Origin: Alphaproteobacteria bacterium
GTDB lineage: Bacteria; Pseudomonadota; Alphaproteobacteria; UBA828
DNA length: 64,000 nt
Direction: 5' to 3'
Assembly: GCA_965220745.1 (NCBI GenBank)
Contig: CBDCQT010000005.1
Coordinates: 320,001 to 384,000 of the forward strand
Shown: positions 1-64,000 of the stretch, piece after piece
How the letters are laid out: every line of letters begins with the position of its first letter
How positions within the stretch are numbered: the stretch's first letter is position 1
The notes under the pieces: model-generated
What the model saw: only the letters and a program-made list of their open reading frames with translations
Told to the model about the DNA's origin: nothing
Databases searched by the model: none
Made by a program: the position numbers and the translations under genes

Positions 1-1041
1 GACGCTGCGACGAAAGGCACGCCGGCGCCGTTAACGAGGGCTGCCGGAATTCCGAACGACGCGGTGCATGATTTTATCCAGGCCCGGTCCGGCTATTTTC
101 CCGAGCTGGAGGAGGCCGCCGAGCAGCTCTGGGCCGACGCGGGCCTCGATGCCGATGGCCTCTACGAGGGGTTGCGCGCCGTCCTCACGGACGCCCACGG
201 CCTTAAGGTCCGCATCATGCCCGCGCACGTCATGCACGACCTGGTCCGGCGCTACGACCGCCACGGCCGGCGCGTGCTGCTTTCCGACGCGCTGGCGCCG
301 GAGGAACGGGTCTTCCAACTGGCCTTTCAGGCCGCGGTGCTCGGCTGGCGCGATCTGCTGGACGACATCGCCGGCGAAGCGGGCCTTCAAGGGGAGGCGC
401 GCCACCTCCTGGTGATCGAGCTCGCAAGCTATTTCGCCGCGGCCTGCGTTATGCCCTACGAGCGCTTCCACGAGGCCGCCGAGGCGCTCGAATACGACAT
501 CGATCTCTTGGGCCGGCGCTTCGGTGCGTCGTTCGAGCACGTCTGCCGCCGGCTTGTCACCCTGCAGCGGCCGGGAGCCAAGGGCGTGCCGTTCTTCCTC
601 GTCCACCTCGACTGCGCCGGCAACGTGCTGCGCCGCTTCGACGCGGGCGGCTTCCGCTTCGCCCGCTTCGGCGGGCTCTGTCCGCGCTGGGGCGTGCACC
701 GCGCCTTTCAGTCTCAAGGGGAGAACCGCCTCGACCTGGTCGAGATGCCCGACGGCGCGCGCTTCCTCACCATCGCCCGCGCGCTCTCGCGGCCGGGCGC
801 CGGCCACGCGCTGCCGGGCCAGCAACTGGTCATTGCCATCGGCTGCCCGCTCTCCCACGCGAGCCGTCTGGTCTACGGCGCGGGCCTCGACCTCGAGCGC
901 CCTGCGGGGGCCGTTCCCATCGGCATCAACTGTCGGCTGTGCGATCGCGCCGACTGCACGGCGCGCGCCTTCCCGCCGCCGGGCCGCCGCCTGATCGTGG
1001 ACGAGAACCAGCAGGGACTGACGCCCTACTTCTTCTCCTAG
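1..1041 (+). CDS. Short-chain fatty acyl-CoA regulator (XRE/RamB-PrpR-ScfR family), 5' end outside the window
   Basis: Frame is open from position 1. Family motifs ASYFAAACVMPY, FGASFEHVCRRLVTLQRPG, GNVLRRF and PIGINCRLCDRADCTARAFPP; the N-terminal HTH is not in the window. Confidence 0.88.
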   Translation, partial: DAATKGTPAPLTRAAGIPNDAVHDFIQARSGYFPELEEAAEQLWADAGLDADGLYEGLRAVLTDAHGLKVRIMPAHVMHDLVRRYDRHGRRVLLSDALAPEERVFQLAFQAAVLGWRDLLDDIAGEAGLQGEARHLLVIELASYFAAACVMPYERFHEAAEALEYDIDLLGRRFGASFEHVCRRLVTLQRPGAKGVPFFLVHLDCAGNVLRRFDAGGFRFARFGGLCPRWGVHRAFQSQGENRLDLVEMPDGARFLTIARALSRPGAGHALPGQQLVIAIGCPLSHASRLVYGAGLDLERPAGAVPIGINCRLCDRADCTARAFPPPGRRLIVDENQQGLTPYFFS

Positions 1042-1214
1042 AGCGTTTCCGTCTTGCACGGAAACGCTCTAGCTTCTTTGTCGTTCACGGCAGCCGGCCT
1101 ACGGCCGGCGCCTCCGCGTCGCGCGTCCACGCGCGCGGGCGCGCGATGGCGCCGCAGGAGCGGCGGGCCGCGGTTGCGGCCTGTCGCATGTCCGTCAAAG
1201 ACGGACATGCTCTA
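1038..1214 (+). repeat. Structured MITE-like repeat, copy 1 (most complete)
   Basis: Begins TAGAGC and ends GCTCTA. 15-bp hairpin at 1038-1072. Core CACGGCAGCCGGCC..GGCCGGCGCCTCCGCG..GCGGCGGGCCGCGG..GCGGCCTGTCGC shared with 8721-8832 and 16895-17035. Confidence 0.85.
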
Positions 1215-1235
1215 AGCCACTCCCCGTCCGCCACC

Positions 1236-1490
1236 CCGGACCATGGTGCGGTGCACGGCGCGCGGTGGTTGCGCCAGTATCGCGCCATGAGGAGCAAGTT
1301 CATTCAGTGCGAAAGCGAGCGGGCCGCGGTGGGCGATCGGACGTTCAAGCAGTCCGCACCGTTGTCCGCGTCGCAACGAGAGACGGCCGCCGCTTTGGTC
1401 CACCTTGGGCCGCGCGTCTCGGACCACCTTGGGCCACCTTGGGCCGCTTTGGGCCGGAGTAGGCCGGAATAGGCCGCCTTAAAACCTTCT
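1236..1490 (+). repeat. Dispersed ~250-bp element, copy A
   Basis: CCGGACCATGGTGCGGTGCAC-N24-CGCGCCATGA matches the reverse complement of 19827-19881. 10-bp tandem units at 1390-1480, then AAAACCTTCT. Confidence 0.7.
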
Positions 1491-1551
1491 TTCGGAACTT
1501 GCCGGGATTCTTCACCCGTCTCGGGCAGGCGGCGCGGCGCGACCTCGGCTG

Positions 1552-2460
1552 TCAGGCTGCCGGCACCACCGCGCCGTCCCAGCCCGCAGACGCGAGCACC
1601 CCTTTGTCGACGATCAGCCGCGCCGCCATGGTGGGTCGGGGCGAGGTGCCGATGCGGAGCTCGCCCACGATGCCGAGCAGCATGTACGCCTCGCGGCGCG
1701 AGAGCCCGGTCCAGCGCGAAACCAGACCGACCGCGGCGTCGGACGCGTCCTCGGTCGCGGCTTCGACCGAGGGGCCGTAGCCCACGATCTGCACCGTGCC
1801 GCCCAGCTCGAAGATCGGCCGCTCTACCGGGCTCGCCTTGTTCAGGGCGATGCGCGCCCGCACTCGTGCCGAGCACTCGACGCCGGTGCCGCTGATGATG
1901 CCATCGCTGATCGCAGCGTGCGGGTCGGCCATGAAGATCAGCGCGTCGTCGACCATCACCGGCAGGTGAACCCGCGCGCCGACACCCACGTCGCGCTGGT
2001 CGAAGTCGCCGCCGTAGGGCCCGGCGTGGGAGGGGCGGTAGCCTTCCGGCGGCATGGTCGACAGCGTGCCGAGATTGGGCGCGAGCGGGATCGCCACCCG
2101 GTCGCCGAACCAGGCCTGGCCGTCTCGGATCGGGCAGGCGACGATGGCGGGCTCCTCGAACTCCCCCTTGAGCACGCCGAAGTCGCGCAGCACCGCGTTG
2201 GCGCCCTCGCCGAAGGGCTCGATCGAGAGCAGGTCGATCTCTACCGAATCCCCCGGCCGCGCGCCGCGCACGGCGATCGGCCCGGTCACCGGCGCGAGCG
2301 GGTGCCCTTCGGACGCCGGCGTGAACGGCGTCGGCACCTCGGTAATGTCCTCGATGTCGTCGAAGGCGCCGTCCACCGTGACCTCGATCTCCGTGCCGGG
2401 GTCGATGGTCATTGCCGGCGGGGTCGAGGGGCCGACGGTGAAGAGATAGGTCTTGCCCAT
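1552..2460 (-). CDS. Acetamidase/formamidase family protein
   Basis: GHPLAPVTGPIAVRGARPGD, GGDFDQ, DPHAAISDG..GTGVE. Confidence 0.88.
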   Translation of the reverse strand: MGKTYLFTVGPSTPPAMTIDPGTEIEVTVDGAFDDIEDITEVPTPFTPASEGHPLAPVTGPIAVRGARPGDSVEIDLLSIEPFGEGANAVLRDFGVLKGEFEEPAIVACPIRDGQAWFGDRVAIPLAPNLGTLSTMPPEGYRPSHAGPYGGDFDQRDVGVGARVHLPVMVDDALIFMADPHAAISDGIISGTGVECSARVRARIALNKASPVERPIFELGGTVQIVGYGPSVEAATEDASDAAVGLVSRWTGLSRREAYMLLGIVGELRIGTSPRPTMAARLIVDKGVLASAGWDGAVVPAA

Positions 2461-2481
2461 GTTCCTGCTCCAAGCGCCCGT

Positions 2482-3618
2482 TCAGCCGGCAAGCGCGGCG
2501 TCACGCTCCTGATGGAAATTGTGCAGCCCGATCTCGTTTCGGCCGAACACGATCTCATGCTGGATGCCGGCGGCGAGGTTCGCCTGCACGCCCTCCATCA
2601 CGGCGAAGTCCTCGTTGTCCAGCACGCCCAAAGCGAGCCGCATCATCTCCTCCCAGTCGCGGTTGGAGCGGTCTTCAGAGGGCGAGGCGAAGCTGAAGCG
2701 GCACACCGTGGTGTCGGGCCGTTCGGGGTCGGGGAAGAAGCGCGCAAGCTCCACGTGCGGTCCCTGGCTGATGAACACCGCATTGGGGAAGAGGCGATAG
2801 ACGATGGTCGCGTGCGGCACCACGCGCCAGGTCTCCGGGTCGTCGTTCCGCTGGTCAATGATGCTGCGGCGGGGCGCCACCAGCCGGGCGTGCCGGCCGC
2901 AGGCCTCGTAGAGAAAAACCGTGCCGAACAGCGTCTTGCCGATGGAGGCGCGGTGCAGGATGGGCACGTGGTAGTACTCGAGGAAGGTATCGACCCCGAG
3001 CTTCCAGTTCATCCGCTTGGTCCAGACGTGACTGCCGCGGTGGCGGTAGTCGGCGAGCCCGAAGGCCGCAAGCTCCGCACCGAAATCGCCGAGGACTTCG
3101 TCGAGGTCGAGCGTGCCGGCGGGGTCCAGCAGCAGCCAGACGAAGCCGTCGCGCTCCTCCGTGGGAAAGCGCACCAGGGCCTCTTCGCCGACGACGACAT
3201 CGGGGAAGTGCTCGGCCCCCGGCTGCGCCGTGAGCACGCCGCAGCGGTCGTAGGTCCAGTTGTGATAGGGGCAGACGAAGTGCTTGCCCAGTTGACCCGC
3301 ACCGTCGAGCAGGCGGGCGCCGCGGTGCCGGCACGTGTTCAGCAGGCCGCGTACCGTGCCCGCGTCGTCGCGGATCAGCATGACCGGCACGCCGGCGATG
3401 TCGAGCGTGAGGTAGTCGCCGGGCTCGGCGACCTCGCAGCCGAAGGCGACGGGCAGCGGCTGGCCGCGAAAGATCTTCTCGATCTCGTCTGCGAGCGCCG
3501 TCCGGCAGGTGTAGCGCCTGCCGTCTACGGCCATGGCGGTCTCGGCCTCGGGCAAGGCGCGTCGGTCGATACGGTCGAGCGCTTCGGCGGCGAGGCGGAG
3601 TTCGGTGTGGTGCTGCAA
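2482..3618 (-). CDS. Rieske non-heme iron oxygenase, alpha subunit
   Basis: Rieske ligands CRHRG..CPYH; mononuclear Fe motif NWKLGVDTFLEYYHVPILH; C-terminal ED motif. Confidence 0.9.
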   Translation of the reverse strand: MQHHTELRLAAEALDRIDRRALPEAETAMAVDGRRYTCRTALADEIEKIFRGQPLPVAFGCEVAEPGDYLTLDIAGVPVMLIRDDAGTVRGLLNTCRHRGARLLDGAGQLGKHFVCPYHNWTYDRCGVLTAQPGAEHFPDVVVGEEALVRFPTEERDGFVWLLLDPAGTLDLDEVLGDFGAELAAFGLADYRHRGSHVWTKRMNWKLGVDTFLEYYHVPILHRASIGKTLFGTVFLYEACGRHARLVAPRRSIIDQRNDDPETWRVVPHATIVYRLFPNAVFISQGPHVELARFFPDPERPDTTVCRFSFASPSEDRSNRDWEEMMRLALGVLDNEDFAVMEGVQANLAAGIQHEIVFGRNEIGLHNFHQERDAALAG

Positions 3619-3899
3619 CGGTTCCTCTCTGCGGTCGTGTCTCCGCCTATACTAGCCCATTGCGGGGTTCGCGACGCCACCCGCGCGGCGGCGTGGGCGC
3701 GATGCCGTGGGTGCGGCCGTCCATCGCCTGAATTACGGACGCTGCGCCAACGACTTACGCGACACCCGAGGCGATTCGACCCGATTGGTAGGTTCGGCTA
3801 TAGTGGATCGATGGAAAAGCGAAGCGACGCCACTCTCTTCGCTCTATTGCGCTGTCATCCAAGATCGTTCGCGACTCTCATTATGTGAGGGCGGAACTC

Positions 3900-4952
3900 A
3901 TGGTGGCGACCCCAATCCCCCGCAAAATCGTTGGATGGTCGACAATCGTCGGTGCCTTGGCTTTGGCAATGGTCGGCGCGACTTTTTCGCTCGCCAGCAC
4001 CACCGATGTAGACGCCGAAGTCGTGGAGATGATTCCGGATACCGACGAACAGTTGACGCAAAGTGAGCTTCGCTGGTGCATCTTCGAATCCGCCAGACTG
4101 GACGGAGAAATCGAAGAGCTGGATGCGCGGTTAGTCTGGGAAGTCGAAAACTATAATGTGCGGTCAAGGGCCTATCAGGAGCAGTGCTCAAAGAAGAAAT
4201 TCAGCGAGGGAGACAAGTCCGCGATCGAAGATGAGTTGACGCCTGCCAGGCGTCTCTCTCTCAAGGAGCAGGGCGCCGCGCGGGTCACGGACGCCCGCGC
4301 CGAGCGGGAGAACCGGCGCGTTCACGTCAAGGAGCACGTCGCGCGCGTGCTCGCGGCGCCGGAACATTCCGCCGAGGAACTCGGCCGCGTTTCGCAATGG
4401 GGCGACCTCATTGCCACCGGCCGGGAGCAAGGGCCCTGGCACGAGGTCGAGTGGCCCGCTGCGGCTCCGGGACAGGCGCCGGCTGCCGGATGGGTGCTGG
4501 GCGGTCTCCTGGGCCGCGGTGCCGGGACCGACGGTCGCTTCGCCTACTGCGAGCAGCGCGCAGGCGATCGCGCGACTCACAACGATGTCTTGAGGAGGGA
4601 CATTGATCTTCACACGATCAGCTCGTTTACGGTCGAGAACGGCCTGGAAGACAATGCCTACGTGAAGCTGGTTCGCGAGCAGGATAACGCGGTGGTTTCC
4701 TTGTTTGTCGCGGCGAAGCAAACGGGGTCGTTGATCGGATTACCGACAGGTTCCTATGAAATCGTCTTCGCGACAGGCTCCTATTTCAGCCGGGGCTGCG
4801 ATTCGTTCTCTCAACGGGGCACTGCCCAAAGATTCCCGAACCGAATTGACTATGGTCATCGCGCTGTTGTTTGGACTCTCTCGCTTCAGAAAGAGGAGGA
4901 CGGAAACGCGCGTGCAGATTCGATGAGCTACGATGAATTCGACAGGCTTTAG
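3900..4952 (+). CDS. Hypothetical exported or membrane-anchored protein, possible SH3-like domain
   Basis: About 350-aa ORF with an N-terminal hydrophobic segment; central GPWHEV..GWV resembles SH3b; start uncertain (3885 or 3900). Confidence 0.6.
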   Translation: MVATPIPRKIVGWSTIVGALALAMVGATFSLASTTDVDAEVVEMIPDTDEQLTQSELRWCIFESARLDGEIEELDARLVWEVENYNVRSRAYQEQCSKKKFSEGDKSAIEDELTPARRLSLKEQGAARVTDARAERENRRVHVKEHVARVLAAPEHSAEELGRVSQWGDLIATGREQGPWHEVEWPAAAPGQAPAAGWVLGGLLGRGAGTDGRFAYCEQRAGDRATHNDVLRRDIDLHTISSFTVENGLEDNAYVKLVREQDNAVVSLFVAAKQTGSLIGLPTGSYEIVFATGSYFSRGCDSFSQRGTAQRFPNRIDYGHRAVVWTLSLQKEEDGNARADSMSYDEFDRL

Positions 4953-5167
4953 TGGCCTGCATTTGTTGCGCACAAAACCAACCGTTCTCGCGAGTTCATA
5001 AGAAGATAGGTCTTGGCACAAATGGCGCGAACTATTGGACGCGCCTGACTTGTCCACTTTCAAATTCACCCATACCGCTCGTAGAATCGTGACCAGCGAA
5101 TCGTGTCGCCGGAAAGGGCTGTCGCAGCCACGGACGATTGGGGCCGCGCGGCCGCCGGGAGTGGAGC

Positions 5168-6337
5168 ATGACCGAATCCCCGGAAACTCAAGACCTTGCC
5201 ATCACCCTCGGCGTCGAGGAGGAGTTTTTTCTCGTCGATCCCGAGTCCCGCGACCTCGTCGCCGATCCGGACGAGGGCATTTTCGAGGCCTGCGAGCGGA
5301 GCGGCGGGCCGCACAAGGTCGTCCACGAGTTCCTGCGCTCCCAGATCGAGACCAACACGCGGGTGTGCGGCTCGGTGGCCGATGTGCGCGAGGCGCTGAG
5401 CGAGACCCGGCAGCTGGTCGTCGAGGCGGCGGAGGCGCACGGCGCGCGGGTGATGGCCGCCTCCACTCATCCCTTCGCCTCATGGCGGGAGCAGGCGCCC
5501 ACGCCCGGCGAGCGCTACAGGCGGTTCGCCTCCACGTATCAGGAGAGCGTGCGCCGCGCCCTCGTCGGCGGCATGCACATTCACGCGGGCTTCGGCGATG
5601 AGGACTCGCGCATCCGGGTGATGACGGCGCTCAGGCGCTACCTGCCGTTTCTCCATGCGCTCTCCGCCTCCTCGCCGTTCAACGGCGGGCACGAGACCGG
5701 GTTCAAGTCCTTTCGACTGACGATGATGGGCGCCCTGCCGCGCACCGGCCTGCCCAGCCCGCTGCACTCGCGGGCCGAGTACGAGCGGCTCGTCGCCGAG
5801 TATCTGCGCATGGACTACATCGGCGATGCCCGAGAGCTCTGGTGGGACATTCGCCCGGCCAGCGCATTTCCCACCATCGAATTGCGCATCTGCGACGTGT
5901 GCACGCGCCTGGAAGACGCGGTGAGCGTCGCGGCGCTCTACGCCTCTCTCATCCGCTGGCTCCTGCGGCACGACCGCGACGGCACGCTGCCGCCCGAGCC
6001 GCACACCGAGCTCATATTCCAGGATCGCTGGATCGCCCAGCGCTACGGCGTATTGGCCTTCTTCGGCGACCGGGCCTCCGGCAGCGGACGGATCGACATC
6101 GACGACTATGCGGCGGGGCTGGTGGAGGTGCTCGCGGACGACGCCCGTGCGCTCGGCTGCGAGGCGGAGGTGCGCCGCGCGCTCACCATCGTGAGAGACG
6201 GGACCGGTGCCGACCGCCAGATCGATCTCTACCGCCTGCGCCGCCTTGAGGGCGACAGCGAGGCGGAGGCCTTGCACCGCGTGGTGGATCAGGTGTTGGC
6301 CGAGACGAACGAGGGACTCGGGGACGGCGGCGGGTGA
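5168..6337 (+). CDS. Carboxylate-amine ligase (YbdK/GCS2 family)
   Basis: TLGVEEEFFLVD, GMHIH, LWWDIRP..TIELRICD; GGAG SD before ATG 5168. Confidence 0.9.
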   Translation: MTESPETQDLAITLGVEEEFFLVDPESRDLVADPDEGIFEACERSGGPHKVVHEFLRSQIETNTRVCGSVADVREALSETRQLVVEAAEAHGARVMAASTHPFASWREQAPTPGERYRRFASTYQESVRRALVGGMHIHAGFGDEDSRIRVMTALRRYLPFLHALSASSPFNGGHETGFKSFRLTMMGALPRTGLPSPLHSRAEYERLVAEYLRMDYIGDARELWWDIRPASAFPTIELRICDVCTRLEDAVSVAALYASLIRWLLRHDRDGTLPPEPHTELIFQDRWIAQRYGVLAFFGDRASGSGRIDIDDYAAGLVEVLADDARALGCEAEVRRALTIVRDGTGADRQIDLYRLRRLEGDSEAEALHRVVDQVLAETNEGLGDGGG

Positions 6338-6459
6338 GGGAGCTTCTGCTATCCCTTGGTTGCACCCTTGAGCACCGCCTGGGCGAGCAGCGCCTCGCGC
6401 CAGAGCGCGACCAGCCCCTTCTGGTCGAGATACCTGGGGTGGAGGCTCCAGAGGCGCAT
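6334..6459 (-). pseudogene. Pyrimidine dimer DNA glycosylase / endonuclease V remnant (N-terminal fragment)
   Basis: Minus-strand translation from ATG 6459 is MRLWSLHPRYLDQKGLVALWREALLAQAVLKGATKG*QKLPH, matching the family N-terminus; premature TAG at 6349-6351. Confidence 0.8.
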
Positions 6460-6613
6460 TCTCTGACAATTGAGCTCGACGAACGGCGCCGCAAGCAACC
6501 ATGTGTGGTAGAAAGGTGCCGATCACCCACAACATGTCGTGCGATCGTTGGCAGGCGCACGGCGGCTCCCTATAGTATGTGTCGGCGCCACCACGCGATC
6601 GCTGCACCGTTCA

Positions 6614-8701
6614 ATGGCCGATAACCTCGATCTCTTCGCAGGGCTCGACGCGACCGCCCCCGCAAAAAAGGGCAAGCCTGCGCGCAAGGCCGCGCGGAAG
6701 GCGCCGGGCGCCACTGGCCGGCGGTCCAAGGCAAGGGCGCCGGCGCCCGAGCCCGCGCCGCCCGCCAACGGCGACTACACCGCGCACGACATCGAGATTC
6801 TGGAAGGGCTGGAGCCGGTGCGCCGCCGACCCGGCATGTATGTCGGCGGCACCGATCAGCGGGCGCTGCACCATCTGCTCGCCGAGCTCATCGACAACGC
6901 GATGGACGAGGCGATCGCCGGCCACGCGAGCCGGATCGAGATCGCGCTGCACGGCGACGGCTCGGCCTCGGTCAAGGACAACGGTCGGGGCATCCCCGTC
7001 GACCCGCACCCCAAGTACGAGAACGTCTCGGCGCTGCAGGTGATCCTGACCACGCTGCACTCGGGCGGCAAGTTCGGCGACAAGGTGTACGCGACCTCGG
7101 GCGGCCTGCACGGGGTCGGCCTCTCGGTGGTCAACGCGCTCTCGGACGCGCTGACGGTGGAGGTCGCACGCGACAAGCGGCTCTGGCGGCAGTCCTACGC
7201 GCGGGGGCTGCCGAGCGGCCCGCTGGAGGACGCGGGCCCCGTCACCAACCGGCGCGGCACGCTCGTGCGCTTCCACCCGGACCCCGAGATCTTTGGCGAC
7301 GGCGTCCGCTTCGGACCCCATGCGCTCTTCGAGATGGCGCGGACCCGCGCCTACCTCTACCGCGGGGTCGAGATTCGCTGGTCGTGCGACGCGGCGTTGC
7401 TCGCCGGCGGCAGCGCGGTGCCGGAGACGGCGGTCCTGCACTATCCGGGCGGCCTGGTCGACTATCTGAGTGCCACCCTCGGCAAGCGCCACACGCTGAC
7501 GCCCGCGCCCTTCGCGGGCCAAGGCACGCTCAACGGCGATTCCGGGCGCATCGAGTGGGCGCTGGCCTGGCCGGAGGACGAGGAGGGCTTCGTCGCCTCC
7601 CACTGCAACACGGTGCCGACCAGCCAGGGCGGCAGCCACGAGGCCGGAATGCGGTCCGCTCTCGTGCGCGGGCTCAAGGGCTACGGCGCGCTCGTGGGCA
7701 ACAAGCGCACCGCCCAGCTCACCGCCGACGACGTGACCGGCGGCGCCTGCGCGCTGCTCTCGGTGTTCCTGCGCGACCCGCAGTTCCAGGGGCAGACCAA
7801 GGAGCGGCTCACCTCGCCCGAGGCCGGCCGCCTGGTGGAGAACGCCCTCGGCGATCACTTCGACCATTGGCTCTCGGCCGATCCCACCGCCGCCAACCTC
7901 TTGCTCGAGCGCGTGGTCGAGCGTGCCGAGGAGCGGCTCCGGCGCCGGAAGGACCGCGAGGTCGCCCGCAAGCGCGCGGCCCGCAAGACCCGGCTGCCGG
8001 GCAAGCTCGCCGATTGCGCGCGCGAGGCGGCGGACGGCACCGAGATCTTTCTGGTCGAGGGCGATTCAGCGGGGGGCTCGGCCAAGCAGGCGCGCAACCG
8101 CGAGACGCAGGCCGTGCTGCCGCTACGAGGCAAGATCCTCAACGTGGCGAGCGCCAGCGCCGACAAGCTGCGCGGCAACAAGGAGCTCGACGATCTGGTC
8201 CAGGCCCTGGGGTGCGGCACGGGCGCGCGCTTCGATGCGGGCGCGCTCCGCTACGAGCGGGTCGTCATCATGACCGATGCGGACGTGGACGGCGCCCACA
8301 TCGCCGCGCTGCTGATGACGTTCTTCTACCGACAGATGCCGGGGCTCATCGACGCCGGGCACCTCTTCCTGGCGCAGCCGCCGCTCTATCGCCTGGCGCG
8401 CGGCGGCACCACCCGCTATGCCCGCGACGACGCCGACCGCGACCGGCTGCTGGAGAGCGATTTCGCCGGCGCCGGCAAGGTCGAGATCAGCCGCTTCAAG
8501 GGGCTCGGCGAGATGCCGCCGGCTCAGCTCAAGGAGACCACCATGGACCCGGCGCGGCGCACGCTGCTGCGCGTCGAGGTCGCCGAGGACGCAGGCACGG
8601 CCACGGCGCGCCGGGTCGAGGAGCTGATGGGCCGCCGTCCCGAATCCCGCCTCGCCTTCATCCAGACTCACGCCGACCGGGTGACCGCGCTCGACCTGTG
8701 A
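6614..8701 (+). CDS. parE: DNA topoisomerase IV subunit B
   Basis: LEGLEPVRRRPGMY, ELIDNAMDEA, GGLHGVG, FLVEGDSAGGS, PLRGKILN, IMTDADVDG; lacks the GyrB insertion. Confidence 0.93.
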   Translation: MADNLDLFAGLDATAPAKKGKPARKAARKAPGATGRRSKARAPAPEPAPPANGDYTAHDIEILEGLEPVRRRPGMYVGGTDQRALHHLLAELIDNAMDEAIAGHASRIEIALHGDGSASVKDNGRGIPVDPHPKYENVSALQVILTTLHSGGKFGDKVYATSGGLHGVGLSVVNALSDALTVEVARDKRLWRQSYARGLPSGPLEDAGPVTNRRGTLVRFHPDPEIFGDGVRFGPHALFEMARTRAYLYRGVEIRWSCDAALLAGGSAVPETAVLHYPGGLVDYLSATLGKRHTLTPAPFAGQGTLNGDSGRIEWALAWPEDEEGFVASHCNTVPTSQGGSHEAGMRSALVRGLKGYGALVGNKRTAQLTADDVTGGACALLSVFLRDPQFQGQTKERLTSPEAGRLVENALGDHFDHWLSADPTAANLLLERVVERAEERLRRRKDREVARKRAARKTRLPGKLADCAREAADGTEIFLVEGDSAGGSAKQARNRETQAVLPLRGKILNVASASADKLRGNKELDDLVQALGCGTGARFDAGALRYERVVIMTDADVDGAHIAALLMTFFYRQMPGLIDAGHLFLAQPPLYRLARGGTTRYARDDADRDRLLESDFAGAGKVEISRFKGLGEMPPAQLKETTMDPARRTLLRVEVAEDAGTATARRVEELMGRRPESRLAFIQTHADRVTALDL

Positions 8702-8720
8702 GGGCGCGCGGGCGCGCCTG

Positions 8721-8832
8721 TCTTATCGCTCACGGCAGCCGGCCTTTGGCCGGCGCCTCCGCGAGGGCGCCGCTTAAGCGGCGGGCCGCGGAGGCGGCCT
8801 GTCGCGCGTTCGTCAGCGACGAACGCGCTCCA
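8721..8832 (+). repeat. Structured MITE-like repeat, copy 2
   Basis: Same conserved core as copy 1; ends GCTCCA; lies between convergent parE and the epimerase gene. Confidence 0.85.
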
Positions 8833-8845
8833 CGCTCGGGCTGGG

Positions 8846-9820
8846 TCAGAAGTCGGCAGTGACGCGGCCGTCCTGGAGCAGCACCTGGAACGCCTGGAAG
8901 GTCTCGGCGGTGCCATCCTCCAGAGAAATTGCACCGTAGTCGCCGATATGTGCACGCAGCAGCGCATCCTGGTCCTCCATCGGGAAGGGCAGAGGATCGC
9001 CGCTCGCCCGCACCCGCGCGCCGGGAGCAAGCCGTCGGATCGCGTCCAGCCCATCCTCGATCGGGGTGACGGTCCCGTTACAGTCGAAGGCAGGTGCGCC
9101 GTCGCCGTCCCGCGAGATGGCCTGGAGGAAGGCTGCCGCGACCTCGCCCGCGTAGAGATATGAGATCGACCCGGTGAAGGGCACCTCGTAGTCGCGCCCG
9201 GCTGCCGCTGCCAGGATCGCGACCGTGGTCTTCGACGTCATGCCCTGGTCGCGGCCGACGCCGTAGACGATGCCGGGTCGGAGCCCGATGCTCGGCACCG
9301 CCCAGTCCTGCCAGTAGGTCCGGGCGATCGCTTCGTCGCAGGCCTTGTAGGCGCCATAGAGGGTGGAGGCGTAGCCGCTCTCCGCCGGCGCGCCGTGGGC
9401 GGCGATGGAGCTCGCGTAGGCAAGGCGGTGCACGCCATGGCGCCGGGCCGCCTCGAACACGGCCACCGTGCCGACCACGTTGACGCGAGCGCCTGCGACG
9501 GGGTCCGCCTTGCAGAAGGGCACCTGCAGGGCCGCGAGGTGCAGGATCGCCCCGATCCCGTGCTCCTCCACCACCCGATCGACGGCCTCGGCATCGGCAA
9601 TATCCCCCTCCACCCAGGTTACTTGTGCGAGCTCTTCCTCCGACATCAAGAGTCCAGGCCGGCGGCGGCTCGAGTCGAGGTCGAAGGAGACGGCGGGCAC
9701 GCCGGCACGCACGAGGATCGCGAGCGCCCAGCTCCCGATGCAGCCGCTGGAGCCGGTCACCAGCACCGGCCGGTCGAAATCCTCCTTGCGCGCGGTGAAG
9801 CGGCTGTTCAGCGAGTCCAT
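8846..9820 (-). CDS. NAD-dependent epimerase/dehydratase family protein
   Basis: LVTGSSGCIG Rossmann motif, HLAALQ, YGAYK catalytic motif. Confidence 0.88.
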   Translation of the reverse strand: MDSLNSRFTARKEDFDRPVLVTGSSGCIGSWALAILVRAGVPAVSFDLDSSRRRPGLLMSEEELAQVTWVEGDIADAEAVDRVVEEHGIGAILHLAALQVPFCKADPVAGARVNVVGTVAVFEAARRHGVHRLAYASSIAAHGAPAESGYASTLYGAYKACDEAIARTYWQDWAVPSIGLRPGIVYGVGRDQGMTSKTTVAILAAAAGRDYEVPFTGSISYLYAGEVAAAFLQAISRDGDGAPAFDCNGTVTPIEDGLDAIRRLAPGARVRASGDPLPFPMEDQDALLRAHIGDYGAISLEDGTAETFQAFQVLLQDGRVTADF

Positions 9821-9981
9821 GGCTCTCACTCGGTGGTGTGGAGGGGTCGCATGGCGAGGCGCGGAGTCTTGCACGCGATGGGGACTGCGGCCAACGGCCA
9901 CCCGTGCGGGTCTGTTTCCAGATGTAGCCCGTGGCTATCATCGCGCTGCTTGTGCTTTCGGCTCGTGAGGGAAGTGGAGTC

Positions 9982-10908
9982 ATGACGGAAACCTCGGCGG
10001 CGCGGCGCAAGACGATCGTCCTCCTCGACGGCGGTGTCGGGCAGGAGCTCTATCGCCGGAGCACGCGGCCAGCGGCGCCGCTCTGGTCCGTCCAGGTGAT
10101 GATGGACGAGCCGCACCTCGTCGAGGCCGTGCATCTCGACTTCATCGAGGCCGGCGCGCGGATCATCACGGTCAACACCTACACGGCGACGCCCCACAGG
10201 CTCACCCGCGAGGGCTTGCCCGACAAGTTCGAGGCCCTGCAGTGTGCCGCCTTCGCCGCAGCGGCTTCCGCCCGCGAGAAGAGCGGGCAGGCGGTCAGGA
10301 TCGCCGGCTGTCTGCCGCCGCTGGTCGGGAGCTACAGAGCGGATCTGACGCCGCCGGAGGACGAATGCCTCGCGAACTACCGCAGAATCGTCGCGGTGCA
10401 GGCTGACCACGTGGATCTGTTCCTGTGCGAGACCATGCTGTCCGCAGCGGAGGCACGCGCGGCGACGGTGGCCGCGGCCGAGAGCGGCAAGCCAGTCTGG
10501 ACGGCGCTCTCGGTCGACGATGCCGACGGCTCCGTGCTGCGCTCGGGCGAGGGGGTTGCCGAAGGAGCACGGGCCGCCGTAGATGCGGGCGCAGACGCGG
10601 TGCTGATCAATTGCTCCAGCCCCGAGGCGGTGGCCACCGCCATGCCGCTGCTGGCCGGCATCGGCGTTCCCTTCGGCGGCTACGCCAACGGCTTCGTCTC
10701 CATAGCCGCGATGCAGCCGGGCGGAACCGTCGAGGCATTGAAGGCGCGCGACGACTTGGGCCCTGCAACCTACGCCGACCACGCGATGGGCTGGATCGCC
10801 TCGGGCGCCGCCATCGTCGGCGGCTGCTGCGAGATCGGGCCCGGCCATATCGCCGCGCTCGGCCAGCGGCTCGCGGCGGAAGGGCACGACGTGGCAGCCG
10901 CGCTCTAA
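9982..10908 (+). CDS. Homocysteine S-methyltransferase family protein
   Basis: [19 protein letters not shown] and GGCC zinc ligands. Confidence 0.9.
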
Positions 10909-11897
10909 GCCAGAGCAGCGCTCGCTTCGGCGGTGATCTCGTAGGAGCGCAGACGGGCCGCGGGATCGTGGATGTTGGAGGTCACCATGATCTCGTCGAC
11001 GCCGGTGTGCTTCGCGAATGTCGCGAGGCGCTCCGCCACAAGTTCGGGCGTGCCCGAGGCCGAACAGGTGAACCAGCGTTTCAGGATGGACTGTTCCTGC
11101 GCATCCAGGCCGGCCTCGAAGTCTCGCACCGGGCGGGGCAGGGGGCCCGGCACGCCCCGGTGCAGGTTGAGCACCGATTGCTGGGCCGAGCTCCGCACGT
11201 AAGCCGCCTCATCGTCGCTATCGGCGGCGAAAACATTGAACCCCGCCATCACGTAGGGTGCGTCGCACTGTTCCGAGGGGCGGAACTGCTCGTGGTAGAC
11301 CTCGATCGCCTGCATCAGCGCGGCGGGCGCGAAGTGCGACGCGAAACCGTAGGGCAGCCCCAGCGCAGCGGCGAGCTGGGCGCCGAAGAGGCTTGAGCCC
11401 AAGATCCAGATCGGCACGTTGAGGCCCGCCCCCGGCACCGCCCGCACGCGCCGCCCCGGCTCCGATGGCTGGAAATAGCTCTGCAGCTCCACCACGTCGC
11501 GCGGGAAGTCGTTGACGTCCCCGGTGAGCGTGCGCCTGAGCGCGTGGGACGTCATCTGGTCCGTTCCCGGCGCGCGGCCGATGCCGAGGTCGATCCGGCC
11601 CGGATAAAGCGATTCCAGGGTGCCGAACTGCTCGGCGATCACCAGCGGCGCGTGGTTGGGGAGCATGATGCCGCCGGCGCCGACGCGAATGGTCTCGGTG
11701 GCGCCCGCGACGTGGCCGATCAGCACCGCCGTTGCGGCGCTGCCGATCCCGGCCATGTTGTGATGCTCTGCCAGCCAATAGCGACGGAAGCCCAGGCGCT
11801 CCACGTGGCGCGCGAGGCCCACCGTGTTGCGGAAGGCCTGCGCCGCGTCCGCGCCTTCCGGGATCGGCGAAAGATCGAGAACCGAGAGAGCGACCAT
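10905..11897 (-). CDS. LLM-class flavin-dependent oxidoreductase (YhbW-like)
   Basis: [44 protein letters not shown]. Confidence 0.9.
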
Positions 11898-11919
11898 GGA
11901 CCGGGCGTCGTGCCTCGCT

Positions 11920-14085
<2,166 letters not shown>

Positions 14086-14204
14086 GGCGCACTATATGGC
14101 TGCCCCAAGCCCGGACGCCAGAGGGCGCTTTTGAGGGTCCTGCCGTTCTGGACAAACGCCATTGTCGGGCCGATAGTGCGGGCCGATTGCCCCGGAGGAT
14201 GTGG

Positions 14205-14597
14205 ATGTATCAGAAGGAAACGCGCGCCATTGAAATCACGGTCAAGCCGTTCTATCTGGAGGAGCAGTCCGAGCCCGACGACAGCCACTTCGTATTCGCC
14301 TATCACATCCGGATCCAGAACAACGGCGGGGACGTGGTTCAGCTCTTGAACCGCTATTGGCAAATCACTGACGGCCTCGGCCGCATCCAGGAGGTGCGGG
14401 GGCCCGGAGTCGTCGGCGAGCAGCCGGTGCTGCGGCCGGGGGAAGCGTTCGAGTACACGAGCGGATGCCCGCTCAACACCGCGACCGGCATCATGGTCGG
14501 CACCTATGAGATGGAAACGCTGGACGGCGAGCGCTTCGATGTGGATATTCCCGCATTCTCGCTCGACGCGCCGGATGCGCCCGTGCGGCTCAACTGA
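14205..14597 (+). CDS. apaG: ApaG protein
   Basis: [36 protein letters not shown]. Confidence 0.93.
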
Positions 14598-14708
14598 GAT
14601 CGCGCAGCCGCCGGTACGCTGACCAGACAGCCGAACGACGCCGAGACCGCCCCGCTGCGGTCTCGCAGTACCGTACAGCCGGCCCGGAGCCGGAGAAGGA
14701 GACCGCCT

Positions 14709-15359
14709 GTGGACGACAGCCAGCCCGCGCCGCTTGCCGGCGCCGATGACGACACGACCCAGGGCGCGGTCGCGCGACCGACGAGGGACGAGGCCGAGCA
14801 GGCGGTGCGCGTCCTGCTCCGCTGGGCCGGCGATGACCCCGAGCGCGAGGGGCTGCTCGATACGCCCAAGCGGGTCGCGCGCGCCTACGAGGAGTATTTC
14901 CGGGGCTACAGCCAGGACCCTTATGCGATCCTGCGCCGCACTTTCGAGGAGACCAACGGCTACGACGAGATGGTCGTTCTCCGCGACATCGATTTCCGCT
15001 CGCACTGCGAGCACCACGTCGCGCCGATCGTCGGCCGCGCCCACATCGGTTACTTGCCGGACCACCGCGTAATTGGCATCAGCAAGCTCGCGCGCGTGGT
15101 CGACGTCTACGCCCGCCGCCTGCAGATTCAGGAGAAGCTGACCGCCGAGATCGCCGACGCGATCGAGACGGTCCTGCAACCGCGCGGCGTCGGAGTCGTG
15201 ATCGAGGCCGCGCACCACTGCATGACGACCCGAGGCGTGGCCAAGGAGGGAGTCCTCATGGTGACGAGCCGGATGCTCGGCACGTTTCGTACGGATCCGA
15301 AGACCCGCCGTGAGTTTCTCAGCATGATCGGGAACCCGGCGTCCTCGGTGCCGCGCTAG
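14709..15359 (+). CDS. folE: GTP cyclohydrolase I
   Basis: [38 protein letters not shown]; AAGGAG SD before GTG. Confidence 0.95.
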
Positions 15360-15413
15360 GACGCCCGGCCCGGCTGAGCCGCCGGGCAGCCGCCAGGGCT
15401 CACGAGCCGCCCG

Positions 15414-16871
15414 ATGGGCTCCGTCAGGGACTTCCGGCCGGTTCTCTTCGTGGTCGGCATTCTGCTGATCACGCTGTCGCTGGCGATGGCATTGCCGGCC
15501 ATCGCCGACGCAGTGACAGGCAATCCCCACTGGCGGGTCTTTCTCGCCGCGAGCGTCTTCACGCTCTTCATCGGCACCTGCCTGGTGCTCTCCAACAGGA
15601 TGCGGGAGCCGCGGCTGACGGTGCGTCAGGCCTTCGTGCTCACCACCTTGAGCTGGGTTATCGTGGCCGCCTTCGCCGCGCTGCCGTTCGCCTTCTCCGA
15701 CCTCAACCTGAGCTACACCGACGGCTATTTCGAGGCGATGTCGGGGCTCACCACGACCGGGTCCACGGTCATCGTCGGGCTCGACGATGCGCCGGCCGGC
15801 ATTCTGCTGTGGCGCGCGCTGCTGCAGTGGCTCGGCGGCATCGGCATCATCGTCACGGCCATCGCGATCCTGCCGATGCTGCGGGTCGGCGGCATGCAGC
15901 TCTTCCACACGGAATCCTCGGACAGCTCCGAGAAGGTGCTGCCCCGCGCCGCCCAGCTCGCCGGAGCCATCGGCATGGTGTACCTCGGGCTCACGATCAG
16001 CAACGGAATCGCCTACTGGGCCGCCGGCATGACGCCGTTCGAGGCGGTGTGCCACGCGATGACGACCATCGCCACCGGCGGCTTCTCGACTTCGGACGCC
16101 TCGCTCGGCCACTTCAACAACGACGCCATTGAGGGCATCGCCACCGTCTACATGGTGCTGGGCTCGCTCCCCTTCGTACTCTACTTGCAGGCTGTGCGCG
16201 GCGGTTGGGGGGCGCTCGCGCGCGACACGCAGGTGCGCTGGTTTTTCGGGCTGATTCTGTTCGCACTGCTCTCGCTCGCGGGCTGGCTGATGGCGGCCAA
16301 CGACGCCGCGCCGACCGATGCGTTTCGCGAAGCGGCCTTCAACGGCATCTCGATACTGACGGGCACAGGCTATTCCACCGCCGACTTCTCCGCCTGGGGC
16401 ACCTTCGCGCTTCCCGTCTTTACGCTCCTCATGTTTATCGGCGGTTGTACCGGCTCGACCACGGGCGGGGTGAAGGTCTTCCGAATTCAGGTTCTCGCGT
16501 CCACGTCCTTGTCGCAGATCCGCCAGCTCATCCAGCCGCACGGCGTCTTCATCAGCAAGTTCAACCGGCGGCCGATTCCGGAAAGCGTGTCGCCGGCGGT
16601 GATGGGGTTCTTCTTCCTGTTCATGGTCAGCTTCGGGCTGATCGCCATGGGGCTCGCGCTGATGGACCTCGACTACGTGACCAGCATCAGCGGCGCGGCC
16701 ACGGCCATCGCCAATGTCGGCCCCGGCCTGGGCGAGACCATCGGCCCTGCCGGCTCCTTCCAGCCCCTGCCGGAGCCGGCGAAGTGGCTGCTGTCGGCCG
16801 CCATGCTGCTCGGCCGGCTCGAGTTGTTCACAGTGCTGGTGCTGTTCGTGCCCCGCTTCTGGCGGGACTAG
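15414..16871 (+). CDS. trkH: TrkH potassium uptake membrane protein
   Basis: SGLTTTG, LQWLGGIG, ATGGFS, GSTTGGVK, NVGPG, LGRLE. Confidence 0.93.
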   Translation: MGSVRDFRPVLFVVGILLITLSLAMALPAIADAVTGNPHWRVFLAASVFTLFIGTCLVLSNRMREPRLTVRQAFVLTTLSWVIVAAFAALPFAFSDLNLSYTDGYFEAMSGLTTTGSTVIVGLDDAPAGILLWRALLQWLGGIGIIVTAIAILPMLRVGGMQLFHTESSDSSEKVLPRAAQLAGAIGMVYLGLTISNGIAYWAAGMTPFEAVCHAMTTIATGGFSTSDASLGHFNNDAIEGIATVYMVLGSLPFVLYLQAVRGGWGALARDTQVRWFFGLILFALLSLAGWLMAANDAAPTDAFREAAFNGISILTGTGYSTADFSAWGTFALPVFTLLMFIGGCTGSTTGGVKVFRIQVLASTSLSQIRQLIQPHGVFISKFNRRPIPESVSPAVMGFFFLFMVSFGLIAMGLALMDLDYVTSISGAATAIANVGPGLGETIGPAGSFQPLPEPAKWLLSAAMLLGRLELFTVLVLFVPRFWRD

Positions 16872-16894
16872 GCAGGTCTGGAGCCCATGTGCTC

Positions 16895-17035
16895 GGAGCG
16901 AGTCCGTCCTCGACGGACTCGCGACAGGCCGCGACCGCGGCCCGCCGCGAAAGCGGCGCCCTCGCGGAGGCGCCGGCCGTCGCGCCCGTAGGCGCGCGAG
17001 ATCGCGCGACGGCCGGCTGCCGTGAGCGATAAAGA
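16895..17035 (-). repeat. Structured MITE-like repeat, copy 3 (inverted)
   Basis: Reverse complement reads TCTTTATCGCTCACGGCAGCCGGCC..GCGGCCTGTCGCGAGTCCGTCGAGGACGGACTCGCTCC; lies between convergent trkH and the SDR gene. Confidence 0.85.
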
Positions 17036-17036
17036 C

Positions 17037-17789
17037 TTACCCCTTTTCCGCCAGCATGCCGCCGTCGACCGGCAGCACGTGGCCGGTGACGAAGCTCGCC
17101 TTGTCCGAGAGCAGCCAGACCACCGCGTCGGCGACCTCCCCGGGCCGGCCGATCCGCCCCATCGGCACGCGGCCCGAGGCATTGGTGGGGTCGTTGTTCC
17201 AGCCACGCAGGAGGAGGGGGGTCAGAATCGGCCCCGGTGCCACCGCGTTCACCCGGATGCCGTCCTTGGCATAATCGAGTGCTGCTGCCCTGGTCATGCC
17301 GGAGACCGCGTGCTTTGCGGTCATGTAGGGCGACCAGAGCGGATAGGCCGCCAAGCCCCACATGGAGCCCGCGTTGACGATGGAGCCGCCGCCCGACTCC
17401 AGCATCGCCGGAATCTCCGCCTGCATGCAGAGATAGACGCCCTCGATCATGACCGCGAAGACGTGCTGCACCGCGGCCATGTCTTGCTCTGCCAGCAACG
17501 CCTGGGGGCCTTCGATGCCGGCGTTGTTGTAGGCGAGGTCGAGCCGGCCGAACTCACTGAGCGCCCGGTCGATGAGAGCCTCGACCTGGCCCGCCTCGGC
17601 CACGTCCACGCGCATGAAGGCGGCTTTGCCGCCCGCGTCGCGAACCTTTGCCGCCACGGCCTCGCCGCCTTCCTCGTCAATGTCGGAGACCAGCACCGCA
17701 GCTCCCTCGGCAGCGAGTGCCACCACCGTCGCCTGCCCGATGCCCGAGCCGCCGCCGGTTACGATCGCCACGCGTCCGTCGAATAGCAT
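17037..17789 (-). CDS. Short-chain dehydrogenase/reductase
   Basis: TGGGSGIG, NNAG, YMTAK, VDGG; GGAGGAGG SD before ATG 17789. Confidence 0.92.
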   Translation of the reverse strand: MLFDGRVAIVTGGGSGIGQATVVALAAEGAAVLVSDIDEEGGEAVAAKVRDAGGKAAFMRVDVAEAGQVEALIDRALSEFGRLDLAYNNAGIEGPQALLAEQDMAAVQHVFAVMIEGVYLCMQAEIPAMLESGGGSIVNAGSMWGLAAYPLWSPYMTAKHAVSGMTRAAALDYAKDGIRVNAVAPGPILTPLLLRGWNNDPTNASGRVPMGRIGRPGEVADAVVWLLSDKASFVTGHVLPVDGGMLAEKG

Positions 17790-17817
17790 CGTTTCCTCCT
17801 CCTCCCAGAGACTCCAG

Positions 17818-18807
17818 TCAGTCTCCGGGATCGATGACCCGATCGGGCGGGTTGTGCCCGTCGGCAAAGGTCTGGATGTTGATCAACACCTTCTCGCCCA
17901 TGTCGCGGCGCCCCTCAATTGTGGCCGAGCCGATGTGCGGCAACGCCACCACGTTGTCGAGGGTGAGCAGCTTCGGCGAGACCACCGGCTCGTTCTCGTA
18001 CACGTCAAGCCCGGCGCCCGCGATCTTGCCGGCCTCCAGCAGCCGCACCAGGGCTGCCTCGTCGATGGCGTGGCCGCGCGATGTGTTAATGACATAGGCT
18101 TGCGGACGCAGCAGGCCGAGCCGACGCGCCGAGAGCAGGTGATAGGTCGCCGGTGTGCTCGGGCAGTGAATGGAGACGAAATCCATATGCGCCAGCATCT
18201 GGTCCAGACTCTGCCACCAGGTGGCGTCGAGCTCGGCTTCGGTCTCCTCGTCGAGGCGGTTCCGGTTGTGATAGTGGATCGCGAGCCCGAAGCCGCGCGC
18301 CCGGCGGGCGACCGCCTGGCCGATCCGCCCCATGCCGATGATGCCGAGCCGCTTGCCCCAGATTCGATGGCCCAGCATGGTGGTCGGCGCCCAGCCCTGC
18401 CAGTCGCCGCCCCGCAGCAGGCGCTCGCCCTCGGAGAGCCGGCGCGGCACCGCGAGGATCAGCGCCATGGTCATGTCCGCCGTGTCCTCGGTCAGCACGC
18501 CGGGCGTGTTGGTCACCAGTATGCCGCGCTTCCCCGCCGCAGCGAGGTCGATGTGATCGACGCCGGTGCCGAAGCTCGCGATCAGCTTCAGGTCAGGGCC
18601 GGACTGGCCGATCAGGTCGCCGTCGATGGTATCCGTCACGGTCGGCACGAGCACGTCAGCCTCTGCCACAGCCTTCGCCATGGCCTCGCGGTCGAGCGGC
18701 CAATCGTCCTCGTTGAGTCGGGTGTCGAAAAGCTCCATCATGCGCGCCTCGATCTCCCGGGGGAGACGCCGCGTCACGATCACCTTGAGCTTTCTGCCAG
18801 GTCTCAT
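17818..18807 (-). CDS. D-2-hydroxyacid dehydrogenase (glyoxylate reductase / D-glycerate dehydrogenase type)
   Basis: TNTPGVLTEDTAD, GMGRIG, INTSRG, GLDVYENEP, PHIGSAT. Confidence 0.92.
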   Translation of the reverse strand: MRPGRKLKVIVTRRLPREIEARMMELFDTRLNEDDWPLDREAMAKAVAEADVLVPTVTDTIDGDLIGQSGPDLKLIASFGTGVDHIDLAAAGKRGILVTNTPGVLTEDTADMTMALILAVPRRLSEGERLLRGGDWQGWAPTTMLGHRIWGKRLGIIGMGRIGQAVARRARGFGLAIHYHNRNRLDEETEAELDATWWQSLDQMLAHMDFVSIHCPSTPATYHLLSARRLGLLRPQAYVINTSRGHAIDEAALVRLLEAGKIAGAGLDVYENEPVVSPKLLTLDNVVALPHIGSATIEGRRDMGEKVLINIQTFADGHNPPDRVIDPGD

Positions 18808-18914
18808 CGACCCTCCGCGCGCGGCTCGGTGGGCGCGATCCGAGCGCAACCGGCAGCCTGTTTAGCAAACGCCCCATGGCGACTCAAACCGCAGGGCGGG
18901 ATTCGGCGCCCGCC

Positions 18915-19478
18915 ATGAGTGCTGACCGAAGCCGCCGCCGCGGGCAATGCGCGCCGCAGCACACCCTTCGCACGCCTGCGCGCCTCTTTGCGGCCGGCCG
19001 TGCGCTCGCGCTGGCGGCGGCGCTCGCGGCTATGGTCACCGCCGTCGCCGCGGCTCTTGGGCCGCAAGTCCGCGCCCAGGAGGGTCCGCGCTTCGTCTCG
19101 CTGAAGGCGGAGGTCGCCAACCTTAGGGTCGGCCCCGGCCGGCGCTATCCCATCGAGTGGGTCTACCAGCGGCGCGGCCTGCCGCTGCTGGTGGTCGCGC
19201 ACTTCGATCAGTGGCGCTGGGTGCTCGACCACGAGGGGACGAAGGGCTGGATGCACAAGTCGCTGCTCTCGACCCACCGCACAGTCGTCATCATGAACGG
19301 GGTGCAGACCATCCGGGAGCGTCCGTTGACCGGCTCGCCGGCAGTCCTGCGGGCCGAAGCCGGGGTCATCGCCGATCTGCTCGGTTGCGAGGACGGCTGG
19401 TGCCGCATCGGGCTGGCCGGCGAGGAAGGCTGGCTGCCTGAAAGCGCCCTCTGGGGTGTCAAGCCGCCTGCGCAGTAA
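18915..19478 (+). CDS. Exported tandem SH3-domain protein (DUF1058-like)
   Basis: Signal peptide; PRFVSLK..NLRVGPG..YPIEWVY..GW; typically divergent from the dehydrogenase in alphaproteobacteria; start uncertain. Confidence 0.85.
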   Translation: MSADRSRRRGQCAPQHTLRTPARLFAAGRALALAAALAAMVTAVAAALGPQVRAQEGPRFVSLKAEVANLRVGPGRRYPIEWVYQRRGLPLLVVAHFDQWRWVLDHEGTKGWMHKSLLSTHRTVVIMNGVQTIRERPLTGSPAVLRAEAGVIADLLGCEDGWCRIGLAGEEGWLPESALWGVKPPAQ

Positions 19479-19633
19479 CCCGGAATTTTCGCCAGAATCA
19501 CGGCCCTCGCCCCGACCGTGTGCTGCGCGTCGCGCGGAAACCGGGCGCGGGCGCGAAATCATGATCGCGCAAGCCCGCGCGCGACGACTTGGACCTCGCG
19601 CGCCGTCGCCGCGACGTCCCGCGAGACAAGTAC

Positions 19634-19881
19634 AGAATGTTTTTCCGGGATACGCCGGGATTAAGCTGGATAAGTGTGATTCCATATCGCTCGCGTCTGA
19701 AGGGCGTCGCGGGTGCATGCGCAGGGTAGCGCTCGTGGAGAGGCCGGGCCTCGGATTCCATTCCCGAACCTCACGCGATGTTGGGCCGACGCGCATGTCC
19801 TTCGCCGCAGCCACTTTCCCACACCATCATGGCGCGAACCTGAAGCACACGCTCCACCCTGTGCACCGCACCATGGTCCGG
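19634..19881 (-). repeat. Dispersed ~250-bp element, copy B (inverted)
   Basis: 19861-19881 and 19827-19836 match copy A exactly at the same spacing; 10-bp-phased GGAT units at 19645-19681; AAAAACATTCT on the minus strand. Confidence 0.7.
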
Positions 19882-19931
19882 TGAGTTAGGTCAGGGAGGG
19901 GCTCGGACGCAGATTGGGGCTTCAGTGATGT

Positions 19932-20676
19932 CTAGCCTGGGATGTATCTCTGCTTCAAAGGCATCAACACCTTATACTGAGAGTCGAATGCCTCATAGGA
20001 TTCATAAATCAGTTCAATGAGCTCGTCTCTGTCGATCAGGCGCAGATTTGGCTTCGACCCCTCAAATGTTCGCGCGTTATTGCTATAGCTTCCAAGAGAT
20101 ATAAATAGGCCGTGCTCACCATCTTCTATCGCCCCGTGAAGTTCCTGAACTTTTGGTTGACCGATTTGATCCAACGTCTGTTTACATTGGACCTTGATGA
20201 TCGGAGGTTCGAATCCAAGCTGATCCTTGTGAGCAATCACGTCGATGCCGCCATCAGAAGATTGTCGGGTCACTCTCGCGCGATAACCCATGCACTGCAA
20301 TAGATGTGCGACAAAACACTCGAAGTCGCGTGGGGTCATTTTGTTCTTGAGTCGATTTATAATAAAGTCTTCAGTAGACTCTTCGAGTTGAGTGGAAACT
20401 TCCTCTACAGTATCATCGTCGAAGTCCTCCACTCGTGTCGGCGTGCTGCCTATCGCCGCTCGGAACTCTTCGGCGTGGGTTGTAATCTGGAATAGCGTAA
20501 TGGCGGAGCCGATCTCGTAGAGTGCGGATTGGGAAAAGCTACTCCGAGGAAGACCCTTGCCCCACGTGACGCTTCGTCTGTGCGGGTATTGGTTGACTTT
20601 GTCCGCCTGGTATCTGTATTCGGTAGACACCTTTCCGAAATAAATTCGCCGATCTGCTTTAGACGGGTAAACGATA
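19932..20676 (-). pseudogene. mrr: Mrr-family restriction endonuclease, C-terminal part (IS-interrupted)
   Basis: FECFVAHLL..GY..DGGIDV..KVQCK Mrr nuclease motif; visibly lower GC than the flanks. Confidence 0.88.
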
Positions 20677-21733
20677 GAGCATTTTTCGACCTTATAGAAT
20701 CTTTAGAATTTTCAATTGCTTGTAGATGTGATTCAAGATGCAGGCTGGTGAAGGAGGCCAGCCTGCATGACGCGACCTCTTTCGAATGATCTACGTCGTC
20801 GGGTGGTGACGGCGGTGGTCGATGGCGGCATGTCCCGGCGGAGCGCGGCGAGACGCTTCGGCATCGCGCCGTCGACGGCGATCAAGTGGGTCAGCGCCTG
20901 GCGCCGCACGGGCAGCTGGCGGCCGAGAGCGCAGGGCGGCGACAGACGCTCGCAGCGGATCGAGGCACGGGCCGAGGTGGTGCTTGCGCTCCTGGACGAG
21001 ACCCCGGACATGACCTTGGCGGAGATCGCCGCCCACCTGGAGGACGAGCACGGCCTGCGGGTCTCCCAGAGCGCGGTGTGGCGCTTCTTTCACCGCCGCG
21101 GCATCACCTTCAAAAAAAACCGCGCACGCCAGCGAGCAGCAACGCGCTGACGTGCTCAGGCGCAGGCGCGCCTGGGTCGAAGCCCAGCCCGATCTCGACC
21201 CTGAGAAGCTCGTCTTCGTCGATGAAACAGGCGCGTCCACCAAGATGGCGAGACGCTCGGGCCGGGCTCCGCGCGGACAGAGGTGCCGCGCCCCTGTGCC
21301 CCATGGCCACTGGAAGACCACAACCTTCGTCGGTGCCCTCAGGCTGAGCGGGATGACCGCTCCCATGGTGCTCGACGGCGCCATGCATGGCGCCGCCTTC
21401 CTCGCCTACGTAGACCAAGTGCTGGTGCCCACGCTCAAGCCCGGCGACATCGTGGTGATGGACAACCTTGCCTGCCACCGCAGCAGCGCTGTCCGCGACG
21501 CCATTCACCAGGCCGGGGCCGAGCTCCACTTCCTGCCGCCCTACAGCCCCGACCTCAACCCGATCGAGATGGCCTTCTCCAAGTTCAAGGCCTACCTCAA
21601 GCGACGCGCCGCCCGCACCGTCCCGGAACTCTGGGACGCCATCGGCGAAGCCACAGACAACTTCACACCCGCCGAATGCCAAAACTACTTCGCTGCTGCA
21701 GGATATGACCGCGTATGATCGGAACCTGCTCTA
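20675..21733 (+). mobile_element. IS630-family insertion sequence, including the duplicated TA
   Basis: Imperfect terminal IRs TAGAGCATTTTTCGACCTTA and TAGAGCAGGTTCCGATCATA (15/20 identical); TA at 20675-76 and 21732-33. Confidence 0.95.
20767..21718 (+). CDS. IS630 transposase in two frames joined at an A8 run
   Basis: ORF A 20767-21150 (HTH region); ORF B to 21718 with FVDETG, VMDN and YSPDLNPIE (DDE); TTCAAAAAAAAC at 21109-21120. Confidence 0.92.
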
Positions 21734-21969
21734 GTGTCGCCAATGTCGATTTCGCAGGCGAACCGATAGAGCACACCTGCCTTGACGGGTATGGCGCCCG
21801 GCTTCACATCCGGAAAGACTTCGGAAAATCGCGTCTTGAATGCTTCACGAGTGGGTGAAAGAATAGATAAGTCACCCATTTTGTCCCAACCAACACCTAC
21901 GAACTTCCCTTCGAGAGGCGCTGCCGCATCGATCTGGGCCATATGCAAGCCCCACATGGCGTCACTCAT
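21732..21969 (-). pseudogene. mrr: Mrr-family restriction endonuclease, N-terminal part
   Basis: MSDAMWGLH..GVGW..YRFACEIDIGDT joins in frame to IVYPSK.. once the IS is removed. Confidence 0.85.
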
Positions 21970-22058
21970 CTCGCCTTTCCCTCGTCATACTCGCGCCAGA
22001 CTTCAAAGCGGGGACGAGTGCCCGATGTCAGCACGTTGTTGATGCCAAGCCTCATGCC

Positions 22059-22667
22059 CTAGCCCCTGCCGCCGTCCAGGTCTTCGGCCAGGGCGGCGCG
22101 GGTCTCCTCCGGCATGACGGCGAGGTGCCCGTACGCCGGGTGCTCGACGCCGAGCAGGACGCGGGCGCTTGGCGTGCGGAACGCCGCGGCCTCCGCCGGC
22201 TGGAAGGGGAAGCGGAGGAAATGGATCGAGGAGGTCTTGCCGTCCTCGCTGGTCCGCGCCACCTCGTCCTCGATCGGCCGGGCGGCGACGGCGGCCCCGT
22301 CGACCTCCAGCCTGATGGTGTCCTCGATCCCGGCCAGCCGATAGAGCTCGCGCTCCCGGCGTGCCGGGTCGTCGATCTCCAACATGAGCGTTGCGATCAG
22401 GGCGTCGCCCGGTGGAATGAGGGGGTTGTAGGCCTCCAGCTCGCCCGTTATCTGCTCCTCCCCGCCGCGCTCGATGTGGAGCATCTCGTGGACCTGCATC
22501 CACATGGTCTCGAAGCACTCGAAATGGAAGGTGGCGAAGGGGCCGACGGCGAGCCTGCGGTTGCGCTTCAGCGCCGTGACCGTGGCGCGGCATTCCTTCC
22601 GGACCTTCGCGTAGTCCGCCATGTCCATGATGTCGGCGCGTGTGAGCGCGCGGCGCGGCTGGCTCAT
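22059..22667 (-). CDS. DUF3501 family protein
   Basis: KRNRRLAVGP..FE..QVHEMLHIE..ELEAYNPLIP..ATLMLE..SSIHFLRF..HPAY. Confidence 0.88.
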   Translation of the reverse strand: MSQPRRALTRADIMDMADYAKVRKECRATVTALKRNRRLAVGPFATFHFECFETMWMQVHEMLHIERGGEEQITGELEAYNPLIPPGDALIATLMLEIDDPARRERELYRLAGIEDTIRLEVDGAAVAARPIEDEVARTSEDGKTSSIHFLRFPFQPAEAAAFRTPSARVLLGVEHPAYGHLAVMPEETRAALAEDLDGGRG

Positions 22668-22671
22668 GGTC

Positions 22672-24030
22672 TCAGGCCAGGCCGTAGGCGCGGGCCAGAA
22701 GCTCGATCGGGTGATGGGCGCGGCCCGCGGCAGGCGCGCCGGCGGCGGGATCGCCGTCCTTGGCCGCTTGGCGGGCCATCCCGTTCACGATGTGGGCGCC
22801 GGCGAGCGGGCATTCCGAAGCGAGATAGGGGTTTGCGGCCTCGCGTGCGCGGCGCGCGGTGGTGCGGCCGACCTTCAGCGCGGTCTCGTGGAAGCCCTTG
22901 GTGACGCCGATGGAGCCGCCGTGGCCGGAGCAGCGCTCGATGATGGAGACCTCGGTGTCCGGCACCAGCGCCAGCATGTCGGCGGACTTGCGCCCGACGT
23001 TCTGGGCCCGCTCGTGGCAAGGCAGGTGGAGCGTGATGCCGCCGTCGATGGGGGCAAGGCCTGGAGCCAGCCCGTCCGACCGGGAGATGCCGACGACGTA
23101 TTCGCATATGTCATAGCTGTGCTCGGCGAGCCGTTTGATCGCTGGGTCTTCCGGCAGGATCAGCGGCCATTCGAGCTTGAGCATGAGCGCGCAGCTCGCG
23201 ACCAGCCCGATCACGTCGTAGCCCTTGTCGATCCACTCGCCGAGCGCCCCCGCTACATGCCGCGCATTGTCAGCGACGCGCTCGATATCGCCTTCTTCCA
23301 GCTGCGGCATGCCGCAGCAGCGGGGATAGACCACCACTGTCTCGACCCCGTTGTGCGCCAGCACCTTGCGGGCCGCTGCGCCGACCTCGGGCTGGTTGTA
23401 GTTGGCGAAGCAGGTCGCGTAGATCACCGCCTTGCGCCCGTTCGCTGGCGCCTGCCGGTTGACCGCCGGCCCTCCCTTGGCCGCACGGTCGAGCATGGTG
23501 CGGCGGTGGTAGCGAGGCAGCGGCGCCTCCCTGTGGACCCCGGCGACCGCCTCCATCAACGGTCGGGTGAGGCGGTTGTCGCGGGCCGAGCCCCAGTTCA
23601 TGACCGGCGCGAAGGTGCGGGCGAGGCGGCCGTTTCGGTCGGTCTCCGCAAGCCGTTTGGACGCGGTGGTATGGCGCCGGCCTGCCCGGCGGTCGGCGGC
23701 GCGGTGGCGCAGCATGAGATGGGGAAAGTCGACGTCCCACTCGTGCGGCGGCGTGTAGGGGCACATGGTCATGAAGCACATGTCGCAGAGCGTGCAGGCG
23801 TCCACGACCGACTTGAAGCCTGACGAATCAACGGAATCGAGCTCGCCCGTCTCGGATTCGTCGATCAGGTCGAAGAGCCGCGGGAAGGAATCGCAAAGGC
23901 TGAAGCAGCGCCGGCAACCGTGGCAGATGTCGAAGACGCGGCGCGTCTCCCGCTCCAGGGCCGCGCTGTCGTAGAATTCGGAGTTTCGCCAGTCTATCGG
24001 ATGGCGGAAGGGCGCGCCCTCGTCGGCCAT
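22672..24030 (-). CDS. Fe-S oxidoreductase (GlpC/heterodisulfide-reductase-like, CCG domains)
   Basis: CHGCRRCFSLCDSFP, CTLCDMCFMTMCPY, CCGMP, CSGHGG, SECPLAG. Confidence 0.9.
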   Translation of the reverse strand: MADEGAPFRHPIDWRNSEFYDSAALERETRRVFDICHGCRRCFSLCDSFPRLFDLIDESETGELDSVDSSGFKSVVDACTLCDMCFMTMCPYTPPHEWDVDFPHLMLRHRAADRRAGRRHTTASKRLAETDRNGRLARTFAPVMNWGSARDNRLTRPLMEAVAGVHREAPLPRYHRRTMLDRAAKGGPAVNRQAPANGRKAVIYATCFANYNQPEVGAAARKVLAHNGVETVVVYPRCCGMPQLEEGDIERVADNARHVAGALGEWIDKGYDVIGLVASCALMLKLEWPLILPEDPAIKRLAEHSYDICEYVVGISRSDGLAPGLAPIDGGITLHLPCHERAQNVGRKSADMLALVPDTEVSIIERCSGHGGSIGVTKGFHETALKVGRTTARRAREAANPYLASECPLAGAHIVNGMARQAAKDGDPAAGAPAAGRAHHPIELLARAYGLA

Positions 24031-24043
24031 CGCGACGGCAGTG

Positions 24044-24310
24044 TTACCGGCACGAACCGCAGAGCCGGTTGCCCGGCCCCGCGCTATCGAAGAGGCGGCC
24101 GCAGCGCAGGCAGCGGCGTTGGCTCTCTTGCGCCTCCAGGCGATCGAGCTCCGCGAGTTCGTCGGAGAGCGAGATCATCCCCGGTCCGCGATCCACATTT
24201 CTGGCGGCTTCACGCCGCGCATCCCATTTGGTCCGTCGTTGAGGCGCGAGCGACATCGTTTGGCGCGAGTTCCCTGGCAAGGTTGTCGGTGGGTAGTCCG
24301 GTAGGACCAT
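24044..24310 (-). CDS. Small protein with a C-terminal C4 zinc-finger-like motif
   Basis: RRCLRCGRLFDSAGPGNRLCGSCR; stop lies 13 nt upstream of the oxidoreductase start; start uncertain. Confidence 0.65.
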   Translation of the reverse strand: MVLPDYPPTTLPGNSRQTMSLAPQRRTKWDARREAARNVDRGPGMISLSDELAELDRLEAQESQRRCLRCGRLFDSAGPGNRLCGSCR

Positions 24311-24390
24311 TGTAGCGGAACTCGGCGCTCGATCTAAGCCAAATCTTCATATCGAACGCCCAAAATGGGCACCCCGGCCGGCCGCGGGGG

Positions 24391-25470
24391 CTATTCGGCC
24401 GCCTCGGTGCTGCCGGCAGGCGTGCGGAACGCCGGAATCACCGCCTCGGCGAATAGCCGCAGGCTTTTCAATAGATTATCCGCGCCATAGTAGGGCGGAT
24501 AATGGAGCAGCAGGGAATCGAGGCCGGTGGCGGCGCGCAGCGCCCGAATGCGGGCGATCACGGTCTCGGGCGAGCCGTGGACCAAGGTGGTCTCCAGCAG
24601 CGTGTCGTAGTCGAACGCCGCAGCGCTCTCCTTCTCCGAGACGTTGCCGAGATAGCCCGCGGTCTTCTTGCCGAGGAACGCTTCGAGATGGCGGACGATG
24701 CCGGCCTCGCTCTCCTCCCGCGCCTTGGCGTCGGTCTCGGCCACGTAGACCCAGCGGGCGATATTGATGGAGCCGAAGGCAGGGTTGGCGTTCCAGGGCG
24801 CCGGGGCATGAGCCATGGTCTCGCGATAGAGGGCGATCTGCCCGGCGAGGGTTTCGAACGACGGCAAGGTGGAAAGCATCAGGCCGAAGCCGTGGCGCGC
24901 GGCGACCTCGATGGAGCGGGTGGTTCCGGCAGCCATGTAGAACGGCGGATGCGGCTGCTGCACGCTCACCGGGTAGATCTCGTAGTCGCCTTCGACCTGG
25001 TGCTGGAAATGGGTGCCCTCGTGGCTGACCTTCCGCGTATGAAAGGCATCGAGGATCAAGGGGATGGCCTCTTCCTGGATGTCGTGACGGGCGTCAAACG
25101 GGATCCCGAAGCCCTCATATTCGTAGGGCCGGTAACCGGAGCCGAGACCGAGGCTCAGCCGCCCGTCGCTCAGAATGTCCACGAAGGCTGCGTTCTCGAC
25201 GATCCGCATCGGGTTGTGCAGCGGCAACGTCATCACCGCCGTGCCGAGCCCGATCTTGGTCGTCTTGGGCGCGAGATAGCCCAGGTAGACGAAGGGATCC
25301 GGCAGCACGCCGTACTGATTGGAAAAGTGGTGCTCGGCGATCCAGGCGGTATCGTAGCCCAGCCGGTCCGCCTCGATGATCTCGCGCGTCACCCGCGCGT
25401 GCACGGCGCGGTGCGGGTAGGGCTCCACGTCCAGATTGGGCTGCGAGGTAACGAGAACGCCGAACTTCAT
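24391..25470 (-). CDS. LLM-class flavin-dependent oxidoreductase
   Basis: MKFG, WIAEHHF, DILSDGRLSLGLGSGY, GSPETV. Confidence 0.9.
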   Translation of the reverse strand: MKFGVLVTSQPNLDVEPYPHRAVHARVTREIIEADRLGYDTAWIAEHHFSNQYGVLPDPFVYLGYLAPKTTKIGLGTAVMTLPLHNPMRIVENAAFVDILSDGRLSLGLGSGYRPYEYEGFGIPFDARHDIQEEAIPLILDAFHTRKVSHEGTHFQHQVEGDYEIYPVSVQQPHPPFYMAAGTTRSIEVAARHGFGLMLSTLPSFETLAGQIALYRETMAHAPAPWNANPAFGSINIARWVYVAETDAKAREESEAGIVRHLEAFLGKKTAGYLGNVSEKESAAAFDYDTLLETTLVHGSPETVIARIRALRAATGLDSLLLHYPPYYGADNLLKSLRLFAEAVIPAFRTPAGSTEAAE

Positions 25471-25507
25471 TGTATTCTCCACGGGCCGCCCGCGAGGGCA
25501 GCGGCTC

Positions 25508-25726
25508 CTATTCGCTATAGATTGTCCACTCGCCGTCTTCTCCGGTCAGGAGACCTTCGCCCGGCGGAATCTCGTCTGGATCGTCCTTCCACTTGCTGGG
25601 ATGGAGCGGCTCGCCGCAAGCTGCAAGCCCGACGACCGCCGCTATCACCAGGACTGGGCCGATGAGCATGGCGGCGCGGCGCAAGCGCGCCCTCGCCCAG
25701 CGTAGGGGGCTCAATATCGCTTGCAT
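25508..25726 (-). CDS. Small putative lipoprotein
   Basis: Hydrophobic stretch and lipobox GLAAC; fills the gap between mlaC and the LLM gene; start may be the downstream Met (MLIGP). Confidence 0.6.
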   Translation of the reverse strand: MQAILSPLRWARARLRRAAMLIGPVLVIAAVVGLAACGEPLHPSKWKDDPDEIPPGEGLLTGEDGEWTIYSE

Positions 25727-25732
25727 TTCCGG

Positions 25733-26374
25733 CTACTCTGCAGCGCCTTCGACCGGTGCCTCGACGCGCGCCCGGAGGTCGCCCAGCAGGCCGTCGATTC
25801 CCTTGCGGTTGACGACCGAGGCGAACTCGACCCGGTGGGTATGCAGCATGCTGATACCTTCGACGCTCACGTCGATGACCTTGTAGCCCTCATCCCGCTT
25901 GCGCACGCGGAAATCGACCCCGATGGGATCGCCGCCGGAGGGCCGCACGATCTGCGCCCGCACGATCTTGTCGCCGCTCTCGTCATTGATCACCGAGCGT
26001 GCCGTAAACAGCTCGCCACCGTAAGAATCGAAGCGGCTGGCGTATACGCGGACGATGAAGTCGACGAATATCCTCCGGTATTCCTTGCGCTGCTCCTTGC
26101 TCGCCGTCTTCCAGTAACGCCCCAACACGAAGCGGCTGACGATCGGAATGTCGAAGCCCTCCACCATGACCTCGCGGAAGGCGGCCTCCCGCTCCTCGAA
26201 CGTCGTGTTGGCCTTGTCCTTGAGGACCGAGATGGCCTGGTCCCCAAGGCCCTGAATGAACGTGAGCGCCGGGTCGTCGGATGCGGCGGCGCGCTGCGTG
26301 CCGAGCGCGGATAGCAATACGGCCGCAGCGAGTGCGGCGGCCGCGAGAGAGCGTCGAGAGATGAGAATGCTCAT
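25733..26374 (-). CDS. mlaC: MlaC/Ttg2D phospholipid-binding protein
   Basis: Signal peptide; FD..SRFVLGRYW; KVIDVSVEGISM..R.EF. Confidence 0.88.
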   Translation of the reverse strand: MSILISRRSLAAAALAAAVLLSALGTQRAAASDDPALTFIQGLGDQAISVLKDKANTTFEEREAAFREVMVEGFDIPIVSRFVLGRYWKTASKEQRKEYRRIFVDFIVRVYASRFDSYGGELFTARSVINDESGDKIVRAQIVRPSGGDPIGVDFRVRKRDEGYKVIDVSVEGISMLHTHRVEFASVVNRKGIDGLLGDLRARVEAPVEGAAE

Positions 26375-26428
26375 GGGATGTCTGCCCTGTCTCATCCAGG
26401 CGTGCCGCGCGGCGTGCTCTTCCCCGGA

Positions 26429-27244
26429 TCACTCCTCATCGAAGTCCTCGTCGAACTCTTCATCGAAGTCGAAGTCGGGGATCTCCATCGCGGGCGGCGG
26501 CGCACCGTCCCTGATCTCCGTGGCCCGATACTGACGGTATAGCTCACGCAATGCAGCATAAAAGTCGACCGAGGTGCTTTCCAGCGTTTCCAGTTCTTCG
26601 AGGTACTGGGCGCGCTGAGAGACCCCGCTGGTGACGCCGCGGGCGAGGCCGGCCTCGGCCGGCAGGAGATAACCAAAGGGATCCGCGAACCAATCGACCC
26701 CGAAGGCCGCGGCGTCGCGGGGATTGGTCGGCCCCAGCAGCGGCAGCATGAGGAACGGCTCGCCACCCACGCCCCATGTCGCAAGAGTCTGCCCGAAGTC
26801 CTCAGGCGTGCGCTCGTATCCCCACTCCGCGGCCACATCGAAGATGCCGCCGACGCCGATCGTGGTGTTGACCGTGAAGCGCATGAGCGTCGAGCCCGCC
26901 CGTTCGAACTTGCCCTGAGCCGCGTTGTTCACAAGGTTGAGCGGTTCCGCCAGATTGCCCAGAACATTGGCAATTCTGTGGCGTACTTCATTTGGAAGGA
27001 TGAACACGTAGGCCTCGGCGATCGGCTTCAACAGGAAGCGGTCGATCGTCTGGTTGACCTCGAACATCGCCCGGTTGAAGTCTTCGAGCGGATCGTTCGC
27101 GTCGAAGGGGTCCTGAGCGCGGCCGTCTGCGGCGACACAGAGCAGCGCACCGGCGAGCAGCAGGATCGCCAGAAGGCGCTGCGGGGCGGCGAATGGGCCG
27201 ATGGCTCGGCGCGGAGCGGGCTGTCGCGGAAGGCTCTCGCTCAT
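26429..27244 (-). CDS. mlaA: MlaA/VacJ family protein
   Basis: DPLEDFNRAMF, RFTVNTTIGVGGIFDVA, EDFGQTL, LPLLGPTNPRD, DFYAALRELY. Confidence 0.92.
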   Translation of the reverse strand: MSESLPRQPAPRRAIGPFAAPQRLLAILLLAGALLCVAADGRAQDPFDANDPLEDFNRAMFEVNQTIDRFLLKPIAEAYVFILPNEVRHRIANVLGNLAEPLNLVNNAAQGKFERAGSTLMRFTVNTTIGVGGIFDVAAEWGYERTPEDFGQTLATWGVGGEPFLMLPLLGPTNPRDAAAFGVDWFADPFGYLLPAEAGLARGVTSGVSQRAQYLEELETLESTSVDFYAALRELYRQYRATEIRDGAPPPAMEIPDFDFDEEFDEDFDEE

Positions 27245-27252
27245 GCCGGCGG

Positions 27253-29280
27253 TCAGTCGTCCTCCTTCGCTGCGGCGAGCACGTCGTCGGCCAGCCGCCC
27301 GGTGAGCTCCTGCAGGCGGTCGAACTGGGCTTCGAAGGTGCCGACGCCCAGGGTGAGCGAGCGCAGCTCGATGATCAGGTCGTGCATCTCCGCCTGCGGC
27401 ATCTGGCTCGTCACCTCGTCCCAGCCGGACCAGTCCTCGCGCGTCTGGAAACCCAATACCTGGCCGCGGCGGCCGGTCACCAGACGCTGGACGTTCGGCG
27501 TGAACTCGCTCGGTATCGAGATCCTGACCTCGCAGATGGGCTCCAGCAGCACCGGGTTGCACTTGGGCAGCGCTTCGGCCATCGCCATGCGGCCGGCGGT
27601 CTTGAAGGCCATCTCCGAGCTGTCGACGGAATGGTGCTTGCCGTCGGTGAGCGTCACCGAGACATCCACCACCGGGAAGCCGAGCGGCCCGCTGGTGAGA
27701 AAGTCGCGCACGCCGGCCTCCACCGCAGGGATGTACTGGCGCGGCACGGCGCCGCCGACCACCTTTTCCTGAAACTCGAAGCCGGTACCGCGTGGCAGCG
27801 GCTTCACGTCGATATGCACGTCGCCGAACTGGCCGTGGCCGCCGGTCTGCTTCTTGAAGCGCGCGTGCTGGGAGACCGGCTTTCGGATCGCCTCCTTGTA
27901 GGCGACCTTCGGCCTCTCGGTCTGCAAACTGAGCCCGTACTTGCCGGCGAGGCGATCGAGCGCGACCTTCAGGTGCATCTCGCCCTGGCCCCAGAGCACT
28001 GCCTCCTGGGTGTCGGGGTTGGGCTGGAAGCTGAGCGACGGGTCTTCCTGGGCTAGGCGGCTCATCGCGCCCGAGACCTTGACCTCGTCCTCCCGCCGGC
28101 TGGCCCGCACGGCATAGGCATAGACCGATGACGGCAGGTTCGCCCGCGGCATTGGCTCGACCTCGGGCCCGTCGGCGGGAGCGACGGTATCCCCCGTGCT
28201 GATGGACTCGAGCCGCCCGAGGCCGACGATCTCGCCGGCTTGCGCCTTGTCGATCTTGTTCTGCTGCTGGCCCTGCATCCGGTACATCCCGCCGATGCGC
28301 TGGCCGTCGTTGAGCGTCATGCCGTCTTCGATAGTGCCAGCCCAGACCCGCGCGAGCGATACCTTGCCGCCGTGCTGGGTCATGTAGGTCTTGACGACCT
28401 GTGCGATCGAGGCGCCGTCACCATCGGCCGGCAGCCGCCGCGACGCGAGCGCGTCGCCGGGCGCGAAGTCGATCAGCGATTCCAGCAGGCGGCGCACGCC
28501 CCAATCCCGCTCCGCAGACCCCATCATCACAGGCACCACAGCCGCATCCGCCAGCACGCCGCGCAGGTAGGCTTGAATCTCCTCCGGCTCTGGAATTTCG
28601 TCCTCGAGCAGGCGTTCCAGGAGCGTGTCGTCGAAGTCCGCCAAGCTCTCGAGTAGCTGCGTGCGCGCGTCCTCCCGGCGTTCCGAAACCTCGTCCGGCG
28701 TGTCGACGCCAACGGCACCGTCCTGGTCGCGATATTCGTAGGCCTTGCCGGTAATCAGGTCGACATAGCCCTTGACGCTGTCGCCGTCGCGGATTGCAAC
28801 CTGGCAGGGCACCAGCGGTCGGTCGCTAACCGGCTGCACCGCCTCGATCAACTCCGCGACCCGCACCGCCGTCTCGTCCATCCTGTTGGTGAACACGACG
28901 TGCGGAATCTCGTGCTGAGCCAGGTACTTGAAGAGCCGCCCCATGGTCCAGACCCGGTTCGTGTCGGGCGTGCACACGATGACCGCGAGATCGACGCCCA
29001 TGAGCGCATTGGCGGTCTCGGCGAAGAACTCGATCGAGCCCGGACAGTCCAGGATCGTGAAGTGGCGGTCCCGGTACTCGAACGAGGCGGCGTTGACCTC
29101 TACGCTCGACTGGCGCCCGCGCGCCTCGTCGGACCAGTCGCCGACCGTGTTGCCGTCCGTGACCTTGCCCTTGCGGCCGATTGCACCGGCGACGAACAAC
29201 ATACTTTCCAGAAGGGTGGTCTTGCCGCTCGTGTAGGGGCCGACAAGCGCAATGTTCAGCGCCCCGGTCGAATCACTCAT
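27253..29280 (-). CDS. Elongation factor G paralog (EF-G-like)
   Basis: GPYTSGKT, DCPG, GQGEMHL, KKQTGGHGQFGDV, HSVDSSEMAF, LLEPI; not in a str operon. Confidence 0.9.
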   Translation of the reverse strand: MSDSTGALNIALVGPYTSGKTTLLESMLFVAGAIGRKGKVTDGNTVGDWSDEARGRQSSVEVNAASFEYRDRHFTILDCPGSIEFFAETANALMGVDLAVIVCTPDTNRVWTMGRLFKYLAQHEIPHVVFTNRMDETAVRVAELIEAVQPVSDRPLVPCQVAIRDGDSVKGYVDLITGKAYEYRDQDGAVGVDTPDEVSERREDARTQLLESLADFDDTLLERLLEDEIPEPEEIQAYLRGVLADAAVVPVMMGSAERDWGVRRLLESLIDFAPGDALASRRLPADGDGASIAQVVKTYMTQHGGKVSLARVWAGTIEDGMTLNDGQRIGGMYRMQGQQQNKIDKAQAGEIVGLGRLESISTGDTVAPADGPEVEPMPRANLPSSVYAYAVRASRREDEVKVSGAMSRLAQEDPSLSFQPNPDTQEAVLWGQGEMHLKVALDRLAGKYGLSLQTERPKVAYKEAIRKPVSQHARFKKQTGGHGQFGDVHIDVKPLPRGTGFEFQEKVVGGAVPRQYIPAVEAGVRDFLTSGPLGFPVVDVSVTLTDGKHHSVDSSEMAFKTAGRMAMAEALPKCNPVLLEPICEVRISIPSEFTPNVQRLVTGRRGQVLGFQTREDWSGWDEVTSQMPQAEMHDLIIELRSLTLGVGTFEAQFDRLQELTGRLADDVLAAAKEDD

Positions 29281-29481
29281 GCTATCTCCCTTTACCCAGA
29301 ACCGCGCCGGCGGGCTTCGTTCCGCGGTCGCGGGGCGGGCATGTTTCCAGTGCCCCGGCCGGAATGCAACCGCGATTAGCGCTCGATCCACAACGAGAGA
29401 GCGGGGCGGCCGGCCCAGTCTGGCGTGGCCAGGGTGGGGCGGCTATGGTGCCTGCGGTTTGGCTGCGAGGATGGGCTTCGA

Positions 29482-30225
29482 TTGAGCATCTGGGGCAAGA
29501 TCATCGGAGGCGCCGCAGGGTTTGCGCTGGGCGGTCCGATCGGCGCGATTCTGGGCGTGGCCGCCGGCCATTTCGTGGACCGCATGGCCACGGGTCGCCG
29601 CGTCCGGCGCATCGGCGCGGGTGATCAGGAAAGCAAGCAGGCTGCAGTCTCGATCGCGCTGGTGGTTCTCGCCGCCAAGATGGCGAAGGCCGACGGCCGT
29701 GTGACCCGCGAGGAGATCGACGCGTTCAAGCGGGTCTTCGCCGTCCCCGATGCCCACGCCGCCGCGATCGGGCGGATATGGGACGAGGCGCGGCGCGAGG
29801 CGACCGGCTTCGAGCCCTACGCAGAGCAAATCGTGCAGATCTTCCCGCACGACACCACCATGCGGGAGGAAATGCTCGGCGCACTCTTTCAGATCGCCAT
29901 GGCCGACGGCGAGCTGCACGAAGGGGAGCGCGCCTACCTTACCCGCGTCGCCCAAATCTTCGGCTTCGACGAGCGCAGCTTCGCGCAGATCATGTCGCGC
30001 CACATGGGTGGCGGCGAGGCCGACCCCTATCAGGTGCTCGGCGTCGAGCCCAGCGCCTCGGACGACGAGATCAAGCAGACCTACCGCCGGCTGATCCGCG
30101 AGCATCACCCCGACAAGCTCATCGCCGAGGGCATGCCGGAGGAGATGGTCCAGGTCGCCAACGAGCAGATGGCCGCGATCAACGCGGCCTATGACAGGAT
30201 CGCCAAGCTTCGCGGGCTGCGCTGA
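29482..30225 (+). CDS. djlA: DjlA-like co-chaperone (TerB + J domain)
   Basis: SIWGKIIG, AKMAKADG, DPYQVLG..HHPDKL; TTG start. Confidence 0.88.
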   Translation: MSIWGKIIGGAAGFALGGPIGAILGVAAGHFVDRMATGRRVRRIGAGDQESKQAAVSIALVVLAAKMAKADGRVTREEIDAFKRVFAVPDAHAAAIGRIWDEARREATGFEPYAEQIVQIFPHDTTMREEMLGALFQIAMADGELHEGERAYLTRVAQIFGFDERSFAQIMSRHMGGGEADPYQVLGVEPSASDDEIKQTYRRLIREHHPDKLIAEGMPEEMVQVANEQMAAINAAYDRIAKLRGLR

Positions 30226-30293
30226 TCGCGCTTACCACGCGCTGAGCGCGCCCGCGCCGCCGTTACGCCCGCTTCCGCTGCGCCCGCCGCCCA

Positions 30294-31166
30294 ATGCCGC
30301 CGAGTCATATTGCGATCGCGCTCGGCACGGCCCTGCTCTGGGGCTTCGGCTTCGTGACCAGCAAGTACGGCGCGGACCACATGCCGCCGCTGTTCTTCCT
30401 GGCGCTGCGCTTCGCGCTGATGGCGCTGATGCTGCTCTGGTTCGTGCGCCCGCCTGCCGGCCGCTGGCTCGCCGTGAGCCTCTTCGCGCTGACCATGGGC
30501 GCCGGCCACTTCGGCCTGTTTTACGTCGCGCTCAACATCGGGGTGGAGGCCTCGACCGCAGCGATCATCTGGATCACGCAGGTTCCCCTCAGCGCTCTGC
30601 TGGCGGGAATCGTCCTGCGCGAGCGTCCGGGCTGGATGGCGCTCCTGGGCATCGCCATCGCCTTCGGTGGCGCCGTGCTGCTGGTCGGCGAGCCGCGCCA
30701 TACCGGCAACGCGGCGGGCATCGCGCTCATGTTCGGCTCCAGCATTGCATGGGCGGTGGCCAACGTGCAGGTCAAGCGCCTCACCGACATCTCTCCCCTG
30801 GCGTTGAACGGCTGGATGTCGGCGATCTCTGCCCTGCTCCTGTTCCCGCTCTCCTTCGCCCTGGAGGAGGGGCAGATCGCGAGCCTGCTGCAGCCCGACT
30901 GGCGCCTGCACAGCTCGCTGGTCTATCAGGTCGTGGGCTCCACCCTGCTGGCCTACTGGGCCTGGTACTATCTGCTCGCGCACAACAAGGTGGCGACGGT
31001 GGCCGGCTTCATGCTGCTGGTGCCGGTGGTGGGCGTGATCTTCGGCGTCTTCATCCTGGGCGATCCGATCACCTGGCAGACTCTTGTGGGCGGCGCGATC
31101 ATCGTCTCCGGCGTGGCCCTCATCGTCCTCAAGCGCGCACCGGAGCCTGCGGTGACGAGCCGGTGA
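30294..31166 (+). CDS. EamA/DMT family transporter
   Basis: About 10 hydrophobic segments; LWG.., PPLFFLALRF, LLVPVVG. Confidence 0.88.
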   Translation: MPPSHIAIALGTALLWGFGFVTSKYGADHMPPLFFLALRFALMALMLLWFVRPPAGRWLAVSLFALTMGAGHFGLFYVALNIGVEASTAAIIWITQVPLSALLAGIVLRERPGWMALLGIAIAFGGAVLLVGEPRHTGNAAGIALMFGSSIAWAVANVQVKRLTDISPLALNGWMSAISALLLFPLSFALEEGQIASLLQPDWRLHSSLVYQVVGSTLLAYWAWYYLLAHNKVATVAGFMLLVPVVGVIFGVFILGDPITWQTLVGGAIIVSGVALIVLKRAPEPAVTSR

Positions 31167-31206
31167 CGCCGAATTCGGAATCGACTGCGGCGAGGGAGAT
31201 CGGGGC

Positions 31207-31983
31207 GTGAGCGAAGAGAGTGTCTCCGGGCGTGCCGTGGTCGACATGCCTTCGCCCAACTGGGACGAGCGGCCTGCGGCTGCCGGCCCGGTCGATACGC
31301 TGGTGCTGCACTACACGGGCATGGTTTCGGCCGATGCCGCGCTCGCGCGGATGACGGATCCTGCGGCCAAGGTCAGCGCACACTGGTGTATCGGCGAGGA
31401 CGGCACTCTCTGGCGGATGGTGCCCGAGGAACGCCGCGCCTGGCACGCCGGGGTGAGCAACTGGCGCGGCCGCCGCGCGGTGAACGATTTTTCGATCGGA
31501 ATCGAGCTGGTCAATCCCGGCCACGAGCACGGCTACCGTCCGTTCCCGGAGGCCCAGATGGATACCCTGCTCGACCTCGCCCGTGCCGTCGTCGCGCGCC
31601 ACCCCATCGACCTCCGCAACGTGGTGGCGCATTCCGATATCGCGCCGACGCGCAGGCAGGACCCCGGCGAGCTCTTCGACTGGGCACGCCTCGCGCGTGC
31701 GGGCATCGGCCACTGGCCCGGGGAGGGGGAGGGGCCTGCACAGGCCCTCTTACCGCTTCGCCAGGGCGACGGCGGCGAGGCCGTGCGGCGACAGCAGGAG
31801 CGCCTGCGTGAGGTCGGCTACGGCCTCGCGGCCGACGGCGATTTCGGCGCGGCCACCGCGGCCGTCGTGCGCGCGTTTCAGAGACACTTCCGCCAGGCCT
31901 GCGTCGATGGCGCGATCGATGCCAGTACGGCCGCCGTCATCGGCCAGGTGAACGCGCTCGTGGTTGATCGGGGCCAGGCTTGA
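31207..31983 (+). CDS. N-acetylmuramoyl-L-alanine amidase (AmpD/AmiD type) with PG-binding domain
   Basis: SPNWDER, LHYTGM, VSAH, RAWHAGVS, SIGIELVN, HSDIAP..DPG, AFQRHFR. Confidence 0.92.
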   Translation: MSEESVSGRAVVDMPSPNWDERPAAAGPVDTLVLHYTGMVSADAALARMTDPAAKVSAHWCIGEDGTLWRMVPEERRAWHAGVSNWRGRRAVNDFSIGIELVNPGHEHGYRPFPEAQMDTLLDLARAVVARHPIDLRNVVAHSDIAPTRRQDPGELFDWARLARAGIGHWPGEGEGPAQALLPLRQGDGGEAVRRQQERLREVGYGLAADGDFGAATAAVVRAFQRHFRQACVDGAIDASTAAVIGQVNALVVDRGQA

Positions 31984-32008
31984 CCGGGCCCACGACGGGG
32001 CGTAGTCA
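31980..32008 (+). promoter_or_regulatory. Probable sigma70 promoter of rnpB
   Basis: TTGACC-N17-TAGTCA, 6 nt upstream of the P1 helix. Confidence 0.55.
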
Positions 32009-32014
32009 GGGCGG

Positions 32015-32419
<405 letters not shown>

Positions 32420-32436
32420 GTTTCTCTCCCCACGGA

Positions 32437-32483
32437 CCCCAATATGTGGGGGAGTCTGAATACCGGTACGCTATATATTCCCC
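32437..32483. promoter_or_regulatory. Tandem NrdR-box-like sites
   Basis: CCCCAATATGTGGGGG (32437) and ACGCTATATATTCCCC (32468) versus consensus acaCwAtATaTwGtgt; starts 31 bp apart. Confidence 0.4.
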
Positions 32484-32525
32484 CGTCGACTGTTGTCTTG
32501 GCGGTCGTTTCCAGTACTGATAATA

Positions 32526-32540
32526 GAACATAAAGAGAAC
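32526..32540. promoter_or_regulatory. Alphaproteobacterial LexA (SOS) box
   Basis: GAAC-ATAAAGA-GAAC fits GAAC-N7-GAAC exactly, with an A-rich spacer. Confidence 0.6.
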
Positions 32541-32689
32541 AGATAGTTGATATCGGCCGAGACTTGATTCCTCTCTCCCGGTAACTGGCGCTCTAGCCTT
32601 GGTCTCAGGCCTTCCTCCCAAATCAGATCAGAGTGGTCGGGCCGCTGTTCTTGCGTGTTCGCCTGAACACTTGAAATTTTGTCTTGCAT

Positions 32690-32733
32690 CCATGATTTCC
32701 CATGAGATACCATGTCATCCCATAGCATCCCGG
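32690..32733. promoter_or_regulatory. MraZ operator-like 10-bp-phased direct repeats
   Basis: CCAT at 32690, 32700, 32710 and 32720 (ATGG(G/T)A-type units on the minus strand), upstream of mraZ. Confidence 0.65.
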
Positions 32734-32807
32734 ATCAGAGCGGGAACAGACGAAGACGGAAACGAGCGACGGCACGGCGAACAGGGCTCGCGCCCGAGGA
32801 GCAGGCG

Positions 32808-33254
32808 GTGGCTGTCTTTGCCAATACGTTCGTTAACAAGGTGGATCGGAAGGGACGGGTCTCCGTCCCCGCCTCCTTCCGCAACGAGCTGGGCCGGCAG
32901 TCCTCCCTCGGAATCGCGGTCTACCCCTCCGTCGACAAGAGCCCGTCTCTGACCGGCTGTGGCGAGGATCGTCTCAGAAGTATGAGTGACGCCCTGGGCG
33001 GCGATGATCCATTCGACACCGAATCCGTCAGCAAGCGCATGAGGCTTTTCCCCGCCGTCCAGCGCCTTCCCCTCGACGCGGACGGTCGGGTGCTCCTGCC
33101 GCGCGACCTGCTGGACCATGCCGGGATCACCACCCATGCCGCATTCGCGGGCATGGGCCGCGACTTCCGAATTTGGGAGCCTGAGACCCTCGAAGCCGCC
33201 CGGAAGGCGGAAGAGGAGCGAACCCCCGAGCCGGAACCGGAAGGCGATCGATGA
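32808..33254 (+). CDS. mraZ: Transcriptional regulator MraZ
   Basis: NKVDRKGRVSVP, LDADGRVLLP, FRIWEP; GAGGAG SD before GTG 32808. Confidence 0.92.
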   Translation: MAVFANTFVNKVDRKGRVSVPASFRNELGRQSSLGIAVYPSVDKSPSLTGCGEDRLRSMSDALGGDDPFDTESVSKRMRLFPAVQRLPLDADGRVLLPRDLLDHAGITTHAAFAGMGRDFRIWEPETLEAARKAEEERTPEPEPEGDR

Positions 33255-34222
33255 GCGTCTCGCCCGGTCACGTCCCGGTCATGAAGGACGCGATGCTCTC
33301 CCTCATCGCGCCCCAGGACGGCGGCGTCTACGTGGACGGCACCTTCGGCGGCGGCGGCTACAGCCGAGCCCTGCTGGAGGCTGCCTCCTGCGTGGTCTAC
33401 GGAATCGACCGCGATGCCGACGCTCTGCGTGCAGGCGACGCGCTTTCGGTCCGGTTCGGGGGGAGACTGATCCTGCTCCACGGCCGCTTTTCCGAGATGG
33501 CGACCCTGCTCACGCCCTACCGCGTGTGCGCGGTGGACGGGATCGCCCTTGATCTCGGCCTCTCTTCCCGCCAGCTCGACGACGGCGCGCGGGGCTTCTC
33601 GTTCCGTTTCGACGGCCCCCTCGATATGAAGATGGACCGGGACGATCCGGGGCCGACGGCGGCCGACCTGGTCAACGGCGAGTCCGAGGCCGAGCTGGCC
33701 GCGATCATCGCCAGCTTCGGCGAGGAGCGCCGCGCCCGCGCCATCGCACGGGCCATCGTCGCGGCCCGTGCCGACAGACCCATCGCCACGACCGGCCAGC
33801 TCGCCGAGATCGTCCGGGGTGCGGTGGCGCGGCGGCGGCCGGGCGGGATCGACGCAGCGACTCGCACTTTTATGGCCCTTCGCCTCCGCGTTAACGACGA
33901 GATTAACGAGATCGAGCGGGGGCTCCGCCAGATCGAGCGGCTCCTGCGGCCGGGTGGGCGCGCCATCGTGGTGTCCTTTCACTCCCTTGAGGACCGCCCG
34001 GTGAAGCGCTTCTTCCGCGAGCGCAGTGGTGGGCGGCAGCCCAATCGTCACGAGCCGCCCGCTGCCACGAAATCGCCCGATCCGACCTTCAGACTGTTGA
34101 CCCGCCGGGCGCGCAAGCCCGACGGCGCCGAAGTCTCGGCCAACCCGCGGGCGCGCTCGGCGCGGCTGCGGGCGGCCGAGCGCACCGGCGCGCCGCCGTG
34201 GCACGAGAGGCTCGTCGCATGA
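33251..34222 (+). CDS. rsmH: 16S rRNA m4C1402 methyltransferase
   Basis: HVPVM, DGTFGGGGYS, DLGLSSRQLD, SFHSLEDR, NPRARSARLR. Confidence 0.96.
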   Translation: MSVSPGHVPVMKDAMLSLIAPQDGGVYVDGTFGGGGYSRALLEAASCVVYGIDRDADALRAGDALSVRFGGRLILLHGRFSEMATLLTPYRVCAVDGIALDLGLSSRQLDDGARGFSFRFDGPLDMKMDRDDPGPTAADLVNGESEAELAAIIASFGEERRARAIARAIVAARADRPIATTGQLAEIVRGAVARRRPGGIDAATRTFMALRLRVNDEINEIERGLRQIERLLRPGGRAIVVSFHSLEDRPVKRFFRERSGGRQPNRHEPPAATKSPDPTFRLLTRRARKPDGAEVSANPRARSARLRAAERTGAPPWHERLVA

Positions 34223-34536
34223 TGCGGCACCTGGTCCTCATATCGATCGCAGCGTTCGTCGTCGCGATGCTCGCCCTCTTCCTCGTGAAGCACGAGGTGA
34301 GGGGGCTGGAGCACGAGCTCGCGGCGCTCGAGCACGAGCGTCAGAGTCACGTCGAGGCGATCCGGGTGCTCCGCTCCGAGTGGAGCTACCTGACCCGCCC
34401 CTCCAGGCTCGCGGCCTTGGCCGAGCGTCACCTTCCGCTTGAGCCGGTGGCGCCCGCGCAGGTCCGCTGGCTGCCCCAGCGGCCGTCCGGGGCCTCCGCA
34501 TTCGTCACGCCCATCGGCGGCGAGAGGGAGCTGTGA
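34219..34536 (+). CDS. ftsL: Cell division protein FtsL
   Basis: Single TM segment plus coiled coil; LRSEWSYLTRPSRL; position in dcw. Confidence 0.85.
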   Translation: MMRHLVLISIAAFVVAMLALFLVKHEVRGLEHELAALEHERQSHVEAIRVLRSEWSYLTRPSRLAALAERHLPLEPVAPAQVRWLPQRPSGASAFVTPIGGEREL

Positions 34537-36272
34537 GGGACCTCGCAACCCGGCGCTGGTGGCGCCGCGGATCGACCTCCCGCCGTGAGGGCGCGGCGGC
34601 GCAAGCACAGCCCGCGCTGCTGGAGCGCGCCCGTGGCCGCCTGCTGGCGGCCAGCGTGATCTTCCTGCTCTGCTTCGGTGCGCTGGTGGTTCGCACCCTC
34701 GACGTGGCGGTGATCGGCGCACCCGTCGACATCAGCACCGCCGGAGATGCGAGCGCCTTCGACCCCGCCGCTCGGGCCGACATCGTGGACCGCAACGGGG
34801 TCCTGCTGGCGTCGAACCTGCCTACGCATGCCCTCTACGTCGAGCCCGGCAAGATTTTTGATCGCGAGGAGGCCGTGGCCGCGCTCGGTCGCCTGTTCCC
34901 CGATCTCGACCCGGAGCGCACGGCCTCTCTCATCGCATCCGGCAAGAGGAGCGCCCTCTTGCGGCACGACCTCACGCCCGAGCAGGCGCACGCCATCAAC
35001 CGGCTCGGCAGCCCCGGCCTCTGGCTGGAGCGCCAGGAGCAGCGCGTCTATCCGCAAGGGCGCCTCTTCGCCCACGCGGTCGGGTTCACGGACGTGGACA
35101 ATCGCGGTCTCGCCGGCGTCGAAAAGGCCGCCGACGCGGAGCTGCGGCGGCGTGCCGAAGCGCACAGCGGCCCGCTCGCGCTCTCGCTCGACATCCGGGT
35201 CCAGCACGCTCTCGCCCAGGCGCTTCAGGACACCATGACCGCCCATCGCGCACTCGGCGCCGCCGGCATGGTGATGGACGTGGAGACCGGCGAGCTGCTG
35301 GCCCTGGTCAGCCTCCCGTCGTTCGATCCCAAGGCGCCGGATCGCAGCCCGGCAGAGACCCTCTTCAATCGCGCCACGCTGGGCACTTACGAGCTCGGCT
35401 CCACCTTCAAGCCCTTCACCGTGGCCGCGGCCCTCGACCTCGGCGTCGCCGGCATTGAGGACAGCTACGACGCCACCGAGCCGATCAGGGTCTCGCGCTA
35501 TCTGATCCGCGACCACCATCCCGAGAATCGTTGGCTGACGGTGCCGGAGATCCTCATCCACTCCTCCAACATCGGCGCGGCGCGGATGGCGGTGGAGGTG
35601 GGCGCGGAGCGCCAACGGGCCTTCCTCGACGTGCTCGGCATGTTCGAGCGGATGCCCCTGGAGACGTCCGAGCGCGGCCGGCCCCTCGCGCCCCGGCGCT
35701 GGTCCGAGCACACCACGATGACGGTGAGCTACGGCCACGGGCTCGCGGTGACGCCGCTGCACCTGCTCGCGAATTACGCCGCGCTGGTCAACGGCGGCAT
35801 CGCGGTGACGCCGACGCTACTGAAGCGCGAGCCGGGCGCCCACTTCGCGCAGCGGCGGGTCATCAGCGCGGAGACCTCCGCCGTCATGCGGATGCTGCTC
35901 TACGCCGTGGTGGCCGAGGGCACCGGCAAGAATGCGGCGGTTCCCGGTTATCTGGTGGGTGGCAAGACCGGCACCGCCGAGAAGGCCATCGGCGGCAGGT
36001 ACAAGCGCGACAGCATGATCACCAACTTCGTGGGCGTCTTTCCCATCGACCGGCCCCGCTACGCGGTGCTCACGATGATGGACGAGCCCAAGGGGACCAA
36101 GGAGACCTACGGCTTCGCGACGGCGGGCTGGACTGCGGCGCCGGTCGCCGGCGCCGTCATCGAGCGCATCGCGCCGCTTCTCGGCGTACCGGCCATCGTC
36201 GAGCCCGATGAAACCGAAGAGGAGCCTGCGTTCGCCCGGTGGGACGGCGCGGGACGTCATGCGTCTTACTAG
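34533..36272 (+). CDS. ftsI: Penicillin-binding protein 3
   Basis: RADIVDRNG, GSTFK (SxxK), SSN, KTG. Confidence 0.94.
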   Translation: MRDLATRRWWRRGSTSRREGAAAQAQPALLERARGRLLAASVIFLLCFGALVVRTLDVAVIGAPVDISTAGDASAFDPAARADIVDRNGVLLASNLPTHALYVEPGKIFDREEAVAALGRLFPDLDPERTASLIASGKRSALLRHDLTPEQAHAINRLGSPGLWLERQEQRVYPQGRLFAHAVGFTDVDNRGLAGVEKAADAELRRRAEAHSGPLALSLDIRVQHALAQALQDTMTAHRALGAAGMVMDVETGELLALVSLPSFDPKAPDRSPAETLFNRATLGTYELGSTFKPFTVAAALDLGVAGIEDSYDATEPIRVSRYLIRDHHPENRWLTVPEILIHSSNIGAARMAVEVGAERQRAFLDVLGMFERMPLETSERGRPLAPRRWSEHTTMTVSYGHGLAVTPLHLLANYAALVNGGIAVTPTLLKREPGAHFAQRRVISAETSAVMRMLLYAVVAEGTGKNAAVPGYLVGGKTGTAEKAIGGRYKRDSMITNFVGVFPIDRPRYAVLTMMDEPKGTKETYGFATAGWTAAPVAGAVIERIAPLLGVPAIVEPDETEEEPAFARWDGAGRHASY

Positions 36273-37710
36273 CCTGATCCCCGAGGCGCCGGCAGACGTG
36301 GAGATCACGGGGCTCGCCTCTGATTCGCGCGACGTGCAACCCGGCTACCTGTTCGCGGCGCTCGCCGGCACTCAGGCCCACGGGGCCGATTTCATTCCCG
36401 ACGCCGTGGAGCGCGGCGCAGCCGCCGTGTTGGCGCCGGAAGGCACCGACCCGGCGCTCGCGCAAGGGATCGCCCTGGTGACGGACCCCAACCCGCGTCT
36501 CCGGCTCGCGGTCGCGGCGTCTCGTTACTTCGGCCCTCAACCGGAAGTCGTGGTCTGCGTCACCGGCACCAACGGCAAGACCTCGGTAGCGGACTTCACC
36601 CGCCAGATCTGGCGGGCCTCGGGCCGCAAGGCTGCCTCCCTCGGTACCCTTGGCGTATGCACGGAGAGCGAATGGCAGCCGCTCCGGCACACGACGCCAG
36701 ACCCGATCGAGCTGCACCGCGTGCTCGCCGAGCTCGCGCAAGACGGCATCGACCATCTGGCGCTGGAAGCATCCAGTCATGGTCTCGCGCAGTACCGGCT
36801 GGATGGCGTCCGCGTCGCCGCGGCGGCATTCACCAACGTCACCCGCGATCATATGGATTACCACCCGGACGCCGACGCCTACTTCGCGGCCAAGGCGGGC
36901 CTCTTTGAGCGGGTCATGGCGGCGGACGGGACCGCCGTCCTCAACGCTGACGACGAGCGCGTGGCAGGACTCGCGGCGCGCTGCCGGGCGCGGGGCCAGA
37001 GGGTGCTGACCTTCGGCACCGGCGACGCGGACATTCGGCTCCTGGCTCGGCACGACACCGAGGCGGGGCAGCGCCTCAGCATCGCTGCCGCCGGCGCGGT
37101 GCACGAGGTCGCCCTGCCGCTCCCCGGCGCGTTTCAGGCCCTGAACGCGCTGGCGGCGCTCGGCCTCGCATTGGCAACCGGCGTGGACGCGGCGGACGCG
37201 ATCCAGGCGCTCCATGGCGTGGAGGGCGTGCCGGGCAGGCTGCAACGGGTCGCGGGCCATCCGGCCGGCGCCGCCGTCTTCGTGGACTACGCACACACGC
37301 CTGACGCGCTGGCCACGGCGCTCGCCTCCGTGCGCCCCTTGGTGCCCGGCACGCTGGTGGTGGTCTTCGGCTGCGGCGGCGAGCGGGACGTCGGCAAGCG
37401 GCGCGAGATGGGCGAGATCGCCGCGCGCTTCGCCGACCGGGCGATCGTCACTGACGACAACCCCCGCCGCGAGGACCCGGTCTCGATCCGCCGCGCGATC
37501 CTCGACACCTGCCCCGGTGCCGTGGAGATCGGCGACCGCGCCGAGGCCATCCGTATTTCCATCGAAGGGCTCGGTTCGGGCGACGGCCTCCTCATTGCCG
37601 GCAAGGGCCACGAGCGGGAGCAGATCGTGGGCGAGCGCGCCATCGCGTTCGACGATGTCGGCGTCGCACAGTGTGCCGTGGCTGAAATCGCGGGCGGGCG
37701 GGCGGCATGA
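36259..37710 (+). CDS. murE: UDP-MurNAc-Ala-Glu:DAP ligase
   Basis: TGTNGKTS, EASSHG, DYAHTPD, DDNPR (DAP type), AGKGHE. Confidence 0.95.
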   Translation: MRLTSLIPEAPADVEITGLASDSRDVQPGYLFAALAGTQAHGADFIPDAVERGAAAVLAPEGTDPALAQGIALVTDPNPRLRLAVAASRYFGPQPEVVVCVTGTNGKTSVADFTRQIWRASGRKAASLGTLGVCTESEWQPLRHTTPDPIELHRVLAELAQDGIDHLALEASSHGLAQYRLDGVRVAAAAFTNVTRDHMDYHPDADAYFAAKAGLFERVMAADGTAVLNADDERVAGLAARCRARGQRVLTFGTGDADIRLLARHDTEAGQRLSIAAAGAVHEVALPLPGAFQALNALAALGLALATGVDAADAIQALHGVEGVPGRLQRVAGHPAGAAVFVDYAHTPDALATALASVRPLVPGTLVVVFGCGGERDVGKRREMGEIAARFADRAIVTDDNPRREDPVSIRRAILDTCPGAVEIGDRAEAIRISIEGLGSGDGLLIAGKGHEREQIVGERAIAFDDVGVAQCAVAEIAGGRAA

Positions 37711-39137
37711 GCCGGCCTCTTCATAACGTCCCGCTGTGGACCTCGGCGGAGGCTGCTGCTGCCACCGGTGGACAGGCGCCCGAGCCCTGGAACGCGACCG
37801 GCGTTTCCATCGACAGCCGCAGCGTCGAGGCGGGCGACCTGTTCGTTGCCCTCGCCGGCCCCAACCATGACGGCCACGACTTCGTGCAGGCGGCGTTCGA
37901 GCGTGCAGCGGCGGCGGCGATGGTGAGCCGCCCGCCGGAGACGCAGCCCGAGGCCGTGCCGCTGCTGCTGGTCGTGGATACCTACGACGGACTCCGCACC
38001 CTAGCCGCCGGTGCGCGGGAGCGGAGCGCGGCTCACATCGTCGCAATCACCGGCAGCGTGGGCAAGACCGGAACCAAGGAACTTCTGGCCGGCGCGCTCG
38101 CAGGCTGTGGCCCCACGCTCGCGAGCGCGGGCAATCTCAACAATCACATCGGCGCCCCCCTCAGCCTTGCCCGGCTGCCGCAGGGCGCCGCCTACGGCGT
38201 GTTCGAGCTGGGCATGAACCACGCGGGCGAGATCGCCCCGCTCTCGCGCCTGGTCCGCCCGCACACCGCACTGATCACCACCATCGCACCCGCCCATACC
38301 GAGGCGTTCCCCAGCCTCGATGCCGTCGCCGACGCCAAGGCCGAAATCTTCGAGGGCCTCGAGCCCTGCGGCACGGCGGTTCTGAACCGGGACAACGTCT
38401 ACTTCGAGCGGCTGGCCACTGCGGCGTGCACCGCCGGTGCGGGCAACATCGTGTCGTTCGGCGAAAGCGCCGCTGCCGATGCGCGTCTCCTGGACTGGCA
38501 CCCCGCCGAGGACGGCGGCACAGTCACTGCCGCCATCGACGGCGCCGAGCTTGACTACGAGATCGCCTTCTCCGGCCGGCACTGGGCGCTAAACAGCGTG
38601 GGCGTGCTGGCCTGCGTTCAGGCTGCCGGCGCGTCGGTCGAGCAGGCTGCCGGCGCCTTGCGCACGGTCGCGCCCGTGGCGGGCCGGGGCGTGCGCCACC
38701 GCCCCCCGATCCAGGGCGGCGCCTACGAGCTGATCGACGAAAGCTACAACGCGAGCCCCGCGGCCGTCCGCGCCGCGATCGCGACGCTCGCCGAAACAGC
38801 GCCGTCGGCCCCAGACGGGCGGCGGATCGCGGTCCTCGGCGACATGCTCGAGCTCGGTGACGAGGGGCCGCGCTGGCACGCCGAACTCGCCGACGACCTG
38901 GAAGCGGCGGGAATCGACCTCGTCTTCACCGCAGGCCCGTTGATGGCCCATCTCCACCGCGCCCTCGGCGCCGCCCGGCGCGGCGCCCACGCGCCCGAGT
39001 CCGAGAGCCTGACCGACATCCTGCGCGCGGAAATCCGTGCCGGCGACGTGGTGCTGGTCAAGGGCTCGCTCGGCAGTCGCATGGGGCCGATCGTGCGGCG
39101 TCTCGTCGCCGACGCGCCGGCTGCTCCCAGGCCATGA
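37707..39137 (+). CDS. murF: UDP-MurNAc-tripeptide:D-Ala-D-Ala ligase
   Basis: TGSVGKT, NNHIG, ELGMNH, DESYNA, GDMLELG, KGS. Confidence 0.95.
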   Translation: MSRPLHNVPLWTSAEAAAATGGQAPEPWNATGVSIDSRSVEAGDLFVALAGPNHDGHDFVQAAFERAAAAAMVSRPPETQPEAVPLLLVVDTYDGLRTLAAGARERSAAHIVAITGSVGKTGTKELLAGALAGCGPTLASAGNLNNHIGAPLSLARLPQGAAYGVFELGMNHAGEIAPLSRLVRPHTALITTIAPAHTEAFPSLDAVADAKAEIFEGLEPCGTAVLNRDNVYFERLATAACTAGAGNIVSFGESAAADARLLDWHPAEDGGTVTAAIDGAELDYEIAFSGRHWALNSVGVLACVQAAGASVEQAAGALRTVAPVAGRGVRHRPPIQGGAYELIDESYNASPAAVRAAIATLAETAPSAPDGRRIAVLGDMLELGDEGPRWHAELADDLEAAGIDLVFTAGPLMAHLHRALGAARRGAHAPESESLTDILRAEIRAGDVVLVKGSLGSRMGPIVRRLVADAPAAPRP

Positions 39138-39158
39138 GCAGGAAAGGCGCGCCGAGCG

Positions 39159-40244
39159 ATGTTCTTCAATCTTCTCTATCCGCTCTCGGACTCGATCGGC
39201 CTCTTCAACGTCTTCCAGTACCTGACGTTCCGCACCGGCGCGGCGGTTCTCACCTCTTTGCTCATCAGCTTCGCCTTCGGTCCGCCGCTGATCCGCATGC
39301 TTCGCGCACGCCAGGAGCACGGACAGCCGATCCGGAGCGACGGGCCGGAGAGCCACGCGGCCAAGGCAGGGACGCCGACCATGGGCGGGGTGATCATTCT
39401 TCTCGCCGTCACGGTCTCGACACTGCTCTGGGCCGACATGACCAACCCGCTGATCTGGGTGCTGCTGGTGGTCACGATCGGCTTCGGCGCCATCGGCTTC
39501 ACCGACGATGCGATGAAGCTGCTGAACCGCAGCCATCGCGGCCTGAACATGCGCATCAAGGTTGCGGCCGAGCTGGTGCTCGCGGTGGGGGCCGTCTTCT
39601 GGGTCACGATGATTCTGGAGGCACCGCTCGATCACGGGCTGGCGCTGCCGTTCGTCAAGTCGGTCCTGCTCGACATCGGTTGGTTCACGGTGCCCTTCGC
39701 CGCCTTCGTGGTCATCGGCTCGTCCAATGCCGTCAACCTGACCGACGGCCTCGACGGCCTCGCAATCGTGCCGATCATGATTGCCGCCGCGTGCTTCGCG
39801 CTGATCGCCTACGTGGTGGGCAACACCGTGTTCACGGAATACCTCCAGGTCCACCACGTGCCCGGCACCGGCGAGCTTTCGGTCTTCTGTGGCGCCCTCG
39901 TCGGCGCGGGGCTGGGCTTCCTCTGGTTCAACGCGCCGCCGGCGATGGTCTTCATGGGCGACACCGGCTCGCTCTCCACCGGCGCGGCGCTCGGCATCAT
40001 CGCGGTGATGACCAAGCACGAGATCGTGCTCGCCATCGTGGGGGGCTTGTTCGTGCTGGAGGCGGTCTCGGTGATCGTGCAGGTCGCCTCGTTCAAGCTC
40101 CTGGGGCGGCGGGTCTTCGCGATGGCGCCTCTGCACCATCACTTCGAGCAGAAGGGGGTCGCGGAGCCCACCATCGTCATCCGCTTCTGGGTGATCGCCG
40201 TGATCCTCGCCCTGATCGGGCTCTCGACGCTGAAGCTGAGGTGA
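39159..40244 (+). CDS. mraY: Phospho-MurNAc-pentapeptide transferase
   Basis: [36 protein letters not shown]. Confidence 0.96.
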
Positions 40245-40248
40245 GCCA

Positions 40249-41628
40249 GTGATCCGGGTTCCCCTCTATCGCAATCGCGCGGTCGCCGTGCTCGGGCTCG
40301 CCCGCTCCGGCCTCGCCGCGGCGCGGGCGCTCAGTGCCGGCGGCGCGCGCGTGCTCTGCTGGGACGACGCGCCGGATGCGCGGGCGGCGGCGCGCGATCA
40401 GGGCTTCGAGGTGCGCCCCGCCGGGCCCGAGGACGGGATCGCCGCCCTGGTGCCGAGCCCCGGCGTGCCGCTTTCGCACCCGATGATCGCTGCCGCGCAT
40501 GACGCCTGCGTCGAGGTGGTGGGCGATATCGAGCTTCTGTGGCGCATACTGCCGGAGCCCCGCTACATCGCCGTCACCGGTACCAACGGTAAATCGACGA
40601 CGACGGCGCTCATCGGTCACCTGCTGCATGCGGCCGGCGCCCGCCACATCCGCGTCGGCGGCAATCTGGGGACGCCGGCGCTCGATCTGACGCCGGTGCC
40701 GGGCGAGGGGACCATCGTCCTCGAGCTCTCCTCCTATCAGCTCGATCTCACCGTCGAGGCGACCTTCGACATCGCCGTGCTGCTCAACGTTGCCCCCGAC
40801 CATCTCGACCGCCACGGGACCATGGCGGCCTACGTCGACGCGAAGCGCCAGGTCTTCCGCCCCGGTCGGCTTCAGACCGCCGTCGTCGGCATGGACGATC
40901 CGATTTCGCGCAGCATCGGCGACGCGCTCGTGGCGCGAGACCAGCTCCAGGTGGTGCCGGTGGCCGTGGAAGCCAGGTCGCGCGAGGGCGTTTCCGTTGT
41001 GGATGGCCTCCTTCACGAGGACGGCGAGCCGGTCTGCGACCTCACGCACGCGAGGGCGCTGCCCGGCAGGCACAACTGGCAGAACGCGGCAGCGGCCTAC
41101 GCGGCGGCGCGCGCCTGCGGGCTCGCGCCCGAGAGTCTGGTGCCGGCGCTGCTCGATTTCCCCGGCTTGCCCCACCGCATGGAGAAGGTCGGCAGCGTCA
41201 GCGGCATCCCGGTCATCAACGACAGCAAGGCCACCAACGCCGAAGCGGCGGCGCGGGCCATCGCCTGCTTCGATAACGTCTACTGGATCGCCGGCGGGCG
41301 GCCCAAGGAGGGCGGGCTCGACGCCGTCGCGCCCCTCTTCTCCCATATCGCCCACGCCTTCCTGATCGGCGAGGCGGAAGACGGCTTCGCCGCCACGCTC
41401 GAAGGCCAGCTGCCGGTGACCCGCTGCGGCACGCTTGACCGTGCAGTGGCGGCCGCCCTCGATGCCGCCTGCAGCAACGGGCGCGACGGCACCGTGGTCC
41501 TGTTCTCGCCCGCCTGTGCGTCGTTCGACCAGTTTCGCGATTTCGAGCAGCGCGGCGATCGGTTCCGGGCGCTGGTTCCCGTCGAGCCGCCCGCCGTGTC
41601 GGAGGAGGCTGCGCCGTGGACCAGGTGA
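40249..41628 (+). CDS. murD: UDP-MurNAc-L-Ala:D-Glu ligase
   Basis: GLARSG, TGTNGKST, ELSSYQ, DHLDRH, NDSKATN, SPACASFDQF. Confidence 0.95.
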   Translation: MIRVPLYRNRAVAVLGLARSGLAAARALSAGGARVLCWDDAPDARAAARDQGFEVRPAGPEDGIAALVPSPGVPLSHPMIAAAHDACVEVVGDIELLWRILPEPRYIAVTGTNGKSTTTALIGHLLHAAGARHIRVGGNLGTPALDLTPVPGEGTIVLELSSYQLDLTVEATFDIAVLLNVAPDHLDRHGTMAAYVDAKRQVFRPGRLQTAVVGMDDPISRSIGDALVARDQLQVVPVAVEARSREGVSVVDGLLHEDGEPVCDLTHARALPGRHNWQNAAAAYAAARACGLAPESLVPALLDFPGLPHRMEKVGSVSGIPVINDSKATNAEAAARAIACFDNVYWIAGGRPKEGGLDAVAPLFSHIAHAFLIGEAEDGFAATLEGQLPVTRCGTLDRAVAAALDAACSNGRDGTVVLFSPACASFDQFRDFEQRGDRFRALVPVEPPAVSEEAAPWTR

Positions 41629-42752
41629 CGCCCTTCTCCCGCACGGACACTAGCGTCGTCGGCCGCTGGTGGTGGACTGTGGATCGCTGGATGCTGACGG
41701 CGGTCCTGCTGCTCATGCTGTTGGGCGCGGCTCTGGCGCTTGCCTCGAGCCCCGCGGCGGCCGAGCGGATCGGCCTCGATCCGTTCCACTTCGCCCGGCA
41801 GCAACTGCTCTTCCTGCCGGTGGCGCTGGTCGTGATGATCGCCGTCTCGCTGCTCTCCCGCACCGGCGTTCAGCGCATCGGCACCGCCGGCACCGTGCTT
41901 GGCATCGCCCTGCTCGCGCTCACCCTCATGGTCGGCGTGGAGTTGAACGGCGCGCAGCGCTGGCTGTCGCTCGGCGGCTTCCATCTGCAGCCGTCGGAGT
42001 TCGTGAAGCCCTGCCTCGCGGTGTTCCTGGCCGCCGTCCTGACACGGCCGCGGGACGACAAGCTGCCCTACGGCATGCTTTTAGCTTCGCTGCCCGTGGT
42101 GGTGGCGGCGCTCCTCCTCGTCCTGCAGCCCGATATCGGGATGGCGGTGACGGTGGCCGCCGTCTGGTTCGTGCAGATGTTCGTGGTCGGCATGCCGCTC
42201 GCCCTTGCCGTGCTGGGCGGGGTGGCGACGGCAGGCGGTCTCGTGTTCGCCTATCACAACCTGACGCACGTCAAGGCGCGCATCGACCAGTTCATCGACC
42301 CCACGACCGGCGACACCTATCAGGTCGACACCTCGCTCCGCGCCTTCGAGGCCGGCGGGCTCTTCGGTCGGGGGCCCGGCGAGGGGGTCGTCAAGCACGT
42401 GCTGCCCGATGCCCACACCGACTTCATCTTCGCCGTTGCCGCCGAGGAATTCGGCGTCATCGCCTGCATCGTGATCATCGGGTTGTTCGGCTTCATCGTC
42501 GTCCGCGGCTTCGCCCGCGCCATGCGCGGGCGCGACCTGTTCGCGGTGGTCGCGGTCTCTGGCCTGCTCGCCCAATTCGGCTTTCAGGCCCTGATCAATA
42601 TGGGAGTCGCCATCAGGCTCCTGCCCGCCAAGGGGATGACCCTTCCGTTTCTGAGCTACGGAGGCTCGTCGGCGATGGCGACGGCCATCGGCCTCGGGAT
42701 GGTGCTCGCGCTGACACGCGAGCGGTGGAGTGATGAAGGATACGAACTTTGA
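41616..42752 (+). CDS. ftsW: SEDS peptidoglycan polymerase FtsW
   Basis: GAQRW, QPSEFVK, LQPDIG, LPDAHTDFIF, LPFLSYGGSS. Confidence 0.95.
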   Translation: MDQVTPFSRTDTSVVGRWWWTVDRWMLTAVLLLMLLGAALALASSPAAAERIGLDPFHFARQQLLFLPVALVVMIAVSLLSRTGVQRIGTAGTVLGIALLALTLMVGVELNGAQRWLSLGGFHLQPSEFVKPCLAVFLAAVLTRPRDDKLPYGMLLASLPVVVAALLLVLQPDIGMAVTVAAVWFVQMFVVGMPLALAVLGGVATAGGLVFAYHNLTHVKARIDQFIDPTTGDTYQVDTSLRAFEAGGLFGRGPGEGVVKHVLPDAHTDFIFAVAAEEFGVIACIVIIGLFGFIVVRGFARAMRGRDLFAVVAVSGLLAQFGFQALINMGVAIRLLPAKGMTLPFLSYGGSSAMATAIGLGMVLALTRERWSDEGYEL

Positions 42753-43903
42753 GAACGCCTGCGCCCAACCCTCCCATTCTCCTCGCAGCAGGCGGAACTG
42801 GCGGCCACGTGTTCCCGGCGGAAGCTCTCGCGGTGGAACTGGAAGCGCGTGGCCGTCGTCTTGTTCTCATGACGGATCGGAGGGGCGTCGCCTTCGGCGA
42901 CGTTCTCGGGCGCATCGAACGCCACGCCATCGCGGCCCGCAGCCCCAGCGTGCGCGGACCCCTGGCACGCGCCATCGCCGTGCTTGGGCTCGCGCGAGCA
43001 GTCATGCAGGCGGCGCGCGTGCTGCGGCGGATTCGGCCGGCTGCCGCCGTAGGCTTCGGCGGCTACCCGTCGGTGCCGCCGCTGGTGGCGAGCGGGCGGC
43101 TCGGCATCCCCAGCGTGCTGCACGAGCAGAACGCGGTGCTGGGCCGGGCCAACCGGATGCTGGCGCGCCGCGCGTCGGCCATCGCCACCTCGTTCCCCGA
43201 GACCGCGCGCATCCCCCGCAATCGGGCTGCCCTCGTCACACACGTGGGCAACCCGGTTCGCGCTGCCATCGCGGCGCTGCGCGGGGCGGACTACGACCCG
43301 CCCGCGCCGGGTGGGCCATTCCGGCTGCTGGTCACGGGCGGGAGTCAGGGCGCGCGCATCTTCGCGGAGGTCGTGCCGGCGGCCATCGCGGCGCTGCCGC
43401 AGGCTTTGCGCGAGCGAATTGAGATCAGCCAACAGTGCCGCCCCGAGGACCTCGCCGACGTCGAGTGCACCTATGCCGAGGCAGGAGTCGAGGCGAAGCT
43501 TGCGCCCTTCTTCGACGACATCCCGGCGCGGCTCGGCGAATCCCACCTCGTGATCTGTCGGGCGGGTGCGTCGACCATCGCAGAGCTCGCGGCGGCGGGA
43601 CGCCCGGCGATCCTGGTGCCGCTGCCCATCGCTGCCGACGACCATCAGAACGCGAATGGCCGCGCCCTGGTCGCAGCCGGCGCGGCGACCATGATCCCGC
43701 AGCAATCGTTTACGCCGGCGGGGCTGGCTCAGGAGCTCACGACGCTGATGGCGGAGCCCGCGCAGCTGGCGCAGCAGGCCGCCGCGGCGGCGAACTTCGC
43801 GCGGCCCGACGCGGCGCACGCGCTGGCAGATCTCATCGAAGGGCTGATCAACGGATCACTCCCCGGACATCCGCTGCCCGAGCACGCGGGGGGCGCGGCA
43901 TGA
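42749..43903 (+). CDS. murG: Lipid II synthase MurG
   Basis: [30 protein letters not shown]. Confidence 0.95.
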
Positions 43904-45345
43904 AGGCGATGCCCTTCGCCATCGGCACGATCCATTTCGTCGGCATCGGCGGGATCGGCATGAGCGGCATCGCCGAGGTCATGCACAACCTCGGCTACCG
44001 CATCCAGGGCAGCGACATCGCCGAGAGCGCGACGGTGCGCCGCCTGCGCGGACTGGGAATCCCGATCGCCCAAGGCCACGGCGCCGAGACCATCGGCGAC
44101 GTGGCGGTGGTGGTCGTCTCCTCCGCCATTGGCGAGGACAACGTCGAGGTCGTGGCCGCGCGCGAGCGCCACATCCCCGTCGTGCGCCGCGCCGAGATGC
44201 TGGCCGAACTGATGCGGCTCAAGTGGTCGGTGGCGGTTGCCGGCACCCACGGCAAGACGACCACGACCTCGATCATCGCAGCCATGCTCGATAGCGCCGG
44301 GTTCGATCCGACCGTCATCAACGGCGGCATCATCAACGCCTACGGCACCAACGCGCGGCTTGGCGAAGGCGAGTGGATGGTGGTCGAGGCTGACGAGTCC
44401 GACGGCAGCTTCGTCAAGCTTCCGGCCATCGCCGCGGTCATCACCAACATCGACCGCGAGCACATGGAGTTCTACGGCGACTTCGATGCCGTGCGCTGGG
44501 CCTACCAATCCTTCGTCGAGAACATCCCCTTCTACGGTGTCGCCGCGCTCTGCATCGACCATCCCGAGGTGCAGGCCCTGATCGGACGCATCGAGGACCG
44601 GCGCACCGTGACCTACGGCATGAGCCCCCAGGCCGAGGTGCGGGCGGTCAACGTCGCGGGCGACCCGCTGGGCTCGAGCTTCGACGTCGTCATCTCCGGT
44701 TACGTCCACGAGCGCCACGGCACCATGGAGGGCGTGCGGCTTCCCATGCTCGGCGCGCACAATGTGCAGAACGCGCTTGCGGCGATCGCCATCGGCCGCG
44801 AGATGGGCTTCTCCGACAACGTGATCCGCCGCGCGCTCGCGGATTTCAAGGGCGTCGAGCGCCGCTTCACCAAGGTCGGCGTCGTCGGTGGGGTCACGGT
44901 GATCGATGACTACGGGCACCACCCGGTCGAGATCGCGGCCGTCCTCTGCGCCGCCCGCAGCGCTTACAGCCGACGGATCGTCGCCGTCGTACAGCCCCAT
45001 CGCTATACCCGCCTGCGCGACCTGTTCGAGGAATTCTGCTCCTGCTTCAACGATGCCGACACGGTGGTTGTCGCCGACGTTCATCCCGCCGGCGAGGAGC
45101 CTATCGAGGGGATTGACCGCGAGGCGCTGGTCGAGGGCCTCTGGCGCCACGGCCATCGTCACGTGCTGCCGCTGGAGGCGCCCGACGCCCTACCGGCACT
45201 GATCGACACTCTGGTGGAGCCCGGCGACCTCGTTGTCTGCCTGGGCGCCGGCAGCATTACCCACTGGGCACGGGCGCTCCCCGAGGCTCTGGAAGAGCTA
45301 CGGGGCGGCGCGCAGGCGGCGAGCCCGGCGGGGCAGATGTCATGA
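43900..45345 (+). CDS. murC: UDP-MurNAc:L-Ala ligase
   Basis: [38 protein letters not shown]. Confidence 0.96.
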
Positions 45346-46304
45346 TCGCGCATTGCAAGATGGCGGACTGGATCGAACGGCTGCCTGCGGTACGCGGTCG
45401 CTACGCCATCGACGTCGATCTCTCCCGCACCGTCTGGTTCCGCGCCGGCGGCCGCGCGGACGTCGTGTATCGGCCGGCGGATATCGACGACCTGGAGCAC
45501 TTCCTCGCAGCCCGGCCCGCCGAGGTGCCGGTGACGGTGGTCGGCCTCGGCTCCAACGTGCTGGTGCGCGACGGTGGCGTGGAAGGCGTCGTCATCCGTC
45601 TGCGCCAAGGCTTTCGCGATACGAGCGTCCGCTGGGAGGGCGAGCGCGCGCTTGTCGACGTTGGCGCCGGCGCTCTCGATATGAACGTCGCCCGCTACTG
45701 CCGCGATCAGGGGGTGGATGGACTGGCCTTTCTGAGTGGTATCCCCGGCACCGTCGGCGGCGCGCTCCGCATGAATGCCGGCGCCTACGGGTACGAGATG
45801 GCGGATGTCCTTGTCGAGGCGCGGGCGCTGGACGGTGACGGCGCCCTGCACGTGCTCGGGCCGGATGCGATGGGCTTTTCCTACCGCCACTCGGCGGTGC
45901 CGGAGGATTGGATCTTCGTCTCGGCGGTGCTGGTCGGGCGGCGCGGTGAGCCCGCCGCCATCGCCCGCCACATGGAAGAGATCAATGCTCAGCGCGAGGC
46001 GAGTCAGCCGATCCGCGCGCGCACCGGCGGCAGCACCTTCACCAACCCCGCGGGGCATTCGGCCTGGGAGCTGATCGACGAGGCCGGCTGCCGCGGGCTC
46101 GCGCGCGGCGGCGCACAGATCTCGGAGCAGCACTGCAACTTCATCGTCAACGCCGGCGGGGCGACGGCCTCGGACATCGAGGGGCTGGGCGAGGAGGTCC
46201 GCCGCCGGGTCGAGGAGAAGACCGGCCTCTCGCTGCAGTGGGAAATCCGCAGGATCGGACGCCACGGCCGCTGGCCGCAGGACGGCGGGGAGAAGGCGGA
46301 ATGA
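45342..46304 (+). CDS. murB: UDP-N-acetylenolpyruvoylglucosamine reductase
   Basis: [33 protein letters not shown]; start may be 45360. Confidence 0.94.
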
Positions 46305-47221
46305 GCGCCGCAGGCAAGCACGTCGCCGTGCTGATGGGCGGGTGGTCCGCCGAGCGCGAGGTGTCGCTGGTCTCCGGCGCCGCCGTGGAGCGTGCGCTTT
46401 CAGAGAGCGGCTATCGCGTCACCGGTATCGACGTGATGCGCGACCTGCCGACGACGCTGGCGGAGGTTCGGCCGGACGTCGTGTTCAACGCGCTGCATGG
46501 CTCCATCGGCGAAGACGGCTGCGTCCAGGGTCTTCTCGAGGTCATGGGCCTGCCCTACACCCATTCGGGCGTGCTGGCCTCGGCCTTGGCGATGGACAAG
46601 CCGGCGGCGAAGCGGCTTTTCGCCGATGCCGGGCTCACCTGCCCCGAGGGCCAGGTGATGTGCCGCGCCGATATCGCCGCCGGTGCCGCAGGCGAGCACC
46701 CCTACGTGATCAAGCCACTCGACCAGGGCTCCAGCGTGGGCGTTCACCTGGTCTTCAGCGGCGACAATGTGGCGCTCCCCAACGGCGACTGGCCCTACGG
46801 CGAGCAGGTGCTGGTCGAGCGCTACATCCCCGGTCGCGAGATCCAGGTCGCAGTGATGGGAGAGCGCGCTTTGGGCGCCATCGAGATCAGGCCGAAGGGG
46901 CGCTTCTACGACTACGAAGCGAAATATACCGAAGGCTATGCCGACCACCACATGCCGGCGCCCATTCACCCGGATGCCTACTCCGAGGTGCTGAAGATCG
47001 CGCTCACCGCCCACCGGGCGCTCGGCTGCCGCGGCGTGACCCGCGCCGACCTGCGCTACGACGACACAGCTGGCGAGCCGGGACAGTTCTATCTGCTGGA
47101 AATCAACACCCAGCCGGGCATGACGCCGCTCTCGCTCGTGCCCGAAATCGCCGCCGACGTCGGCATCAGCTTCGAGGAGCTCGTCGTCTGGCTCGTGGAG
47201 AACGCCGCATGCGACAGCTGA
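46301..47221 (+). CDS. ddl: D-alanine--D-alanine ligase
   Basis: GGWSAEREVS, LHG..GEDG, GSSVG, YDYEAKY, EINTQPGMT. Confidence 0.95.
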   Translation: MSAAGKHVAVLMGGWSAEREVSLVSGAAVERALSESGYRVTGIDVMRDLPTTLAEVRPDVVFNALHGSIGEDGCVQGLLEVMGLPYTHSGVLASALAMDKPAAKRLFADAGLTCPEGQVMCRADIAAGAAGEHPYVIKPLDQGSSVGVHLVFSGDNVALPNGDWPYGEQVLVERYIPGREIQVAVMGERALGAIEIRPKGRFYDYEAKYTEGYADHHMPAPIHPDAYSEVLKIALTAHRALGCRGVTRADLRYDDTAGEPGQFYLLEINTQPGMTPLSLVPEIAADVGISFEELVVWLVENAACDS

Positions 47222-48054
47222 GCCTCTTCGGCACGCAAAAGCGCGATGCGCAGCCCGCGCCGCGCCCGGTCGCGTCCCGCCTCGTCTCGCGGCGCGCGCT
47301 CAGGTGGGGGACGTGCGCTCTCGTGGGCGGCGTGGCGGTCGCTGCCGCCATCTGGGTCGTGCAGCCAGGCACGCTCGCAGCCGTGGGCGAGGACATCCGG
47401 GTCGGCTTCGTGTCGGCCACGGCAGGCGCGGGCATGACGGTGCAGCGGATCGATACGTCGGGGAGCGAGCGCACCTCGGCCCAGGCGGTCCGCACGGCCA
47501 CCAGTGTCGAGATCGGCACGCCCATCTTCGCGGTCGATCTCGCTGCCGCGCGGGGCCGGGTCGAGGCTATCGACTGGGTCGAGAGCGCGACGGTCGAGCG
47601 GCGTCTGCCGTCCACGCTCCACGTGCACATCGTCGAGCGCAAACCAGTGGCGCTCTGGCAGCGCAACCAGCGGCTGGTCATGGTCGACCGCGCCGGAACG
47701 GAGATCGGTGCGGAGCCAATCGGCCGCTTCGCCCATCTGCCGATCGTCGTGGGCGACGGTGCGCTCCCGCACATGCCCGCGCTGCTCGACGCAATGGCAA
47801 CCGATCCGGCTCTGTCGAGGCGGGTTCAGGCGGCCACCTGGATCGGCGGGCGGCGCTGGACGATCCACTTCCACAACGGCCTCGAAGCCAAGCTGCCGGA
47901 GCGCGAAATCGGCGCGGCCTGGGCTCGGCTCGTCAGGGAGATCGGCGAACACCGCCTCCTCGACGAGCCGATTGCCGTGGTCGACCTGCGCCTCCCCGAC
48001 CGGACCATCGTCCGCATCCGACCGCCCGAACCACCGGCCGATAACCGGACATGA
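47209..48054 (+). CDS. ftsQ: Cell division protein FtsQ
   Basis: TM plus POTRA (WVESATVERRLP), ERKPVALWQ, VDLRLPDR; position in dcw. Confidence 0.9.
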   Translation: MRQLSLFGTQKRDAQPAPRPVASRLVSRRALRWGTCALVGGVAVAAAIWVVQPGTLAAVGEDIRVGFVSATAGAGMTVQRIDTSGSERTSAQAVRTATSVEIGTPIFAVDLAAARGRVEAIDWVESATVERRLPSTLHVHIVERKPVALWQRNQRLVMVDRAGTEIGAEPIGRFAHLPIVVGDGALPHMPALLDAMATDPALSRRVQAATWIGGRRWTIHFHNGLEAKLPEREIGAAWARLVREIGEHRLLDEPIAVVDLRLPDRTIVRIRPPEPPADNRT

Positions 48055-48076
48055 CGAGATTGGGAGCGAACGCAAC

Positions 48077-49339
48077 GTGATCGCCGCCCTCGACATCGGC
48101 ACGACCAAGGTGGCCTGCCTCCTCGCCCACCGCGACGCCGAAGGCACGCTCGCCGTCGTCGGCAGCGGCCAGGAACTCGCCGCCGGCCTGCACGCCGGCC
48201 GGGTCGTCGACATGGAAGCGGCGGAGGGTGCAATCCGCACCGCCGTCCATCGGGCCGAGCGGATGGCCGGCGAGAACGTCCGCAGCGTCTTCGTCGGCAC
48301 GTCGGGCGGCGCGCCCAGCTCCAGCTTTGCCAACGTCGAGGTCGAGATCGGCGGGCGTGAGGTCGCGGAGCACGACATCCAGCGCGCGTACGACCAGCTT
48401 CACGTGTCGGACGAGGGGGGCGAGCGCGACATCGTGCACGCCGTGCCCATCGACTACGCCCTCGACGGAGCGCCCGGAATCAGGGACCCGCGCGGCATGT
48501 ACGCGGACAGCCTCCAGGTGCGCCTGCACATGGTGAGCGTCGCCCACGGCAGCCTGCGCAACCTGCTCTCCTGCGTCTCCCGCTGCGATCTGCAGGTCGC
48601 TGCGCCGGTGGCCGCCGGCTACGCCTCGGGCCTCGCGTGTCTGGTCTCCGACGAGTTCGATCTGGGTGCCACCTGCATCGACATCGGTGGCGGCACGACC
48701 AAGCTCGCGATCTTCGGCGGCGGCAATCTGATGTGGACCGAGACGCTTCCCATCGGCGGGGATCACGTCACGAACGACATCGCGCAGGGGCTCTCGACGC
48801 CCATCGCAAGCGCGGAGCGCATGAAGCGGCTGCACGGGAGCCCGGCGGACGATTCGGCGGACGGTAACGACAGCATCGAGGTGCCGGAGATCGGTCCCGA
48901 AAACGGCCAGTCCGGCTCCGTCCACCATGTGCCGCGCTCGATGCTCACGCGAATCGTGCGCGCCCGCATGGAAGAGATCCTCGAATTCGCTCGCGCCCGC
49001 ATCGAAGCGAGCGGGCTCGACAAGTGGTCGGGGAACCGCGTCGTCATCAGCGGCGGCGCGAGCCAGAGCTTCGCCATGGCCGAGCTCGCGAGCCGCATCC
49101 TCGACAAGCAGGTGCGGCTCGCTCGCCCGCTCTCACTCCCCGGTCTGGCGCAAGCCGTCTCGGGGCCTGAGTTCGCAACCAGTGCCGGCCTGCTCGTCTA
49201 CGCAATGCGCAAGCACGCGGAGCCGTGGGCCAGGTCCGCCCGTGACGAGTCGGTCGGGCGCTTCACGAACACCCTGTCGCACCTCGGCCGCTGGCTGAGG
49301 GGCAACTTCTCAGAACACACGGATCAAAGAACACCGTAA
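48077..49339 (+). CDS. ftsA: Cell division protein FtsA
   Basis: [28 protein letters not shown]-terminal WLRGNF; in-frame start GTG 48077. Confidence 0.93.
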
Positions 49340-49350
49340 AGGAGGGCACC

Positions 49351-51318
49351 ATGACCATCGATTTCATGCCGGAGCGGCAACCGGAAAACCGACCCCGCAT
49401 CACGGTCTTCGGAGTCGGCGGCGCTGGCGGCAATGCCGTCAACAACATGATCGCCGGCGAGCTGGAGGGCGTCGACTTCGTCGCCGCCAACACCGACGCG
49501 CAGTCGCTCTTCCAGTCGCTGTGCGAGAATCGGGTCCGCCTCGGTGTCAACATCACCCAGGGGCTGGGCGCCGGCGCACGCGCCGATATCGGCAAGGTGG
49601 CTGCCGAGGAAGCCCTCGACGATATCCAAAGCTACCTGCAAGGGAACAACATGGTGTTCATCGCCGCCGGCATGGGCGGCGGCACCGGCACGGGCGCCGC
49701 GCCCGTCATCGCTCGCGCGGCGCGGGAGCACGGCATCCTCACCGTGGGCGTCGTCACCAAGCCCTTCCACTTCGAAGGCTCGCAGCGCATGCGGATCGCG
49801 GAGCGCGGCATCCAGGAGCTCCACCAGTACGTGGACACGCTGATCGTCATCCCGAACCAGAACCTGTTCTGCGTGGCGAGCGAGGACACCACCTTCGCGG
49901 ACGCCTTCGGCATGGCCGACGACGTGCTGCACGCTGGCGTGCGTGGGGTCACCGATCTGATGGTCAATCCCGGCCTCATCAATCTCGATTTCGCCGACAT
50001 CCGCACGGTGATGGGCACCATGGGCAAGGCGATGATGGGCACCGGGGAGGCCGAGGGCGAGAACCGCGCCACCGAGGCGGCCGAGGCGGCAATCAACAAC
50101 CCGCTGCTCGACAATGCCTCGATCGAAGGGGCGCGTGGCGTGCTCATCAACGTCACCGGCGGCACCGATGTCACGCTCCACGAAGTGGACACGGCGGCAT
50201 CGCGCATCTGCAAGCAGGTCGACGAGGAAGCCACCATCATCTTCGGCACCAGCCTCGATCAGAAGATGGACGGCTATATGCGTGTTGCCGTGATCGCCAC
50301 GGGAATCGATTCCGACGAGGTTCGCGCGCCGATCCCCGACTCCACCGACAACATCCACGTCCTCGGTTTTACCGACCGCAAGGGCGCGAGCGGCGGTGGC
50401 TCCACGATGTCGGCGGCTGAGCCCGAAAAGGAAGCGGCTGAACCGGCAGCCGCACCGGCCTCCGCAGCGACCGGAACGGACGAGTCCGACCTCGTCATCC
50501 CGGTGGCCGAGGCGGTCGCGGAGTCGGCGGCGGCCGTGGGCGGCGGAGCGCAATCCGCACCGGCAGTGTCCTCCACGCCGCAGCCGTCGGCCTCTCCCAG
50601 CGCTCAGACCCCGGCGCCCGCTGAGGCGCGGGCGAGGCAAGAGCACAGGGCGGTGGCGGCGAGCGCTTCCGGTGCCGTCGCGGCCCGAGCGACCGTCGCG
50701 ACTGCGGAAGCGAAAGCCGAGCGACCGGCGGCGCGGTTCACGCCGCCGGAAGCCAGGACGCCCGAGAAGAAACCCAGCCTGCCGCTCGACCGCCCGGCGA
50801 CCGATCGCCAGCGGACCGAGCGTCCAGCAATCGAGCGTCCGGCGCCCTCACCCCGCCGTGTGGAAGGAAGCGATGCCACGCCGTCCGGCAGGCCCTCGCT
50901 CTTCGAGCGGATGACCGGCACCGGGCGGGCACGCCGGAATGGCGTCGAGGGTGAAACGCCTTCGACCGGCACGGCGCCGCGCACGCCCACGTCGGCAGAG
51001 GCGAAGCCGGGTGGCCCGCAGAAGAGTGCTCCGGAGACCCGGCTCCGTTCGGAGCCGTCGTCGCGCACCGAAAAAGCGCCGGCGCCCGGCGGCGGGACAC
51101 CAAAGCCGACTGCCTCGGCGCCAACGCCCGCCCCGGCGCCGGGCGGTGAGACGAGCGGGGCACCGGCGCCGTCACCGACGCTGGGAAGCAATGCGCCCAA
51201 GGCCGCAGCGCCCACGCCCGGGCCGCTCCTCGACGGGTTCTCGCCCTCCAGCAGAGCGCCCGGCGGCACGGAGGACCCGCTCGACATTCCGGCGTTTCTC
51301 CGCCGTCAGGCCAATTGA
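49351..51318 (+). CDS. ftsZ: Cell division protein FtsZ with a long C-terminal linker
   Basis: [24 protein letters not shown], terminal [12 protein letters not shown]. Confidence 0.97.
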
Positions 51319-51560
51319 GCGGGGCGTTAGGCCAGATGAACAGAAGAAAAGAACTGTAACATCTCGTAACAAACAGTGATTTGCTCGCTTGTGGCGCGTT
51401 TGTCAGGATCGATCCCGACCGAGATCGCCGATACCTCTCGCGGCTAGGTCGGGCCCGGCTGGCAGACGCGCCACAAGCCTTGGCAAGACTGGCAAGACGA
51501 AGGGGCGGCGATCTGGCGTGAATGGCCAAGGGAGCGCCCCGCGCCCATAACAATATACTG

Positions 51561-52475
51561 ATGATCCCGCAGCAAACCCTCAAATCGGCTATTCACTGCG
51601 CCGGCATCGGCGTCCACGGCAACCGCAAGGTGCGCATGGAGCTGCGCCCGGCGCCGCCCGGCACTGGCATCGTCTTCTGCCGCACCGACCGGCCGGCGGG
51701 CTCCGATCGGACGATCGAGGCGGTCTACGGCAACGTCGTCGACGCGGCGCTCTGCACGGCGATCGGCAACGGCACGGTCTCGGTCCGGACCATCGAGCAC
51801 CTCATGGCCGCCTTCGCCGGCTGCGGCATCGACAATGCGGTGGTCGAGCTCGACGGCGAGGAGGTTCCCGCGATGGACGGGAGCGCCGCGCCGTTCGTCT
51901 TTCTTATCGAGTGCGCCGGTATCGTCGAGCAATGCGCGCCCAGGCGCATGATCGAGGTGCTCAAGCCGGTCAGTCTCGGCGACGACAGCCGGTATATCAG
52001 CGTGACTCCATCGGATACGTTCTCCATTCGCTGCGATATCGACTTCGACCATCCAGCGCTGGGCTATCAGTCGGTGGTCTTCGATCCGCTGCACACCAGC
52101 TTCCGCACCGAGCTCGCACGGGCCCGGACGTTCTGCCGGGAGTCGGACGTGGCAGGCATCCTCGCCGCCGGCATGGGCCAGGGCGGGTCCTTGGAGAACA
52201 CCGTTGTCATGGGCGACGACGGCCCCCTCAACGAGGACGGGCTGCGCTATGACGACGAGTGCGCGCGCCACAAGGCGCTCGACCTTATCGGCGACCTTTA
52301 CCTCGCTGGCGCGCCGATCATCGGCCATGTCCACTGTCTGCGCTCCGGCCACGGCATGAACCACGCGCTCCTCTCCGCCCTGCTCGACGATCCCGGCGCG
52401 TGGCGCCTCGTCGGTACGGAGCAGGATGCAGCCTTCGGAGAACCGGACCGCGAACCGGTTGCCGCCATCGCGTGA
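51561..52475 (+). CDS. lpxC: UDP-3-O-acyl-GlcNAc deacetylase
   Basis: QQTLK..GIGVH, TIEHLMAA, MDGSA, ARARTF, HKALDLIGD. Confidence 0.95.
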   Translation: MIPQQTLKSAIHCAGIGVHGNRKVRMELRPAPPGTGIVFCRTDRPAGSDRTIEAVYGNVVDAALCTAIGNGTVSVRTIEHLMAAFAGCGIDNAVVELDGEEVPAMDGSAAPFVFLIECAGIVEQCAPRRMIEVLKPVSLGDDSRYISVTPSDTFSIRCDIDFDHPALGYQSVVFDPLHTSFRTELARARTFCRESDVAGILAAGMGQGGSLENTVVMGDDGPLNEDGLRYDDECARHKALDLIGDLYLAGAPIIGHVHCLRSGHGMNHALLSALLDDPGAWRLVGTEQDAAFGEPDREPVAAIA

Positions 52476-52622
52476 CGCCGGGCCGCTCGAATGGCGGCGC
52501 TAAACGGCTAATTCCACTCCCGACATTCAACAGTAGTATGAGGCGCCCGCGCGTCTGACTTGCGCCCGCGCGCAGGGTCGTCTGGCGCTGACCAGTGACA
52601 ACCAACGTGTGGAGGAGCGACG

Positions 52623-53630
52623 GTGAAAGCCTGGGAACTCGGCGCACAACAGGGCAGCGTGGACAGCCTGCGGATGGTCGAACGCCCCGATCCCATCCCG
52701 GCGCCGGGCGAGGCCCTGGTCCGCATCCGGGCGAGCGCGCTCAACTACCGCGATCACATGATCCTCAACCTGATCGACAGCGCGCCCAAGCCCGCGCACC
52801 GGATCCCGCTGAGCGACGGCGCCGGCGACGTCGTGGCGGTGGGCGCCGGTGTGGATCGGGTCAAGCCCGGTGACCGGGTGATGGTGAGCCTCTTCACGAG
52901 CTGGCTCGACGGCCCGCTGCAGCCTTCTCATTTCGGCAGCGACCTCGGCGGCGGGTGCGACGGGACACTGGCGGAGCTCGCCGCCTTTCCGGCTTCGTCG
53001 CTCGTGGCAGTCCCGGATTCGCTCAGCGACGAAGAGGCAGCCTGCCTCCCCTGCGCTGCGCTTACCGCCTGGGTCTCGCTGGTCGAGTTCGGGCAGATGA
53101 AGGCGGGCGACACGGTGCTGCTGCTCGGCACCGGCGGCGTCTCCATCTTCGGCCTTCAAATCGCGCGGATGATGGGGGCGGACGCGGTCATCACCTCGTC
53201 GAGTGACCACAAGCTCGCACGCGCCCGCGCACTGGGCGCCACTCACGGCATCAACTACAGGGACGATCCCTACTGGGGCCAGACCGTCGCCGAACTCACC
53301 GGGGGCGCCGATCTCATCATCGAGACCGGTGGCGCCGCCACGCTCGCCCAGAGCATCGAGGCGGCCGCCTTCCAGGCGCGCATCGCGCTGATCGGCATGC
53401 TAGGCGGGGTCGGTATCGAGAACGACCCGCTCGCGCTGATCTGGAAGAACGTCCACCTCAAGGGCATTCTGGTGGGCAACCGGCGCGAATTGGATGAGAT
53501 GACCAGGGCGATTGATCGCAACGGGCTTAAGCCCGTGATCGACCGGCGCTTCCCGTTCGCCGAGGCTCCCGCCGCCTACCGCTACCTCGCCTCAGGCGCG
53601 CATTTCGGCAAGATAGTGATTACCCACTAA
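52623..53630 (+). CDS. MDR-family NAD(P)-dependent alcohol dehydrogenase / quinone oxidoreductase
   Basis: LNYRD, PLSDGAG, LPCAALTAW, GTGGVS, HFGKIVI. Confidence 0.9.
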   Translation: MKAWELGAQQGSVDSLRMVERPDPIPAPGEALVRIRASALNYRDHMILNLIDSAPKPAHRIPLSDGAGDVVAVGAGVDRVKPGDRVMVSLFTSWLDGPLQPSHFGSDLGGGCDGTLAELAAFPASSLVAVPDSLSDEEAACLPCAALTAWVSLVEFGQMKAGDTVLLLGTGGVSIFGLQIARMMGADAVITSSSDHKLARARALGATHGINYRDDPYWGQTVAELTGGADLIIETGGAATLAQSIEAAAFQARIALIGMLGGVGIENDPLALIWKNVHLKGILVGNRRELDEMTRAIDRNGLKPVIDRRFPFAEAPAAYRYLASGAHFGKIVITH

Positions 53631-53658
53631 GGGACACCGGGGGCAGCCCCAGTGCCCC
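53631..53658. terminator. Possible bidirectional hairpin between convergent genes
   Basis: Imperfect inverted repeat GGGACACCGGGG..CCCCAGTGCCCC fills the gap; no U-tract. Confidence 0.35.
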
Positions 53659-53659
53659 G

Positions 53660-54106
53660 TCAATAGGTGTTCAGCTTTTCGAGATTGCTCTTGCGCAGCT
53701 CGTCCTCGGTCAGGCCCAGATCGTAAGCCGGCGAGAGGATCAGTTCGGCTGCCGTCACGGCGATCTTCACGTAGGCGCCCATGCGGGGCCGGTACGGGCC
53801 CCACGCGGCTTCGAAGGCGTCTTCGAGCGCGCCATTGGCCTCGCTTGGGCTAACGATCGCGGCCGTGCCGGTGACCCGCACCGCTCTGCGGGTGACGACG
53901 TCGGTGAAGCAGACCTCGATCGCAGGATTGCGGCGCAGGTTCGCGACCGTTCCCGGCGAGCGGATATGGCCGAAGGCGAGGGTGCAGTCGTCCAGAATCA
54001 CGAACGTGGCCTTGGGCGAGACCGACGGCGTGCCGTCGGCGTTCACCGTCGCGACGGCGCCGGCGGAAAACCGCCCGATCAGCGTCTGCATCTCGTCGGT
54101 CAGCAT
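53660..54106 (-). CDS. Pyridoxamine 5'-phosphate oxidase-like FMN-binding protein
   Basis: VATVNADGTPSVSPK, SPGTVANLRRNP, SPAYD. Confidence 0.85.
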   Translation of the reverse strand: MLTDEMQTLIGRFSAGAVATVNADGTPSVSPKATFVILDDCTLAFGHIRSPGTVANLRRNPAIEVCFTDVVTRRAVRVTGTAAIVSPSEANGALEDAFEAAWGPYRPRMGAYVKIAVTAAELILSPAYDLGLTEDELRKSNLEKLNTY

Positions 54107-54129
54107 CGTGCTATCTCCACTGGCGGGAC

Positions 54130-54597
54130 CTACGGATTCGCGCCCCAGTCCGGGTCGTCGCTGGGCGCGGCCGGGGCCTCGCCGGCGAGCAGGCCCTTGC
54201 CCGGAATATGGTTGATCTCCAGGCGAATGCCATCGGGGTCCTCAAAGACCACGAAGTAGTAGCCGGGCGCCCACTCCCGCTCCATCGGCCCTCGGTCGAT
54301 TGCAGCCCCCATCGCGCGCAGCTTCGCCGCCGCCTTGTCGACGTCCTCGCGCGAACGCGCACGCAGACACAAATGGTGCAGACCCACCCGGCCCTGCACG
54401 AAGCGCTCACCCTTATGGTCCGGCGCCGCGCGCTGGATGCCGAGCGCGGTACGCCCGCCCACGTGATAGACGAAGTGGTTGCCGTCGAAGACCTTGTGCA
54501 TGCCGAGAAAGGGTAGCAGCTCGCAGTAGAACGCCCGCGCCTCGTCGAAGCGGCTTACGGTGAGCACGACGTGGGCCATGCCGTTGATCTCGATCAT
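54130..54597 (-). CDS. VOC/glyoxalase family protein
   Basis: AHVVLTVS, GLHHLCLRA, YYFVVFEDPDGIRLE. Confidence 0.88.
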   Translation of the reverse strand: MIEINGMAHVVLTVSRFDEARAFYCELLPFLGMHKVFDGNHFVYHVGGRTALGIQRAAPDHKGERFVQGRVGLHHLCLRARSREDVDKAAAKLRAMGAAIDRGPMEREWAPGYYFVVFEDPDGIRLEINHIPGKGLLAGEAPAAPSDDPDWGANP

Positions 54598-54676
54598 CGG
54601 GTTCCTCTGGATCGGCTATCGACGTGAAGACCGGGGCGGTCGGCACCGCTCAGAACCGCGATCACTGGTCTTTCGA

Positions 54677-55732
54677 TCAGGCGGCCTTGGACCCCAGCGG
54701 CTGACCGCCGCCGAGGCGGTTGAAGACTGCGAGCGACTCCTCGATCAGCGCCCGTTCCAACCCGCGCACGATAAAGACCACGCGGGATTGACGGCTCTCG
54801 TCCGGCCAGGCGTCGAGATGCATCGGTGGGTGGATGATGTGCTGCACGCCGTTGATGACGATCGGCGTGTCCACGCCCTCGACGTTCAATAGCCCCTTCA
54901 CCCGCAGGATGTTCTCACCGTGGGTGTGAAGCAGCATGGTGAGCCAGATGCCGAAGGCGGTCCAATCCACCGGCTCGTCATGGATCAGGCAGAAGGAATA
55001 GATGCTGGCGTCGTGACGGTTGACGTCGTGAACGTGGCCGTGCGCGTGAGGCGCCTCCGCCTCCGCTTCGATCCAGCGCAGCACTTCCTGGCCCTTTTCG
55101 GCGGGGTCGTAAACATCGGCGCGGAGCACGCGCTCCACATCGACCTCGCCATGCCGCCCGATCAGGAATTCGGCGGACGGGTTGATCTGGTCGAGGCGCT
55201 GCCTCAGGGTCTCCACCGCCTCCGCCTCGGCGATGTCGGTCTTGGTCAGCACGATGCGATCCGCCACCGCTGCCTGCTTGAGCGATTCCTCCTGGCGGTC
55301 GAGCTGGTCCAGGCCGTTCACCGCATCGACCGTCGTGATGATCGTGCCGAGGCGATAGTGGTAGCGGAGCGAGACGTCGTTCATCAGCGTCGCGAGGATC
55401 GGCGCAGGATCGGCGAGCCCGGTGGTCTCCACGATCATGCGCCGATAAGGCGGCACAAGGCCGCGCGCACGCTTGTCGTGAACCTCCGTGATCGCCTGCT
55501 TGAGGTCGTCGCGGATGGTGCAGCAGAGGCAGCCGCTGGAAAGAAGGACCGTGCTCTCGTCCACGGTTTCGACGAGCTGGTGGTCGATGCCGATCTCGCC
55601 GAACTCGTTGATGAGGACCGCCGCGTCGTCGAGCGAGGGATGCTTCAAGAGCTGGTTGAGCAGCGTCGTCTTGCCGCTGCCCAGGAAGCCCGTCAGCACG
55701 ATGATCGGCGTCAGTTCCGTGTAGGCGCTCAG
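54677..55732 (-). CDS. CobW/COG0523 metallochaperone GTPase
   Basis: LTGFLGSGKTT, NEFGE, GCLCC, ETTGLADP, His-rich linker, LRVKG; probable CTG start at 55732. Confidence 0.9.
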   Translation of the reverse strand: MSAYTELTPIIVLTGFLGSGKTTLLNQLLKHPSLDDAAVLINEFGEIGIDHQLVETVDESTVLLSSGCLCCTIRDDLKQAITEVHDKRARGLVPPYRRMIVETTGLADPAPILATLMNDVSLRYHYRLGTIITTVDAVNGLDQLDRQEESLKQAAVADRIVLTKTDIAEAEAVETLRQRLDQINPSAEFLIGRHGEVDVERVLRADVYDPAEKGQEVLRWIEAEAEAPHAHGHVHDVNRHDASIYSFCLIHDEPVDWTAFGIWLTMLLHTHGENILRVKGLLNVEGVDTPIVINGVQHIIHPPMHLDAWPDESRQSRVVFIVRGLERALIEESLAVFNRLGGGQPLGSKAA

Positions 55733-55777
55733 CGCGGTCTCTCCCTCGTGGCCTTCGCTACGGGGCGGGCGGCCCGG

Positions 55778-56662
55778 TCAGGCCGCGTCCTCGGCGGCGA
55801 CGCTGCCCTTGCGCCGGTGGCGCTTCGCCTCGTCGGCAACCGCCGACGCATCGGCATCGTAGACAAGGCGGTCTGCGCCCGCGAGCGCGACGAAGCGCTT
55901 GCCGCGCGCGCGACCGATCAGCGTGAGATTGGCCTGGCGGGCGAGCTCGACCCCCCAGGCGGTGAAGCCCGAGCGCGAGATCAGGATCGGGATGCCCATG
56001 GTCACCGTCTTGATGACCATTTCGCTGGTGAGCCGCCCGGTGGTGTACATGATCTTGCCGGAGGCCCCGATTCCGTTCTGGAACATGTAGCCCGCGATCT
56101 TGTCGATGGCGTTGTGCCGGCCGACATCCTCCATGTAGATGAGCGGCCGCCCTTCTTCGCACAGCACGCAGCCGTGGATGGCGCCCGCCGCGAGATAGAG
56201 GCTCGGCTGCATGTTGATGGCTCGGCTCAGCGCGTAGAGCCACGAGGTCTTGAGGCGGGCCTCCGGGTCCAGCACCGTCGTCTCGAAGCGCTCCATCAGG
56301 TCGCCAAATACCGTGCCCTGGGCGCAACCCGAGGTGAGCGTCTTCTTGCGCAGCGTCTCTTCGAAGTCGGTCTCGCGCCGGGTGCGAACGACGACTGTCT
56401 CGATGTCCTCGTCGTACTCGACGCCGGTTACCTCGTCGTCGTGGCGCAGCATGTTCTGGTTGAGCAGATAACCCAAAGCCAGATACTCAGGGTAGTCGCG
56501 GATCGTCATTACCGTGACGATCTCCTGCCCGTTGAGGAAGAGCGTCAGCGGCCGTTCCTCGACGACGCGAGCCTCGATCGCCGCGCCGTCTTGATCAACG
56601 CCGTCGAGCAGGCGCGTGAGATGCCCGTCGTCCGGGTCCGGCTTGACCACGAATGTTCGCAT
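55778..56662 (-). CDS. fdhD: Formate dehydrogenase accessory sulfurtransferase
   Basis: ERPLTLFLN, TSGCAQG, EDVGRHNAIDK, TGRLTSEMVIK. Confidence 0.93.
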   Translation of the reverse strand: MRTFVVKPDPDDGHLTRLLDGVDQDGAAIEARVVEERPLTLFLNGQEIVTVMTIRDYPEYLALGYLLNQNMLRHDDEVTGVEYDEDIETVVVRTRRETDFEETLRKKTLTSGCAQGTVFGDLMERFETTVLDPEARLKTSWLYALSRAINMQPSLYLAAGAIHGCVLCEEGRPLIYMEDVGRHNAIDKIAGYMFQNGIGASGKIMYTTGRLTSEMVIKTVTMGIPILISRSGFTAWGVELARQANLTLIGRARGKRFVALAGADRLVYDADASAVADEAKRHRRKGSVAAEDAA

Positions 56663-56771
56663 GGGGCGCAGGGTGCCACGGCCTTGCGCCGGGTTCCAGA
56701 ACCCTGCACCCGGCTCCTATTCCCGCAGGACTCTGCGATACTAGTCAGGATAGCGGTGGAGTCGCCGACTC

Positions 56772-58208
56772 ATGACACGCAAGACATCCCCGGCCGCGCC
56801 GCCGACGCCCGAGGCAGGCGAGGCGAACGCGCCCAACCGCATGTGGGGCGGCCGGTTCGAGGCATCGCCCGACGAGGTGATGGAGGCGATCAACGCCTCC
56901 ATCGATTTCGACCGCAGGCTCTACGCCGAGGACATCGCGGGCTCCATCGCCCACGTGACCATGCTGGCCAAGCAGGGGATCGTCTCGCTGGGGGACGCAG
57001 ACGCGATCGCGGACGGCCTGCGTCGGGTGCAGGCGGAAATCGAGGCCGGTGGCTTTCCCTTCGACCGCGCGCTCGAAGACATCCACATGAACATCGAAGC
57101 CCGGCTCGCCGCCTTGATCGGCCCGGCGGCCGGGCGCCTACACACTGCGCGCTCGCGCAACGACCAGGTTGCCACCGACCTGCGCCTCTGGCTGCGCGCG
57201 CGTCTCGACCAGGCGGACGAGGCATGCCACGCCCTTCAGGCCGCGCTTATCGACCGGGCCGAGGAGCACGCGGCAACGGTCATGCCGGGCTTCACCCATC
57301 TTCAGGTGGCGCAGCCGGTCTCCTTCGGCCATCACCTCCTGGCCTACGTCGAGATGATCGGGCGGGACCGCGGGCGCCTCGCCGACTGCCGCAAGCGGCT
57401 CAACGAATCGCCGCTCGGCGCCGCCGCGCTCGCCGGCACCTCGTTTCCCATCGACCGGGCCATGACCGCCGAGCTGCTCGGCTTCGATCGGCCCGCAGCC
57501 AATTCCATCGACGCGGTCTCAGATCGCGACTTCGTGGTGGAGGCGCTGGCGGCGGCGTCGCTGATCGCCATGCACCTCTCGCGCTTCGCGGAGGAGCTGG
57601 TGCTCTGGTCGAGCGCGCAATTCGGTTTCATCGCGCTCTCGGACCGCTTCTCGACCGGCAGCTCGATCATGCCGCAAAAGCGCAACCCGGATGCCGCCGA
57701 GCTGGTGCGCGGCAAGAGCGGGCGCATCGTCGGCGCGCTGATCGCCCTGCTGACCATGATGAAGGGCCTCGCGCTCACCTATTCGAAGGACATGCAGGAG
57801 GACAAGGAGCCTCTCTTCGATGCCTTCGATTCGCTCGCGCTCTGCCTCGCGGCAACGACCGGCATGGTCCGCGACATGACCGTGAACGCGGACGCGATGG
57901 CCCGCGCCGCCGGGACCGGCCATGCGACCGCCACCGACCTCGCCGACTGGCTGGTGCAGGAGGCCGGCATTCCCTTCCGGGAGGCCCACGCGATCACCGG
58001 GCGGATCGTGAAGCTCGCGGATGAGAAGGGCTGCGAACTCAAGGATTTGGCGCTGGCCGACCTGCAGGCCATCGAGCCTCGGATTACCGCCGACGTGGTA
58101 GCGTTGCTCGACCCCGCCACGGCCATCGCGCGCCGCACCAGCGAGGGTGGCACCGCGCCCAGCGAGGTCGCGAAACAGGTTGCCCGCGCCCGGCAGCGTT
58201 TCCTATAG
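56772..58208 (+). CDS. argH: Argininosuccinate lyase
   Basis: [41 protein letters not shown]. Confidence 0.97.
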
Positions 58209-58256
58209 AAGCGCGCCCCGGCCGGTGTGCCGGGGCCGCCCGGAGGGCCGGATCAC

Positions 58257-58409
58257 ATGATACGCAAACTCAGCCTCCTGATGACGCTCATCGCCGCGAT
58301 CGGCCTGGTGGTTGCCTTGTCGAGCTGCGGCAGAAAGGGGCCGCTCGAGCCCCCGCCCGCCGAGGCTCACGTGCTGCCCCCAGCCGCACCTGCCACGTAC
58401 CAAGCCTGA
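58257..58409 (+). CDS. Small lipoprotein (LptM/YifL/LppL family)
   Basis: Lipobox LSSC followed by GRKGPLEPPP; conserved argH-lipoprotein-lysA order. Confidence 0.85.
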   Translation: MIRKLSLLMTLIAAIGLVVALSSCGRKGPLEPPPAEAHVLPPAAPATYQA

Positions 58410-58421
58410 CGGGCGCTTAAC

Positions 58422-59690
58422 GTGGACGCATTCGTCTATCGGCAGGAGAATGGCAGCCGCGTTCTCCACGCCGAGGGGGTCTCGCTTCCCGCCATCGCGG
58501 CGCAGTTCGGCACGCCCACCTATTGCTACGCGAACGCGGTTCTCGTCGCCCGCTACCACGCGCTCGCCCAGGCTGCGCCTAACGCGCTGGTCTGCTACGC
58601 GGTCAAGGCCAACGACACCCTCGCGGTGATCCGCACGTTCGCCCGCCTGGGCGCCGGCGCCGATATCATCTCGGGTGGCGAGCTGCGCGGCGCGCTCCGG
58701 GCCGGCATCGCACCGGATCGCCTGGTGTTCGCCGGGCCGGGCAAGACGCGGGACGAGATGGATCTGGCGCTCGCTACCGGAGTCGGGCAGTTCAACGTCG
58801 AATCCCCAGCCGAGCTTGAGGCCCTCGACGCAGCCGCCCGCGCCGCCGGCACACGTGCGCCGGTCGCGCTCCGCGTCAACCCGGACGTCGATGCCGAGAC
58901 CCACGACAAGATCGCCACCGGCCGGCGCGGCGACAAGTTCGGGATCGACGACGCGGAGATTCCGGCGCTTTACGCGCACGCTGCCGCGCTGGAGGGGATC
59001 GAGCCGGTCGGGCTTGCCGTGCACATCGGCTCGCAACTCTCGCGTCTCGCGCCGTTCGAGGCCGCTTTCGACCGGCTCATCGCACTGGTGGAGGGTCTGC
59101 GCGAGGCCGGACACCCGGTGACCCGGCTCAACCTCGGCGGTGGCCTTGGCGTGCGCTACCGGGACGAGACGCCGCCCGATATCGAGGCCTACGGCGCGCT
59201 GGTCGAGCGCGTCCGCCAGCGCCTCGGCGTGACGCTGGTGATCGAGCCCGGCCGCTGGCTGGTGGCGCCGGCGGGCGTCCTGCTCACCCGGGTGATTACG
59301 GTCAAGCAGGCCGGCGCGCGCTGCTGGGCGATCGTCGATGCCGCCATGAACGACCTGATGCGGCCCGCGCTCTACGACGCCTGGCATGGCATCGACCCGG
59401 TAGCGGAGCCTGCGCCCGGTGCCGGAACGGTCGAGACCGATATTGCCGGGCCGGTCTGCGAGAGCGGCGATGTGCTGGGCCGTGGACGGCAGTTGCCGCC
59501 GCTGGCCGCCGGCGACCTGCTGGCGGTGCGCGATGTCGGCGCCTATGGCTCGGTCATGGCATCGACCTACAACGGGCGGCCGCTGGCGGCCGAGGTCATG
59601 GTGCGCGGCGACGCGCTTGCCTGCATCCGGCCGCGCCAGGATCATGAGGCGTTGCTGGCGCGCGACGAGGTTCCGTCCTGGCTCGCTTGA
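58422..59690 (+). CDS. lysA: Diaminopimelate decarboxylase
   Basis: YAVKAN, HIGSQ, LGGG, EPGR, GPVCESGD, GAYG. Confidence 0.95.
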   Translation: MDAFVYRQENGSRVLHAEGVSLPAIAAQFGTPTYCYANAVLVARYHALAQAAPNALVCYAVKANDTLAVIRTFARLGAGADIISGGELRGALRAGIAPDRLVFAGPGKTRDEMDLALATGVGQFNVESPAELEALDAAARAAGTRAPVALRVNPDVDAETHDKIATGRRGDKFGIDDAEIPALYAHAAALEGIEPVGLAVHIGSQLSRLAPFEAAFDRLIALVEGLREAGHPVTRLNLGGGLGVRYRDETPPDIEAYGALVERVRQRLGVTLVIEPGRWLVAPAGVLLTRVITVKQAGARCWAIVDAAMNDLMRPALYDAWHGIDPVAEPAPGAGTVETDIAGPVCESGDVLGRGRQLPPLAAGDLLAVRDVGAYGSVMASTYNGRPLAAEVMVRGDALACIRPRQDHEALLARDEVPSWLA

Positions 59691-59716
59691 GGGCTAATCC
59701 GCCGCGGCGTGCCGCG

Positions 59717-60334
59717 CTAATCCTCATCATCGGCGACGAAGCCGACCGAAACTTTCGCTGCTCCCTCCGGCGGATTCTCGAGCCAGCTCTCGAAGGGTGT
59801 CGATTGTCCACCATCAAGAACCCGCGCGAGCGCCGCCACCGGCCACCGATGCAGCGTGGAGCCCGTCTCGTCCGCAAGCGTCGCGCGGAGCGGCGGCAGC
59901 CTGCGGCCCTTCTCCGTGGTGTTCTGCACGAGGCCGCGCACGAGCAGAATGATCCTGTCGCCGTCCTTCACCCGTTCCGACTGCACGTCGACGATGCGCA
60001 GGCCTTGCGCCTGCGGGGCCTGGACCGGCAGGCCGACGGCATCGTAGATGCTGACCGTGCCCGGCCAGCTCGTGACGATCGCGTTGCGCGCGAGTGCAAG
60101 GCCTGCGAGGGCGGCAATCACGAAGAGCCCTGCCGCGGCCCAGCCGGCCCATGCCGGCGGGCGATCCAGCGGCACCGGAGCCACCCTCGAGTCGGATACG
60201 TCGGGCGTATCGGTGCCCGGCGTCTGGTGCCAGACATGGCCGCAGTTCGTGCATCGCACCCGGCGCCCCGCTTCGCCGAGGGCGGCCGGATCGACCAGGT
60301 AGCGGGTCCTGCAAGCAGAGCAGCGTACGATCAT
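59717..60334 (-). CDS. MJ0042-type zinc-ribbon membrane protein (DUF3426-like C-terminus)
   Basis: CSACRTRY..GRRVRCTNCGHVW, one TM segment, C-terminal beta-rich domain. Confidence 0.85.
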   Translation of the reverse strand: MIVRCSACRTRYLVDPAALGEAGRRVRCTNCGHVWHQTPGTDTPDVSDSRVAPVPLDRPPAWAGWAAAGLFVIAALAGLALARNAIVTSWPGTVSIYDAVGLPVQAPQAQGLRIVDVQSERVKDGDRIILLVRGLVQNTTEKGRRLPPLRATLADETGSTLHRWPVAALARVLDGGQSTPFESWLENPPEGAAKVSVGFVADDED

Positions 60335-60482
60335 GGGGAGCCGCGCGGGCGTCCTCTCTTCGAATCACGGCCTGTCACACGAGCATTCCGACCAAGTCAC
60401 TTCGCAGCCCGCCCTGTCAACCCCAGCGCTCGGATGCGCGGGAAGACTGCACACCGCCCTGCCGCCCAAGCGGCGGCCCGAC

Positions 60483-61172
60483 GTGGAGGCTAAGCCCTCT
60501 CCGGCCCTTCGGCGATGGACGCGCCGCACCGCGCGCGCGGTGCTCGTGGCGGTCGTGGTTCTCGCGCTGCTCTGGTCGGGCGGGCTGGCGTGGTTCGCCG
60601 ACACGGCGGGCGAGGGGACCCAACAACCCGATCTCGCGACCGAGGCAATCGTCGTCCCGACCGGGGGCTCCGGCCGGTTGGAGGAGGGGCTGCGCCTGCT
60701 CGAAAGCGGGCTCGCGCAGGCGCTCTTCGTCACCGGCGTCGCCGAAGGGGTCGAGAGCGCGGAGCTGCGCGCGCGCCACGATCCGGCGCTCTGGGCCTGC
60801 TGCGTGGAGCTCGGCTACCAGGCCGAGGATACCGCCGCGAATGCGCAGGAAGCGGCGGCGTGGATGGCGGCCCGCGCTTTCACGAGCCTCCGCCTGGTCA
60901 CGAGCGGCTACCACATGCCGCGCGCCATGATGGAGTTCCGAAGCGCCATGCCAAGTGCTACTCTCGTGGCACATCCTGTATTTCCGGAACACGTCAAGGT
61001 CGAGCATTGGTGGCGCTATCGCGGGACCGCGGCCCTGATCGCGAGCGAGTTCACCAAGTATCTGTGGGCACTGGCGCGCCGGACTCTCGGGTTTGGCAAA
61101 CGCCGCCGCACACCCTTGGGAACACGCTCCGCTCGGTGCTCTGCACGGTCGCATTCTACACCTGGGGGGTGA
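60483..61172 (+). CDS. YdcF/DUF218 family protein
   Basis: IVVPTGGSGRL, DTAANAQE, LVTSGYHMPRA, EFTKY; start uncertain. Confidence 0.85.
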   Translation: MEAKPSPALRRWTRRTARAVLVAVVVLALLWSGGLAWFADTAGEGTQQPDLATEAIVVPTGGSGRLEEGLRLLESGLAQALFVTGVAEGVESAELRARHDPALWACCVELGYQAEDTAANAQEAAAWMAARAFTSLRLVTSGYHMPRAMMEFRSAMPSATLVAHPVFPEHVKVEHWWRYRGTAALIASEFTKYLWALARRTLGFGKRRRTPLGTRSARCSARSHSTPGG

Positions 61173-61876
61173 TGATCGGCACCGTGATGGTGCCGATGCT
61201 GCTGACGCCGCGCCCCTTGTTCCGCCGCTTCGTGGTCACCTGGTCTGCCGGTAACGGCGTCCTGCTCCGCATCATCGCCGGCGTCCATTCCGAGATTCGG
61301 AACCGCCAGTACAGGCCCACCGGCGCCGCCATCATCGCGTCCAAGCATCAGTCGGAGTGGGAGGCCCACGTCTTCCTGCACGAGCTCGACGACCCCGCCT
61401 ACGTGATCAAGAAGGAGCTCTCCTACGTTCCAGGCTACGGCTGGTTTTCAGCCAAGGTGAACATGATCTTCGTCGACCGCGAAGGTGGCGGAAAGTCGCT
61501 GCGAGCGTTGGTCAAGGGCGCGAAGAAGGCCGTGGCACGCGGCCGTCCGGTCGTGATCTTCCCCGAGGGCACGCGGGTGAAGCCGGGGGAGAAGCTGCCC
61601 TACCGGCCCGGCGTCGCCGCGCTCTACGGCGCTCTCGACGTGCCGGTCGTGCCGGTGGTTCTCACCTCGGGCATGCACTGGCCCAAGGGCTCCATCCGGC
61701 GCTATCCCGGCACCATCGTCATGGAGTATCTGCGGCCGATCCCGCCGGGGTTGCCGCGGCGGGAATTCCTGGAACGCCTCGAGTCTTCGATGGAGGAGGC
61801 ATCGCAGAGGCTCTTCGCGGAAGCCTGTGGCGCCCCGCAGGATGAGCCCTCCTCCTCACAGTCCGACGCGGCCTGA
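61064..61876 (+). CDS. plsC: 1-acyl-sn-glycerol-3-phosphate acyltransferase
   Basis: SKHQSEWE, KKEL, FVDR, IFPEGTR; start uncertain (see finding). Confidence 0.85.
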   Translation: MGTGAPDSRVWQTPPHTLGNTLRSVLCTVAFYTWGVMIGTVMVPMLLTPRPLFRRFVVTWSAGNGVLLRIIAGVHSEIRNRQYRPTGAAIIASKHQSEWEAHVFLHELDDPAYVIKKELSYVPGYGWFSAKVNMIFVDREGGGKSLRALVKGAKKAVARGRPVVIFPEGTRVKPGEKLPYRPGVAALYGALDVPVVPVVLTSGMHWPKGSIRRYPGTIVMEYLRPIPPGLPRREFLERLESSMEEASQRLFAEACGAPQDEPSSSQSDAA

Positions 61877-62030
61877 CCTACACGCCCGTCTCGCTGATCG
61901 TATCGTCGCTGGTTCGCACCATATTGAACGAAGAGCCCAGTGCGGGTAGAGTGTGCGTTGTGAGAAACAAAGAAAGAACATCTGAGCGCTTCGAGCCGGT
62001 GAGCGTTCGCACGGCAGCGGCTGGCGCGTC

Positions 62031-64000
62031 ATGACCGAAATGCTGCCGATCTCGTCCCGCATCTGGGACATGAAGTACCGCCTCAAGGCGGCGGACGGCA
62101 CGCCCATCGACGGCACGATCGAGGATAGCTGGCGGCGGGTGGCCCGCGCGCTCGCCTCGGTCGAGGCGGAGCCCGAGCGCTGGGAGCCCGAATTCTACAG
62201 CGCGCTGGAGGGATTCAAGTTCCTGCCCGCCGGCCGCATCCTCGCCGGTGCCGGGGCGGAACGGCAGGTCACGCTCTTCAACTGCTTCGTGATGGGGCGG
62301 ATTGCGGACGACATGACCGCGATCTTCGAGCACCTGAAGGAAGCCGCGCTCACCATGCAGCAGGGCGGGGGCATCGGCTACGACTTCTCGACGCTCCGGC
62401 CCAAGGGGGCGCCGGTCAAGGGCGTCGGCGCCGATGCCTCGGGACCGCTGCCCTTCATGGACTGCTGGGACGCGATGTGCCGCACCATCATGAGTGCCGG
62501 CTTCCGCCGTGGCGCCATGATGGGCTGCCTGCGCTGCGATCACCCGGACATCGAAGCCTTCATCGAGGCCAAGCGCGACCCCGGTCGGCTCCGCATGTTC
62601 AACCTCTCGGTGCTGGTGACCGATCCGTTCATGCAGGCGGTCAAGGACAATGCGCCATGGGAGCTCCGCTTCGAGGGTGTCGTCTACAAGACCGTCTCCG
62701 CGCGCGCCCTGTGGGAGCGGATCATCCGCTCGACCTACGCCTATGCCGAGCCCGGCGTAATCTTCATTGACCGTATCAACCGGGCCAACAACCTCGCCTA
62801 TTGCGAGGAGATTTTCGCGACCAATCCCTGCGGCGAACAGCCGCTGCCGCCCTATGGCGCCTGCCTCCTGGGCTCGATCAACCTGGCGAGCCTGGTGCAG
62901 GACCCCTTCGAGCCGGGTGCTGCGCTCGACATGGCGGCGCTGGAAGCGCTCACCGCAACCGCCGTCAGGATGCTCGACAACGCCATCGACTGCTCGCGCT
63001 TCCCCATCGCAGCCCAGCACGAAGAGGCGCAGGCGAAGCGGCGCATCGGGCTCGGCGTCACCGGGCTCGCCGACGCGCTCATCATGTGCCGGGCGCGCTA
63101 CGGCAGCGACGCGGCGGACGAGTTGATCGAGCAGTGGATGGGCGGCCTGCAGCGGGCGGCGTATCTCGCATCGGCGCGGCTGGCCGAAGAGAAGGGGGCC
63201 TTCCCGCTCTACGACGCCGCACGCTATGCCGAGAGCCCGACGATCCAGCGCCTCGACGACGACGTGCGGGCGGCGATCGCCGCTTCGGGAGTCCGCAACG
63301 CGCTGCTCACTTCGGTGGCGCCGACCGGCACGATCTCGCTGCTGGCGGGCAACGTCTCCTCCGGTATCGAGCCCGTGTTCAGCTATTCCTATACGCGCAA
63401 CGTGCTGATGCCGGACGGCACGCGCCGGGCGGAGTCGGTGGACGACCACGCCTACCTGCTGTTCAGGCGCCTCAAGGGCGACGCGGCACAGCTGCCGGAC
63501 TACTTCGTCGATGCCCAGTCGCTCCGCCCGGCGGATCATCTCGCCGTGCAGGCGCGGGTCCAGGCCTTCGTCGACAGCTCCATCTCCAAGACCATCAATT
63601 GCCCGGAGGAGATGGAATTCGACGATTTCAAGGACGTTTACATGCGGGCCTACGACCTGGGCTGCAAGGGCTGCACTACCTATCGGCCCAACCCGGTGAC
63701 CGGCGCGGTGCTCGAAAGTGCGTCCGGTGCGGAGGAGGGGGGCGACACCACGCCTGCAGCCGAGGGCGAGACCCGGCCGGTCTCGGCTGAGGTCCACGCT
63801 CTGCCGGCAGCGCGGCAGAGCGAGCTCCCGTTGGAGCCGCCGCCGGCCCGGCCCGAGGATGCCTTCGAGGCCGGCGCGGTGATCCAGATGACCCGGCCGT
63901 TGGAGCGGCCGGAGTCGTTGCACGGCAGTACCTACAAGATCCGCTGGCCGGAGAGCGACCACGCCATCTACATCACCATCAACGACATCGTGCGCGACGG
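62031..64000 (+). CDS. nrdJ: Class II (adenosylcobalamin-dependent) ribonucleotide reductase, runs off the window end
   Basis: Manual translation from ATG 62031: MTEMLPISSRIWDMKYR, FLPAGRI, TLFNCFV, RRGAMM, ATNPCGEQ, APTGTIS, SISKTIN, KGCTTYRP; absent from the ORF track, consistent with no stop inside the window. Confidence 0.93.
   Translation, partial: MTEMLPISSRIWDMKYRLKAADGTPIDGTIEDSWRRVARALASVEAEPERWEPEFYSALEGFKFLPAGRILAGAGAERQVTLFNCFVMGRIADDMTAIFEHLKEAALTMQQGGGIGYDFSTLRPKGAPVKGVGADASGPLPFMDCWDAMCRTIMSAGFRRGAMMGCLRCDHPDIEAFIEAKRDPGRLRMFNLSVLVTDPFMQAVKDNAPWELRFEGVVYKTVSARALWERIIRSTYAYAEPGVIFIDRINRANNLAYCEEIFATNPCGEQPLPPYGACLLGSINLASLVQDPFEPGAALDMAALEALTATAVRMLDNAIDCSRFPIAAQHEEAQAKRRIGLGVTGLADALIMCRARYGSDAADELIEQWMGGLQRAAYLASARLAEEKGAFPLYDAARYAESPTIQRLDDDVRAAIAASGVRNALLTSVAPTGTISLLAGNVSSGIEPVFSYSYTRNVLMPDGTRRAESVDDHAYLLFRRLKGDAAQLPDYFVDAQSLRPADHLAVQARVQAFVDSSISKTINCPEEMEFDDFKDVYMRAYDLGCKGCTTYRPNPVTGAVLESASGAEEGGDTTPAAEGETRPVSAEVHALPAARQSELPLEPPPARPEDAFEAGAVIQMTRPLERPESLHGSTYKIRWPESDHAIYITINDIVRD

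Follow-up and report, generated by a model that had tools for sequence, protein, structure and literature searches.

Two copies of the element in the window

The window, that is, the whole stretch of 64,000 nucleotides that was analysed, contains two copies of a dispersed element, copy 1 starting at 1236 (+) and copy 2 at 19881 (−). As stated in the first-pass annotation of this DNA, the copies share a core identical at 21 of 21 positions, a spacer identical at 12 of 24 positions and an identical 10-mer; both end in 10-bp-phased tails and both lie between convergent genes (copy 1, ScfR-type regulator and acetamidase; copy 2, SH3 protein and Mrr-like nuclease). The shared core consists of a 16-bp dyad (1236-1251 in copy 1, 19881-19866 in copy 2) and its TGCAC arm extension, together occupying 1236..1256 (+) and 19861..19881 (−), and is in copy 1 a likely site for an activator of the Mor/C family. 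It is followed by a −10-like hexamer, CAGTAT in copy 1 (1275..1280, +; with the conserved −11A and −7T, and C at −12) and CAGGTT in copy 2 (19837..19842, −), and by a second ATG as the predicted +1 (1287..1289, +, and 19828..19830, −). Elsewhere in the genome, the equivalent ATG is the start of the DUF5675 lysis-region gene, of terL and of some terS genes.

Downstream of this ATG there is a variable non-coding middle (1290..1396, +; 19681..19827, −), whose place is taken by terS in gene-bearing copies, and then the tail, which is of a different array type in each copy. Copy 1 carries a type A array of eight GGGCC-like units (1397..1477, +), predicted to be TerS/pac-type sites, six of them consecutive at 10-bp spacing (1421-1471). 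Copy 2 possesses a type B array of four ATCCC-like units with spacings of 9, 10 and 10 bp (19645..19680, −), which matches the arrays at the left ends of B3, BcepMu and Mu. An A/T-rich tract closes both copies (1481..1490, +; 19634..19643, −); in prophage ends, the place of the copy 1 tract is that of the terminal transposase site. The end motif AAAAC(C/A)TTCT reported earlier is indeed present, starting 245 nt (copy 1) and 238 nt (copy 2) after the core begins, but it occurs in only three of the 51 copies found below and is no feature of the family.

Copy number and distribution

The earlier suggestion to search the genome and its relatives for further copies proved productive. The genome (G000; the host lineage is uncultured) contains 20 exact copies of the core and 51 copies detected with a profile. 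As only 1e-7 core matches would arise by chance in the window, and 9e-6 genome-wide, a chance origin is ruled out; the best profile score on the reversed-genome control was 11 bits. The core was found in 17 of 20 genomes of the same genus and in none of 12 genomes outside the family. Within the genus, the element, multicopy gp27 and Mor are present in 15, 15 and 13 of 18 genomes, respectively, and G012, G016 and G017 lack all three.

The spacing of the cassettes along the chromosome is random (CV 1.06), with a largest gap of 353 kb. Each of the two window sites lacks the cassette in roughly half of the relatives examined, so that no single site is essential. The middle cannot be aligned between most paralogous copies. 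Judging from the alignments, cassette replacement occurs between sites: in G006 and G011, the cassette at site 2 is closer to site 1 (92-93%) than to site 2 (58-59%) of G000.

That the cassette matches no named element holds for the libraries and papers searched. At the Rfam gathering score, only RNase P was found in the window and the cassette had no match; in the literature covered (subscription journals and supplements lie outside it), neither the element nor a GTA that descends from Mu and uses scattered pac sites is described.

The core as a probable late promoter

With +1 inferred from the second ATG (1287 in copy 1), the dyad spans −51 to −36 with its centre at −43.5, and is accompanied by a −10 box but no canonical −35. 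The offset of the hexamer is shared by 44 of the 51 copies; of all 51, 46 have −11A and 44 have −7T. Mor and C of phage Mu bind a 16-bp dyad centred at −43.5 as well (PMC2582627, PMC4390567). Furthermore, copies of the element precede the DUF5675 lysis operon, the portal gene, the protease-capsid-tail operon and terS genes of the gp27 family, and terL is headed by a weaker copy of the core. In MuA-bearing prophages of G006 and G002, the same dyad is located directly after mor and before the I protease gene. A cognate Mor gene is present at C10:100895-101242, and Mor co-occurs with the element across the genus. From this arrangement, the core is very probably a Mor-activated late promoter. The Mu promoters Plys, PI, PP, Pmom and Pm (served by C and Mor; PF08765) share the 16-bp dyad at −43.5, the −10 box, the lack of a standard −35 and the place ahead of lysis and I-protease operons. 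In contrast to them, the cassettes exist in about 50 chromosomal copies, most of them gene-less, with another dyad sequence, apparent leaderless starts and one Mor only.

In 21 orthologous pairs of gene-less copies, mismatches amount to 14/441 in the dyad and 54/378 in the spacer (p 7e-9), and neither −11A nor −7T is changed in any pair (0/21 each). This substitution pattern indicates that the promoter of gene-less copies is under purifying selection.

One reading, taken from the first-pass annotation, is that a PhaR-type operator controls a 15-residue peptide of variable sequence. Both 15-codon translations (1243..1290, +, in copy 1) could be reproduced, an ATG with a 15-codon frame is present in 17 of the 51 copies, and TGCGGTGCA matches over 9 bp the PhaR motif (TGCRNYGCA type) named in the first-pass annotation. 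However, the match lies in the right arm of a longer dyad, which in prophages is linked to Mor, and the ATG of the frame is the centre of this palindromic operator, with the stop overlapping the second ATG. The ATG with a 15-codon frame is missing from the other 34 copies; six copies have no ATG and the frame lengths vary from 6 to 304 aa. The stop, said to be kept, has disappeared from the orthologous copy 1 sites of G006 and G008, and the proposed alignment of peptide versus DNA motif revealed codon positions 2 and 3 to be equally variable (0.47 and 0.49). A small protein gene was rejected, as neither start, stop nor codon-position pattern is conserved; copy 1 has no conserved gene at this position, and the peptide reading is extremely improbable.

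The selected promoter of gene-less copies could also point to an active transcript, e.g. a small RNA that is induced by Mor and, through its repeats, binds a protein or ribosomes while particles are being made. A fold is indeed possible for the first 55 nt (z −2.9 in copy 1, −1.5 in copy 2). The RNA data sets searched yielded fragments from relatives only, and are silent on transcription of the cassettes. However, the left arm of the stem is invariant while pairing is broken (at most 5 of 9 pairs) in 11 of 51 copies, and the hairpin model was abandoned for lack of covariation support. The unalignable middle and the missing Rfam match speak against a small RNA as well, as does the occurrence of the same arrays in phage genome ends (see below), and we regard it as quite unlikely.

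The phased arrays and phage genome ends

At least three phased units are present downstream of the core in 38 of 51 copies (36 of 51 in the stricter of two scans), compared with 19 of 3000 random windows and none of 51 positions upstream or on the opposite strand. A looser first pattern for type A gave 84 matches versus 88 in the reversed control and was replaced. A unit model trained on the gene-less arrays of G000 alone was scored over whole phage genomes. It ranked the left end first of ~75,000 positions in B3 and BcepMu, 19th in Mu, 18th in Aussie and 26th in YPCBV-1; in phages without a clear gp27 match, the left end ranked 61st (D3112), 842nd (KS10) and 1388th (RcapMu). At periods 7 and 13, the signal was gone. 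In Aussie, whose gp27 match is weak (E 0.009), the right end is picked up as well (rank 3), and RS1, the record of which has no TG ends, was not counted.

Prophage ends in G013 and G002 were placed by TG..CA and 5-bp duplications. At the end beside terS-terL-portal-F, the period-10 autocorrelation between transposase-like sites is 0.56-0.69, compared with 0.19-0.28 at the other end, and related prophages possess such arrays at one end only. Most of 40 prophage loci run on past F; clear end arrays were seen in two, both from one genome.

The pac site of Mu presumably lies in the gap between L1 and L2. By likeness of units, period and position, the array is probably homologous to this region. 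The left-end regions of Mu, B3 and BcepMu have ATCCC-type units with a 10-bp period ~30-90 bp inside one end, and these phages encode the same TerS family, gp27 small terminase (PF11985, PHROG 426). Unlike the left ends, the cassette arrays stand apart from transposase sites and phage genomes, are multiplied, fused behind a late promoter or terS, and comprise 3 to more than 20 units of lineage-specific types A, B and C. Type A arrays (as in copy 1) had no match among the phage ends tested (best end rank 42-2061) and are tied to the Mu-pac family only by their position and their link to A-clade terS. In G031 and G032, gene-less copies carry the same array variants as are found behind the genome's own terS paralogues; G013 has three weak type A arrays, and no A-clade terS was found there. 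The linkage of terS and array could stem from co-inheritance or gene conversion alone.

Mu ancestry raises the question of phage remnants, named in the first-pass annotation as an identification that would speak against a new system. Both halves of the cassette do derive from Mu phages; far from being inert, however, they have been multiplied and are under selection. Similarly to mini-Mu elements and MITEs, the cassettes are internal-deletion derivatives spread over the genome, and in G013, at least four deleted mini-Mu elements still have both ends, together with 5-bp duplications. Along with the cassette replacement described above, this speaks for neutral debris, left behind as mini-Mu elements inserted repeatedly and homogenized by gene conversion. 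The cassettes differ in having one degraded end, and neither a terminal TG nor a 5-bp target duplication was found at the polymorphic sites (four aligned, two informative); identity as mini-Mu or MITE, i.e. two TG..CA ends plus a 5-bp duplication, was rejected. Moreover, the arrays follow the terS type of each genome. Neutral debris is largely refuted by the position-specific conservation within the 55-bp core at orthologous sites, and we give this explanation a low probability.

A split Mu-like phage gene set

G000 encodes a split, transposase-less Mu-like phage with a single-copy set of head, tail, terminase and lysis genes, including tail-tip genes and a short tape measure (269 aa). The median dN/dS is 0.08 for capsid, 0.21 for terL and 0.19 for mor, compared with 0.12 for a host gene. 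The one multiplied gene is terS, with nine copies (truncated ones included) and a pairwise dN/dS of about 0.1-0.6. These ratios indicate purifying selection on the particle genes. The set is retained by vertical descent and includes neither a replication nor a transposase gene. MuA itself was not detected in G000; matches to the C-terminal part of Mu transposase are 532-aa ORFs paired with a 256-aa ORF and were read as IS21-like. A DDE_2 search had no match anywhere, controls included. The Mu F gene is absent from G000, Mor had no tblastn match among the named phages, and neither a GTA_TIM match nor homology to RcGTA was found. In the TerS model, N-terminal helices are predicted with pLDDT above 90; the fold search gave no significant match, and its weak rows included phage small terminases. 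Some relatives show decay (no capsid match in G018, terL in two pieces in G008), and the best terL and Mor matches of G013 are prophage types.

Mu-like prophages are present alongside the cassettes in G002, G006 and G013, and the cassettes might be a defence decoy. When a Mu-like phage invades, its activator would switch on these promoters, its Mor and TerS would be titrated by the spare dyads and arrays, and host TerS copies that are divergent or truncated would lead its packaging astray. This would account for the retention of the dyad in gene-less copies, and it agrees with the dyad core and similar end arrays of resident MuA-bearing prophages and with terS alone being multiplied and faster-evolving. 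Nevertheless, a full particle and lysis set is kept under purifying selection, −11A and −7T are conserved though unneeded for pure binding, and the three genomes hold their prophages despite the cassettes. We consider a decoy unlikely, though less so than the small RNA or the debris.

Proposed packaging starts of a GTA-like particle

The earlier reading of a dispersed cassette with an operator or promoter head and a phased tail of protein-binding type is upheld. The explanation towards which we lean is that the copies are dispersed packaging-start cassettes of a Mu-derived, GTA-like particle; that the arrays are used for packaging host DNA appears somewhat favoured as well. Each copy would be a gene-less derivative of a phage unit consisting of a late promoter, a small-terminase gene and a pac array, the promoter likely being activated by Mor and the array likely being a pac site from a Mu-type phage end. 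Release of an S24 repressor switch would start the process, Mor would bind the dyad and transcription would begin at the second ATG. TerS would then bind the array, TerL would cut ~50-150 bp downstream of it, and packaging would proceed from there across the array and the promoter, to the left for copy 1 (from ~1550) and to the right for copy 2 (from ~19550). With ~45 scattered units, headful packaging by the domesticated particle system would start at many points of the chromosome. Gene-less copies may retain the promoter because, as we guess, the array has to be licensed by transcription, which would confine its use to the time after induction.

GTAs (RcGTA, DsGTA, CcGTA, BaGTA, VSH-1, Dd1) similarly possess split, vertically kept phage genes without replication genes and a short tape measure. 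The present set differs in its Mu ancestry and missing GTA_TIM match. The GTAs described so far apparently do without an initiation site and have a TerS without DNA-binding domain (PMC11841831), whereas the TerS described here keeps its N-terminal helical domain and candidate sites are multiplied. It may be, as a more tentative proposal, that an independently evolved Mu-derived GTA has retained a sequence-specific TerS and spread inducible pac cassettes by the dozen over its chromosome, while TerS paralogues and array types co-evolve.

Packaging of non-phage DNA can be started at chromosomal sites or by an extra TerS, as with P22 pseudo-pac sites and the TerS of PICI/SaPI. In contrast to these chance look-alikes or a single island, the cassettes are selected, promoter-linked and accompanied by a particle set kept by the host.

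GTAs are described as hard to spot by sequence and their choice of DNA as an open question (PMC11841831). The proposed system predicts ~45 oriented packaging starts per chromosome, which can be checked in virome reads without culture. The phased units near the left ends of Mu (at about bp 30-60), B3 and BcepMu form a candidate binding site of gp27, and the gene-less copies present the case of a phage promoter that is kept under selection with no gene behind it. If the particle is a Mu-derived GTA, the genome itself would encode the map of its transferable DNA, and packaging would have been solved in the opposite way to known GTAs.

The repeat and its copies

The first-pass annotation had described a dispersed element at 1236-1490 (+) (copy 1, at site 1) and 19634-19881 (-) (copy 2, at site 2) of the window, and its account of the resemblance was borne out: the core is identical at 21 of 21 positions, the spacer at 12 of 24 and the following 10-mer throughout, the phased tails end 245 nt (copy 1) and 238 nt (copy 2) from the core start, and convergent genes flank both copies. 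The repeat is a real feature. The window corresponds to C5:320001-384000 of the source genome (G000), which contains 20 exact copies of the core and 51 profile copies (>20 bits; maximum in the reversed genome, 11 bits). The core was found in 15 of 18 genomes of the same genus, in two further genus members, and in 0 of 12 genomes outside the family.

The proposed 15-codon micro-ORF was rejected as a gene because few copies carry the frame (ATG plus 15 codons in only 17 of 51; ATG missing in 6), variation is alike at second and third codon positions, and the stop is lost in the G006 and G008 orthologues of copy 1. Its length ranges from 6 to 304 aa across copies. The ATG is the palindrome centre, and the stop overlaps a second ATG. 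The motif AAAAC(C/A)TTCT does end both window tails, but only 3 of the 51 family copies have it. A search of the element against Rfam gave no match, and that it acts as a functional RNA is very improbable.

A predicted late promoter at the head

A full cassette comprises the core (a 16-bp dyad and a -10 box), a variable middle and a 10-bp-phased array. By its geometry and position, the head is likely a Mu-type late promoter. With +1 set at the second ATG, the dyad spans -51 to -36; 46 of the 51 copies have A at -11, and 44 have T at -7. PMC2582627 and PMC4390567 describe Mu C and Mor as binding 16-bp dyads centred at -43.5. In G000, copies precede the DUF5675 lysis-region operon, the portal gene, the protease-capsid-tail operon and small terminases (TerS) of the Mu gp27 family (9 matches), and terL is opened by a weaker copy. 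In separate MuA-bearing prophages of G006 and G002, the same dyad lies directly after mor, ahead of the I protease. A degenerate promoter copy also precedes a 290-aa ORF (L398:1256-2208, i.e., G000:C13:158756-159707), which has neither a Pfam nor a PHROG match and is presumably similar to a different group of terminase-like proteins that stand alone.

Cassettes with no gene behind the promoter were compared in 21 of 29 orthologous pairs (8 omitted as replaced, doubtful or IS-interrupted). Mismatches concentrate in the spacer (54/378) and are few in the dyad (14/441) and absent at -11 and -7 (0/21 each); therefore, the promoters of gene-less copies are themselves under selection. That these copies are neutral debris is highly doubtful.

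A probably phage-derived tail

The tail consists of GGGCC-like (type A, copy 1) or ATCCC-like (type B, copy 2) units and probably derives from a phage end. At least three phased units lie downstream of 38 of the 51 copies versus 19 of 3000 random windows; none were present in the regions upstream of copies or on the opposite strand. The 13 array-less copies include the three operon promoters, and in terS-bearing copies the array is located inside or just past the 3' end of the gene. TG..CA and 5-bp duplications served to locate the ends of prophages in G013 and G002. At the end beside terS-terL-portal-F, a terminal transposase-like site comes first, next a gap with 3-4 repeats (10-bp period, autocorrelation 0.56-0.69) and then more sites; at the opposite end the sites are tandem and the autocorrelation is 0.19-0.28. 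The Mu left end possesses units of the same kind as the prophage array end.

A unit model trained only on gene-less type B arrays of G000 was applied to phage genomes (~75,000 positions). The left end ranked 1st in B3 and BcepMu, 18th in Aussie, 19th in Mu, 26th in YPCBV-1, 61st in D3112, 842nd in KS10 and 1388th in RcapMu, the last three having no clear gp27 hit. The signal vanishes at periods 7 and 13. Two results count against a phage-end origin: the type A array of copy 1 matched none of the tested phage ends, and the Aussie right end scores too. Common to Mu (L249/L331:30-90), B3 (L332:30-90) and BcepMu (L333:40-95) is a 10-bp-phased ATCCC-type left-end array that carries no annotation in their records and, judged from sequence, is a candidate gp27 binding site. 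We take Mu pac to be located in the left-end gap that holds the phased units. According to PMC5557969 and PMC7350765, the first cut is made at a fixed distance from the end of the phage, and on the left ~50-100 bp of host sequence remain. For KS10, PMC2628397 and the sequence record show a comparable split arrangement in which the head genes are grouped at one end.

Accompanying phage genes

The control block of G000 (S24 repressor, cro-like, gam-like, gemA and mor) shares a contig with promoter copies that precede particle genes, and the tail-tip genes are on C13. In this genome, no MuA was found with the prophage query, the F gene was not found, and GTA_TIM had no match. Among the 18 genus genomes, the element and multicopy gp27 each occur in 15 and Mor in 13; three near-complete genomes in which the element is absent also lack multicopy gp27 and Mor. 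terL and capsid matches are each present in 16 of 20 genomes. Median pairwise dN/dS was 0.08 for capsid (16 pairs), 0.21 for terL (13 pairs), and 0.19 for mor (11 pairs); a host gene gave 0.12 (17 pairs). The system appears to be decaying in G018 (single contig, no capsid match) and G008 (terL in two pieces 5 kb apart, C3:301399-307947). A type B array of 7 units without promoter lies at G000:C10:102090 (+), with mor and a Dps-like gene upstream of it.

Gain, loss and spread

At site 1 (18 loci), five loci carry the cassette, nine a 29-56-bp gap and one another insert, and three lack one flank; at site 2 (21 loci), eight have the full cassette, two only the tail and 11 none. Most G006 copies are at G000-equivalent sites. 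Cassettes are also replaced: site 2 of G006 and G011 resembles G000 site 1 (92-93%) more than G000 site 2 (58-59%). Arrays range from 3 to >20 units; those expanded to ~20 or more units, at L054 (site 2 of G009) and G000:C11:37933 (-), suggest slippage. One terS clade accompanies type A arrays, and in G031 and G032 the array variants of gene-less copies match those behind their own terS genes; G013 is a counter-case. G013 also contains at least four mini-Mu elements with internal deletions (C9:184754-189882, C15:381934-388277, C13:162347-170596 and C8:85071-107742). Each has its two ends and 5-bp duplications, and terL, portal, F and the array end are retained. They capture packaging genes in the course of spread by transposition and are a possible route of cassette spread. 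No target duplication was seen at the examined sites polymorphic relative to G000.

A second, commoner palindromic intergenic repeat family adjoins copy 1 (window 1042-1217; further copies at 8723-8835 and 16891-16978). As G006 and G015 have the cassette at site 1 without this repeat, the two insert independently. Inserted upstream of copy 2 (window 19932-21718) are a gene of low GC content for an Mrr-like nuclease and an IS630-type element, the latter with two ORFs and a run of A at the junction; at site 2 of deeper relatives, the SH3 gene faces DUF3501 directly. Class A RNase P RNA is encoded at window 32016-32422.

Possible function

Known gene transfer agents (GTAs) apparently start packaging without a dedicated initiation site, and their TerS has lost its DNA-binding domain (PMC11841831), whereas the TerS here is predicted to keep confident N-terminal helices; a fold search with its predicted structure gave no significant match. 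The parts are already known; no description of their arrangement was found in the literature searched, mostly at listing level. The cassettes might serve as a decoy defence, which we consider unlikely. We lean slightly towards dispersed packaging starts, and hold to so cautious a preference because of the decay in G018 and G008, the random spacing of cassettes along the genome and a promoter retention that this reading leaves without explanation. With the cassettes as packaging starts, Mor would, once the repressor is released, activate the particle operons and every cassette, and TerS would bind the arrays; by analogy with Mu, TerL would cut just downstream and heads would fill with DNA upstream of the cassette.
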